DNA of 64,000 bases, taken from NCBI GenBank assembly GCA_030704615.1, contig CM060734.1, positions 21,390,001-21,454,000 of the forward strand. The letters run 5' to 3'. The notes beneath the pieces were generated by a model. It was not told the DNA's origin. It searched no databases and saw nothing but the letters and a program-made list of their open reading frames with translations. This document shows positions 1 through 64,000 of the stretch, one piece after another (positions within the stretch are counted from its first letter, which is position 1; every line of letters begins with the position of its first letter). The DNA comes from Takakia lepidozioides (Eukaryota > Plantae > Bryophyta). The position numbers and the translations under genes were made by a program.

Positions 1-1733
1 TGAAGTAGGGAAAATTAATCCGTACGCTTTCTTTTGGTTCCTTAAAGATGGGTTTCCATTAGGTGTAGTAGCTGTTTGTGTCGTTTTGATATTTAGTTGT
101 TGTGGCTGCTTGTAATGACTGACCAGGAGCTGAATAGGTAGACTATTGTTGTCGTGATTGAACACAAGCTGCAGCTGAAGGGGGGAAACGTGTGGATTTA
201 GTTTTGGCTTCATCATGAATGGCGCATCACCCAGAGTAGCAGCTGTAGCTGTTCTTGTTCTCCTCGATGTTTGAGTGTGGGGAGGTTGGAAGTCATGGAA
301 ACAAGGGGTTAAAGTTTATTTATGGGTCGTGGCAAGTCTGATTATTTTACATACTCGAATGCAGTTGCATTCATTTGTACATGTCTCTTCATTGGTGGCC
401 ATGGCTGCTAACCATCATTCGTGTCAACGAGAGGTTAAGGACACGATGGCGTTGGTGCTCAAAGCAATGAGTGATGCTGCCATGGTTCTTAAAGCGTCGC
501 CTTCCCGTGGGCAAGAAGCTCCTACAGACACCGGTAAATTACCTCCTGCCTCAACTATTGCTAGAAAGAGTCTAGGATCTGCATTTAAAGATGCAGAAGA
601 GGGGGGGGGTCACCTGCTGGGGGCCTTGCCGAGCCACCCAACGCAAAAGTAATTCCGCTCGAGTCCAAGGAGTGCGGTTCAGAACGTGAAGTAGAGGTTG
701 TATAGCTGGAGAGTAGCAAGAAGATGAAGGGAGGAGGCAAGGAAACGGGAGAAGCCCTTACAAAATGCTTTGGGGAAAGTGAAGTGGCATGCGCAATGCC
801 TGGTGGGACACATATAGCGTCTGATGATCCCAGTAAATCCAAAGATTCTGGTTCACAATGTAAGGAAAAGGTTGCAGAGATGGACAACAACAAGAGGGTG
901 AAGGGAGGAGCTAAGGAAAAAGGTAAAAGAAGAGGCGGGGTCCCGGTGAAGTTGAAAGCAGGGCAGACTCTGAACCTTTCCTCATCTGCAACTGCTTTGG
1001 AAAGTCAAGTTGCACAAGGGGAGAGTTATCAGGGAGGAAGGGTAAGGGTGGGGGGGGTGCAAAGAGGAAAATAGGTGGCAGAGCCCAGCAGCTGCCGTCT
1101 GATGGTGGTGAAGATGTCCCCACTCTAGAGGGCACCCACAGTATGGAGAGCAAACATTCCTCACCTGGCAAAGTACACCATTCAGAACAAGAGGTAATAT
1201 TTCTTCCTATCCATCAATTTATTACCTCAACGCATTCCTCTCTTAATGTTGGCTTGAAACAATGGAAAGGTATGTTGGTTGCCTTTGTTGGAGCTCATGG
1301 CAGGTGATGACAACTGATGACATTAGCTTGGATGGTTGCAGCACTGAGAGCCTTGGTAGCTACAAAGGGGGTTGATGTGAACAGTAGCATTTTTGCGCTT
1401 TGTACCATGTTGTCTGACTCATGGGTACGTGTTTTTTTGGGGGCAGAGGTCTGACTTACAATGCAAGGAACTGTGTGATGTACGGCCAACAACCAACCGG
1501 CCTGCAACTTGAAGACATGTCAGTGCTGCTTGGGTTGAGAGTGCCCCATCCGCAGCGGTAATTTGATCTCTCCTTGATGTTTGTAGTTTTCGAACATTGT
1601 GGTTTTATTGCAAGTACGTATTGTGGAGACTAGACTGTTCGTTTCATATGTTGGTGTGATTTGAAGTCTGAACTGTCGATATTTAAACTGCTGGTGTGTT
1701 GGCATGCAATTTAAGAAATGATACAAGGTCTAT

Positions 1734-1973
1734 TTGCGCAGCTTTAAGAAAGCACGTCTGGTTGTTGGTTGGGGCAAGGTTGTTGGGGTTTATGGCAAAG
1801 TGGGCTCGTTGCCAGATGGGTACTATAGTGTTGAAGTTGAAAATGCTATTGAGCCAACACACCTTATACCTTCTTGCAACACCGAGGCTTCTGATAGTGA
1901 GGTCACTTTGGGTGACATGGTAGGCACCACCGTTCTGTGGAACTACAAGTTCCTGAATTCATTCACGAAATGA
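1734..1973 (+). pseudogene. Probable C-terminal fragment of a CACTA TnpA/Tnp1-like accessory protein
   Basis: VVGWGKV..G.LPDGYYSVEV....LIP.....VTLGDMVGTTVLW resembles the C-terminal motif of En/Spm TnpA-type ORFs; by eye only. Confidence 0.35.
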
Positions 1974-3534
1974 TTCCGATGTTCTCTTGACATGTCCACA
2001 ATAGTGCTGGACCTAGCTGAAAAGCAAATTTTCCTTACTCAATGACTTAACCCCTAATGGACGAGGCGACCCGTTTCGGGTCGCGTCAAAAATCATCCAC
2101 GATGGCAAATTGTTGGATGACCTTGGATGAAAAAACTTTCTGAACGAAAGTTGTGCACCTTGATGTCATGCACCTGCCCGTCTTTATGGCAAATTTTTTT
2201 AGTGTGCAGGGGTGCCCAAAATTGGTCGTCCAGCAGCTTTGACTTAGTGACGTGTCAGGCTGAAGGGGTGACAACAAGGCAAAAGTACAAATGGAAACAA
2301 ATGCAAATCTTTGCCTGAATTTTTGTTAGAATTCTGAATTTATTTTTGGAGGTAGTAGTTCATCATTCAAGAAACACTTTCACCGCAACAATTGTGATTC
2401 CAAGGAAATTTCGACCCCCTAAGCCTGAATTACATGTCATTTGAGCTTCATGGTGTGTTTTAACCCCCCTGTTTTTCCATACAAAGCAACCTTATCAAGA
2501 TTTTGGAATTCTGCTTTGAAATTTTGGGGCAACATGCTTTAGGTGCCACATAATTGGAATCTGGATGGGGTCTTGCGAGGAAAAAATATTTTGTCGATCC
2601 AATTTCCTGGTCAAACCATTTTTCCACTCTAAATTTGGAGTGTACCCCAAATTTGGGGCTTGCAAATTTCTTATAATCTTCGAAACGACATGGTGGAATG
2701 AGCTGAAATTTTCACAGAAGTTGGATGAAGTAGGTAGCCTCCCATTCATACGGTTCATCCCTGTGGATGTTAGTTTCCTGAGAGATATACCCTCATCCGT
2801 GAGGGTATGTCCTGTTTTGGAGGGGGCCCACCAAAAACTGCCTCGTCCATTAGGGGTTAACTTGGGTAGTGATCTATGGATATGGCAACATGGGCCCTCA
2901 TGCTCGATGTGGCCAAAACTTGTTTTGCAAAACACTCTTGATATAAGCCAGTTTTGAGCCATCTAAATGTTCCGGGTTCCTGCCATGTATTTGTATTCTA
3001 TGTTTTGTTGTATTTGCAAGATATTTTCAATACAGTGCAGCGAATCAAAAAATTTAAATACAAAACCCACTAATTTACATATATATACATATAAAAAATA
3101 AAAAATAAAAATAAAATAACAGAATCCACAAAAATAAAAACAAACAAATATTAAACAAAAAGCCTCCCTAATTTCAAAATATATTTAAATATATTATATA
3201 TACATAGTTTTAATCTCTATGTATACACCCCAGAGTGAAATATATTTATTAAAATATGTCCTCTTTTATTGCTTCACAGTAAAATACTACATTATACACA
3301 GTCAAGCGAACTCACTATCACTGACTCACAGTCAAACCGTATACTAAAAATCATGGCACACAGTCATTATGTTCCACTGATACAGTCATAGTATAGTAGA
3401 AGATATATACCATGCTACTCCACAGTACTTCACTTTACTATATACAGTAGCCTTCCACGCAAAATAGTAATAATTTCAGTAGTTTGAGTAGACTACAATC
3501 ACTTAAAGTCAAACATGTCATCCCGTACTTTACT

Positions 3535-3770
3535 ACACGTCATACTTCAGTTAAACCACTTTATTTGATGTCCTCACACTGAGGTTAAGCCATTGCACGT
3601 CATACGTCCACGTCATACTTCAGTTAAACTACGTTACTTCACGTCATTCATCCACGTCATACGACTGTAGAACCACTTCACTACACGTCATGCATCCACC
3701 TTATAATTCAGTTAAGCCACTTTACTACACGTCATAGCCACGTCATAGCCACGTCGCATCCACGTCATAC
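3535..3770 (+). repeat. Cluster of ~9 CACGTCAT motifs (likely TE subterminal repeats)
   Basis: CACGTCAT recurs about nine times in ~235 bp, plus a CACGTCGC variant. Confidence 0.75.
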
Positions 3771-4399
3771 TGTACTGCCTACACGTTGCCCCTAGGTTTC
3801 ACTGTCACATTTCACTGTCAGAACCTGGCATCTGGATTCGACTGCTTGACTGAAACAACTTGACCTTTGTCACGCATATTCGACTATGGAGGCTGGGAGT
3901 AAAAATGTCGCAAACGACTAAAAAATGAGTCAAATACAGAGTCAAAAAGCCCAGCTTGTATTGCAGTGCGACTAGGATTTCAATCAGTAGCAACGTAGTA
4001 CATAGACAATGTGGATTTTTGTTGTACCTTGAATTTCTAGAACACACTGATAATACTCCGCCAATTTTGTATATGCACCAATTTTGTTAATACGCATGTG
4101 CGGCACCTGCCAATATCAATTGCATGAACAACGTTTTCTTCACATTTTCACTCATGTGATGGGGAAGAAGTGGTTCACCCTGTAAGCAAATTTACAATGG
4201 TATCATATTTGGTCATGACGTGTATGTGGGTATCTGCAATTAACTCAGAAAGTTTCAGAACAAGGAAAATTGATGTGAACCATTGAACAACATACCCACA
4301 AAGTTCTCGAAGCACAAAATAATTCATGTGGATGGGGAACTATTGACCTCGTATTAGTCCGAGACCTGTGAGACGGTCCATGCCCAAGTTTCAAAGCAA

Positions 4400-4725
4400 A
4401 CAAAAACCATTTGGATGGGCAACCATCCATTGGCCCATTGAACAAATTTCGATTGATCTCATATTACTCTGGGACCTGTCAAATGGTACAATGAACATAC
4501 TGGGAAAGTCTCGAATCGAATCAAAATCATTTGGATGGGCAACCATCCGATGAGCCATTGAACAAATTTCGATTGATCTCATATTACTCTGGGACCTCTT
4601 AGATGGTAGATTGAACATACTGGGAAAGTCTCAAAGTGAACCAAAATCATTTGGATGGGCAACCATCCATTGAGCCATTGAATGAATTTCGATTGATGTC
4701 ATATCAGTCCGGGACCTGTGAGAGG
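4400..4725 (+). repeat. ~120-bp tandem repeat, ~2.7 copies
   Basis: TTGGATGGGCAACCATCC...GAACAAATTTCGATTGAT recurs at 4411, 4531 and 4651. Confidence 0.9.
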
Positions 4726-4964
4726 GTGTACCAAACGTACTGGTGCCGAATTTCCATCCATGGTGGTTTCATCCAGCCCCGTATAGGATGTAAATGCGCC
4801 GCCATCCGCAACAACATCTGCAATTTCTCTTGGCGCAAGCAAGTCCTTCTTGGAAAGCCATATTTTGAGTGAAGGGGATTCTGAACTTCCAATTCTCTGT
4901 CACGCCTGGAGACCATCTTCCATTCGGTGCCCACTTACCATCCCAAAGAATCTTCTAAAGGATA

Positions 4965-5350
4965 TGGGGAAGTCTGTGCCAACTTCCCATCTCAAAATGA
5001 GGCCTGAAGGCCATGTTGAATTTGGTGCCGACTTACCATTCGAAATGTACTTCTTCCACTCATTAGAGAAGTCTGTGCCGACTTCCCGAACCCGCAACAA
5101 CTGTACGGACCATGGAGAAGTCTGTGCAGACTTCCCAAACCCTATACAACTGTGCGGGCCATCGCGAAGGTTGTGCCGACTTGTCATTTTCTGAGTGTCT
5201 TGTCCAGCACACATGTCCAATTCTGCGCCGACTTCCCATATTAAGCCATGTAATTTTCCACGGTTATAGAAACCCCACCTATTACCATGGGTACGTTCAC
5301 GTGGCTGCAACCACGGTTTCCTGCCTGCAAATCGTTGCCGACTTGCGGAA
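4965..5350 (+). repeat. Dispersed GTGCCGACTT-type motif repeats (CACTA-like subterminal region)
   Basis: About seven copies of (AAGTC)TGTGCCGACTT(CCC) variants upstream of the CACTA transposase. Confidence 0.6.
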
Positions 5351-5902
5351 GTGCCAACGCCGCCGAACCTGTCTTGCATGCCGAACCGACAGTTTGTGCT
5401 CTAAGGCGTTTTGGGCCCATAAACACCCCCGAGATTGAGTGTTTTGGAGGGAACATTCTCTAAAAATTCCACTTTATTTTTGGGTGCTCACTGCTCATAG
5501 AAAAACCACCCCCACTGGAAGTCCTGTCCTTCCATTCCATGTTCTACCTCTGGTCTGAACCGTGGTATCTATCCTATCTGAAAGTAATTGCTCTTGCCTC
5601 AAGCATCGCCACCTTCTGTGACTGCACTAGCACTGTTTGATAAACATACTAGAACTGTAACCATCGCCACGGGCAGTCCACTGACACTGAGGACTGTCAC
5701 ATACAATGCAAGGATGAGGGGCAAGAATTGGGTAGGTGTCAAGCAAAGAGGGAAGAACACAGAACCCACATGTGTGAAGACTTTGAATTCACCTTCGGAA
5801 TGATACCAGTAAGGCAGTTACTGCTAGCATCGCTACATTGACCACCAGAAGGACAAGCCATTAAGGTTACCTCATTCCAGTAATCATGGTAGATGATACT
5901 GG

Positions 5903-8253
5903 TTGGGCCTGACATTGGATGGATTGAATCCCTTCTCTGACAAGAGGTCAACTTGGTCTACATGGCCGGTGGTACTTCTAAACTATAACATACCCCCCTG
6001 GCTTACAGTCAAGAAATTCTTCATGATGCTATCACTCATAATTCCTGGCCCTAACAGCGTTGTGAATGAGAACATTGACGTATACCTGCAACCTTTACTT
6101 GAGGAGTTGTTGGAATTATGGGAAGGGGTGCCTTGTGTGGATGCAACTATGACGGGGCTCGGTAACATGCATTTCTGGTTGAGGGCAGTACTAATGTGGA
6201 CAATCCAAGATTTTCTAGCATATGGGCTGATTTCAGGATATTCATGAAGGGCTACAAAGCCTGCCCCCCTTGTGGGCCTGATCTGGACTCAAGGCACTCT
6301 GGGCACTTGAAAAAGCACGTTTACCTTGGCCACCGGCGGTACACTAAGCGCCATCATCCCTACAGAAGGACTGCAACTGCCTTTGATGGCACTATAGAGA
6401 GGCACGACCCCCCTCCTCTTGTAACTCCAGCTGAAATCTTGGAGAGAGCCCTTGAGACACAAAATTATATGGAGATCACAGGTCGGAGCTATGACGATAA
6501 GCGTTGCCTTGCCAAGCGCCATGGTGTGAAGAGGAGATCTTGTTTGTGGGACCTCCCATACTGGAAGGTGAGCAATGAACCAGCCTTGCCTCCCACGTCA
6601 TGCAAGTTGATTATATTATGGTGGATGGGATTTTTTGAGTTGTGTGTTGTGTCTTCATTTATTAGAGTTCTCACATTAGGTTGATCTTTGTGCTTCTTCT
6701 CAACGCAGGACTTGCCTATTCGTCATACACTTGACGTTATGCACTGTGAGAAAAACCTCATAGAGAACGTCATGAAGACAATTTTTGGAGAGAAAGACAC
6801 CTTAGGGGTGCGGAAAGACATGGAGGCAATGCGGATCCGACAACACCTGTGGCCTGTTCAAGAGCCTGGAAGACAGCCTGGGCAAACCAGGGAGGTATTG
6901 CCTGATGCCCCCTATGTTTTCAGTTCATTTGAGATGTTTGCCTTTCTACGGGGATTGGGGACGTTGAAAGTACCAACAGGCTATGCGGGGGCCTTCAAAA
7001 AGCACATGACTAGAAACAAGTTAGGGTCCACGAAGTCCCATGACTACCATGTCATGATGCAACAAATTTTTCCAGTGGTCAATCGCAATCTACTAAAACC
7101 TGGTGTGAGGAAAGCAGTCATGTCTCTTAGCCGCGTGTTCGGAGAGATTTGTGCAAAGGTCTGGGACCCTTCCCGCATCAACAAGCTGAGGGAAGATGCG
7201 GTACTAACCATGTGCATGTTAGAGAAGGAATTCCCCCCTTCCTTCTTTGATGTGATGACCCACCTACCGATTCATTTAGTGGACGAGCTAGACATATGTG
7301 GGCCTGTGGGGACAAGGTGGTGCTATCCCATGGAACGATACATAGGTGACCTCAAGGGGTATGTGCGCAACAAAGCTAGGCCTGAGGGCAGCATGGCGAG
7401 GGGTTACATCATAGATGAAGCACTTGGGTTCTGTACTGAATACCTTGCGCAATACCGCCACAGTAGACGTCGTGTGTGGGACCAAGAGGAGGACCCCGGG
7501 GTAAGTGGGGAGGTGTTACAAGGTAGTGGGCAGAAAAAGGATATTTCACCTTTGTTGAGGGATCTAGCCCATACCTATGTGCTGCCGAACACTGATGTAG
7601 TTGCTCCATACAGGCGAGGCTATGAGGTAGAGAAAGAAATCGCCCTTTTTGAAAGACAGCAGATTCCACCTTTTGAGGAGTGGTTCCAGATAACAGTTGA
7701 CAATCAGGTGAGGGATGGGGTGGATGTGGAAGAAGATGTGAGGCGGCTATCTTTGCAACCGTTATTGACTGTCCAGTCATACAAGGGGATGAAGGCATAT
7801 GGGAACCATTATAGGAAAACATTCAGGGATGGACGTTCGCATGCAACATTTGATTCTGGAGTAAGTTCAGTTTTTGAGCAAGAAGGCAATGCTACAACTG
7901 ATTTGAATCCCACCTTGGCATCTATCAAGTATGTGGGAGTCATTGATGAGATATTGGAATTTAATTACGGAACCTTACACCCTGTTCTGTTCAAGTGTAA
8001 GTGGGTGAAGGCATGCATGACAGGTCGCCATGCATCCATGGTCGTGGATTCTGATGGATTCTTGCGGGTGGATGTTTCACAAACTCTGCCAGAGACTGAG
8101 CAACCATTCATTTACCCCTCGCAAGTGGATCAGGTTTTTTTCTATGATGACGATAACCATCGGCCTCAATGGAAAGTTGTCTTTCAAGAAGACCCACGAG
8201 CTCAACGGACTGTCATGGTACGTGAAGCCGATGAAGTGGTGCAGAGGGAGTGA
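5903..8253 (+). pseudogene. CACTA/En-Spm TnpD-type transposase (Transposase_21/Tnp2, DUF4218, DUF4216), 5'-truncated and frameshifted
   Basis: Motifs LGLTLDGLNPF, WSTWPV.L.NYNIPPW, IDVYLQPLLEEL.ELW, KGY.ACP.C, LPYW, RHTLDVMHCEKN, KSHDYH, FPPSFFDVMTHL..HL, RWCYPMERY, RNKARPEGSMA.GY and LFKC.W. Frameshift near 6243. GT-AG intron 6568-6708 joins WK to DLPIRH in frame. Confidence 0.93.
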
Positions 8254-8469
8254 GGCTGCATTGGGTGCATTGGGTGCATAGGGGGCATTGGGTGCATTTG
8301 GGTGCATTGGGAGGGGGGAGGGGGAGGGGAACATGGCTGCGTTGGGCAGATACTGTGGGTTCAATCCCCACCCATGTCAAGGGCAATCAAATCAGGTGTT
8401 GATGTGCAGGTAGATTTAGGAGAACCTGACATGGCTTGATGTTGTCATAGAGGGCAACTGCTGAGGAGG

Positions 8470-8760
8470 TGGGGATGCGACAATATGAAGCCCAACCACA
8501 TCACGTTTGTTTGTGTTTGCAATGCTCCTGCAAGTCTGGGAGCCCTAGAAAAGGGTAAAGAGGTCCATGGTGACATCGTCAAAGCTGAAATTGTGCCAGA
8601 TGTCGTTCTGAGCACTGCCCTGGTGGACATGTATGCCAAATGTGGGTGCATTAAGGATGCAAAGGGAGTTTTGAACATTATGGCTGAACAAGATGTAGTG
8701 TCATGGAACGCGATGCTTGCAGGGTATGCACAACAGGGGCACGGGATGGAGGCTTTTTGG
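8470..8760 (+). pseudogene. PLS-class PPR gene fragment
   Basis: KPNHITFVCV..A.ASLGALEKGKEVH..IVK.....DVVL.TALVDMYAKCG.I.DA..V...M...DVVSWNAML.GYAQ.G.G.EA matches the plant P/L/S PPR consensus; no surrounding gene. Confidence 0.9.
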
Positions 8761-8964
8761 AGACCTTCTGTGACATGTATGGACGCAGTGGACAGATGAG
8801 GTGGAGCTAGGCAGAAATAAGCGCAAGAGGAGGGCTAGCCCCCCGTGTACATGGTTGTAGGATATCTGTGATAGCGGTGTGGGGTACTTGAGGGGGCATA
8901 CGCCACGAAGGTACTGTTTGGAAAAGGATGTGCCCAGCCATCTCAAGTTTTTTTTGTATTTCAT

Positions 8965-9095
8965 AAATGCCCCTCAGGAAATTCTCACGGAGGCCCATAG
9001 CATCAAAGGTTTCATGGACCTCCTCCAATGTAGAAATGAAATCATCGCCCTCTCCGCTGAAGATGGACTCCATCTTGGCGTCATACTGGCGAGGG
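8965..9095 (-). pseudogene. eIF4A: eIF4A N-terminal fragment
   Basis: RQYDAKM.......DDF.....EVHETFDAMGLRENFLRGIY matches the plant eIF4A N-terminus and breaks off before AYGFEKPS. Confidence 0.85.
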
Positions 9096-9559
9096 GGGCT
9101 GCTATTGAATGAGCGGCATGAGCATGAGCGGAAAAAAAAATAAACATGAGCGGACCATTGTGTGTCCACGGAAATAGGGGTAGGAGGCACGGAAATAGGG
9201 TCATGTGAAGTTGGAATGTGGCACCATTGGACTCGTCATAGCAATGAAATGCAACATTTTATTGCAAATTTTGTGGCGAGCCATATCTATACAACTGTCC
9301 TAACTGTCATAGCCGGAATGGGAACTACTATCCTCCTCTCCTACACCCTTCGAGGAACTTGCCCCACCTGCCTCCTCATCCCCCTCATCCCCTGACATCT
9401 GAGATGCATCACTTCCACTATGCCTCTCAAAAATACCGTCCTCTCCTTGGGGAACTGTCCACCTCACCTCCTGGGAATCTTCTCCCTCTTCTCCCCCACT
9501 TTCCTCAGCAGAATCCAAGACAAATCTACGAGCCTGACGAGCTCTAATAGCTGCTGCCT

Positions 9560-10560
9560 CGGAAATGGCTAAGTCCCAGGGGTGGCCTTGCCCGAATCTG
9601 GAAATGCGGCGCCATTTTTCCAGAGTCGGATACAGGCACTCATGGGACAGCCGTTTTGGGCCCCAACTTGGATATATGGTGCCGAATTTCCAGTCTGGGG
9701 GGCCAAAATGGCTAAGTCCCCGAGTACCTTCCGATGTCATGGGACTTAGCTGTTTTGGGCCCCAAGCATCCATAGGGCGCCGAATTTCCAGTGTGCGGCC
9801 GGAAATGGCCAAGTTCCAGGGGTGGCCTTGCCCGAATCTGAAATGCGGCGCCATTTTTCTAGAGTCGGATACAAGCACTCATGGGACTTAGCCATTTTGG
9901 GCCCCAACCTGGATATATGGCGCCGCCAGTGTGTGGCCAGAGATGGCTAAGTCCCAGGGGTGGCCTTGCCCGAATCTGGAAATGCGGCGCCATTTTTCCA
10001 GAGTCGGATACATGCACTCATACCACAAAAAGTTCGAAAATTAAAACACCTGAGAGGCGATGAGGATTCTGATACAACTGTTTCTTCACCGAATTCTTTT
10101 GACATGGGAGAAGACTATGCAATTCAGATGGCAGAGAAGAAGCGACGGGGGTCTCCTATGCCGGAAAGGTTACCTCGATATCAGCCTCCAGAGGGCCTCA
10201 CTTATCCAGGTAGTGATCAACCATCTCCGTCAACCAGAGACAGACCTTGGGCTCGTACGACACAGCCAACACAGCCGTCACAGTCGTCACAGCAGACACA
10301 GCCGACACAGCCAACACAGCCCGTCACAGTCGACACAGCCAACACAGTCGTCACAGTCGTCACAGCCGACACAGCCAACACAGCCGTCATAGTCGTCACA
10401 GCAGACACAGCCGACACAGCCGGCCCCCACCTAGATATATGGTGCCGAATTTCCAGTCTGGGGGGCCAAAATGGCTAAGTCCCCGAGTAGTTTCCGATGT
10501 CATGGGACTTAGCCGTTTTGGGCCCCAAGCTGGATTTAGGCACTCATGGAACTTAGCCGC
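9560..10560 (+). repeat. Dispersed long GC-rich repeats (probable DNA-transposon subterminal region)
   Basis: ATGGCTAAGTCCCAGGGGTGGCCTTGCCCGAATCTG(G)AAATGCGGCGCCATTTTT at ~9565, ~9806 and ~9943; 9670-9760 is repeated at 10430-10530. Confidence 0.8.
10258..10422 (+). repeat. 9-bp-period minisatellite (CACAGYCGW-type); related tract at 11148-11255
   Basis: Tandem cacagccaa/cacagccgt/cacagtcgt units. Confidence 0.85.
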
Positions 10561-11819
10561 TCATGGGACAACCATTTTCACGCCAAAGAATTGGGCGACA
10601 TAGAAAATGGGTACGAATGTAATAAGAGCCCAGGAGGTTTACCTGTATAGAAGGCACATTGCCGCTTTGTCCGCGTTCGGCTGATAAGAGAACTCGTGAC
10701 TCCTGCGGGCATGCGGCATCTCTCGATAGAATAGGTCGGTTTTGAATGGCAGAAAGTACCTCGTCACATAGTCGGTGAGGTTCTCTGCTCCTGCCACTAT
10801 CTTCAGCTTGAACTGGTGGGCTTGGGTGTCCAGCTGCTCTTGCGCATTTGTGGTGACCTGCGGACAGTCCCCATCAGTCAGCATTCTTCAAGAAATGCCG
10901 GAAATCTACGTGATACAATAGGGGAAGCACCAAAAAAGCTCGAAAATAACCTGAAACACACCATGTCATGCGGTTCATCCAGAGGTCGAATGTGGGGTCG
11001 GACAGTTTGTCAGGTTTTGCGAAGCTCTATATGTCCCGAATACTCTGAGACCCATTCCAGATTTGGAGCCACCGGGTCTGTCGAGCCAACGTGGATATTA
11101 GTAAGCGAAATAAAGTAAGGGAACACATTGTTGCATGAAGAGTCCGGCACAGCCACACAGCCATTCACAGCCCGACACAGCCAAACACAGTCGCACAGCC
11201 AGTCACAGCCCGTCACAGTTTCACACAGCCAGTCACAGCTTGACACAGCTGTCACGATCATAGGGAACGAAAAGTAGGACAGGGAACGACTGTGGGGAAC
11301 AACACCTGCGAAGGGAACATGTTAGTTCACAGACGACGGTTAGTGAGGGAAACGGTTAGAACCGCGGATAGGAAGATAAAGGGAGAAACGGGGAATTGAG
11401 GGACATCATTCGGATGAGGACTTCTTGGTGATAGAGGAGAGGGGATCGGGCAGAGATGAAGAACGGAAGTGAAGATGGAGAGATGATGAGTAGATGCTTG
11501 ATATATGCAAGGCTGTAATGATATTGTAGAGTAGATTAGAGACACAATGGCTTCGGCCTGATACCTGATAAATCATAATCGGATACTTTTACGATACAAT
11601 CACACTGTGTAGAGAGATCTGAGTGAAGCTGTGGAATGAATGGATGAGTTGATGGAATCCAATAGATTGATAAAGCAAACTGATACTTAATTATCAATGG
11701 TAAGATAGTTAACATGAATACCAAAAGGGAAACAAATAGGAAACACCCCCATGATACACTAGCTGTAGGTCATGACTGATTGTTCTGCGCGGGCTGAGTA
11801 CTTAGAGATTTCCAACTCT

Positions 11820-12590
11820 TCAATCTTGGAGTTTCCGCCTCGAATAGCGAAGGGATGGGTGAGTAAAAGCCGCGCAACACACTTCTCTCACCTGCTCATC
11901 AGCTGTGATTGTCCAACCAGTCACCACTTCATCCTGTAAACTCACAGTGGCTGGTTCCTCTAGGATTTCCATTTCTCCTTCTCTTTCTTCATAGAAATGT
12001 GGTGGGTAATTGCTTGTTTCACCTTCAATTGGTGTTGCTGTCACTACACCACAACATATACCTTTTAAACAACTTAGGCCTTCCAGCTGCATCTCTGCAA
12101 CTTGCTCCCACTCTGGGTGTGTAGCGAACAGGGTAGCTTCCTGCTCCTCATCAAGTCCTCCCCTGCAGTCATACTCCCTGACCCTCGAGGTCTTCTCGTA
12201 GCAGGTAATCTACTAGATTTCTTAGTGGTAATTTGTATCTTGTGCATCCCATCATGCACAATTAGTAACTGGGAATTCCAGTCATGGAATACCTTGGCCT
12301 GTTTCAGCCACGGACGTCCCAACAATAAGGAGTAAGCTTCCATGACTTCATCCATTTTTAACACAGATACTGTGATCATAAATATCATCTTTTGAATCTG
12401 TATCTTAACTCCTCTTATCAATCCCAGTGGCTGTACACTTCTTTGATCTGCCATTGTTACTGTAAATGGGGCTCGCTTCATGTTACTTAGACCAAGCTTC
12501 TGCCTTAATTGGTCTGTCATGATATTCACTCCAGAGCCTCCATCTATCAGTACATCAGTTAGTTCTGTGCTACCAATTCTCCAAGTGGTG
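11820..12590 (-). mobile_element. Ty3/Gypsy fragment (aspartic protease region), same lineage as the element at 51852-64000
   Basis: DVLIDGGSGVNIMT..L..KLGL....APFTV.MADQ..VQPLG.IR...YSLLLGRPWL.QA...HDW closely parallels 60600-61020. Confidence 0.85.
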
Positions 12591-12652
12591 GCCCCTGAGC
12601 ATTCCCTGCTACTGGCCCCACGATATTCAAAGTATTCCCAGCTCCAGTTGCA

Positions 12653-14587
12653 CTACTTCCCACACTCCTTGTCCCCCCAGAGTTCAGAATGATTAACCTT
12701 CTTAGTTGCATCCACACACGCTGTGGCTAGACGATGTAGTTTCTTGATTGTCATTGTTGACTTAAGAGCCCGTGAGTAGTGCTTCCCCACCTCCACAAGA
12801 AAGTCGTCACCGAGTGCGGGATCAGCAATGGCCACTTACTTCACCATCCAAGACTTGTACTTGAGGCGCGCCTTTGCCTCGGCAGTGCTGACATACGATT
12901 CAAGTGCACCTAGGGTCGGTTTCTTCTCCTCTGACTTCATGTAGAACCTCCTCGCATGTGCCAAATCTTGGTCAATTCTGGTCTGTCAGCAAAGCACATA
13001 GCAATTACAAAGCATGGTCTTCTAATTCCATAGCAAAAAATCGAGAAATGAGGAAATGAAGAGAGCAGAACGCAATACCCGAAAGATATAGTCGACCATG
13101 GCGTCCATGCTCAACCTGTACCATGTTCTGTCAGCCTTTGCCTCCAACTTCCACAGGAGATCGGCACTAAGGGAATTGGCAAAGTTAGTCACCGGCTGCC
13201 TCCCCACATCCTTCACTCGGAAGAGCATGTGGGACAAGTTGGTGGCAATGAAGGTAGTCTCCGTGACCCTGCAATGCCACAGTTGCAATATGTGAGGGGC
13301 TTGCCGCCAAGATGACTATGAAATTGCAAGTTCCAGTGCAAGGAGCATTTGAACTTATGTGTTTATGTCCGCCATAGCAGCCTTGAGAAGACAGCGATCC
13401 GCCGTACCCGCCACCTTCAGCACAACACACTCCACGGCGTAATGCCAATCGTCGGAAGTGTATACACAAGAAGCTCCGTGATCGTTCTCAATGGAGACAT
13501 AAAACGAGGTAGACCCCATACGATATCCATCCCGAAAAGAGAATTTGAGCTTGTCGATATCACCGAAAAAGGCAGGTCTGACCACCTGCATCAATACCAT
13601 GCGGCAAAGCGGAATCCGCAGCTTTGCTCGGTAGACCATGCCTCCCAGTACCTTGCCAATGTTGATGTGGGTTGCCTCCAACATCCTGGCAGCGGCCAAC
13701 TTCATATCCGCCTCCGACATGACGTCTGATGCAGGGGGGTTCTCTGGAAGCCCACCAGAACCACCAAATCCAGCCTGTATGCTCCAGCTTTGGGCCCTGG
13801 GGATCTCCGGGAGGTTGTCATCCTGGTTCGAAAGGTCCCTCTCCTCCTCATATCGGACATGTACCAACGGAAGCTCAACAGTGCCTTGCAATGTGGCACG
13901 TGCCTCTTCCCCTCCACCTGCCCCATACCCCAATGTGTGTGGTGTTTTCTCCTCTCCCTCTGCTGGTTTCTTAATGGCTCTGTCTGGTTCAGGTGTCATG
14001 GTACCTCTTTCGTTTGTCAGTGCTTGTGTCATTGCCTCTTCCGTGGTCTTTCCAGTGGCCTTCTCTCTGCCCTATTCTCTTGCCTTGTCTTTTGCCCTCT
14101 CTCGGGCCTTTTGTTTCTTAGATGGCGTGGCTGTAGGTGAGGCCTCCAGGTCCACCTTCGACCCCGGGGAAGTCAAGAGGTGTTTGGTGGGTGTTCTGTT
14201 CACTCCCCCCTCAGCAACGTGTGCCTGCTCTTTGGCTGGGGATTGCATGTGCTTCCCCTTTTTTTTCTTCTTCGTGTGGGCGGGCCCCCCTGCCTGTGCA
14301 TCGACCTCATGGATGGGCAGATCTGCCGCCTGTTTCCGTCGCCCTACACTTGCCATGCCAACTGCTGCAGAGGCAATCTCCCGAATGCCTATTCGGGCGT
14401 ACTCCCGCTCCAGCGCCTCTCTTCCACCAACAAAAGGAACTAGTTTTGGATTGGCCTCCAGCGCCCACGTAGGCGACCCGAGAATGCGAATACCAGAGTC
14501 CGCAGACTGCTGTCGATGACTGTCAGACTGCGGTCGATGGGCTGGAGTCACCGCTCGTCGACTTGGAGCAGTCGAGGATACCACCAC
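12653..14587 (-). pseudogene. Degenerate multi-exon gene of unknown function, probably TE-associated
   Basis: Lys/Glu-rich low-complexity N-terminus, then a globular block IPLCRM..M.VVRP....DI.KLK.SF..GY..G...FYVS and further exon-like ORFs (13022-13288, 12653-12835). Internal stops and a damaged splice donor near 13357. Confidence 0.5.
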
Positions 14588-15239
14588 TTCACTCTGTCAT
14601 CCCCAACACGGGCGGCACCATCCAAATCAAATCAACAGTCGTGACAGGCAGAGTAGGGATAAGCATGAAAGCAAAAACAACTCTATTCCTACAGATAAGC
14701 ATGAAAGCAAATACAAGTAATCGCCAACAATCATTTGCAATCGCACATGCAGAAGCACAGAGAAAATGTTCGAGCGCGAAGAAGAGGACGACACATCTAC
14801 AAAAAGCGGAAGAAACATGCGCTCACCTCAGAGTGCTCGGCTTCAGTTGGCGCAGGCTGTGAGCAAGACAAGGGTATCTCCTGCTGTAGCTTTAGTCTGG
14901 CCATGCGAGACGTTGGTCGCGGCCCGTAGTACAAAGGTTTCAGTTTGCGCCGTGGCCTCGATGGGGGGTTTCTCTGAGGAGAGCCTCGCCCTTCTCCACT
15001 CGGCATAAGTCCGACTAACAATAAAATCGAACGCATAATGCGTTGTGGCATTTGGGGAAAGGAACTTCATCCACACGTCACATTGGTGGCTCCAGGCGTA
15101 GCTGGGAAGCTAGCATGGAATCCGTGCGGACGATCCGGGTTCAAAAAGGAAGACGGCGGAACATAAATGCGGGCCATCGGGAATAACTGTGACAGGTTGC
15201 AAACTCGTCCAGGGCAACACCTGTCCGAGTCATACCCCG

Positions 15240-18200
15240 ACAGGACTTCATTCGCCCGAAAAAAAACGCCATATTTCCATTCGGGGTGATGAACTCTGGC
15301 AGGCACGTGGAGCCCACTCCGCCCGAGACGACTTCATCACTGACCCCTCGGATGGAAATTCGGCGCCATATTTCCATCCGGGGGATGAAGTCTGGCACCA
15401 TCGAGAGGACCCATCTAGGCCCTTAAGGACTTCATCCCCGCCCCCTCGGATGGAAATATGGCGCCGAATTTCCATCCGGGGAATGACATCTTGCAGCCAC
15501 ATGCACCCATGTCGGCCCCCCAGGATGGAAATACGGCGCCGAATTTCCATCGGGGGATGAACCTTGGCAGCCATATGGACCCATCTCAGCCCACCAGGAC
15601 TTCATCCTTGGCCCCTAGGATGGAAATACGGCGCCGAATTTCCATCGGGGGGATGAACTCTGTCAGCCATGTGGTCCCATCTCGGTCCACCAGGACTTCA
15701 TCCCTGGCCTCTAGGATGGAAATACGGCGCCGAATTTCCATCGGGGGGATGAACTCTGTCAGCCATGTGGACCCATCTCGGCCCACCAGGACTTCATCCT
15801 TGGCCCCTAGGATGGAAATACGGCACCGAATTTCCATCGGGGGGATGAACTCTGTCAGCCATGTGGACCCATCTCGGCCCACCAGGACTTCATCCCTGGC
15901 CCCTAGGATGGAAAACAACGCCGAATTTCCATCGGGGGGATGAACTCTGTCAGCCACGTGGACCCATCTCGGCCCACTAGGACTTCATCCCTGGCCCCTA
16001 GGATGGAAACACGGCGCCGAATTTCCATTGGGCGGATGAACTCTGGCAGCCAACTGGAACCATATCGGCCCCACACGACTTCTTCCCTGGCCCTCCGGAT
16101 GGAAATTCGGCACCATATTTCCATCCGGGGATGAAATCTGGCAACCATATGCACCCATCTCGGCCCCCAAGGACTTCATCCATTGCCCCTCGGATGGAAA
16201 TACAGCGCCAAATTTCCAACCAGAGGATGAACTCTGGCACCAACGTTGACCCCTAGGATGGAAATTCGGCGCCATATTTCCATCCCGGGAATGGAAAAAC
16301 GGCGCCGAATTTCCATCCATGGAATGAAATTTGCACCGATAAAGGGAACACAAGGGACCGGAGGAAGGAAATTGCAAATTTTCTGGGCGAAGTAGCAAAA
16401 CCACGAAAAATGGGAGTAAAGGGTTAAAAATGTCCAGAGTGGCACGATCCCACCCCCCTCGGATGGAAATTCGGCACCATATCTTCATCCAGGGGATGAT
16501 TTCTGCCAGGCACGTGGAGGCCTCGGATGGAAATTCAGCGCCATATTTCCATCCGGGGCATGATTTCTAGCAGCCACGTTCCAGCCTCGGATGGAAATAT
16601 GGTGCCATATTTCCATCGGGGGCATGATTTCTGGCAGCCACGTTCCAGCCTCGGATGGAAATTCGGCGCCATATTTCCATCCGGGCCATGATTTCTGGTA
16701 GCCACGTGCAGGCCTCGGATGGAAATTCAGCACCATATTTCCATCCGGGGCATGATTTCTGGCAGCCACGTTCCAGCCTCGGATGGAAATATCGCGCCAT
16801 ATTTCCATCCGGGGCATGATTTCTGGTAGCCATGTTCCAGCCTCGGATGGAAATTCGGCGCCATATCTTCATCAAGGGCATGATTTCTGCCAGGCACGTG
16901 GAGGCCTTGGATGGAAATTCGGCGCCATATTTCCATCTGGGGGATGATTTCTGGCAGGCACGTTCCAGCCTCGGATGGAAATATGGCGCCATATTTCCAT
17001 TCGGGGGATGATTTCTGGCAGCCACGTTCCAGCCTCGGATAGAAATATGGCGCCATATTTCCATCCGGGGCATGATTTCTGGCAGCCACGTTCCAGCCTC
17101 AGATGGAAATTCGGCGCCCTATCTTCATCCGGGGGATGATTTTTGCCATGCACGTGGAGGCCTCGGATGGAAATTCGGCGCCATATTTCCATCCGGGGGA
17201 TGATTTCTGGCAGCCACGTTCCAGCCTCGGATGGAAATTCGGTGCCATATTTCCATCCGGGCCATGATTTCTGGTAGCCACGTGCAGGCCTCGGATGGAA
17301 ATTTGGCACCATATTTCCATCCGGGGCATGATTTCTGTCAGCCACGTTCCAGCCTCGGATGGAAATATTGCGCCATATTTCCATCCGGGGCATGATTTCT
17401 GGTAGCCACGTTCCAGCCTCGGATGGAAATTTGGTGCCATATCTTCATCCCAGGGATGATTTCTGCCAGGCACGTGGAGGCCTTAGATGGAAATTCGGCG
17501 CCATATTTCCATCCGGGGGATGATATCTGGCAGGCACGTTCCAGCCTCGGATGGAAATATGGCGCCATATTTCCATTCGGGGGATGATTTCTGGCAGCCA
17601 CGTTCGAGCCTCGGATGGAAATATGGCGCCATATTACCATCCGGGGCATGATTTCTAGCAGCCACGTTCCAGCCTCGGATGGAAATTCGGCGCCATATCT
17701 TCATCCGGGGGATGTTTTCTGCCAGGCACGTGGAGGCCTCGGATGAAAATTCGGCACCATATTTCCATCCGGGGGATGATTTCTGGCAGGCACGTTCCAG
17801 CCTCGGATGGAAATATGGCGCCATATTTCCATCCGGGCCATGATTTCTGGCAGTCACATGCAGGCCTCGGATGGAAATTCGGCGCCATATTTCCATCCGG
17901 GGCATGATTTCTGGCAGCCACGTTCCAGCCTCGGATGGAAATATGGCGCCATATTTCCATCCGGGGATGATTTTTGGCAGCCACGTGGAGGCGTCGGGTG
18001 GAAATTCGGCGCCATATTTCCATCCGTGGGATGATTTCTGGCAGCCACGTGGAGGCCCGGGATGGAAATTCGGCGCCATATTTCCATTCGGGGGATGATT
18101 TCTGCCTGGCACATGGAGGCCTCGGATGGAAATTCGGCGCCATATTCCCATCCGGGGGATGGTTTCTGGCAGCCACGTGGAGGCCTCTGCCCCCGAGAGG

Positions 18201-18455
18201 ACTTCATCCAACCCCCCCGGATGGAAATTCGGCGCTATATTTGCATCCGGGGGATGGATTCTGGGCATCCATGTGCACGCTTCTGCCCCCGAGATGACTT
18301 CATCCACCCCCTCTCGGGTGGAAATTCGGCGCCAAATTTCCATCCGGGGGATGGATTATGGCAGCCACGTGGAGCCCTCTCCCCTCGAGACGACTTCATC
18401 CAACCCCTGTCGAATGGAAATTTCGGCGCCATATTACCATCCGGGGGATGGATTC
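15240..18455. repeat. Tandem array of palindromic units: 96-bp period (~15520-16100) and 64-bp period (~16460-18180, ~27 copies)
   Basis: Core GGATGGAAAT-N10 (central GGCGCC)-ATTTCCATCC. Unit starts at 15618/15714/15810 (96 bp apart) and 16525/16589/16653/16717 (64 bp apart). Confidence 0.95.
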
Positions 18456-18529
18456 TGGCCGCCACTTGCAGCCCGCAGGAGCTCTCCCAGGACATACTTT
18501 TATGGAGCCGACCACGAAATAAATGCTGC

Positions 18530-19220
18530 GAGTCATTCCCGGGTACGGGCATATTAAATGCTGCTTCTTTCTTTGCCACTTGTCCAAATTACCACCTACA
18601 CCCACTGCGTTCAAATCTGGGAAGCAAGTCAAGCTCCTCTCGTCCGCTCCTCCCACTTCCTCTCCTCCCATACTCCCAGGACAGTTGGTCCGGAATGTTG
18701 ACAGGTATGGATAGGAAACATGACGGGCACCCTTGGTGCGTGACCAGAACCACCAGCATGAAGATGATCGATGGTGTGCGGGTGCGGTACGTTCTGTGTG
18801 TGGGCGCGCTGCGGTGTTTCTCCTCAACCTGCTTCTACTATAAATCCAAAGGTCACAGGAACGAGACGGATTGGACAGGCACAACTCTTCAACCCTTCCG
18901 AGCTCAAGAGAAGGTTCCAAACTCCACATTTAAGTGCGCGCATTGCAAAGAACCACCAGTTTGCATGTCTGTTTGTAATGCCAAGCAATACTATGTGTGC
19001 CAGCTTTTGTCAGACCTCACACGAGCTTGCATACACATTGGTGTGCACTGTCAAAAATTGGTGAGGGGGAACTCGCGGGAGGCTGCCCAAGAGGCAGAGC
19101 AGCTCATTCAGGAGGAGGTCAAGTTGAGACCTGGTGCCAAACCCAAACAGATACAACTACAGGCCGCCCAGAAGATGACATTGAGCAGAATAATGTCGGA
19201 AGATGGCTCCAATAGACTTC
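18530..19220 (+). pseudogene. Cys/His-rich GCM/WRKY-like domain, probable N-terminus of a MULE-type transposase, 3'-truncated
   Basis: DGHPW...R...C.G.L.C....C...N...W.G...CAHC...P.C...C.A...R.CIH.G.H pattern; homology appears to stop near 19220, at the inferred inversion breakpoint. Confidence 0.5.
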
Positions 19221-19671
19221 CTCCAATGGGGCACTGCCGGTGGCTTCAGCGTGTAGTGGGGGGCGAGAGTCGACCCCAACTTCATTCTGAAGACCATGTT
19301 CTAGGGATGACACAATTGCGATACGTACTTCGTCAAGAAGGTCATCAAAGGTCGGCTGAATATAGACATTGTCTTTTATGAACGTAAACGAGTCATACGC
19401 ATTGTCGAGAGCATCATCGGACCTATCTCCACTATCGGAGGCAGATGACTCCCTCGTCACGGTGGGGCGTCAATGCCACGGATACTCAACTGAAGATCAT
19501 GGATTGTATGAAGGCGACTAATGATGGGGCTACGTTTGCACCCGGCCTCTTGATCTATCGACTTCAGATGTTGGGACTTGTGCGATTGAAGACCAAGCGA
19601 TGATCTTATTGGGGTGGATACTTGCAAGCTATCCGGTGTTAGAGGGACTAATCACCAGCTAGGGGGGCGAT

Positions 19672-20192
19672 TGTGGCGTGGCTTTCTAGGACTATATGCT
19701 AGGAAGTGTGGTTGGACAGCGATGTATGTTGTGGCACGATGCTTAGGTGCACGACAGTTGTCATGGTTTTATTTGTGATTAGTTAGAAATAGTTATTTCT
19801 AACTAATTAGGACATTATACATTTATATTTGTATTTTGTTGGCATTGGGACTTCATTTGGTTCCATGTGCCAAGTGAGGTGGCGAACCTCACTTGGGACG
19901 TGGGGAGGTTATCTCCACGTGAGACGTAGGTTGGCTCGTCTTCTTCTAGTCGAGCCTCCCGAAGCCTATCTCGCCGCCATAGCTCTAGTACTTGAGATGG
20001 AGAGTGGGTGAGGTCTGTATGGTGGAGTCCTTTAGCAAAGGTGCCATTGGCTTGACTTATATAACGTGATAGAGTGGTTTCTCCTCTTTTCACCATTTCC
20101 GTATCATTGTGGCGTGGCTTTCTAGGACTATATGCTAGGAAGTGTGGTTGGACATCGATGTATGTTGTGGCACGATGCTTAGGTGCACGACA
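19672..20192 (+). repeat. 3' terminal repeat block A-B-A of the DNMT retrotransposon, preceded by a PPT
   Basis: PPT-like AGGGGGGCGAT at 19661-19671; A1 19672-19756 (85 bp); GT; B 19759-20106 (348 bp); T; A2 20108-20192 (85 bp). Confidence 0.85.
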
Positions 20193-20689
20193 GGACTCAC
20201 CATGGGACGGAAACCTTGTGGTGGGAGTCGTGGGGAGTCTTGGGACTCATCATGGCCCAATGGGGCCGTGGTGGGTGGGCCAAGACTCACCGCGACTCAT
20301 CACCGGGAGTCGAGAATTTTCGTGGTGGTTCGCCATAAAATGGCAGGGTTGTTTGTGAAACCCCCGCGGACAATCACAGAAGTATATATAGGGAGTAGTA
20401 ACCCCGAGAACGGTGCAAGCCCGTTGGTGACCAAAAGCTAGTGAGTAAGCGTGCGAGGCGGAAAGCGACCAAGGTGTGGGGAGCTGTTCCGGACTGCCAT
20501 CGACCAAATGGAATTTCCACTTGGCCCAAATTGAGAGAGGGTCTTGTGGAGGAGTAAAGGGGGCCATTATATCCCGGTGAGCAGCCAAAGCTCCGAGTTG
20601 GCCCGACGGCCAGTTTGGGAGTTAGGCGCGCACATCAAAGTGAGTAACTATGACTTGAAGGGGAGCTTACCGAAGTGAGGTACGCGACA
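20193..20689 (-). mobile_element. Solo LTR family A, left half of a split copy (strand given relative to the 52313 copy)
   Basis: Homologous to 29089-29585 and, reversed, to 52313-52815; ends ...CGCGACA; flanked by CCAAG (reverse complement of TSD CTTGG). Confidence 0.88.
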
Positions 20690-20773
20690 CCAAGTGTGCT
20701 CTGCCTCATCTTGCAAACGCAATTGGAGAGCTAGACCTTGGGTCACTCGTCCGCCTCACCATTGTCATGCCCA

Positions 20774-22100
20774 CTACCTCTGTCCAAGACATCGTGGACA
20801 CAACCATTCTCCGATAAGAACCTCCTCAAGTGGCGGTGTCAAGCATCCCATGTGCCACCCCCTTGAGCATTTGTCACACACCAACATGGTTGCGGCGCCA
20901 CTAGCATGCCCACATAGCATGCAACGCAACCCTGCAGGTACCACTGCAAGGTTAGGATCTATCCTCCTATCCACATGTGGAAGGTGACATGGCGCACAAT
21001 TGCACACATGGTCCTTCCATACCATGCCATCTCGACCCTCCAGAATCAACACTCCTGAAGGCAACACCTCCTTGACCCTTAGAATCACACGTCATGCTGT
21101 GACATCCAAGGTCGTAGGCGTTGTCTGTTGCAGATACACATAGTCTCCAGGGTGGAAACGCCGAACACTTGGCCGATATCCCCCTCCACGTATAGTGGCG
21201 TACCTCAATGTGTCTCGGTGTTGGGCAATAGCAAGGTTCTCAAAAGCCATAGGCATGACTCTCTTGAACAACTCTGCCCGCTGGGCACATGCTTGTGTCC
21301 ACACATCCGGATCATCAAGGTTGAGAACTATTGCAGCCTCCCTGTGGATAGATGCAGGCAAATCCGGCTCTCGGCCGAAGAGAAGAAAGTAAGGTGAGAA
21401 GGAGGCAAGTGAAGCTTGTTTGCTGAATCTATAGCCCATAGCTAACCAAGGCAGTTGCAGGTCCCAATCTCCTAGGTGTCCCTTCTGCAAACCGTACTTG
21501 CGCAAACCTCTCTTGACTGTCTGAACAACTGTCTCCGCCAAGCCATCGGCCTCAGGATGATCTCGAGACATAGTGCGGTGATCTATCAAGGTTTGCTCAC
21601 ACAAAGCCTGAAACTCCCCCAAGAACTTTCTCCCCTGGTCCGTGAGTACCTTGGCTGGAGCACCAAAATGGCTAAGCACTCGATCTAAGAATGCATACGC
21701 AGCCCCCTCACTTGCCGTCAGGCAACAGTGCTGGGAATTAAGATGTCGTTGACGACACCTTAATCAATCCATTTGGAGAAGTGTTCCACCATCACCAGCA
21801 CATACTTGTTATGGCAAATCGTCAGTGGTAATGGGCCTGCGAAGTCAAGACTCCAACGATAGCCCAAACCCATAATGGGTAAATGATGCAATTGTGGAGT
21901 AGGAGCGTTGAAAGAAGCCCGCACTCTATCACACACCATGCACCTTGCCACTAACTGTTGCACATCCGTGTGCATGCCCCGCCACCAATAGTGCCCTTGC
22001 AGCAAACTATGAGTGCGCCGCACCCCAAAATGTCCCAACTTCTCATGGGCATGGCGTACCAATCGCACTCGTTGTGTTGGATGAGGCACAATCCTCACTC
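20774..22100 (-). pseudogene. Integrase with C-terminal PHD finger (PHD 20789-20923)
   Basis: HEKLGHFG...CMVC zinc finger, SLDFAG, LTDQG, DGLAE, SPYFLLFGR; then C4HC3 CMLC..MLVCDKC.RGWHMGCL.PPL......W.CPRC. Confidence 0.93.
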
Positions 22101-22399
22101 ATCTATCCTCCCATACCCGGAGTAGATGAGTCCCCTCCCACTTGAACCTCTTGGCTCGTTGTAGGACGCGATCTCTCTCCTTAACAGTCACACTAGCTGC
22201 TGTCTCTCCGGTACGAAGGTATGTCAACACTGCTGCATCTTCATGCACATCCTTAGCACCACCAAACTCCTCACTAGTCTCTGGATCGTCATGCACGCTA
22301 TCTACATGACCAATCGCATGGGATGAACCAGCTTGAGCTCCTATTGCTAGAGTGCACAAAAAGGCCGATGCATGTTATCCTGGCACCATCTCCTCATTC

Positions 22400-23000
22400 G
22401 TCTCACCATGCCACCGAGCTCCAGTATCACCATGCTCGCTCGTGCATGGATTACGACTCAATCCATCTGCATCCTGATTGACAATACCGGCTCGATGTAT
22501 CACCTGGAAGTCGTACTCTTGAAGCATAAGTGCCCACTGTGTAAGCTTCCCTGTAAGCTAGTCTGACTCCATCAACCACTTCAATGGTTGGTGATCCGTG
22601 ACAAGGGTGAAGAGATTGCCATAGAGGTAGCATATGAAATGTGCCACTGCCCATATTGCAGCTAGACACTCCCCTTCATAGGAACTATACTTCGCCTCGG
22701 CATCATTGTTCGAGCGGCTAGCATATGCCACTACGAACTCCCTTCCCTCATCATCCACCTTTGTGAGCACTGCTCCAATCCCCAGCATACTCCAATCCGT
22801 ATGTAGCTGGAAAGATCGCCCCCGAATAGGCCGCCTCAGAATAGGTGCAGAAGTCAATCGAGCCTTGAGTTTCTCAAATGCTTCCTCCTGCTCCTCTTCC
22901 CATTGCCACTCCTGACCCACCTTGGTCAACTTGGTAAGAGCATTTGCAATGCTGCTAAATCCCTTGACAAACCGTCGATAATAGTTTGCCAATCCCATGA
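22400..23000 (-). pseudogene. RT connection and RNase H
   Basis: FMGLANYYRRFV, LHTDWS..GIGAVL, VAYASR, YSSYEGECLA, VTDHQPLKWL. Confidence 0.93.
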
Positions 23001-23800
23001 AAGCACAAACTCTGCTCACATCCATGGGGCGTGGAATGCATGCAATGGCCTCCACCTTTGTCTATTGAACACCCAATCCTCCAGGGTATATCATGTGGCC
23101 CAGATACTCAATCTGATTGTGGAAGAACTTGCACTTTCCGGGGTGCAGTTTCAACCCGTGCGCTCTCAAGCGCTCAAACGCCACCTGAAGGTGTCTCTCA
23201 TGCTCCTCACCGTAGCACTAAAGACAATGATGTCATCAATATAGCACCGGACGAAGTCTAACCCCGCGAGAATCCTATCAATGACCCTCTAAAACTCTGC
23301 AGGAGCATTCTTCAACCCAAACGGTAAGAACCGCCATTGGTACAAACAATCCTTCCCATGTTGGTCAATCCCCCAGAATGTTGTCTTTTGCTTGTCAGCC
23401 TCTTTGATTGGCAATTGGTGGTAACCGGATCGCAAGTCCAATGTGCTAAACACCTTTGCATGCCCAATGGAATCAAAGATCTCTGGAGTTGACATGGCAT
23501 ATCTATCGGACTTAGTCTGACGGTTCACAGGACGATAGTCCCCACACATCTTTCTTTCTGTCCAATTGCCATAGATATCCTTCTTAGCTGGCATCACCGT
23601 TGCCGAGGCATACTCCCCGCCTGACAACTCCACCAATCCAGCTTCGAACAACTCCATAGTCCGTGACTGGATCAATGACCTCTCCATGTCACTATACCGG
23701 TAGGGCCTTCGAAAGATTGGCGTGTCACTTGTCAAATCAATACGAATCTCCTGACCTTTCAAACTCCCCAAATCCTTCAAACTGAAGGCTATAAGCCCTT
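23000..23800 (-). pseudogene. Ty3/Gypsy reverse transcriptase
   Basis: DYRPVN, FSTLDLRSGYHQ, PFGLKNAPAEF*, CYIDDIIV (~23225-23250), KC..F...YLGH. Confidence 0.95.
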
Positions 23801-24299
23801 AGAAATTGCTGGATCCTCCGTCTCTCTCCTCCGGTGACTGTAGATCCAACATCTGGTTCCCAATTGTCCTCAGTGACTGCAACCTTGGGTACACCAGGCT
23901 TGGAGATAGGAGACGAATCCTTTGGTTGCTAGATAGCAACCTCTTGGGCCTTGTCCGCCCAATCTGACTGTGGCGTAGCCTCCACTTGCTCCGCCATAGC
24001 CACCTTGAGAACATCCTCCGCACAAGAAACATCCTCAACCTCTTCAAAAACCTTGGTCACCTTGGCCTCCAACTGATCCTCAGTCCATGGCTCTCCCCAC
24101 TCCTCATACTGCTGCTTGAGAGATCCAATGACTCTCTCTTTGCGCATCTCATCCCACATCTGCCATGGGTGTTTGCAACCCACGATCTTGTGCTCGCCCC
24201 CACTCACTGCCTCAACCGTCTCGATTGGCAGGGAGGATGCACTATCCAATGGGAGTGCAGAAGTAGCCATCAATGCTTGCAATCTCCATTGCTCAGACA

Positions 24300-25278
24300 T
24301 GCACAAGCCAATGACCCATGTCAAGCAATTTAGATCCATTGCTTGACCCAACACTTGGCGGCGTGATGCCTCTGACAGAGCTGGCACATCTGTAGTGCCG
24401 GTGGCAAATCCCATTGCCCGCTCTCGCTCATCCGCATTGGGCTCTATCAATTGCTGTAGTACACTGTCCCAAATCAATCCAGGACCATTGTCTCAAAAAG
24501 CATGAGACGAGGGAAAGCTCATGAGCGTAGGCAAAGCCGAACGTGGCTGCCCCACTCGATTGACCACTGCTAGAGGTGGACGGTCATCATGTCGCACCCT
24601 CTGTGGTTGTCTCTCTTGGTCCAAAATGCCCTCAACCGTGAGATGAATGGAATCGTATGCTCTCTTGAGCAGCTCTGGTGGTGCAAGATTGGTCCACCAC
24701 AATCGAGGTCGATGCGCGCGTGATCCCACCGCTGCTGCATCCAATAGCACCGCCAATCCAATCCAAGACACTTGATGCACACTGGCCATAACCCTGGCTC
24801 GAGAATCCCCCATAAGAGGAACATTCTCCAAGATATAGCCTAGAGGTTGCACTTGCCTCGTCTGCAAGTCCCGCAACACTCGCAACATCTCCCAAAACAA
24901 ATGCAATCGTGCATAATGCAAGCCATTCCCATGACCTGCGGGAGAGTGTCCTTGGCAAGACCATCCGGTTATCACCAAGTCAATGGAACCATGCCGCTGC
25001 AAATCATCCGCCCCCAGCAAGGTAATGTCTGCTGGCAAGGCCTTTTGATACCCTTGAACTGCTGAGAGAGGCAACAACTCAGGATACCGGTGTGTGAGCA
25101 AGGCAATGTGGCGCATGGAAATACGCCAAGCAATCTCATCCTTCTCCACATACAAGTACTTGCGTACTTTAATCCCTGCTTGCAACACTCCTGCAAGCCC
25201 AGTGCTCATGCCTCCAAACAGGTCTAGCAAACAAATCCCCGAATCAGGTGGTTGCCAGGTAATGGGCACTGTGTCCAA
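24300..25278 (-). pseudogene. DNMT3-like C5 cytosine DNA methyltransferase domain within pol
   Basis: Motifs I LDLFGG, II VEKD, III DIT, IV DLVITGWSCQ, VI YILENV, VIII AHRPRLWWTN, IX ERERAMGF and X RRQVLGQA, in canonical order. One in-frame TGA at 24493-24495. Confidence 0.92.
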
Positions 25279-25628
25279 AGGAGCTAACTCAAGAGGTCCA
25301 GGTGAGTCACTGAACTCCCCTCACTCACCAATGGACAGGCCTCCCACCATGCTTGGTGCACACACTCGCCTGCTACTCGATGCAAATTCCCAACCGTACC
25401 CCAAAGTGGAATATGCACAGGCACATGAGGAAGCAAATCAGCCTTGTATGCCAATTGTTTGTCCTCATCAGGTGATGGCCTATCATCTGCATGGCTATTG
25501 CCCTCCAAGAGCTCACCACCCCAAGCCACCACCCCTGAGAATGCAGCCAATGTGGGCATCATGTTCCTATGATCCACCGCTACATTCCCAATAAACCGCA
25601 CTGGGAGCAGTGCACGTCGGCCATCTCC

Positions 25629-26462
25629 TTACTGCCATTCCGGCCTGTAGGATGCCGTTTCCTCCCAAAAGTCCAAAGTAAAGCCCATGGGGTATAACAC
25701 AGCCCCACCAACAAGCATATCATAAGACATCGCGTCCGTAACAATGGCTTTAGTTCTCATGACTGAGCCGTCCGTAGGATGGTCCGGTTGCAATCGAATG
25801 AAGAGCTCATGGCGTGTAATCCCTCGTGCCTTCTCTGAACCGCCCAAAGATGTTTGAATTTGGAAAGGACAAGGCTCCAAATCCGCCTCTGTAAAGCCTA
25901 AGCCTGCAATTGCTGCTATTCCCAACATCAATGACTGTGCTCCCGAGTCCAACAAGACCCGTAGTGGCCTATACCTCTTTCCGGCTGGGCCACCCAACTG
26001 AAACACACCATCCTGATTGTCCACCAGGACTACCCCAGGAGTCACCATACTACGCTCAATGGCTGGTCTAGCTGACAACTGCAACCTTGCAGCTGCCGCT
26101 TGCCATGGTGCAGTTGTGGCTGTCTTCACCCTTGAGTCCATGACATCCATGCACTGCACATTATCCGCTATCCCCGCAGATAGTGCCGATGCATCACCAC
26201 TCTCACAGAGTCTAGCTGCTAGTCTGAACACAGCAGCTGGCCGAATCCCCGGCATTGCAATGGTCATCGCAGAAAACAATGGAGCTTGGCAAACCGCCGT
26301 AGCCGCCCCCAACAATGTACTGGCTGCACCCTGCTTTGCAGCACCACCCACTGGCATTTCCCGAGCCACACCAACTCTCCCCACTGGTACTCGTGGCTCT
26401 ACCTCTGACACACTTGGGTGAGTGGGTACCATCGATGGCATAGTTGGCACTATCTCAGCCAA
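25629..26462 (-). pseudogene. Retroviral-type aspartic protease
   Basis: VLLDSGA active-site motif and downstream YDMLVG. Confidence 0.85.
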
Positions 26463-26489
26463 TGTGAAAGACTGTGGAAGCCTTGTCTG

Positions 26490-28053
26490 TCAACTTGCTT
26501 CCCCTCTTTGTGGATCAAAATCCACATCTGCTCCTCTTGGCTCAGGAGCACGTGTTGCTACTCGAGTGACAACAGCTGCAGAGTCCACATGCAATGGTCC
26601 AGCACGTGTGGCTCCACACATGAAGCCCATACCAATCTGGTCTTCCCTAGGCATAGGCAGTTGTGCAGGTAGGGCTTGAACCTCAGGCCTTGGGGCTGAC
26701 GCCACATTAGTAGTGGCCATGGCAGCAAGACGTTGCTCTAGTTGGGCAAGCCTATCCACCATGCCTTGGTCATGACATTGACCTTGACCTTGTGCTCCTT
26801 GGTTTTGGTTACGACCTCCACCGCGACCTCTGCCTCCTCTATCTCTCTGGACTACATTGTCTCGTCCTCGGCCACCATTGCTCCCTTGGAACTGGCCTGG
26901 CCGTAGCTCAGGATGCAAGTCATAACAATGGGCCTCTTCATGCCCATACTTGCCACAATGCCCACACTGTAGTTGTGTAGGCTGTGCCTGTGCCGGCCTT
27001 TTGCCTCTCTCCGGGCAATCTCTCTTAACATGGGGTCCTCCACAATCCCAACATGTCACACCCGACTGTTGTTGGCCTGAGAATGAAGGAAGTGACCTCT
27101 GCAATTGAGATCCTCTCTGTCCTTCCCTGGGCTTTGCCTGAGCCCCCTTGTTGCCTTGAGCACGTCGGGGTAGTGGTCGTTGTTGGCTAGGAGCCCCACT
27201 TCATTGCGTCTCCTTACCAAACCCCACCATGACCACTCGCTCCTCCACCATATTGAGCTCTATCCGCTCTGCCAGCAAAAACACGTTTGCTAAGGTGGGT
27301 TGATCTACTTGTAGGAGAGTTGCATCCCGCACCCTTCTCCTTAGCTCTTTGTCCAATATCCCATACCAGAATTGGACTGCTTGAGCTTCCGTAACCCCTT
27401 GGGTTACATTTATCAATCGCCTCATGCGCGTGTAAGCCTCCCTCAAACTCTCAGTAGGCTTGCACTGGAACTCTTGCAAGCTCCGCAATTTCTCCGTCCT
27501 TATCCCCTGGTAGTTTCTCCTCAACTCCTCGAAGAACTCCACAACTGGGTTAAAGGCAGGCACGGGTGCTGGTGCTGCAGCAGGAGCTTGAGTGGATTTC
27601 CCAGCTCCATCTTTACTTGTCCCACTACTAGTGCTTGCAGTTGGGGATTGTTGGTGTAGCTACTGGTATCGCCGCTGCCCTTGTGCCTCTAGTGATGGAG
27701 ACATAGTCAGGTGACCAATATTGTCGCCACTCCTCAATCTCCACCTCATTTCCCCGCCTAAACTCATGGTAGTCATCCATAGGCGGCCCCTCAAGGTGCT
27801 GAAACAGCCTCTTCCACGCCATAAAAGGCGTAAACAGTTGTGGATTGCGCATCTGCTGCAAATCACACCAACTATCAAACTCCTGTATGAAATCATCAAG
27901 CTCGATGGTGCCCACAGCTCCCGAGTACCGACGTGGTCCCTTGGTAGCTCCATACATTTCCTCCATTGTATCCCACAACAATGAAACGGAAATGGCTTGC
28001 ACCCTCGGCGAGAATCCTCCTAACTCTGAGTCTGAACCTTCCTTAGAAGACAC
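26490..28053 (-). pseudogene. gag: Gag of the DNMT retrotransposon
   Basis: Capsid-like ORFs 27628-28053 and 27201-27563 (L..FQ....ESLREAY.RM..L); zinc knuckles CWDCGGPHVKRDC and CGHCGKYGHEEAHC. Confidence 0.85.
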
Positions 28054-28860
28054 TGAAGGTTAAGGTGGCCTAAACCACACACCTCGTCTTGTATACCCAC
28101 TAGTATCGCTGGTGCTCGTACCGGCACTCTCCTCAGCAACTGGTGGCACCTCCGTGATGAAAACTCACACTCAAACCGGCTATCAGCTTGTCTCTAATCC
28201 CCATTTCCACGAGGTAACCGGGTAGAGAACCTGGTGCAGCTTATGGTTTGGAATACTAGGTTCCTATTCTGAACCTGCACTTGCACCTACATCCACCGCA
28301 GGCACTCCTATGGTCTGCTGGTCATCAACCCAGCCTCACATAAGATAAACAATGATGGTCTGCTGGTCATTACCCCAGCCTCACCACCGACAGCACGCTC
28401 TAGGATTGGCCGGCCACAATATTTCCGGCACAACCACCTATAAAAGCAAGCGCCCAAACCAAACTAGCATGGCGCACAGTCAAGCATGTATGTGTGGGAG
28501 GAGGATCCAAACACATGAAACTCAAACAACAACACCTCCCACAGCTTAAATCCATCGATCTCATTGCGGCTTCAATAAACCTGCAAGATGGCCAAGTCTC
28601 TATCCAAACCAGCTCTGCCAACGCTTACGGAAAAGCTTTGGCCTACAAGAATGATGGAAGACTATAGAGAAGGGAAGCTAAAGCAATTTCTAAGCCCAGA
28701 ATGCTCTCATCCTATTATTCCCCCTATCTTCACACTCACTCTTGCTCAAGCAATAGATAAAACTATCATTAAAGAACCTCTCAAATAACTCTCAAGAGCC
28801 CTCAAATTATTGCCATGAACTTCTGAAATCTGCCCTCAATCAGCCCCTAACATAGACCCG

Positions 28861-29585
28861 TGTCGCGGCCCTTTGCCTTGAGGGCAGGGGGTCGGGACAC
28901 ATGAGGGGCTGCCCCTGTGGTGGGGGCATCGGCAGCGATAGGTATGGGGGGCTGAAGCACCCTTGAGTGCCCAAGGCACTGAAGGAGGCGGAGGCGCTCA
29001 CTAGGTGGAGCCCCGCACACCGGGTTGCGGTGGGGGTGGCTCCACAAGGGGTGGTGGTAGCTTAGCGGGACTTAGTGGGGGTGGCATAGGACTCACCATG
29101 GGGGCGGAGACCTCGTGGTGGGAGTCGTGGGAGTCTTGGGACTCAGCACGGTCCATAGGGGCCGTGGTGAGTGGGCCAAGACTCACCGCGACTCATCACC
29201 GGGAGTCGAGGGTTTTCGTGGTGGTTCGCCATAAAATGGCATGGCTGGTTATGAAACCCCCGCGGACAGCTACAGAAGTATATATAGGGAGTAGTAACCC
29301 CGAGAACGGTGCAAGCCTGTTGGTGACCAAAAACTAGTGAGTAAGCGAGCGAGCCGGAAAGCGACCAAAGAGTGGGGAGCTGTTCCGGACTGCCATCTAC
29401 CAAAGGGAATTCCACTAGTCCCAAATAGGTGGAGGGTTTAGTGGGAAGCGAAGGGGGGACCGTTATGTCCCGGTGAGCAGCCGAAGCTCCAAGTTGGCCC
29501 GGTGGCCAGGTTGGGAGTCAGGCGCGCGCATCAAAGCGAGTAACTATGACGTGAAGGGGAGCTTACCGAAGGGAGGTGCGCGACA
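28861..29585 (-). mobile_element. Solo LTR family A inserted in the leader of the DNMT element
   Basis: TGTCGCG...CGCGACA termini; full-length reversed homologue of 52313-53049. Flanks share only CCG, so the TSD is imperfect. Confidence 0.8.
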
Positions 29586-29689
29586 CCGAGGTTCAAGAAG
29601 TTCGCAAACTTGGACTCTAAACAGTCCACCGAAAGGCCCTAGGCGCCCGCCAATTAGTGGCCTCCATGGTCTCCAACCAGCCCCCACAA

Positions 29690-30125
29690 TGGCTCCACAA
29701 GCCTGCCCAATATGGCCTCCAAGAGTCCTCCAAACAGCCCTTAAGAAGCTCCTCAAATCTGCCAAGTATTGGCCTCCAAGGACCTCCAACAGTCCTCCAA
29801 AGAGCTCTTAGAAAGTTCCATAAGTCTGCCCAATATGGGCCTCCAAGGACCTCCAACCGTCCTCCAACCAGCCCTCACAAGGCTCCACAGGCCTGCAAAA
29901 CAGTGGCCTCGAAGGACCTCAAATAGTCCTTCAAACAGCCCCAAGCAGGCTCCACAAACCTGCAAGATATTGGCTTCAATAGACTACAAATAATCCTCAA
30001 GCAGGCCCCAATACCTACAAAATATTGGCCTCAATAGACCCCAAACAGTCCTCAAGCAGGCCCCAATACCTGCAAGATATTGGCCTCAATAGACCCCAAA
30101 TAGTCCTCAAAGCAGCCCTAGAAGG
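29690..30125 (+). repeat. Degenerate ~55-65 bp tandem repeats
   Basis: Recurring ATTGGCCTC(C)AA(G/T)(G/A)GACC...AGTCCTC units. Confidence 0.75.
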
Positions 30126-30149
30126 CTCCAAAAATATCCATAGTCAGTC

Positions 30150-30660
30150 AATTTTTCATCCATCACTGACGAAATTTCATCCAAAACCGCGATTTATCAT
30201 CCGAGGTCCGATACTTCATCCGCCACGATAGTTCATCCGTCGGTGCAATATTTCATCCACTGGTGCGATTTCATCCGCTGGCGCAGTTTCATCCGTCGAC
30301 ACGATTTTTCATCCGATGGCACGATAGTTTATCCGCTGCCACGATTTCATCCGCTGACGCAGTTTCATCCGTCGCCGCGATTTTTCATCCAATAGCACGA
30401 TAGTTCATCCGCTGCCACGATTTCATCTGCTGACGTAGTTTCATCCGTCGCCACGATTTTTCATCCGATAGCGCGATAGTCCATCCGCTCACAAGATTTC
30501 ATCCACTGACGCAGTTTCATCCATCGCCGTGACTTTTCATCCAATAGCACGATAGTTCATCCGCTGACGAGATTTCATCCTCTGGCGCGGTTTCATCCAC
30601 TGCAACCGATTCTCATCCAGAAACGCCAATTTTCATCCATTGGCTCAATAGTTCATCCGA
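30150..30660 (+). repeat. ~19-21 bp period TTCATCC array
   Basis: More than 20 copies of TTCATCC(G/A) with short variable spacers. Confidence 0.85.
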
Positions 30661-31479
30661 TTGGACAGTGGTAGTGCTCCCAACTCTGGGGCAATGTTCC
30701 CACGCGTTCCTATGCGTTCCCAAGCGTTCCCAAGCTAGGGTTTGCGCCGCTTTGCCTCTGCGATTGCTGCAACGAGCTATGGGTTCTATGGAACAACCAG
30801 AGGTGCTGTTCTTGGTTTCTTGAATATCAATAGACCACCAAGAGTGCCTCTAACTCCCTGAGCAAGCTATTTGCCACACAACAAGCTCTCTTTCTCTATA
30901 GAATTTATTGAAACAAACATAGAACAAGCTATTGAGCTTTCTACGGCATACCCTCTTCTAGCCATTGTATGCACTCATAGTGCTTCCTTCCATGGCCATA
31001 GTGCACCTCTTAGAGCTCCTAATTCAGCCCTGCACTTGCCACTTCCATAGACATGCTCTTCCCAAGCTTGGGATTGAAACCCCAACTCAAAGGATGCTCT
31101 ACAAATACACTATTCTGCCCCAAAGAGAAATCAGATGTCTACCTCCACTCATAACTCTCCTAAGCTTGAAGTTGAAGACTCCCACAAGCTGAAACCATGC
31201 TCCACACATGCACCGCTTGCTTCCTTAACACCCGAGCTCTTCTTGAACTCCTCAAACCCTGCAACACTTGCAGAACAAGAACTTCTTCACAAGCTCTCAA
31301 ACTTTCCATTGGGGCTTTCCTTGAAGACCTCCTCTTGTACATAAACACCACAAAACTTTCTTCTTGCAAACCCTGCAACACCTTGTATCTTAAGAGCTAT
31401 ATATCAAGCTCTCTTCCACACACAAGTGCTAACTATGCTAACACCTTGCACTCATAGATGTAAGCAGGTCTTCTTCTAG

Positions 31480-31827
31480 TCATATGGAAATGGTGCAAAG
31501 AGGAGAAACCACTCTATCACGTTATATAAGTCAAGCCAATGACACCTTTGCTAAAAGACTCCACCATACAGATCTCACCCACTCTCCATCTCAAGTACTA
31601 GAGCTATGGCGACGAGAGAGGCCTCGGGAGGCTCGACTAGAAGAAGACGAGCCTGCCTACGTTTCACGTGGAGATAACCTCCCCACGTCCCAAGTGAGGT
31701 TCGCCACCTCACTTGGCACATGGAACCAAATGAAGTCCCAATGCCAACAAAATACAAATATAAATGTATAATGTCCTAATTAGTTAGAAATAACTATTTC
31801 TAACTAATCACAAATAAAACCATGACA
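31480..31827 (-). repeat. 5' terminal repeat B of the DNMT retrotransposon
   Basis: 348-bp near-identical reverse complement of 19759-20106; starts TGTCATGG on the minus strand and ends exactly at the B boundary. Confidence 0.88.
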
Positions 31828-32058
31828 GTCCTATGCCACCCCCACTAAGACCCACTAAGCTACCACCACCCCTCTTGGAACCACCCCACCGCAACTTGGT
31901 GTGCGGGGCTCCACCTAGTGAGCGCCTTTGCCTCCTTGAGTGCCTTGGGCACTCAAGGGTGCTTCAGCCCCCGCATCTATTGTTGCCACTGCCCCCACCA
32001 CAGGGGCAGCCCCTCTTGTGTCCCGACCCCCCTGCCCTGAAGGCAAAGGGCCGCGACA
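31828..32058 (+). mobile_element. Solo LTR family A, right half of the split copy
   Basis: Homologous to 52815-53049; ends GCCGCGACA followed by TSD CTTGG (32059-32063). Confidence 0.88.
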
Positions 32059-33810
32059 CTTGGGCAAGAATACGCTTCGCAATGGGAGCTAATGTTCTTG
32101 CACTAGCACCAATCAAATCCCACCATTCATGTGACAACATGTTGAGCTCTTTCGGATCCGACATGTTCTCAAAAGGGTCGCGGCGATCTGAGAAGCATTG
32201 GTACTCGGATATAGCTCTCTCTGCCATGTTGCCAGGAACAAGTCGCATTAGCACTCGTACGAGGCCGGCCTTGGCATCAGCATCGTCTTGGAATATGGTA
32301 TTGTTGAAACAGGGACCACATGTCAAAGAGGCACCTAAAGCCAGGCATAGCCAACATTGTATCTTCAGGTTCCAAGGAGAAGGGATGATGCCTGAGGGAT
32401 TGGACATGCTTCTCAAGATTTTGCATTAGTAACCATGTCTTGCCCATTACTGGTTGCTTTCCATCGAACTCCCACAAGACGATTAGCACCGGCTCTACCA
32501 TATAAACAAAGTTTTCATATTTCTTCCAAAAATCATCGTTGCGAATGGTGTTTCGAACCTTTCGACTTTTACCCAATGACGTGGCTTTTCTCGAGTCCCG
32601 TAATATCCGTATGTATGCCTCCCATTGAGGATCGATGAGGGTGTGCTCGAGACTGCTCTTCACCATCACCAATCTATCCACCATCAAAAAGTTAGTGGCA
32701 AAACCGGTTTCGCCTCGGTTCTGGAGGCTGTATTTGGGTTCATGCCTCCTATATATTGCCAAAGGGATGTGGTGTGTGCGGATAAACGACACAACGGTCT
32801 TCTCTCGCTTGACACGTTGTTTCATCCACTGTTCTTTTCCCCAATCTTCCAAAAAGAGGTCAAGGATATGAGTAGCACAGCCTTGATAGTACTTATGGGG
32901 ATACCGTGCCAATAACATGTCTGCAGTGTTTCTCATGTTAGCGGCATTGTCTATGCATATTTGCACGATTCTATCACTTCCGACCTGTTCGATGAAATTC
33001 GTCAATAGCTGGCATTGATAACGTCCATCTTTCTTCTCGCCGCTAGTGTCCACCGATCCCAAGAATTGTTTCCCAGCTGGACATACAAGCATGACATTGA
33101 ACAATGGTCTGTTTGTAACAGAACTCCAACCATCGGCACATATAGTGCTTTCATATTTTCTGATGCACTCGCCCGTTCTATCGTTGACATTTTGGGTAAG
33201 CTCTGTCATGACATCTTCTAGCAATGATGTGCGGAGATTGTGATAAGAAGGAGGCACGTATGTGGATCTGGATTCCGAGGTTGCTCTAACGGCAGAAACA
33301 AATGCCGGAAGCCTTGTCACATTAAACAGTATGTTGGTCTCGAAGAAAAACTGCGTCCATTTTTCATCCAATTGCATTTTCGCAGACAAGTTAATGTCAT
33401 CTTGCATGGATTGCTACCGTAATCCTCTACTCCGTTGAGTGTAGGGGTACAAAGAAGTGTTGAAGCAGGTGTTGCTCCGGCACAACCCACTTGTCCAATG
33501 ACACCTTAAGTCTCACAAGAGTCGGTCAATGCATCCTGACGGGAAGATGGAGTGTTCTGCTCAGAGGTCATGTCGCGATCCAGAGACATTGGAATATTGC
33601 CTTCACACTGGACAAAGTGGATTTTTACCCGCATAGATGTTTTAGGGATAAATCTACCCCGACGATCTTCACAATTCTATAGCCAAAGTGAGCGAGCAGC
33701 CGATCCTTACGATAAGAAAGCTTCAGTCCATATAGGTTACACTCAACACTGCCAGTGTTCGGGATTACCGTATACCAAAGGCTTCATTCCTCCCTCATCT
33801 TCATCCCATA
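32059..33810 (-). pseudogene. hAT transposase (BED finger remnant, DUF659-like core, dimerization domain), interrupted by solo LTR-A
   Basis: ICADGWS....RPL.N, FLGSVD.SG..KD, VQI..DNA, C..HILDL..ED, T.FAT.F, WW..G.....LAP.A.RILAQV. The continuation QVCSASSCKRNW lies at 20691-20728 on the + strand. Confidence 0.9.
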
Positions 33811-34194
33811 TCTACTCCTCTGGGCCCTAGTGATGTAAGCAACAAAAAACAGTGACCTATAAATGAACATGTGAATGTAGAGTGCAATGCGATAGCCCAA
33901 CACTTCTACACCTATCATCAACCCAAGTGGGTCGATGCACGTTGTAGTGTAGAGCTTATACACAATTTGTTGAAGTGGCTTTGGTAGAAGCCACAACGGC
34001 AAAAAGCCTCTTAGGCTACACTCTCATTCAATGGAAGAGAACATCCAAAGCAACCTCAAGTGTTTGCGCCAAAAGAAGTGAGGAGCTTGGTGACCCTCCT
34101 CCCTTATATATGCTTCAGGCAGGATGAAAGAGAAATGAAAGTGAAATGACAAAATGACCGACCAATAGCGCCCACCCGAAAAAGGCGGTACAAC

Positions 34195-35010
34195 CATATT
34201 TGTTATAATTTTAAAATTAAAGCGACCGCTAATACTGCAGTCGCTATTTTTATTTTTTACGAAACACAAGCGACCGCCACTATTGCAGTCGCTTTTATTT
34301 CCTTTGATTTTGTGAAATATTGCGGTTGCTTCTGTTTTGAATATTTTTAAGTTTAAGCGACCGCCATATTGTTTTTTATTTCAAAATATAATGCGACCGC
34401 CGGTATTGCGGTCGCTTGATTTGTTTATATATTTAAAATAAAGCAACTGCCAATATGGTGGTCGTTTTTATTCTTAATACTTAAAAAAAAACGCGACCGC
34501 CAGTACGGCGGTTGTTTTTAATCTTTATATTTTTAAGTTTAAGCGACCGCCAGTGTGGCGGTTGCTTTTATTTTATGTATTTTTAAATTTATGCGACCGC
34601 CAGTTTGGCGGTTGCCATTATTTTTTTATTTTAAAATAAACGACCACCATTGTGCCGGTCATTTTTATTTTCATATGTCGCTTATATTTTTTAAAATTTT
34701 AAAATAAAGCGACTACCATATGGCGGTCACTTGTTTTTTATGTATTTTTACAATCAAGCGACCGCCATATGGCGGTCGCTTGTTTTTTATATATTTACAA
34801 AATTAAGCGACCGCCAATACGGCGGTCGCTTGTTATCTTTTTTAAATTAGGCGACCGCCAATGCGACCGTCAATCTTGCTTTTATTTATTTATTTATTTT
34901 AAAGCGACCGCCATCTTACTTTTTTAATTTCGGAATATAAAGCGACTCCAGAATTGGCGGTCGCTTTCATTTTATTTATTTTCAAAATGTATTTGCCACC
35001 GCCACCGTAT
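34195..35010. repeat. AT-rich array of GCGACCGCC motifs, often as inverted pairs (probable hAT subterminal repeats)
   Basis: More than 20 AAGCGACCGCCA / GGCGGTCGC units, e.g. palindromic GCGACCGCCATATGGCGGTCGC near 34758. Confidence 0.8.
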
Positions 35011-36456
35011 CGGCGACGTGGCTGCTTAAGTGGCAGTATTTTACCCAGTATTGTTTTTACCAAAATATTTCCGGAACCTGACGTGACGCTGATAACCGAG
35101 TTGGCAACTCCAACCATGCTAAAACTTTAGAATCTATTCAGCTTTTGGTGCTCAGAGAGATGTTAGTGTGCTCTGTAACAGCCACATTGGCTGTTCAGGG
35201 CATAACACCCTTGAGCTCTCGACATAATAAGTTCAAGGTCAGATGGTGGGGTCGGTTGAATCGCAGGCCTAACCATATATGATTGTCAATACCCAACGTG
35301 TAGGGTGCTCTGAAGACAACATCCATTTTTGATACAATGTCTGGGGTATTCTCATCAGCGATCCTCTTTAGGACCATCAAGAACATAGTCCTTGCACCTC
35401 TGTATAAACAAATGAAATGCTTTAGAAAATAAATGCTAAAGCACCGCCGGAGTACGAGCACGTTGTTTTAGTTCCTGTTTTGAATTTCTCCTGTTCACTA
35501 TCCGACACAGATCACTGCTCGTCTCTCTGTGATGCGTTGGTGATGATCTCCTTTTAGCTTTTTGCTGGTTCTTCTCTGCCTCAGATCTCTCGCAGGCCTG
35601 GACCTTTGTTATTTTGTTCCTTGAGGTGCTCGTCCCCTCACACTGTTTCTGGGTGTGCTCTAATTGCATTATGGCTTATGAGGATTTCTTTCCCTCTAAC
35701 TGCCTTATGTAAAAAACAATCACTATACCCAGGTCCAATGCTAGCATATGCTGGCATACCTTGGCATTTGCCAGTGGGTAAGTTGATATTTCAAAAGACC
35801 CACCTGCCATCCTTCTCTCCTTCTCCAAGGAGAGTCTGGGCCCTCCCTTGCTTCCACTTACTTTGGTGGATTCAAAGGTTTACGTTATCCTGCAGTAGAA
35901 TGCAGTCTCTTGGAGCCCCTGGCCAATAGTGTCACGAGACAGTAGGTATTGCTGCAGTGCCACACTTGCATACAACAATCGTTCATCTCGATCTGTTGCT
36001 GCTTGGGTTAGTTTGCACCGCAAGTGAGCCAAGCACTATTAAGTTGTTTTTGGAATAGGGTCAGTTGAGTAATTAGCATGTAGAAGGTCTTACAACTACT
36101 CTCTATTTGCTGCATTTGAGGAAACAAAACCAGAGCCAAAAAAACAGCCCAAAAGCAACTACTGCTCAAGGGAGTGAAGTGGTACAAGGAAAGAATGGAA
36201 CTTTGTAATTTCCAGATGATCCCATAGGGCCCATGGAGAAAGTAGAACAACAAGAAACCCCCCATCAAAGAACAGAAGGAGATCGTTACATCTGCTGACA
36301 GCCTCTGGGTTCCTAATGAGATTTTTATTCTGGTCCTCAAAGCAAGAGATAAACTCAATGATACATGCATGTTGGCCATGATTGCATATGGCGTTTATCC
36401 CTTGCAAAGCTGTTTTGAGTTTGAGGTAACCGGATGCAGAGAGTGTCATGCTTGTA

Positions 36457-38370
36457 TCATGCTGGTCTCCCAGCTGTGTGGGCTTTTCTACGATTAAACC
36501 TCGCATTTTGTACTCTCACTAGATAATCCAGTATGTCCTCTCGGGCCATTCTGCCCTCAAGTAATTGTCTTTCTTCTGTTATTGTAGCCATACCTCGTGG
36601 CATTTCTGGTGGTGCGGCCTGTGCCTCCACATTGTCAGCCATTAATGTAGTAGTTAGAGCCATTTGACACTCCATCAGAATCTCGTCCAGGGCAGTTGCA
36701 GGATTGGGTGGATCAAAAGCGGCACATGTTGAGTCCATTGGAAGTCCATGGATTTTTTTTTTTTTTGAGTCTATTGCTTTCAGTTTATTCTTAAAAAAAT
36801 AGATAGTAGTATACATAACATTTTTAGTAAAGAGTCCCCCCTCAAATATTGATAATATTTTTTACTAGATATTTTAAACGTTAATGTGAATAAATATTTA
36901 GACATCAAAATCTAGAGTTTATAACCACTTGTCCATATACCAGCTGGCACCTCTAGATTATAGGTTTGTATGTCTTTTTAGTAAAAGATGACACCTCAAA
37001 AACCCAAAACATAAGATGCTATGGACTAGAGCAAATCAACCTGTTTTTAGGTGCAAAATAGTCCATAGCTCTCAATCCCTAAGATAACTAGTCCATATAA
37101 AAATGGATTTGGATTGGATTTAAAAATGGCACTCCACAGTAATCTTATGGATTTTTTTCAGTCCATAAGATTTTATGTGTAACATCTGCACTCCACAGTA
37201 ATAAACTTAAAAGTCCATGGCTCTCTGGTACATGATTGTTTTTGAAATCTAACAATTGGTACACATACCTATTGTACTTAGAAACCCCACACCACATAAA
37301 TTTAGATGAAATATTGAGTTGTTGGACAAATATGGGTAAAATCATGGAGGGAGGTCATTGCAGAAACTGCCATGTTACGCAAAAACTGAGACACCAATCC
37401 TGCAAATACCCTCTAGACTTTTATCCTTGCTAGCCAGTAGTATATTGTGCAATATACAACAACAATGTATAGCCTGTGATGGAAACTCCAGTGCCAATCC
37501 TGTCTTTGTTCCAATCTCCTTGAAACAACCCTTAAGAATACCGAAGGCCCTTTCTATGGCCATCCTAGTTGCAGAGTGCTTTCTATTTAACCACATTTCC
37601 TCTTGGCTCAAAGGTCTTCCCATAACATCTTGCTTAAATGGAGTGATAAGCCACTTGAGGAGTGGGTATCCTCTGTCACCAGCAATGTAAGGGGGAAACG
37701 GAAGCCTGGATGGTAACAATGTTGGATCCATATTGAGACCAGACATGATGCCCTCCTCAGCCTTGCGATATAGTTCTGAGCATTTCAGGTGGTAGGAGTC
37801 ATATATACTGCCGGGCACCCCAGTGTTTAGAGACGTGAAGTAACACCTCGAGTCAACCACTCCCTGTAATAGGACACCGAAAGACTTGTTACTGTTCCTA
37901 TGGTTAGCCGCAATCTTTGTATCTTTTGGTGCACGGATGTAGATGTGGCTCCCATCTATTGCCCCCAGACAATTCGGGAGCCTCTGCTTATTCTCAAAGT
38001 CTCTTGTGATTTTTTCCAGCCTGCGGATGAGGTGCCCGAGTACATGACAAATTGCAGGGATTACCTCCCTCATGATGTCGTAGACTGTAGATCGACCAAT
38101 CCCTGCTTTATTTGCAACGCGTGTGCAAGTATGGCCATGCATGAGTTTGTATAGGGTGACAACTACCTTCTTTTCAACACTTATTGGCTCCCTCCACTTT
38201 GTGTGCTGGCCTTGCACATACGGCCACAAGTCATCACAGAGTTTCGCAAATGTCCTACATCGCATCCTCACAATATCAAACCACATTTCTTGGGTATACA
38301 CATCGAATAAAAATGTGTCAAACGAATGGCAGGGGGCTCTTCTGGCAACATGTTTACACCAGCCGGTCAT
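36457..38370 (-). pseudogene. PIF/Harbinger (HARBI1-like, DDE_Tnp_4) transposase interrupted by a MITE
   Basis: RM...TF..LC, GIGRSTV, NCLGAIDGSHI, LQGVVD, PGS..D, GDRGYPL..WLITPF, R..IERAFGILK, C.ILHN. The reading resumes DEILMECQ...GR.ARE.ILDYL after the MITE. Confidence 0.92.
36690..37411. mobile_element. Tourist-like MITE, ~720 bp
   Basis: TIRs GGGCAGTTGCAGGATTGG and CCAATCCTGCAAATACCC (16/18 match); AT-rich non-coding interior; imperfect 3-bp TSD (CCA/CTA). Confidence 0.78.
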
Positions 38371-39304
38371 AGACAGAAGGCACCTATGGAGGTGGGCAGT
38401 GACAGCAACGAAGAAGGGTGAACAAGTGCTGGATCAGGTGGAGGCTGGGGATGCACATCTCCCTGGTGCTGCACTTGAACCAGTTAGTTGGTAGTTAGTA
38501 GAAGGGAGCATTATAGGCGCTCATTTTGGAAATCATAGCAACCTGGACATCATTTCTACTGTACGTACGTTTGTGAACAACATCATAGGGTGTACAATTT
38601 ATGCCATTCAGGATTATAAAGAGATGCATAGTTTTCTTCGTGTGAGTTTGATCTCCTTGTATTTTCCTCAGTATAAGAAAGGGGCATTGTTTGTCATATG
38701 TGTAGAGTCTGAATTCCCATTTATGGGGATGCCAATATATGCCTGGAAAAAGAGAGGGTGATATGGAAGGGTAGGGGACAAGAGGGGAATGTGAAATGAA
38801 TTGTACTTGATGACCCACGCATCGCCGGCCGACATAGCCGCATGAGTGAGGGGCACGTGGCGAACTTCTTGTGGGGTAGGCTTTTGTACTCCATGAATAT
38901 CGTTGTCCACTGCAGCAAAACGCTGTCTGGATTCAGCAAGGGGGTGTTGGTCGATGTCAAAACTCGTGAAATTTTTTGTTGTGCCCAAATCTCCAGCTGC
39001 ATCCTCCGCCTATCACACATAATACACCTAAGAACATCATACTAGAGGTTATGCAACATTGGTCAACTGAGCCTTGTTATTTTGGGTACTACAAGGCTTA
39101 TCAGTCACTAGGAAACCATTCGGATAACAAAAGCCCTAGTTTGATGTGGCTGTTAGAAAATGTTCTTCTCTATTGGGTAACAGTAGCCTCACGGTTTGAA
39201 GAAGTCCCGACAACTTTATGTAGTTGTGGCCAATGTCTTTCTTGTTTCAGGACCATCATAAAATGCAGAATGGAATAAATAAGTGTTGATGTCTCAGCCA
39301 TAGT

Positions 39305-39470
39305 ATCTCTTGAGTTTTGTCCTTGGGAGCAAAGAAAATAGATTCAACTGACTGCATAGCAACAGCTGCAAGCATTTCCTCAGAACAGCCAAACTCACTT
39401 GACACCAGCATTGCCTTTGCAAACAACGGCTCCAGTGGAAGCCGTGCCATCCGCACCCCAAGTGGATGAG
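39305..39470 (-). pseudogene. DEAH-box RNA helicase HA2-domain exon fragment
   Basis: LG.RMARLPLEP..AKA.LVS.EFGC.EEML..VAM.SVESIF..P matches the DEAH helicase HA2 region; isolated exon. Confidence 0.8.
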
Positions 39471-42400
39471 ATAGCTTGCCCTCATCAGTTAGTGCTACTA
39501 GTGAGAAAATATGGCCTTAGGTGTGAGGGCCTTTCTGGAGCATCCGGAGCATGTTTGAGAACTTTCATGTTCCTTTCTATGATGTTTGCAATGAGGTTGG
39601 CATTAAGATAGGGAGGTTTGTTCTCTGTCCATGAAGCTGAAGAGGAAATTTACACAGGCGTGGAGAGGCAGGATGCACTGGAAAACCTTCACTAATAATT
39701 AATGCAGGTGGAGGGGAAACTGCTTCCATTTTCAGAAGACAATGCTTTCAACCAACAATCTCATGGTGTGTGGGTGATGGTGGGCAGGCACAGCCTTGCC
39801 AAAATGAAGACTGTAATGTGGGTATGCACAGCTACTGTGTGCCCCGAAAATATCATCGTTCCCAAGTACTTCTTGGACCTTCCCTTTTGTTGGACTCTCC
39901 TGGTTTTGTCAATCATTAGACTGAATCAAGCGTTACGATGGAGCATGTTTGTTCCTCCCTATTTTCCTCTCAGCTGCCCAGCTATAAACTCAATTTTGCT
40001 CCAGTTTAGGAGCTTCAATTGGCACTGGAATGCCATTGGCTTATAGATCTTACGCAGCATTAAGTGACCAATGCTCCACATTTGGAACGAATATGGAAGA
40101 ATCAGTTTGCATGAATTCCCGCCAACTCCGTACCAAGATTGATTCCAAGTGGAGATTAGTAGGTTCTCTTTTCCCCAGCTGGGTTAACCAGCACAGAGAG
40201 GGAAACACAAGTTTCATGTCCACTGGAAAGAAATATAAGCCGTCGCCTGGGAGTGTTGGCTATGACAAACCATCACCCTTCCTGGAGGATCAACATTGGT
40301 TCTTGCAACATAGAGTTGGTTCCAAAGTCAACGTAGTCCTCTGACTCACATAGACTGTGAGCATATGCTCATGGATACAATAAAGCCTTGTCATGCAAAC
40401 CTTGTGGCAGGCAAGATTTGGGTAGAGATGGAATTTTGAGCTCTTGTGAATTATGGCTGTTGGCAAGTGGCAAGTGGCCACCATGCAACTTGATGGTTAG
40501 GGCATGGCTGTAATTCAATGTAAGTGGCCAGAGTCGAAGTGTCAAAAGAGTTGCATGTTCAAGGATCAAATGCATCAGCCTTCTCCCCAAATTGTAATTT
40601 CACAGGGTATGCAAGGTCTCCACAAAAGGTAAACTCATCTGTTCAAGTAGCATTGCACAAAACTCTGGCATCTCATCCATATTAATCTCAGGAAGCAGGG
40701 ATGCCGGAGTGGCATGATCTGCTGCATGAGGTCCAGTGCCAATTGAAGCTCAATTCAATGGTTTGAACACACATACACTTTGGAGTATTTAGCTGGTTAT
40801 ATGCAGATAGAGTAAACTTGCCGATCTATTTCAACTTGAATTGTTGACCAGAAACTGTGTTGAGTACCATCTTCTCCGTCAATCTTTCTATAGAACTTTC
40901 TTTTTCTCGCACGACATTCAGCATACATCAAAAAATGACATATTTTGGTGTGATCTTATTATTACCGCCTGCTTATAACTGCCCTGATGATATGCAGCTG
41001 ATAACCATTTCTAGTCTTTTGTCTTGATCAATTTTAGATGAGAGGAAGGGGAGGCATTGTTTCATTAAAGGGTAGTTAATGAGTACGAACAACCCCTTGT
41101 GGTTCAATTGTGACCTTCAGGTAAATTTCCTAGGACTTCATATCAGTACATGGCTCTCATGACTACAATATACTAATCTCCTGGATATACAGTACAATTC
41201 TACTACCTTGCACTCTCTCATTCGGAAACTCATACCTAATGACTACCAAAGTGTAGCACCTGTATCAACTGCAGCAGAATCTGGCCATTCTCGTGAGTGC
41301 TCAATTCTGCTACATTGTCGAAATGATTAGCGAGGGCCCTGCAAAAGATTTCAAACTGTGAATAATTATGGTGCTCATTGTTATCCACTAAGGCATAGGT
41401 TGGGGATGTGAAGCCTCTTGAAGTCTTGCCTGAGATCACTGCAGTCCTCATTAAGCTCGTAGAGGAGGTACATATCAATGAGGGGCAGAAGTGAATTCAC
41501 TGCCACATAGACACTTTGCATGCGCCCATCCATCGATCGATGGATGAACGCACGAGTGATGAAATCTTTTTCGCACCGGCTCTACAGCCGGCAGGTGCGG
41601 CATCAGGTTAAAGGAGGTTGGGGGTCAATGCACTGCCGTTTTTCTGTAAACCCGCCGATCCAAAATGCCATGTTACTAACCTCTTCGGCTCCTTAACCCG
41701 GCAGGTGCGGCCTGGCCCTAACTAACTAACCACCATCATCGCTAGAATCTGGGTCAAACAAGGCAATAATCACCCTCCTACCGTCAATGGGGTGCAATGT
41801 GTATGGCCCCTCCATTTTTCTCATGGTCCATGAGCTTCGCCACCATAGCTGCAAGGCCACGTGCACATACACGGTGGCGCAAATGCTGGTGCTGCTTCGT
41901 GCCACCACTTTTCTTTGCTCCGACGTGTGCATGGGCAGCTTCCACTGTGCTCGCTCTACTTTTGACTTGTTACTCTGCTGCAATGAGTCTCATAAGTATA
42001 CATCCAAACGCACGATCAAAATCTTTGACCAAAATATTTCGAGGATCGATGCTTCGGTTAAATGCACGTTGCATCTTGGTCTTTGCAAACTGCATGTTTT
42101 CGGGCATTTGGGAGAAAGTAACATTTTTGCAGGGCCGCTTGTGTTTCGACTGTTGCTCTAGTTGTGGCATGATGGTGGATTTGAGCTTGATTTTAGGGGA
42201 GGAAGATCACCACAGACAGACTTAATCATGCAGCACTAGAAGTCTCTGACTAATACTTACATGTGCAAATGCCACAGGAGCATGCAATTCAGCTGTTCAT
42301 GCGCTTTATTGCGATTAGTATGAAGATTATAAATCCTTGATTTGTTTCTGCTAATGAGCTCGGTCATGAATACCTTCATTCTGCGGGTTATGCACTTCTA

Positions 42401-43484
42401 AGCACGCACACGCGGACGAAGAGAGTCAAATACTGCCACAGGAGCATGCAGAAAGATGCTACGTCTTACTGTTCACATGAGCACAGAAGCATGCAACACG
42501 ATTGCTGTGAAGGAATTAAATTGCTTAAGATGAACTTGTTCCACACCAAGATTCTTGGGGAAGGAAAGCCGCAACGGCGTAAAACATTGAGAAGTTACCT
42601 TGTAGATCGGAACTTGGTCGGCGGTGCTACCAAATGATTGCGATGGCATGATCCTACACTGGGATGCCATGACAGCAGATGAGCTTGTGCAGGCGTGGCA
42701 TCCTATCCCAGACTCTAGCTTGTGATCATCTCCAGTCCATGGACCCCACATTCTTTTCTGGTCTCTGTGAATCGCAGGCTACCTTTCCTTTCCTCCCATC
42801 CATGCCGAAAAGCAACAACCACACTAGTACATAATCTTGTGAAAAACATGCAGGACTAGTGGTCTGAACCTGCAGAGCCCATCTATGTGTACTTCCCAGC
42901 AGCCGCCACTTCATCTAGGCCCTACCAATCTCTTTGTCGAGAGACACATATTCCTCTGTCATCTTGTGCCGAAGTGATACACTTGTTTGGTGTTTCTAGC
43001 CGATGGCCCGTCTCGATCTGCGAGCGCACTGGTAGACGAACCGTCTCGTGGATAAAATCAGTTGCCGCTGGGAGGTGGTCAAGGCCGATGGTGGGCCGAT
43101 GTGACCTTGAGCTCCATAGCTGTAATTAACAACACCCAGACAAACAGCAGCTTATTTTAGCCTCAGCAGCCTGTCACACCGGTGGTGCATTTAGCGATAC
43201 CTACCCGTCGGTGGGCCCCTGCCTCAAGCTCCAGCAGCACGCCCTGCCCCTCCACACAGCAGAGTGCTTCTTTGATCGTTGGTCTCTATTCTCTCTGCGG
43301 GTCTTTGTGTGCGCGTCTGGATCCGTCAATTCTTCTCTGACTCACGGTCTTCTGGGTGTGCTGTGCCTTTCAGTTTCTCTCTGCCCTGTTTGGGCTACAT
43401 TGCTCTCGGTGTCCCCTTGCAGAGATTGGTTAGCGGGTTGTTGTGTGAAGGAGGGCGAAGATACAAAGGAGTGAGTTCACTATA

Positions 43485-44831
43485 ATGAATGGAGCAGAAG
43501 CAAAATGGAGAGGGGCAGGGGCACATCAAAAGCGGGCCCGGGTAGATGAGGCAGAAGAGGTGGTGGGGAAGCAGAGTGCGCAATTGAAGAAGTGGATGGA
43601 TCCCGTGCAGGGGATGGCGAACGTGAGACATGAGTTTGGGGAGCACGGGGGCGTCAACATGTCAATTGAAGCTTCTTCTACCTTCACAGTCATGGAGCCT
43701 GAGACGATGAGCAAATTGTTTGCGGGCCAGCTTGGCCCTGATCGTGATTTTTACATCTACAGCCGTCATTTCAATCCTACAGTTCTGAATTTGGGCAGGC
43801 AGATGGCTGCCATGGAGGGTACAGAGGCTGCCTACTGCACAGCCAGCGGAATGTCCGCCATATCTGGGGTGTTGTTGCAGCTCTGCAGCAGTGGGGACCA
43901 TGTCGTGGCCTCCAGTCGCCTGTATGGTGGTACGCACGCCCTCCTTGCGCATTTTCTCCCTCGTACCTGTAATATCACCACCACCTTTGTGGACATCGAA
44001 GACCTGGACGCAGTTCGCAAGGCTATCACGCCAGGCACCAAGGTGTTCTACTTTGAGTCCATGTCAAATCCGCAGTTGGTGGTGGCGGACATTCCGGCTC
44101 TTGCAGGAATTGCACATGAAAAGGGCGTGAAGGTGGTGGTGGACAACACCTTTGCACCCCTGATGCTGTCGCCTGCACGCCTGGGTGCTGATGTAGTGCT
44201 GCACAGCCTGTCCAAGTACATCAGCGGCGCCAGCGATATTATTGCAGGTGCTGTGTGCGGGCCTGCGGATTTGGTGAGTGCCATGATGGGATTGCACCAG
44301 GGTGCACTGATGCTCCTGGGCCCGACCATGAATCCCCAAATCGCGTTTCAGGTGTCGCTGCGCTTGCCACACCTTGGAATTCGAATTAAGGAGCACTGTG
44401 AAAGAGCTCTCATCTATTCACGGAGGCTGAAGAAGCTTGGCTTGAAAGTGATCTACCCGGGCCTTGACGACCATCCTCAACATGATTTGCTGAAGGGGCT
44501 GTTGAACGAAGGTTATGGGTTCGGGGGCATGCTGTGTTTGGATCTGGAGAGCACAGACCGCGCCAACGACTTGATGCGACATCTGCAGAACTTGTCACAG
44601 TTTGGCTGGATGGCCGTCAGCCTGGGCTACCATGACACGCTCATGTCGTGCTCTGGATCCAGCACCAGCAGCGAGCTCAGCAAGGAGGAGCAAGCTGTGG
44701 CTGGGATCTCAGCGGGGCTGGTGCGCATGTCAATTGGTTTCACTGGCTCTGTTGAGAAACGATGGAGCCAGCTACTGGAAGCTCTCGTCTCTCTCAAGCT
44801 TGTTTCCGAAGGGGCCAAATGGCAGGATTAG
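43485..44831 (+). CDS. MGL: Methionine gamma-lyase (Cys/Met metabolism PLP enzyme), 448 aa, intronless
   Basis: RHEFGEHGGVNMSIEAS.TFTVMEP, YSRHFNPTVLNL, EAAYCTASGMSAI, VDNTF, PLP-lysine motif HSLSKYISG, MAVSLGY..TLMSCSGSSTSSE, GLVRMS.G; open and full-length. Confidence 0.96.
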   Translation: MNGAEAKWRGAGAHQKRARVDEAEEVVGKQSAQLKKWMDPVQGMANVRHEFGEHGGVNMSIEASSTFTVMEPETMSKLFAGQLGPDRDFYIYSRHFNPTVLNLGRQMAAMEGTEAAYCTASGMSAISGVLLQLCSSGDHVVASSRLYGGTHALLAHFLPRTCNITTTFVDIEDLDAVRKAITPGTKVFYFESMSNPQLVVADIPALAGIAHEKGVKVVVDNTFAPLMLSPARLGADVVLHSLSKYISGASDIIAGAVCGPADLVSAMMGLHQGALMLLGPTMNPQIAFQVSLRLPHLGIRIKEHCERALIYSRRLKKLGLKVIYPGLDDHPQHDLLKGLLNEGYGFGGMLCLDLESTDRANDLMRHLQNLSQFGWMAVSLGYHDTLMSCSGSSTSSELSKEEQAVAGISAGLVRMSIGFTGSVEKRWSQLLEALVSLKLVSEGAKWQD

Positions 44832-46377
44832 GGTGAGAGGCTGCAGCATTACTCTGACTAAGTTAGTGCCTGTTTTTGGAGGCATGCAAGAAGCAAACCT
44901 TTGTTGCCTTGTGTAGCAAGCATGTTTGTATTTCCTGAGCACCTAAAGCGTACAAGCTTTACCATTTCTGTATGAAAACAGATTGATCTACAGTGATGTG
45001 AAATGTGTTTGTCATCTTGAGTTGTGTGTAATGCGGCCACGAATTGTTTAAGGAAAAGACATGACAATCTCTATTCGCTTGGTAGTTCAGACCACAGCTG
45101 GGAGAGTACATGCAGTTTCATGGCGGTGCTGATTTTGAACCATAGCACCCTCTCTCTTAGGGGCTGTGCTGTTCCGTTCACTTGATATAACTGCAGGCTG
45201 CTGTTACATGTGTGATGTATGTTCTTACATACTAGATTTCTTCTACCATTAGACTGGCTTAGAGAGAAGTAACTTTGACTACTCTAACATCTAGCTATTT
45301 CAGAGTGGGTCTTGTTTTCTCCTGTCCCACCCTGCAAGCAATGGGTGTCTGCTGCCAGTGTGACAGCAACTTCCTCATCTATCTTCCACATCTGGAAGTG
45401 AGTTCAAACAAGTGTGGGGGAGAGGAAGATGGAAGAGTACAACAGCCCACATTGAAATTCTTCACAGGCCATGTCCCAGTTCAACAGGTATGTCCATTTT
45501 ATCTGAAGCAATCTTCAATCTGACTGCAGATAACCCCAAATACAAGAAAGTTGAACCCCAGTCCTCACAAGCTGGTCCTTTGGTTCAATTGAACTTCTTC
45601 CAAGTGTTGTCCCCTCGGCTCTAAGCTGTGTGACTCTTGTTTTTATGAAAAAACCTCTCATTTACAGGTACTACTACCAGGTCTATATTGCCAGTTGGAC
45701 ATTCCATTCACATGATAGATGTGATCATCAAGGTGCAGAGAAAGAACAGTGACATGGTATTGCAAAAGGGAGTTTTATAAAATTATACTGAAGTTTGAAG
45801 GGATTCAACCAGATTCCCGATAATAGACATCACTGCAAACCTCTGGTTCCAATCTTTGGAAGATATTCTCAACACGAGCCTCAGTCCTCCAGCATGTAGA
45901 CTTCAATTCTTTGGCCAGTTTGCCAAAATAAGTAAGTTTGGCACCTGCATCGATATCATCAAAATATTCCAATTGCTAGTATCTGTTCCAGTTACAATGG
46001 GTGGGTTAGCAAATCAAACCTTCTTTTGCATAATACAACAATGTTCAACATAAGGCCGATCCATCCAGTTTCTTTTATTGATGCGAAGTTGCAACTGCTA
46101 GTAATTGCCACCAAAACCATCCCCCTTCAGAATCCATGCCAGTTTCCTGTACAGTTATAGCATGGCACTGATGCCAAATTTTTCAATGTGCTCCACTGCC
46201 ATTGGAAACATTATAGACAACTCAGACTATGATAGGGGCTGAAACCCTTGCTTTCTCTGTTCACAGTCGCTGAATATGCTCAGTGATACACTTGTCAACT
46301 AAGTAGATACAGTACATGGAGGCAACCTTGGAACCTTGGAACCTTGGTTGGAACCTTGGCAACCTTTGCAAAGATCA

Positions 46378-49185
46378 TCAAGCAGGTGCAGTATCTGGTT
46401 GAGGAAGCTTGGACAGGTCTGGAATCCACAACAACAGTGCCACCGAGGCACTAGCAAACATGAGGCGCCGTGGTGCCCACTTGACACATGCAGGCACCCC
46501 TGCATTGTTGGTCTAACAGGCTACCTGCAATGCCACAAGCCCCCTCCACTTTACACATTCTTCCTTTAAACACCACTATGTATATCACAGTATCCCTCAC
46601 CTACATCACCTTCATGATGCTCCCAGAACATTATCACTCTTAAAAAGGATACCTACCTCAGAGACAGAGGATGTGTGCCATGTCCGGAGGCTGCCATCTC
46701 CCGACCCTGCAATGCCACCACCTTGTTAATTCATCCTTTTGTGTGAGAAGCTCATGTGTGAGTCCTTAACTAGAATGCAGCCTATGTAGCTTGTAAATAT
46801 GGATGTGGCTCACAGGTAACAATGTTCCCTGACAATGGCTCACCACATCCATATCTCTGCAACTACCGTAGAGCATGAGTTTTAACCAACCAGCTCTCTT
46901 CCCTGGTGTCAACAGCCACAGAATATAAACTTCAGTCAAACATCCTAGTATGACCTCAAATGTCCATTTGATCATTTTGCATAGTTCTCCATTGAAGAGA
47001 CTAATCCTACATTAACATCTACTTCTCATACTGTTTAGCACCTGAAGATGCCAGTTGTGCATCAAAGTAAGGGCTGCTACTCAAATACAGCATATGCAGG
47101 ACATAACTGGACAGATCAGTAACCCCCAATTTGTCACAGACCAGAAATTACGAATTGGGCATCTGGGCTGAATGATGCCTCCAGCGCTCCTCCATCTACA
47201 TTTGGCTCCAGAGTCAACCCTTGAAGCTGCCAACCCCACAACCAGACCCTTCCTTATCAGAGATCGTGAGCTCCCCCACCCCCCAAAATTATATGTTTCA
47301 GTTCTCATTTGGAAATTATGTTGGCATGCTTATGCAGACACAGCACCCATAATGCACATACCTTGCGGCCAGTGTAAGCATCCAGCACATAGATATGGCC
47401 ACTTGTGGTGGAGAGCAGCATCAGCTTGCTATCATTGCTAAACTTCATGCCAGAGACCTCGGCTGTATCACCACCCACCAAGAATGTATCAAAAGGTCCC
47501 CGCACAGCCCATCAATCAGTTCCTTTAGTACACGTATGCAGCAACTGGGATGATAGGGCCGATAGTAACCCCCTCTAGCACCAAAGCAAAACACACAAAC
47601 CTTGTCATAATAGCGCACATCAAAGAGCTTGATCGCTCCACCCTCCATAGCCACTGCAAACACAAGGCCTTGCTGATCATAAGCCACTGCTGGTCTTCCC
47701 CGTACTCGCAGCAGCCCCTGCTTGACAATTTACACCTTATGCCATGGTTAGAACAGCATAGTCTCCCAAGCATGCAGCATCTTCGTTTGTCATGTGCACT
47801 AATTCAACGAGGCAGTGACTGCAGCTGCCTGCTGGACCAATGGACTCATCAGAAACATATAGCCCAGAAACCAGCTACGGCAGGCAGACTACCTAAACAT
47901 GCACAAGCTGTAGTATTTTCAAGCAAGTCGTCAATAAAATAAGATAAGGCATCTCAGAGTACATGAAGACAGAAGGACTCAGAGCTTACGAAGCAGTTGC
48001 AGTGTCGTACAGACGGATTGACTCATCGTCACTAGCAGTCACTAGAAGGTCCTCAGTTCGATGGAAATCCAAAGAATTGATCTTACCTCCCTGCAACCCT
48101 CGCAGAGGTGCAATTCTAGTCACTATCACAGCATCATCCTCTTGATCTGATACAGCTTAGCATTCTTGCCTTCCCCTGTCTCTGGAGAGTGTCCATGTGC
48201 ATGAACTAGAGACTGTGCATGCATCAAAGACTGCAGCTGTGTCTACAGAGGCAGGAGAAAAAGTCCATATAGAGAACACATCCTACGGTGAGTTCCTTTT
48301 TTTCGTGCAGATGCCTTCCCACAATGGAATTGGCCTGGAGTTGGTCCAGCTAATTTTAATTCAAATGTCAGAGAGTGCTGAAGGGTGACCGATGGGTCTC
48401 AACGCTATTTTATCTAGGTCGACACTTTCAGGACTATGTGGCTCAAGCAATGTTTGCAATCCTTTCCTGTTGGCATTTGTGGTGCTTATAGCTTGCAAGT
48501 GCCACTCAAACAACTGTGTTGTTTGTAATAGTTTTCAGGCCTTCGTGCTCCAGTCCTTGGGTCTCCTTGCTTTTGTTAACTCTCACCATATATTATTGTA
48601 TTTGTGTCTCTTTACAGAATCCCACATCACCCTTGAGAACTTATATCTTTTGTCTGCAAATACTCCTTAAGGCAATCACGCCAAGCCCAAATTCTACATT
48701 CATGGTTCCTCTGCTCTCTAGTTCTTTTTCTCTTTTGTATTCCAAAAATTCTCTCCCCTGCCAGAACCACGGTTTGCATATGCAGGAGGAGTAACAAGAG
48801 TGTTTATCAGAGTCTCAGGGGTGTTGCGAACAGTGTATGTCTGCAACTCCACCAAGGCAATTGACTTCTCCAACGAAACACTCCAAACCACAACGCTGAC
48901 AATGGAACATGTCCAAAAAATACAAGGGAGTGCAGGAAGAATCCAAATGAGCTGCAACGAATGAGCGAACACGCTCGGTGAAACAGAAGAAAGGATCGAG
49001 GTTACTCACAATCAAAAGAAGCAGACAGCTCAGAAATTAGGTCCAATGGCAACAGGACAGTGAAAGAAGCCCCAACACAAATCTGGAGCCAGGGGAGGAG
49101 CAAACAAATCAGTCCCATCACATACATAGTCCTTAAAGACGGCCCCGATGCTCATGTTGCGCATCACATTCTCCGTTAGATCCAT
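46378..49185 (-). pseudogene. WDR82: WDR82/Swd2-like WD40 gene (APRF1/S2L family), disabled
   Basis: Exons 49185-49126 (MDLTENVMRNMSIGAVFKDY), 48090-47990, 47717-47601 (RGRPAVAYDQQGLVF), 47499-47362 (GPFDTFLVGGD), 47226-47142, 46706-46657 (GSGDG) and 46524-46378 (KWAPRR). Middle exons absent, acceptor at ~47500 is CGG, last exon has a TAG and a frameshift. Confidence 0.88.
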
Positions 49186-49324
49186 TATCTCCCCTTCCTT
49201 CCTTCCTCAGACTGGATTCTCCCGTCGCATCATGCTGCAGGCCGACTTCCAATGTCGAAACATCGCCACACTACGCTACACTCTGCCTCGCACCAAGCAA
49301 CACTTCTCCCTCCAGTAGCGGCTT

Positions 49325-49394
49325 TAGGGTTTCCTTCCTACTTTCTAGGGTTTCTGTATTTTCCAGTTGGCAATTCACGAAAGCTTGCCACGTG
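49325..49394 (-). promoter_or_regulatory. Two telo-boxes and a G-box upstream of the WDR82-like gene
   Basis: AAACCCTA on the minus strand at 49325-49332 and 49346-49353; CACGTG at 49389-49394. Confidence 0.5.
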
Positions 49395-49474
49395 TTGTTG
49401 AAGTCTACTTTCTTTTCTTTTTCTTTATTTATTTATTTATTTTGAACAGAAAGGGGACAGTGGCATGTGAAGTC

Positions 49475-50693
49475 TGATTCCGGCGCTATGGGTTTGTTCC
49501 CCTTCCTCTACCGGACTTAACCTTATTTGGGGAATGTAGTCGATAGATGGGCCTGGCAGAGAAGACGGAATCTTGCAAAGAGGACACCACAGACCCAGAC
49601 CTCCAGAACACTTTCATCCAACCACTCAAGCACACCGTTACACCCAATGTACGCTCACGTAAGACCCAAAAAGCCACCACCCTCACTGCCTCCTTGCGCG
49701 CAGTTTCCTCAAAGGTTTTGGCCCAGAACTCCGAGGGCGTGTCCAACAGGAGCTCGGGCCGCGGAATGGGTTCTCCCTCCGGGTAATCAACAAAAACCAA
49801 CTGCTCAGGCAACAGATTGCGCGCAAGCTCACAAATGTAGCGAGATTCCAATGCCAGAGTCTGCTTCAAGCGCGGGACCTCGAATTGATCAAGTTCAAAC
49901 CAACCACGCTCAGAACTGGAAGCCATAGTGCTTGCTTGCTAAACTCTCAAAACACAGAAAGCTCGAGCAGACAAACTTCATCTCTCCCTCTCTGCGCGCG
50001 AGACACAAGCCGCCATTTTGTCACCCCCTCTCCCTTCCATCATGCAGGATCTTCCGTACCCAATCTATTGTTCTCAGGTGCTTCGTACCAACTAAATCCT
50101 CTGTCAACGATTTTAGTTACTCCGCATCTCCACCATGATTCCGACGCTATGGGTTTGTTCCCCTTCCTCTACCGGACTTAACCTTATCTAGGGAATGTAG
50201 TCGATAGATGGGCCTGGCAGAGAAGACGGAATCTTGCTAAGAGGACACTACAGACCCAGACCTCCAGAACACTTTCATCCAACCACTCAAGCACACCGTT
50301 ACACCCAACATATGCTCGCGTAAGACCCAAAAAGCCACCACCCTCATTGCCACGGCAGTGAGGTTTAAATAGTATTAGGTCATGATCTAATCCTAGTGCC
50401 GCGTGGCACTTACATATAGGTCCACCAGATGTCCTTCCAGCACAGCCATAGAAAGAAGCCAGATCACCCAGTCCCATCCTAATCTGATCCTAAACTAGCT
50501 GTTAGAATAAGACAGCCCCTAATAAAGCTATCAGTTGTTGCCAGCTCATCCTCATGCGCAAAGTATTAGTTCATCCAGACTTCATCTTGGCTTCGTCCAT
50601 CCCTTAAATCATCCGGAGCGCATCCCTCCTCCATTCATCCATGTCGAAAAGTAAGGTGAGAAGGAATCCCAGCTCCACAGGCCCTTTTGATCA
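49475..50693 (-). mobile_element. Internally deleted LTR retrotransposon with tRNA-Ala PBS
   Basis: Direct repeats starting TGATTCCG at 49475 and 50136 (~210 bp shared). Minus-strand TGGTGGAGATGCGG abuts the LTR at 50135-50122. A gag-like start at 49926 is fused to the partial LTR near 49690. Right boundary uncertain. Confidence 0.75.
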
Positions 50694-50996
50694 AATTAAT
50701 AAATAAACAAGCGGCTCATCGCGTAATGGCTCCTCCTTATGGTGACTACCTATTAGAATATTATGATGATGATATATGTTGGTAGCAAGGAATGTAATTA
50801 GGTAGTTTCAAAACCAATAAATACAGGTTTATGGTCCGTCCAAAATGCTTCTGTAATGCCAGATATGCAGTGTTGGTGAGGTGCATTTGTCCAAACATGG
50901 TCTAGTTGAGATCCATAAATAGTAGTACTAATTGAGAATTAGAGTTACATGTGAAAAGAAAACATGAATTTTTGTAATTGATTTGTTGTTACGGTA

Positions 50997-51672
50997 TTAT
51001 TCTGTAAAAGATCTACATAGACTCTGCATCTTTGGTACCATGGGGTCTCCGACCATACCAGAGTTTTCATAGATAAGATCGCCCTTCTCAATTTCTGCCA
51101 CTACATGCTCTATAGTGGGGATGTCCAACCCCTCCCTCTCCACAGTAAGAGGCTTCGGTGTAACAGCAAATCGAGTCTGAGTTACCACTGGGGCAACTTG
51201 ATCATCTTGTTGTGCTGGCCATGGTACTGAAGTGACTGCTTTCTCCCTTCGGGCTTCCAGCACCTCATCTTGTGCAGGAGCTATAGAAACATCGTCGTGA
51301 GGGTTCCTTGTGGCAAATGGATCCGCCATTACAATTGCGTCCCTCTTCTGTCTCGTGGACTGGTGCTGCCTCTCTAATCCTCCTTTACCTTGTGAAGAGC
51401 CTTGCTCCTCAACTGCAGTTGTGGTTGCCTCAAACACCCCCATTACCTTGCGTTCTTGCGCATCAAGCAAGCAAGAATCAAAGATAATCTGTGCAATAAT
51501 TGGGCAAGACACAATGATTGGGGACTTGGCAGCAGTAGTCTGTAATCGTTTCATCTCCTCCACTAGACCACTGAGCATCATCTCTGCCCAAGCTACATTC
51601 TCTATCTCCTCTCAAGGCTTTCAAAACCTCCTCCGTAAAAGATCTGCTAAGATACTGTTGGTTTTGTTTCAC
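50997..51672 (-). pseudogene. Degenerate ORF of unknown function
   Basis: Two overlapping ORFs (64 aa and 194 aa) with protein-like composition; no recognised motif. Confidence 0.25.
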
Positions 51673-52312
51673 GGTGACGGCCGCGCGTGGGGCCCTTATC
51701 CTGCGTAAACGTTCCTTGAAAAAAATCCCGCCACGTGTCCCTTCTTTTAGGTGCCCAGATTTCCTTTAGGCTTCTCCCCCCCCACTGCGGCATCTTCTTT
51801 GCTTCCTGCTCCTTTGGTTCGTCTAATCTCGGAAAGATGCTGGAAAGACATTGTTAACCGCTGGTTTATGACTTAGGCAAAACAGGCTAACAACACTACT
51901 GCCCATTTCCTAAGACATGCAACAGAGGTTGTCCGACGGTATGCTTTCAGAAACGATTACGAAGTAATCGTTTTCAGGATAGCTAAGCTATGAACGTCGT
52001 ATGAAGCCATATCACTACAGGCTGCTTAATCAAATTGATTAAGCCTAATCTATAGTCTCTTTGGCATAATAGGCCTTAGTCGAAAGGACTGAAGCCTCTT
52101 TGTTCAGATTAAGCAGATGGTAGTCAAGACAAAACAAGAATTATGCTAAGATGATACACATTCTCACCATATCACGTTCTCTCATAATGCACATTCTCTC
52201 CATCTCACATTCACTCTACACAGAGATATTTCGAATAGCATGGCTTTACTTCAGAGTTCGTCACATCATCACAGAAGTATATCCTGAATACACACTGATC
52301 ACTGATACTCAT

Positions 52313-53049
52313 TGTCACGCACCTCACTTCGGTAAGCTCTCCCCTCAAGTCATAGTACTCGCTTGATGCGCGCGCCTAACTCCCAACCTGGCCGTCGGGC
52401 CAACTTGGAGCTCTGGCTGCTCACCGGGGCATAACGGTCCCCCTTTGATCTCCCAAAGAACCCTCCAACGATTTGGAACCAGCAGAATTCCCTTTGGTAG
52501 TTGGCAGTCCGGAACATCTCCCCACTCTTTGGTCGCTTTCCGGCTCGTTCGCTTACTCACTAGTTTTTGGTCACCAACGGGCTTGCACCGTTCTCGGGGT
52601 TACTACTCCCTATATATACTTCTGTAGCTGTCCGCGGGGGTTTCACAAACAACCATGCCATTTTATGGCGAACCACCACGAACACCCTCGACTCCCGGTG
52701 ATTAGTCGCGGTGAGTCTTGGCGAGTCTTGGCCCACCCACCACGGCCCCTATGGACCGTGATGAGTCCCAAGACTCCCCACGACCCCCACCACGAGGTCT
52801 CCGCCCCAGGGTGAGTTCTATGCCACCCCCACTAAGTCCCGCTAAGCTACCACCACCCCTTGTGGAGCCACCCCCACCGCAACCCGGTGTGCTGGGCTCC
52901 ACCTAGTGAGCGCCTCTGCCTCCTTGAGTGCCTTGGGCACTCAAGGGTGCTTCAGCCCCCCCCCATACCTATCACTGCCACTGCCCCCACCATAGGGACA
53001 GCCCCTCTTGTGTCCCGACCCCCTGCCCTCAAGGCAAAGGGTCACGACA
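52313..53049 (+). mobile_element. Solo LTR family A (737 bp) inserted in the 3' LTR of the second Gypsy
   Basis: TGTCACG...CACGACA termini with perfect 5-bp TSD CTCAT (52308-52312 and 53050-53054). Confidence 0.95.
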
Positions 53050-53466
53050 CTCATACTCATATCGCTCTCCCTCTAAGTTGTGTGCAATCTTTTTATACTA
53101 TGCTCGAAAGAGCCGTTACAGTTTGCGGTCGTTAATGACCGTTTGCCTAACTGCCTACGTAACCTAAAAGGTTTGCTAAAAAAGTGGCTCGTTGTAGTGG
53201 TCGTGAGCCATAGTAGTAAACGGTCCACTACTCCCTCTATTGGTTAAAGCCGATGCTAACGTGGCCGTGTGATATCGTGGTTCACGGCCCACGGTTACTA
53301 CACTACCCTTTACTGCTCCCGTGGTAATGTACCCTTGTCCCGCCATTTGCTAAGTACTGCGTACTTAGCCGTCTCTGCCTGTGGCCAGGTAGTATACGTC
53401 CATCACTACCCGGTATGTCCCGTTGTGACTCTCGTTGTCTGTCCCTCGTAGCATAGCCGTTATCAT

Positions 53467-55379
53467 TTATTCCCCCCCCTCTTTTGAAATTGTGTCCGCA
53501 CAATTTCGTCTGTTCCTATGCTTGTTGTATCTCTTGGGGATGTAAGGTGGTGGCATGCCTGTCTGCGGGGTAGGAAGTGCGTCCCAGGATTGTCGTGGTG
53601 GCAGCTTCTTGTTCCTGTTGTCGTCACTGTCTGGTTGCTCTTCTGGTTCGTGAGTAGGCCAGCTTTTGTCATCAAGGTGTTCTGCTATTCCGTCCCCACG
53701 TACCATGTCGATTTTTGTGGTCAAGGTTTCTCGGTAGGTTTGCAGCTCCTCCTTGGTCCAGGGTACAATGTGTTTAGTCGCCCTGCTGCCCATTAACCAG
53801 TTAACAGCTTGGATCCATGTTTCTCTGAAAGGGTGGTCGCTGTCCAAGACCAATGTTGAAAAGTGATCCTTCGCCTGGCGCCATGCTTCAGCATACAGTG
53901 GTCTGTTCATGTATGCTGAAGTGCCTGCGACTCTCTCTGGTGCCTGGAATTTGGGTAATTCCCAGTGAGTATCTTTTTCAATACTCTCATAGCGCTTCCA
54001 GCTTCCCCTCATTGTCACGAACATCCGGTACAAGTAACTGCCAATATAAAACTTGGTCATCCCATTACAATGGTTACTGTAGGGGTAGGATTAATCTTCA
54101 ATTGCCCCACTGCCCACATGTAAGCTACCAGCTCCTTGTATTCCAGGGGAGCCTGGCGCCAGAATTCAACCAATTCTGCCCCTGACCATGTCTCCTCCTT
54201 AGCAAGTGGCCTCATCCTATATCTTAGAGGGATAAGAGTTTGATTGAGCAGATGCAATTGACCCAATGATTTGCAGGGGGTTAAGGTTTTGAAGACCTTC
54301 TCCAGTATCTCTGGGATTTGGTGGGCTGGGACTACCATCATTTTTAAGTATTCCTCTGAATACTTTAGCCATTGCCCATCCTGCTTGCATGGCATGATTT
54401 GGAAATCATCCACTGCTACCGAAGTTGATGCTACCAGTACACTTGGTAGTGTTACGGGGTTTACCTCTTGAGTAGATGGCCCTGCTGTGGCCTGTACCAG
54501 TGTCTGTTGACTTGGTGGTGGTTGTGTTGCTGGTGGTGTTTGTGCTGGTGTTGTTGTTGTTGATTGTATTGGTGTTTCTCGTTCGTGGTCTTGCTCTTCT
54601 TGATCATCTTTGTCCATGAGCTCCTCTTGTTCTGGAATTGGTGGCAGGAACTCCTCATGAATGTCTGTCACCAACTTCGCCAATTGACATTTCATCTGCC
54701 TCACCATTACTTTGTTGAGTTTCTTCATCTCCAGTTCACTCCCTTCATTCAACCAGGCTCTGGCTAAGGCTGCGTCTGCTGCATCCAGCCCTGCTTGCAA
54801 TGTCAGCTTCTCCAGCTGCTGCTTCCATTCATGTTCATTGCCCATGGCAATGTCTCTTTCTGTGGTGGTTGTAAACAGCCTGCTCTCAACATTCTCCCTT
54901 TCCCTCAGCAGTGTAGTGTTGCTATTGAGCCACTTGGTCCCCTGATCTCTGGCAGTCCTCAGCTGCCCCTTGAGTGTCTCCACCTGCTGTTTAAGCGTTT
55001 GCACCCATCCTGTGAGTGTTTCCACCTCTGTCTCTATTTTCCGAGATCTCTCTCGCTCTGTATCGAGGTCGGCTTGGACATGGCGTGTTTCGTCTCTATG
55101 TCTTTCCCACTTCTGCTCCCACTCATCTCTGCGTTGTGCCAAAGTGTTGTATTGGCAAAGTAAGGTCGTCTTTTGATCTTCTAACGCTGCAATTGTAACC
55201 TCATGGTTACATACTGTTCTTGCAGTTGCCAATTCCCTCTGGTGCTTCTCTTTGATGTGGTCTAAGATCATGCTCAGGTTTTCCGGGCTGACGTAATCCT
55301 TGGTCCTGTCCATACAAGCTGTCAGTTGACCCAAAGCTTGTATTGCCTGCAGAATGACATTCTGTGGCGTTTCCTCCAA
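53467..55379 (-). CDS. Extra retrotransposon ORFs (440-aa coiled-coil-rich ORF plus 197-aa ORF), unknown function
   Basis: Long sense-strand ORFs between integrase and PPT; E/Q/K/L heptad-like stretch; the last ORF runs through the PPT. Confidence 0.6.
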
Positions 55380-55886
55380 CCCTGTGTCCCATGCTGTTGT
55401 ATCCAGAACTTATTGTGCTAGTAGTAATTCCAAATTGGAATTTCTGTCTTGCTGCTGCTGATTCGGTGCCTCTTGCACCACCTGCTGTTGCTGCTGACTG
55501 GGTGCCTCTTACACTATCTGTTGTTGCTGCGCCACTATGTCTCCATCCTCTGTTCCTGGCTGTGTGGCCTCTGTGTGTGCTGCTTGTTGGGCTTTGGTGT
55601 TGCCATGGCTAATTTCCATGGGCGTTGCTTCGTTGGTCTGTGGTTGGTTCCCTCCTTCTGGCTGTTGATTCTCCCATTCTCTCTGCACTGGGGAATCATC
55701 CGTCGAGTTGATGATGTCCTCTGCTGCTGCACTTGTGGTTGCTTCGTTGATCCGGGCTCTCTTTGCAAGTCCGCCCTCTTCTTCTTCTTGACCTGCTGCC
55801 GTCTCACTTCATTCTCCCTCCATCGTATCTACCCGTTGCATAATCCCCAACGTCGCTTGCTCTTCGGCCGTTAGGTGTACAGTGTG

Positions 55887-58800
55887 TCAAATCATTTGAA
55901 GTAACAAGGGAGTCGCCATGGTAACAGTTGCTTCCTTCTTCTTCTTTGTCAATCGGGTCAATTCTTGGGTTAACTTCTTCAATAAGAAGCTTGCCCAAAT
56001 CACGATTTGCCCATTGAGGCAAACCAATACTTGATCGATTAGCTCTTTGGTACAATAGCTGTGGTTTTGCCTGAGGCAAAGCAACATGCTAAGTACTGGG
56101 GCTATCCTCCTAAAGCCGGGGCTTTTGCTGTGACTGCATGTGTAGCCCTGATCTGCTTGGTTGAGATTCTCAAACAAATCTGCAAGTACAAACCTTGGAG
56201 GTTTGCCGCTGTGCGCCGGTACGTCCAGACTGGGAAGGTGAAACACTTCCGCCAAGTACTTCTCCGACAGCAGAATGTGTGTGTCGCGGACATTTGTGCT
56301 CCGAGTGTTGGTGTTGTAATTCTCCAAGAACTCCCTGCACAGCTCGTCGTGCTTCAAGTTCCAGTCCAGCGTGGTGATGAAGTATCGTAGGCCAAGACTG
56401 TCCAACGTCTCTTGTGTCTCTGTGTCCTGTTCAATCTTCCGCAACGCCGGGCTGCTTTTGAAATTCACTTGCGCATAAGACCTTGGTGCATTCCGCTTGG
56501 TGCTTGCCATTTCTCTTAGTCTTGCGGTTGCTGTAAGGAATTGGAGCACCAATTCCTGTATCACCAGTAGTATGAAGCACACTGGAAGTTGTGTATACAG
56601 CAATTTCCAGTTTGCGGAAGAGAAGGTGAGGAGTTCGCTTCTTGGTTTAAGTAGGGGTTCTCCTCTGTAGGCTTCTCTCGAGGTTCTCGTGGAGGTAATT
56701 CCGTCCTGCTGGTTGCCTAGGTTTAAAGCGCAGTTAGCTTTAATTGCTGGGCCCAGGCTTACCAAGAAGCATTTAGCTTCTGGTAACGGTTTTGAGAAAA
56801 CTTCGTCTTTTTTGTGCCTGATTTTCTTCCGTTGGTGTTTTTTTCGTGATTTGTTTTGGATTGAACTGATGATCGTTGATGATGGTTTAGTTTCGGTCAG
56901 TTTATGTTCATCCATCTTGGATGTGTTCATCCACTTTGGTACGTGGTCTGTCTTTAGATGGGCGGCGTGGGTGCAGTACTTGCAGCTTGGTTTAATGGCT
57001 TTGCCCTTATCATCCGCCGTCTTTTGGCAATCCGTTGGATTGCGCCGTCGTTCTGCCTCCATGTTATGATCGAAGGGTAGTGGTGTATGATTACTTCGGT
57101 CGGTGGGGTGATCTGGAGCGTACATCTCGGAGTTTAACACAAGCAGTGACTCGTTGGCTGCTTCGTATTCGTTCACGGTTCTGTAGGGCATCTGTGCTGG
57201 CCACGGTTCACCATACGGTATACAGGGTGGTAATGTTGTCCTCCAGATGAATGGTGGTCTAGTCGTCGTGGTGCCCTGAATTCGTGTTGCCACCTGTCTT
57301 AGTACATGCCGATTCACTGTGTCGTGATGAATGTAGTATGCACTGGCGGTTTCACGCTCCTCATCTTCAGTTTGATCTTCCTCGTTGGCGTATAAGTCAT
57401 GTATAAGGGCTTTGTCATGTATTCCTTGGTAGCCTTTTAACTTGTTAATGTTAATTCGTCCCACGAATTCTTGTTCCAAGGTCTGTAAATCAACAGTCCC
57501 ATTGTCACGTACCTTTTTGATTTGAAATGGTCCCATCCATGGCATTTTCAATTTTCCGCCCAGTTTGATCTTCTTGATTTTTGGTAACCACAAAACAATG
57601 TCCCCGTCCTGGAAAGATTTCTCTTTCCCTTCAGATATTCTTTTTCTTCGTTGTTCTTGAATCCGTGCCATGTTATCTGCAGCATCTGCCCGAACTTCTT
57701 CCAGATGGAATAACTCATATTCCCTGATTCGTAGAGATTCTTCTAAACCCCATCGTTCATGAGTTCCGGTTCGTAGTGTGGGTATCATACATTCAATGGG
57801 TAATAGTGCCTCTGCTCCATACACCAGTTGAAATGGTGTATGTTTCGTGGTCACCTTGTATGATGTCCTGAATGCCCATAGTGTTGTGTTCAATTTGGTG
57901 TCCCAATATGTTCGATTGGCATTTACTATCTTGGTTAGGATAGTGCATAATATCTTGTTGGTAGATTCAGCCTGGCCGTTTCCTTGGGGATAGTACGCAG
58001 TACTCTTGTGATGTACGATCATGAACTCCTCCGTCAAGCATTTTATGGCATCATTTATAAAATGTGATCCTTGATCACTGACGAATTCCAGTGGGCAACT
58101 AAATCGTGTGATGATGTTTTCATATAAGAATTTGGCTGTCGATCTAGCGGTGTTGTCTCTTAGTGCCTTGGCCTCTACCCATTTGGTGATGTAGTCAGAG
58201 GCTGTGAGGATGTATTGGTTTTGTGTGTACCTTGCTGGAGGTTTAATGGGTCCCACGAAGTCTAGCCCCCAGAGCTGAAATGGTTCTGTTGGTAGTATTG
58301 GGTGCAGAGTACCCTTCCCAGTTTGTTCTACTAGTCCCATCCTCTGGCAAACATCACACTGTTGGCAGTGTTCATAAGTATCTCCAAATACAGTAGGCCA
58401 CCAGTAACCTGCTAATAATATCTTCTTTGCTGTCAGGTCCGAACTGAAGTGTCCTCCTGCAATTCCTTCGTGTAGTTCTTGCATTACTGTTTTGGCTTGC
58501 TCTTTGTTTACACATCTTCTCATTATGGAGTCAATTCCTCTTTTGTACAGAATCCCCCTGATTACTGTGTATGGCTTGCTTTTCATTGAAAGCTTCCTCC
58601 TGTCATCTTTGGTGTAATCTTCAGGAAATTTCCCTGTGTTCAGATAGTATTTGATTGGCCATTGCCAATCATCTTGATCTTGATCCTGAATTTCTTCTGA
58701 TACTTCTTTGGTGACTGTATAAGCTCCAATACTGATATTGGCCAATTCTTGATTGTTTGTTTTTTCGTTTTCCTTGTCATCTTCTTCTTCTGGATCTGGC

Positions 58801-58919
58801 TCTTCCTCAATAATAGGTCCTTCATCAAGAGGTTCATCTTCATCTAATGAATCCTCTTCTTCATCAGTGTTATCCATGAGTTTAAGAGCATCTGGAAGGT
58901 CATAGTCTCCTTGAAACAT
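55887..58919 (-). CDS. Integrase with a long in-frame C-terminal extension
   Basis: HEG..GGH...[35 protein letters not shown] and GPF motif, followed by ~500 aa without a stop. Confidence 0.85.
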
Positions 58920-58989
58920 TCCCAGAGCATCTATAGGATCTGTCTCTTCATCTGGTGCTTCTGGTTGAACAACAAACAGAAATGCGTCG

Positions 58990-61321
58990 GAAAGTTGATC
59001 CTCTACCCCCGTGGCTGGTTCTCTTGTAGTAATCCTTGACAGATGATCTGTTGTAACATGTAATTTCCCTGGTTTATGAACAACTTCAAAATCATACTCA
59101 TGAAGAAGTAATAACCATCGAGCAACCCTGCCACTAGCTAGTGGTCGATTTGCTAAATGAACTAGAGCCTGATGATCAACAATAAACTTAAAGCGATTGC
59201 CAAGTAAATAATGCCGAAACTTTTGAAAACATAAATCATTGCCAATGCTTCCCTTTCTGTGGTGCTATAGTTCTTCTCGGCTGCTGTCAACAATCTGCTT
59301 GCATAATAGATTGGTGAATCTATTGTGCCTGTCACATTCTGAGCTAGAACTGCTCCCAAAGCAATGCCTGATGCATCACTGTGCACATGAAATGGTAAAT
59401 CCCATCTTGGATTTATCAGAATTGGTGCTGCTATGAGTGCCTTTTTTAGTGAATCGAATGATTCATGGCAAGCTGGAGACCATCGGTATTCGGCATCTTG
59501 CTTCAGCAGTCTATAGACTGGTGCTGCTCTGTGAGCATATTTGTCCATGTACCTTCTGTAATAGCTCGTCTGTCCCAGAAATCTTGTAAGTTTCTTGGGA
59601 TTTTCTGGTGGTGGTATTTTCTGGATAACTTCCACTTTCTTTGGATCCACCAGAATTCCCTGCATAAAATCGTTGAGATATTTCTTGAATATCTTAGATA
59701 CTGCTCGTTGAAATGTGGCTGGTGCATTGCAAAGTCCAAATGGTATGACTTTGTAAAAATAGGCTCCCCATTCAGTGATGAATGCAGTCTTTTCTCGGTC
59801 TTCTTCTGCCATCTGCACCTGGTTGTACCCACTAAACCCGTCCATGAATGAGTACATCTCATGTCCGGCCACTGTGTCCAACACTATTTCGGTGAAAGGT
59901 AGTGGAAATGGGTCTTTCTTGGTTCCTGCGTTTAACTTGCGGTAGTCCACACATACTCGCAGTTTTCCATTTTTCTTGGGTACTATTACAATGGGCGATA
60001 ACCATTGTGGTGTCTCTACTGGGTATATGAATCTTGCATCCAGTAATTTCTTGATTTCTTCCCAAACTTTAGCTGCATAGTTGGAGTTCATTCTGTAACG
60101 GTTCTGACGAATTGGTTTTGTGTCAACTTCCAATTCAATTCGGTGCTGACAGATATTAGAAGGTATACCCTTCAAATCTTTGTAGTTCCAGGCAAATACA
60201 TCTTTGTATTCAGTGAATAATGCAGTAGCTTCTTGTAGAAATGATTCTTCAAGACCTGCACTTACTCGTATTATCTGTGGTTCTTCACTTGAATCAATTG
60301 AGTTTCTTCCATTACTGTCCATCCTGCAATCTCTTGTCTGATGGTTGCAATCGTGGCAGGTACTTCACTGATTTGAATGTCTTCTTCCCTTTCTTGATAG
60401 AAACGGGCAGGGTGTTGGAGTGTGTCCATCGCTTCTTCCTCTGGATCTTCCGTTCTCAAAGTATTTGGTTCTCCTTGGGTGTTCACCATGTGACATCCTA
60501 CTGTTGTGGTATGCTTGACCACTAGTTGCCCAATAGGTTCCAACTGTGGATGTGTTGCATATACTGTGGCTTCTTCTTCATCCGACAGTCCACTGGACCA
60601 ATCATACTCTTCTACTATGCAAGGTCGTTTCTCTCGTGGAATGGTACCTTGTTGCTTCGTAGTGATGGTGACTTGTTCTGATCCTTTTTATGATCGTGAG
60701 AGTCTGACTTCCCCAATCATGGTGTGATTGGGCTTGTGTTAACCATGGTTGGCCAAGTAGTAGCGAATATCCTTCTGCCACATCCTCCATTCTGAGAATG
60801 GTTACTGATACTTCGTATACCAGTCCTGCTACTTCCATTGCAAGTCGTCTGATGATACCCAATGGTTGCACTTTTCATTGATCAGCCATTCGTACCGTGA
60901 ATGGAGCAGGTTCCATGTGCCCCAATCCTAGTGACTTCTTCATCTTCTCTGTCATGATATTCACTCCAGATCCTCCATCAATGAGTACATCCGTTACCAT
61001 CTTCCGTCCAATACGTACTTGTATTACGGGTATTGCTTCGTCATAGCCTGGAGTTTGTCGTATAGTTGTGGGTTTAATCGTGTAAACCTCTGGTGTTGGT
61101 TTTTGTTTTGGTGTGGGGGTCAATGCCTCGATTGCCCGAAATAAAATTTTCTTGCAGTGTGGAGCAATTTTTAATAATTGTCCAATGGTAATTTGGGTCT
61201 TGGTCTGGCAGATTACTTCAGCCAATTCTGCTTCCGTGGTTGCATTCATGGTCTTCACCGTTGGTCTGATTTGATTATCTGGAGTTGACTCTCCAGAAGG
61301 TATATGGGTTCCCTCTTGCAT
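58990..61321 (-). pseudogene. pol: Protease, RT (catalytic YxDD segment deleted) and RNase H of the second Gypsy
   Basis: LIDGGSG, LRVCVDYRKLN, DPFPLP, SFMDGFSGYNQ, PFGLCNAPATFQR; direct jump FMQ to GILVDP at ~59660; [15 protein letters not shown]; several stops and frameshifts. Confidence 0.93.
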
Positions 61322-61345
61322 TTGAGCTATGGCTTTACTTACCTC

Positions 61346-63144
61346 CTAGTGTAAGCTCTTTTCTTCCTGCCATGCTGCACTTTCTGGATATTGTTTCCAT
61401 TCTTCTTCAATCTCCTTATCTGGAGGTTTCTGTTTCTTGGCCTGGGTTCGGGTTACCGCAAGGGTATCCACTACAGGGGTTACCACACTCACGGCTACAC
61501 TCGGTCCAGCTTCCATATTTCTCACTTCTGCCTCATGTTTGATTCGCAACTGGCATTCATGTTTCCAGTGCCCCTCTTTCTTGTAGTAGTGGCATCTCGT
61601 GATTTCTTTGTTTCTGGGTTGATGTTCTCTATCCCGTGGTGGATAGTCATCTCGTGGCCTCTGATAACGATTACCCATATTGTATCATCTTGGTCCATCC
61701 GATCGTCCCATCGGATTTGGACTTGGTGTACCCCCACCTCTCGTGCGTACCCACTCTTCTTGGCCCGTTGGTTGTAAAGACAATGGCTGGTATTATGATT
61801 GTTTATATGACAAATATCACAATATTTGTCTTTCATGTGGCATTCCGTTGCCAAGTGTCCTGCAGTCCTGCATTTGTGACACCATGTTGCCTTCCGTGGC
61901 CCTTCATCTTTAAAATTCTTGATAGCCTCTGCTATTTTCTGATCCAAAGTGGTTTTGTCAATCACTTCTTTCTTCTTTTGCTTGGGTTTTTCTTCATCAT
62001 CAGAGTCATCTTCTTCCAAGGGATCCTTGGAATCTTTGCTTCTGCTCTGATGAAATCCCAATTCCAATTTATTTGCAGTTCCTACTGCTTCAGCCAAAGT
62101 GTTGTTAGGCATGACTGTAACCATGGTTATATATTCAGGACAAAGTCCGTTGATGAACCATGATTTTTGCAAATCATCCCCTGGTGCTTGAGGTAGCTTC
62201 TTGATCAGAGTCTTCATTCTCTCCAGGTAGTCGACTACCAGTTCTTTCTTTTTCTGTCTCAGGTTCTGTAATCCTGTGAAGATTTCAGACGTGGATTTGT
62301 TGGATCTATATCTTTCTTGAAACGCGGCTCTCATATCCGCCCAATTTGCAAAGTGATTTGCTGGAAAGGTTGCCAACCATTCAATGCCTTTCCTGGCCAT
62401 TGAACAAGGAAATAATCGGATCTTTTCCTGGTCTGTTGCTTCATTGTAAATGGTGCACATGTTCTCAAATTGATTAAGATGGATATCTGGATCAGATTTC
62501 CCATCATATAAAGGGAACGACGGTCTGGTTTTGCTCGCTGCTAAAGCCATTGGTGCAGCTGGTGCAACTGGTTGTCCAAACTGGGATGGTCCCGCTGCTG
62601 CTGGCTGTGGTGGTGTTGGTGTTTGTCTTCCAAACAGTGATTCAAATCTAGGAGGACTTTGTCTCAATGATAGCCGTCTTCCAGCTGCTGTCCCAACTAA
62701 GCTTAATGAATCTTTAAAAGTTTTGAGTGCAGTTCTGGTTATCCTTTCTAGAGAAGTAGGTTCACTTCTTTCACCTTCTTCACTCAGAATGTTCTCAAAT
62801 CTTTCTTCTAATATTTTAGCAAAGCCTCGATTTGGACTTGTTACTGTAGAAGGTCCTTCAGATCTTTCTTGTGGTAACCATTCATCAAGTGCATTACTGG
62901 CAACTTCTTCTGATGTCCCACTTCCCACCGATCCGATTTCCTGATCTTCTGGTTTATCACTGTCAATTTGTCTTGTTGTCTCACCTTGAATAATATTCAA
63001 GTTCTGTAATTTTGGGAACTCTTCTCTTAACCGAGCCTCCCTTTCTGCAGCATATTTCTCTATTCGTTCAGCTCTGTCTTGCTTAGCTTTTTCTTTAATC
63101 TCCTCATTCATTCCCACATCATATGCAGAATTCATTTTCAGCAC
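61346..63144 (-). pseudogene. gag: Gag with three CCHC-type knuckles
   Basis: YDGKSDPD.HL..F, LF..S....EW, W..M..AF..RY, LRQ...E.V..Y..R, FINGL; CHKC...GH....C, CDIC...NH....C and a degenerate CHYY...GH....C. Confidence 0.9.
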
Positions 63145-64000
63145 CCTTTAATCAGTCTTGGTATGTCAGTAAAGAAAATTTATAGTGGTCTCTACCATTT
63201 CTCCAAGATTTACCCTATCTTGCCAGAATCCGTATTACGACTTAATTTTATTTTTAACTGATTGATCACCAAACTTTTAATGGGCACAATAATACCATCT
63301 GTCTTTCTCAGTATATCTGACTTGCAACAAGTCTTTGGGTATCCAGTACTCCACTGCTTCTATGATCATGTGACAATATTCATAATTTGAACATCCTTCT
63401 CTGAAAATATAACTAGTGTAGCAAACTTTTCTAATTGGGATTAGAGTAATCAATAAAGCTAGACGAGACAACCATTCTTCACTTCTGATTCTACATTCCC
63501 AAGGTGCTCGTGTAAATACTGATCACTCATTCCTTCAATCCCCATTTGTCATCTTCTTTCGTAATTGAAAGAAAGATCTTCTGTTGTATTGTTATTGGTA
63601 AGCCATGAAATTTTTTCAGGAATGTTTTCCATTCTTTTGCTTCTGTCGACTCGTTCTTTTGTGATTTCAAGAAATCACTGAGTAACCATCCTTCCTTGAG
63701 TACACTTGAACTCAACATACTGTTAGTCCCCAGTATGGTCGCCAAATATTAACCGCTAGTTTATGACTTAGGCAAAACAGGCTAACAACATTACTGCCCA
63801 TTTCCTAAGACATGCAACAGAGGTTGTCCGACGGTATGCTTTCAGAAACGATTACGAAGTAATCGTTTTCAGGATAGCTAAGCTATGAACGTCGTATGAA
63901 GCCATATCACTACAGGCTGCTTAATCATATTGATTAAGCCTAATCTATAGTCTATTTGGCATAATAGGCCTTAGTCAAAAGGACTGAAGCCTCTTTGTTC

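Follow-up and report, generated by a model that had tools for sequence, protein, structure and literature searches.

A bryophyte Ty3/Gypsy lineage with a DNMT3-like methyltransferase placed ahead of a conserved readthrough-type stop codon

Retrotransposons that carry a DNMT3-like cytosine methyltransferase were described in 2018 (de Mendoza et al. 2018, PMC5890265). KnitGypsy-Dnmt3 of Klebsormidium nitens is reported to have DIRS-type repeats (A1, A2, and two B) and Ka/Ks under 0.2, and the authors place the methyltransferase of their Gypsy elements in one ORF with reverse transcriptase (RT) and RNase H (PMC5890265). The Klebsormidium domain gave no methylation in yeast, a result that the authors call inconclusive (PMC5890265). 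Of the dinoflagellate enzymes in that paper, only SymbioDIRS-Dnmt3 has shown activity, and its domains methylate CG de novo (PMC5890265). The survey covered seven land plants and no liverwort (PMC5890265). Later papers, in the text available, cite these elements only for streptophytes. The EpiLTR preprint cites 'streptophytes (Gypsy-DNMT3)' as prior work, and no land-plant host is named in its available text (bioRxiv 10.64898/2026.05.21.726589). A host enzyme of the same family, PpDNMT3b, is reported to perform de novo CG and CHH methylation (PMC6453930).

In this work, a 64,000-nucleotide stretch of the moss Takakia lepidozioides (contig CM060734.1, positions 21,390,001 to 21,454,000; hereafter the window) was analysed. 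The six-frame translation exhibits a DNMT3-like C5 cytosine methyltransferase domain (24265..25245, minus strand) between the protease and the RT of a decayed Ty3/Gypsy copy. The conserved residues follow each other on the minus strand from LLDSGA of the protease (~25955) through the methyltransferase (25245-24265) to YIDD of the RT (~23243). The element is similar to KnitGypsy-Dnmt3 in that an intron-less, non-permuted DNMT3-like domain follows the protease in a Gypsy polyprotein, in the purifying selection on the domain, and in the DIRS-type split repeats, as far as the 2018 text describes them (PMC5890265). It differs from KnitGypsy-Dnmt3 in its land-plant host and in the very high copy number of its lineage. 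It also resembles SymbioDIRS-Dnmt3 and SymbioLINE-Dnmt of dinoflagellates in having a retrotransposon-borne DNMT3-like enzyme, and the DIRS class among them in having split repeats; unlike those DIRS and LINE elements, the window element has a DDE integrase and a 4-bp target duplication (PMC5890265). The same two features rule out a DIRS/Ngaro tyrosine-recombinase element.

The motifs of the domain are in the normal, non-permuted order, namely I (LFGG), IV (GWSCQ), VI (ENV), VIII (HRPR), IX, and X (GQAMD). An earlier note on this DNA had claimed a complete C5-methyltransferase domain with motifs I-X in order between an LDSGA protease and a YIDD RT, and this is confirmed. The Pfam search with PF00145 that the note proposed gives a match above the curated cut-off (E 2.3e-8, 34.3 bits; cut-off 22). 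All 29 matches of the PDB sequence search (29/29) are DNMT3A/B/C. A profile of 59 relatives ranks DNMT3A (3e-24) above DRM (2e-14), M.HhaI (1e-8), and DNMT2 (6e-4). The AlphaFold model of the domain, built with X at the internal stop, has a pLDDT of 94.5, and its best structural match is DNMT3B/3A (Z 29, rmsd 2.4, 269 aligned residues); the matches to M.HhaI and DNMT1 have Z 24.5 and Z 22.8. The alignment to DNMT3A/B runs from end to end (Foldseek E 1e-20), and residues 1-319 of the model are collinear with DNMT3A 631-908. A DRM identity is ruled out by the motif order, which is not permuted, and by the structural alignment. The PDB matches, the profile ranking, and the Z scores thus agree with the earlier reading of the domain as DNMT3-like rather than MET1/CMT or DRM; this closeness rests on profile and structure scores, the methyltransferase trees being composed of element and phage enzymes. 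By sequence and fold the domain belongs to the same family as the host DNMT3 of non-flowering plants, and it has no host-type targeting domain. Unlike the element, the host DNMT3 genes are described as single, intron-bearing, and not fused to Gag (PMC6453930).

The catalytic Cys (motif IV), Glu (VI), and Arg (VIII) are all kept in the window copy, as are the SAM-binding motif I and motif X, and the three catalytic residues are invariant or nearly so in 59 diverse sequences. The Pro-Cys dipeptide is absent from the window copy, which has Ser-Cys in motif IV, and the reading frame of the domain is interrupted by a TGA at 24493-95. Motif IV is GWPCQ in 35 of 46 relative proteins. Pro-Cys also occurs in 56/56 near matches that show motif IV (117 examined); relatives of the copy carry the dipeptide that had been supposed for its ancestor. 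The Pro-Cys pair does vary, the Pro being replaced by Glu (GWECQ) across a whole second clade (27/80 loci, 64/193 proteins). Intact copies are likely to encode an active 5mC enzyme. It is rather improbable that the domain methylates little or no DNA and has instead been retained for binding nucleic acid or nucleosomes, or for acting on RNA or RNA:DNA hybrids. Such a role would fit the inactivity of the algal (Klebsormidium) domain in yeast (PMC5890265) and the Glu that a large clade has in place of the motif IV Pro, but the near-invariance of the Cys, Glu, and Arg and the retention of motifs I and X argue against it.

The copy can be followed over its full length. The 5' repeat A1 (31482..31827, minus strand; 346 bp) starts with TGTCATG and has 11 differences from A2 in 346. 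It is followed by a 5' non-coding region with short tandem repeats (29588..31481, minus strand), assigned by its place between A1 and gag. A 727-bp solo LTR of another family (TGTCGCG...CGCGACA; 28861..29587, no strand assigned) is inserted in this 5' region, as other copies join 28858 directly to 29584. Its sister with a 5-bp duplication lies at 52313-53050. The 727-bp LTR was also considered as the element's own LTR, which is ruled out by its absence from other copies. The gag region (26490..27966, minus strand) has two zinc-knuckle-like motifs, stops, and a frameshift; its Retrotrans_gag match (E 2.5e-4) is below the cut-off, and its pieces are 78% and 46% identical to Marchantia P0002. The aspartic protease (25632..26100, minus strand) has a weak Pfam match in the window and matches better than E 2e-4 in the relatives L022, P0141, and P0077. 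The RT and RNase H (22561..23798, minus strand) are frameshifted (RVT_1 E 3.8e-9, RT_RNaseH_2 E 1e-31). The integrase has an H2C2 zinc finger and a DDE core (21095..22098, minus strand; Integrase_H2C2 E 7e-17, rve E 1.4e-4), and its C-terminal region has a PHD finger (20777..21091, minus strand; E 9.4e-11). Apart from the weak gag and protease matches, these domains exceed the Pfam cut-offs or are backed by relatives. The best PDB matches of the PHD finger are CHD4, PHF12, and PHF21A. The PHD fingers of these three proteins bind the H3 tail. No PHD finger is mentioned for KnitGypsy-Dnmt3 in the 2018 text available (PMC5890265).

The 3' end is inverted relative to the coding region. The 3' UTR (19460..19669, plus strand) ends in a polypurine-tract-like G-run just before B1 and matches the 3' UTR of L002, L034, and L042. 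The 3' repeats (19670..20192, plus strand) consist of B1 (19670-19756), a 2-nt spacer, A2 (19759-20105), and B2 (20106-20192). They are followed by one half (20193..20688, plus strand) of the solo LTR into which the element inserted, the other half being at 31828-32059; 20193-20688 is therefore ruled out as the element's own LTR. The target LTR itself interrupts a hAT-like transposase gene (DUF659 E 8e-34) and is flanked there by a 5-bp duplication (CCAAG). The nested insertions and the inversion have separated this gene into pieces, at 32060-33413 (minus strand) and 20689-20740 (plus strand), and no further part of its C-terminus was found in the vicinity. Empty-site joints in other copies (20198-31827 and 20691-32063, in addition to 28858-29584) confirm all three nested insertions.

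The repeats of the window element are split direct repeats (A...B-A-B) and not paired LTRs. The relatives L034, L042, L047, L051, L058, and L078 also have A before the genes and B-A-B after the genes. A begins with TGTCAYG and B ends with CAYGACA. At the inner junction they form a nearly perfect palindrome of 16 bases, centred on 2 bases (CACGACA-GT-TGTCATG in the window). Twelve of 23 loci that extend past the PHD finger have the junction CAYGACA-nn-TRTCAYG, which is missing from the other 11/23. The window element has a 4-bp target duplication, GGAC (31828-31831 and 20193-20196), and 4-bp duplications also occur in L034, L042, L051, L054, and L058. Its TG...CA ends and its duplication are those of Ty3/Gypsy elements (4-5 bp), and with the domain order and an RT nearest to Ty3 they support the earlier assignment to Ty3/Gypsy. 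Two matching LTRs with a tRNA primer site are not present in the window element, and a tRNA-type (TGG-type) primer site after A1 was found in none of the seven elements inspected (the window and six relatives). The split repeats probably reflect tRNA-independent priming. The integrase might cut an intermediate at the palindromic B-nn-A junction and open it there, which is speculative and somewhat doubtful.

The window copy is dead and partly inverted. Aligned over its whole length, the element falls into 6 pieces that contain 11 stops. Compared with at least 75% of the genome's other copies, it has 26 differences in 23905-24975, of which 15 are of the deamination type; the list excludes the motif IV site 24960, 15 bases from the edge of the compared stretch. 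The TGA at 24493-95 is among the 26 sites and is private to this copy, so it is a lesion as had been claimed. The Ser in motif IV and the TGA are both present as the earlier note had described, but they are not the sole lesions, given the 26 differences and 11 stops. The inverted piece (~19460-20740) may be an assembly error. An inversion between 346-bp inverted repeats was dropped as an explanation, as those repeats are A1 and A2. The divergence of A1 and A2 (11/346) suggests an age of about 1-2 million years at a plant substitution rate near 1e-8. The 80,860 contigs of one sequencing run that align on a 12.7-kb stretch indicate many copies but do not give a copy number.

Other features of the window surround this nest of insertions. 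At 15300-18460 there are tandem arrays with repeat units of 64 bp and 96 bp, and each unit is in part a palindrome. A 448-codon ORF with Cys/His clusters (18035-19378, plus strand) abuts the inverted 3' UTR and has no Pfam match. A second Ty3/Gypsy element (51854-64000, minus strand) has no methyltransferase and has extra ORFs after the integrase; its repeats (51854-52105 and 63749-64000) are 98% identical, and the solo LTR at 52313-53050 lies inside it. The ORFs at 6166-8250 (plus strand) and 37378-38433 (minus strand) are candidate CACTA-type and PIF/Harbinger-type transposases, and a short fragment at 8810-9235 (minus strand) resembles the start of eIF4A and is presumably a pseudogene piece.

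The domain search identified 46 long proteins, led by Marchantia polymorpha (69%), Calypogeia fissa (67%), and Sphagnum, with Marchantia paleacea and Riccia sorocarpa among the shorter matches. Most matches are nameless, and no named fern, lycophyte, or seed-plant protein occurs among the matches listed (46; best 120 of 180). A search of the representative protein library gave 211 clusters at E up to 1e-30, and the viral contigs gave distant phage enzymes only. Distant named relatives in which the protease is followed by the methyltransferase are Klebsormidium nitens KFL_013780020, which has the same order Gag-protease-methyltransferase and 115/323 identical residues, and Closterium. The Scenedesmus relative has the methyltransferase between RNase H and integrase. 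Among the metagenome loci, 61/80 have the RT downstream of the methyltransferase, and the sequence of most of the remaining 19 stops short of the RT; these loci are contigs of public sequencing runs, from which no copy numbers are taken. One relative (P0389, 49% identical) is labelled as a bacterial MAG protein (Candidatus Obscuribacterales) and is probably plant or algal contamination. The intact ORF1 products P0002, P0353, P0354, P0360, and P0361 appear in the Marchantia annotation as host genes, and two of these lie on the male V chromosome. The intact ORF1 models of Marchantia polymorpha, annotated as hypothetical or CCHC, are Mp4g09160, Mp5g06330, Mp5g06860, MpVg00370, and MpVg00540.

The window also has an intron-less and apparently intact methionine gamma-lyase gene (43449-44828, plus strand). 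Its identity is 80% to Calypogeia, 79% to Riccia, 77% to Diphasiastrum, 71% to Physcomitrium, and 67-75% to seed plants. A 21-row tree places it among the bryophyte rows (92/92), the group within them not being resolved. This placement supports the earlier claim of a land-plant representative.

The methyltransferase domain is under purifying selection. Its dN/dS between families is 0.13 (L020/L022), 0.12 (L022/L029), 0.10 (L051/L053), and 0.09 (L051/L044), and the RT is similar; deeper pairs are saturated (0.10-0.22). Dead sibling copies, for which neutrality is expected, gave 0.74 and 1.01 as a control. The earlier note had named a dN/dS near 1 and the lack of the domain in other copies as signs against its reading, and the findings are a dN/dS of 0.09-0.13 between families, the domain at the same place in relatives, and congruent trees. 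That the window copy is dead would suit a neutral passenger, or a host DNMT3 sequence that was captured once by one element. This is refuted by hundreds of relatives (the 211 clusters) with the domain at the same position, by dN/dS near 0.1, and by the congruent trees, and we give it practically no weight.

The RT tree and the methyltransferase tree of 68 elements are congruent (patristic r 0.74; 23/38 strong RT splits recur), the comparison being limited to elements with both domains nearly whole. In these trees the window element clusters with the Marchantia and the Sphagnum-like copies (0.996 and 1.0). Thirteen of 14 protease-first elements are in one methyltransferase clade (0.966); P0141, which has no RT, is outside that tree. 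The other major layout, RT-RNase H-methyltransferase-integrase-PHD, is found in 54/68 elements. A large clade that includes Scenedesmus and P0081 has a related methyltransferase between RNase H and integrase. A second bryophyte-like clade (L043-L080, 35 loci) has a Glu-Cys motif IV, no stop before the RT, the same split repeats, and dN/dS near 0.1. Six proteins of the clade that includes Scenedesmus, namely P0041, P0064, P0074, P0117, P0161, and P0174, also have an adenine-methyltransferase-like motif at the end (MethyltransfD12 E 0.0035 in P0041, below the cut-off). Their elements would carry two methyltransferases, and a PHD finger where the published EpiLTRs have a chromodomain. The EpiLTRs/DAM-LTRs are similar to the element described here in being Ty3-like with methyltransferases and a chromatin reader; they differ in that their DNMT is sister to DNMT4 and their reader is a chromodomain, according to the preprint text (bioRxiv 10.64898/2026.05.21.726589).

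The methyltransferase of the window element is separated from the RT by a stop with a readthrough-type context, TAG CAA CCA (23923..23931, minus strand; motif UAG-CAR-YYA). The TAG at 23929-31 is the end of ORF1 (Gag-protease-methyltransferase) and not a lesion. None of the 9 signal bases differs in at least 75% of the genome's other copies, whereas the TGA site does (26 rows). Among the 45 clade-A loci, 35 can be anchored at the ORF1 end, and 34 of these carry a stop in the homologous position, L024 being the exception with TAC. CAR-YY directly follows the stop in 33/35. Thirty of the 34 stops are from one Sphagnum-like family (CAA CCC, matching 5/6 bases of CAR-YYA), so the independent count is about six lineages. 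The other contexts are CAG TTA in L020 and L022, CAA TCA in L029 and L061, and CAA CCA in L028 (unanchored). The exact UAG-CAR-YYA, in frame with the downstream ORF, is thus present in the window, L020, L022, L028, L029, and L061. The linker around these codons is not conserved and the codons themselves vary. After lesion stops, CARYY occurs in 11/568 and CARYYA in 1/568. The locus L022 is intact, with 1369 codons including the protease and methyltransferase, then TAG CAG TTA, then 1047 in-frame codons; this ORF2 encodes RT, RNase H, integrase, and PHD and matches Ty3-G Gag-Pol in the PDB (E 4e-98). The ORF1 also ends 97 residues past motif X in six Marchantia models (five in one cluster and P0004), 99 residues past it in Calypogeia, and 84-163 residues past it in unnamed intact relatives; the Marchantia ORF1 end is taken from protein models, and the bases after the stop were read in the window and the metagenome loci only.

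The signal is similar to that of tobamoviruses, where an in-frame UAG followed by CAR-YYA precedes the polymerase; UAG-CAR-YYA is their readthrough consensus, and a reporter with CAA-UUA was read through at 6-10% (PMC3159437). Stop-separated retroelements are also reported, with the stop after gag in MuLV and Tca2 and before an env-like gene in SIRE1; unlike in these, the stop of the window lineage comes after Gag-protease-methyltransferase (PMC2194720). The separation of the clade-A enzyme from the RT by a conserved UAG-CAR-YY(A) also differs from KnitGypsy-Dnmt3 as it is described (PMC5890265). The one-ORF layout of KnitGypsy-Dnmt3, with RT and RNase H, is found here in clade B and P0071. 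RT-RNase H-integrase-PHD is very probably made by UAG readthrough, as the codon context suggests. The earlier note had placed the methyltransferase 'inside pol', had suggested that it could be 'packaged with Pol', and had begun its feature at 23929. This wording does not hold, since UAG-CAR-YY(A) separates the methyltransferase from the RT and the enzyme is made with Gag and protease, and 23929 is a stop conserved in 34/35 anchored clade-A loci rather than damage.

Splicing around the stop is the route of Ogre elements. A bypass of the stop by splicing, or a separate RT transcript, would agree with the Marchantia and Sphagnum gene models P0007, P0008, P0012, and P0037, which join the methyltransferase to the RT via introns. 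These models differ in their junctions, as expected of a predictor that avoids a stop; intact loci keep the RT in the frame of ORF1, and the readthrough pattern persists in the 6 bases behind the stop while the encoded amino acids change. We regard this bypass as very unlikely and retain readthrough.

A possible long-range RNA stem 3' of the stop (23812..23920, minus strand; arms ~23920-23896 and 23838-23812) is a weak hint, with mixed controls. It begins about 12 bases past the stop, and own-family arms pair at about -17 to -20 kcal/mol, against -7 to -11 for arms swapped between two sequence types. The folding z is -0.35 to -4.5 in 6 sequences, and the synonymous-recoding control is below 0.05 in 3/8. 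The expected arm is the best partner in only 13/32 loci, and RNAalifold gave no consensus stem after the stop (one input row began at the wrong stop).

The conserved in-frame stop places the enzyme with the abundant ORF1 product and not with Pol. For this high-copy bryophyte lineage we lean slightly towards a reading in which ORF1 provides Gag-protease-methyltransferase, Pol arises by UAG readthrough, and the enzyme fills the particle and methylates the element's own cDNA before integration. Gag-protease-methyltransferase would be made in bulk and assemble the virus-like particle, and a few percent of ribosomes would read past the UAG into RT, RNase H, integrase, and PHD. The particle would then hold far more methyltransferase than RT, in Gag-like amounts, and the enzyme would methylate the new cDNA before integration. 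This dose and place modestly favour the element's own cDNA, inside the particle or just out of it, as the main substrate. The likely benefit would be that each new copy is already methylated on arrival, which would either spare a haploid-dominant host some harm or let the copy pass for old heterochromatin. The PHD finger is predicted to guide integration by reading histone H3.

With the same readthrough anatomy, the enzyme could act in trans or at the target, on host chromatin, competing elements, or insertion flanks. Encoded in ORF1, the enzyme would greatly outnumber RT and integrase, the domain adjoins the integrase in the other major layout (the 54/68 elements), and the lack of a host-type targeting domain is compatible with this action. 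However, methylation in trans would be costly to the host, and the methylome of Klebsormidium is reported as ordinary despite such elements (PMC5890265). We consider action in trans unlikely, although it keeps some weight beside methylation of the cDNA. No stop separates the methyltransferase from the RT in clade B and in several algal elements; a high enzyme dose is thus not required, and the stop-separated layout is derived. A more extensive scenario is tentative and on balance doubtful. An old green-plant Ty3 lineage, abundant in liverworts and mosses, may have shifted its gag/pol recoding site behind a captured DNMT3, so that each capsid subunit would bring a de novo methyltransferase, copies would be methylated at birth, and a tRNA-independent intermediate would be opened at the palindromic junction.

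The element type has been known since 2018 as KnitGypsy-Dnmt3, and the land-plant members and the stop-separated readthrough layout appear to be new in the literature covered. Our literature search, with incomplete coverage of subscription papers and supplements, found no account of DNMT3-bearing Gypsy elements in land plants and no described retrotransposon with CARYYA readthrough. Titles and abstracts gave no split repeats with an integrase beyond the 2018 paper, and the main text of the REXdb paper has no 'methyltransferase', 'PHD', or 'Marchantia'. Finders of paired LTRs would likely miss or mislabel elements with split repeats.

Why transposons carry an enzyme that normally silences them has been a question since 2018; the hosts known so far are difficult to manipulate, and the domain carried by Gypsy elements showed no activity in yeast, which has kept it from being answered. 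The stop after the methyltransferase predicts a Gag-level enzyme dose, which points to a selected role. The intact ORF1 models of Marchantia polymorpha make the question testable in a genetic model. If the more extensive scenario is true, bryophyte genomes would have in these elements a second source of de novo 5mC, encoded by the elements themselves. The elements may also be an overlooked source of background methylation in DNMT3 mutant studies in bryophytes.
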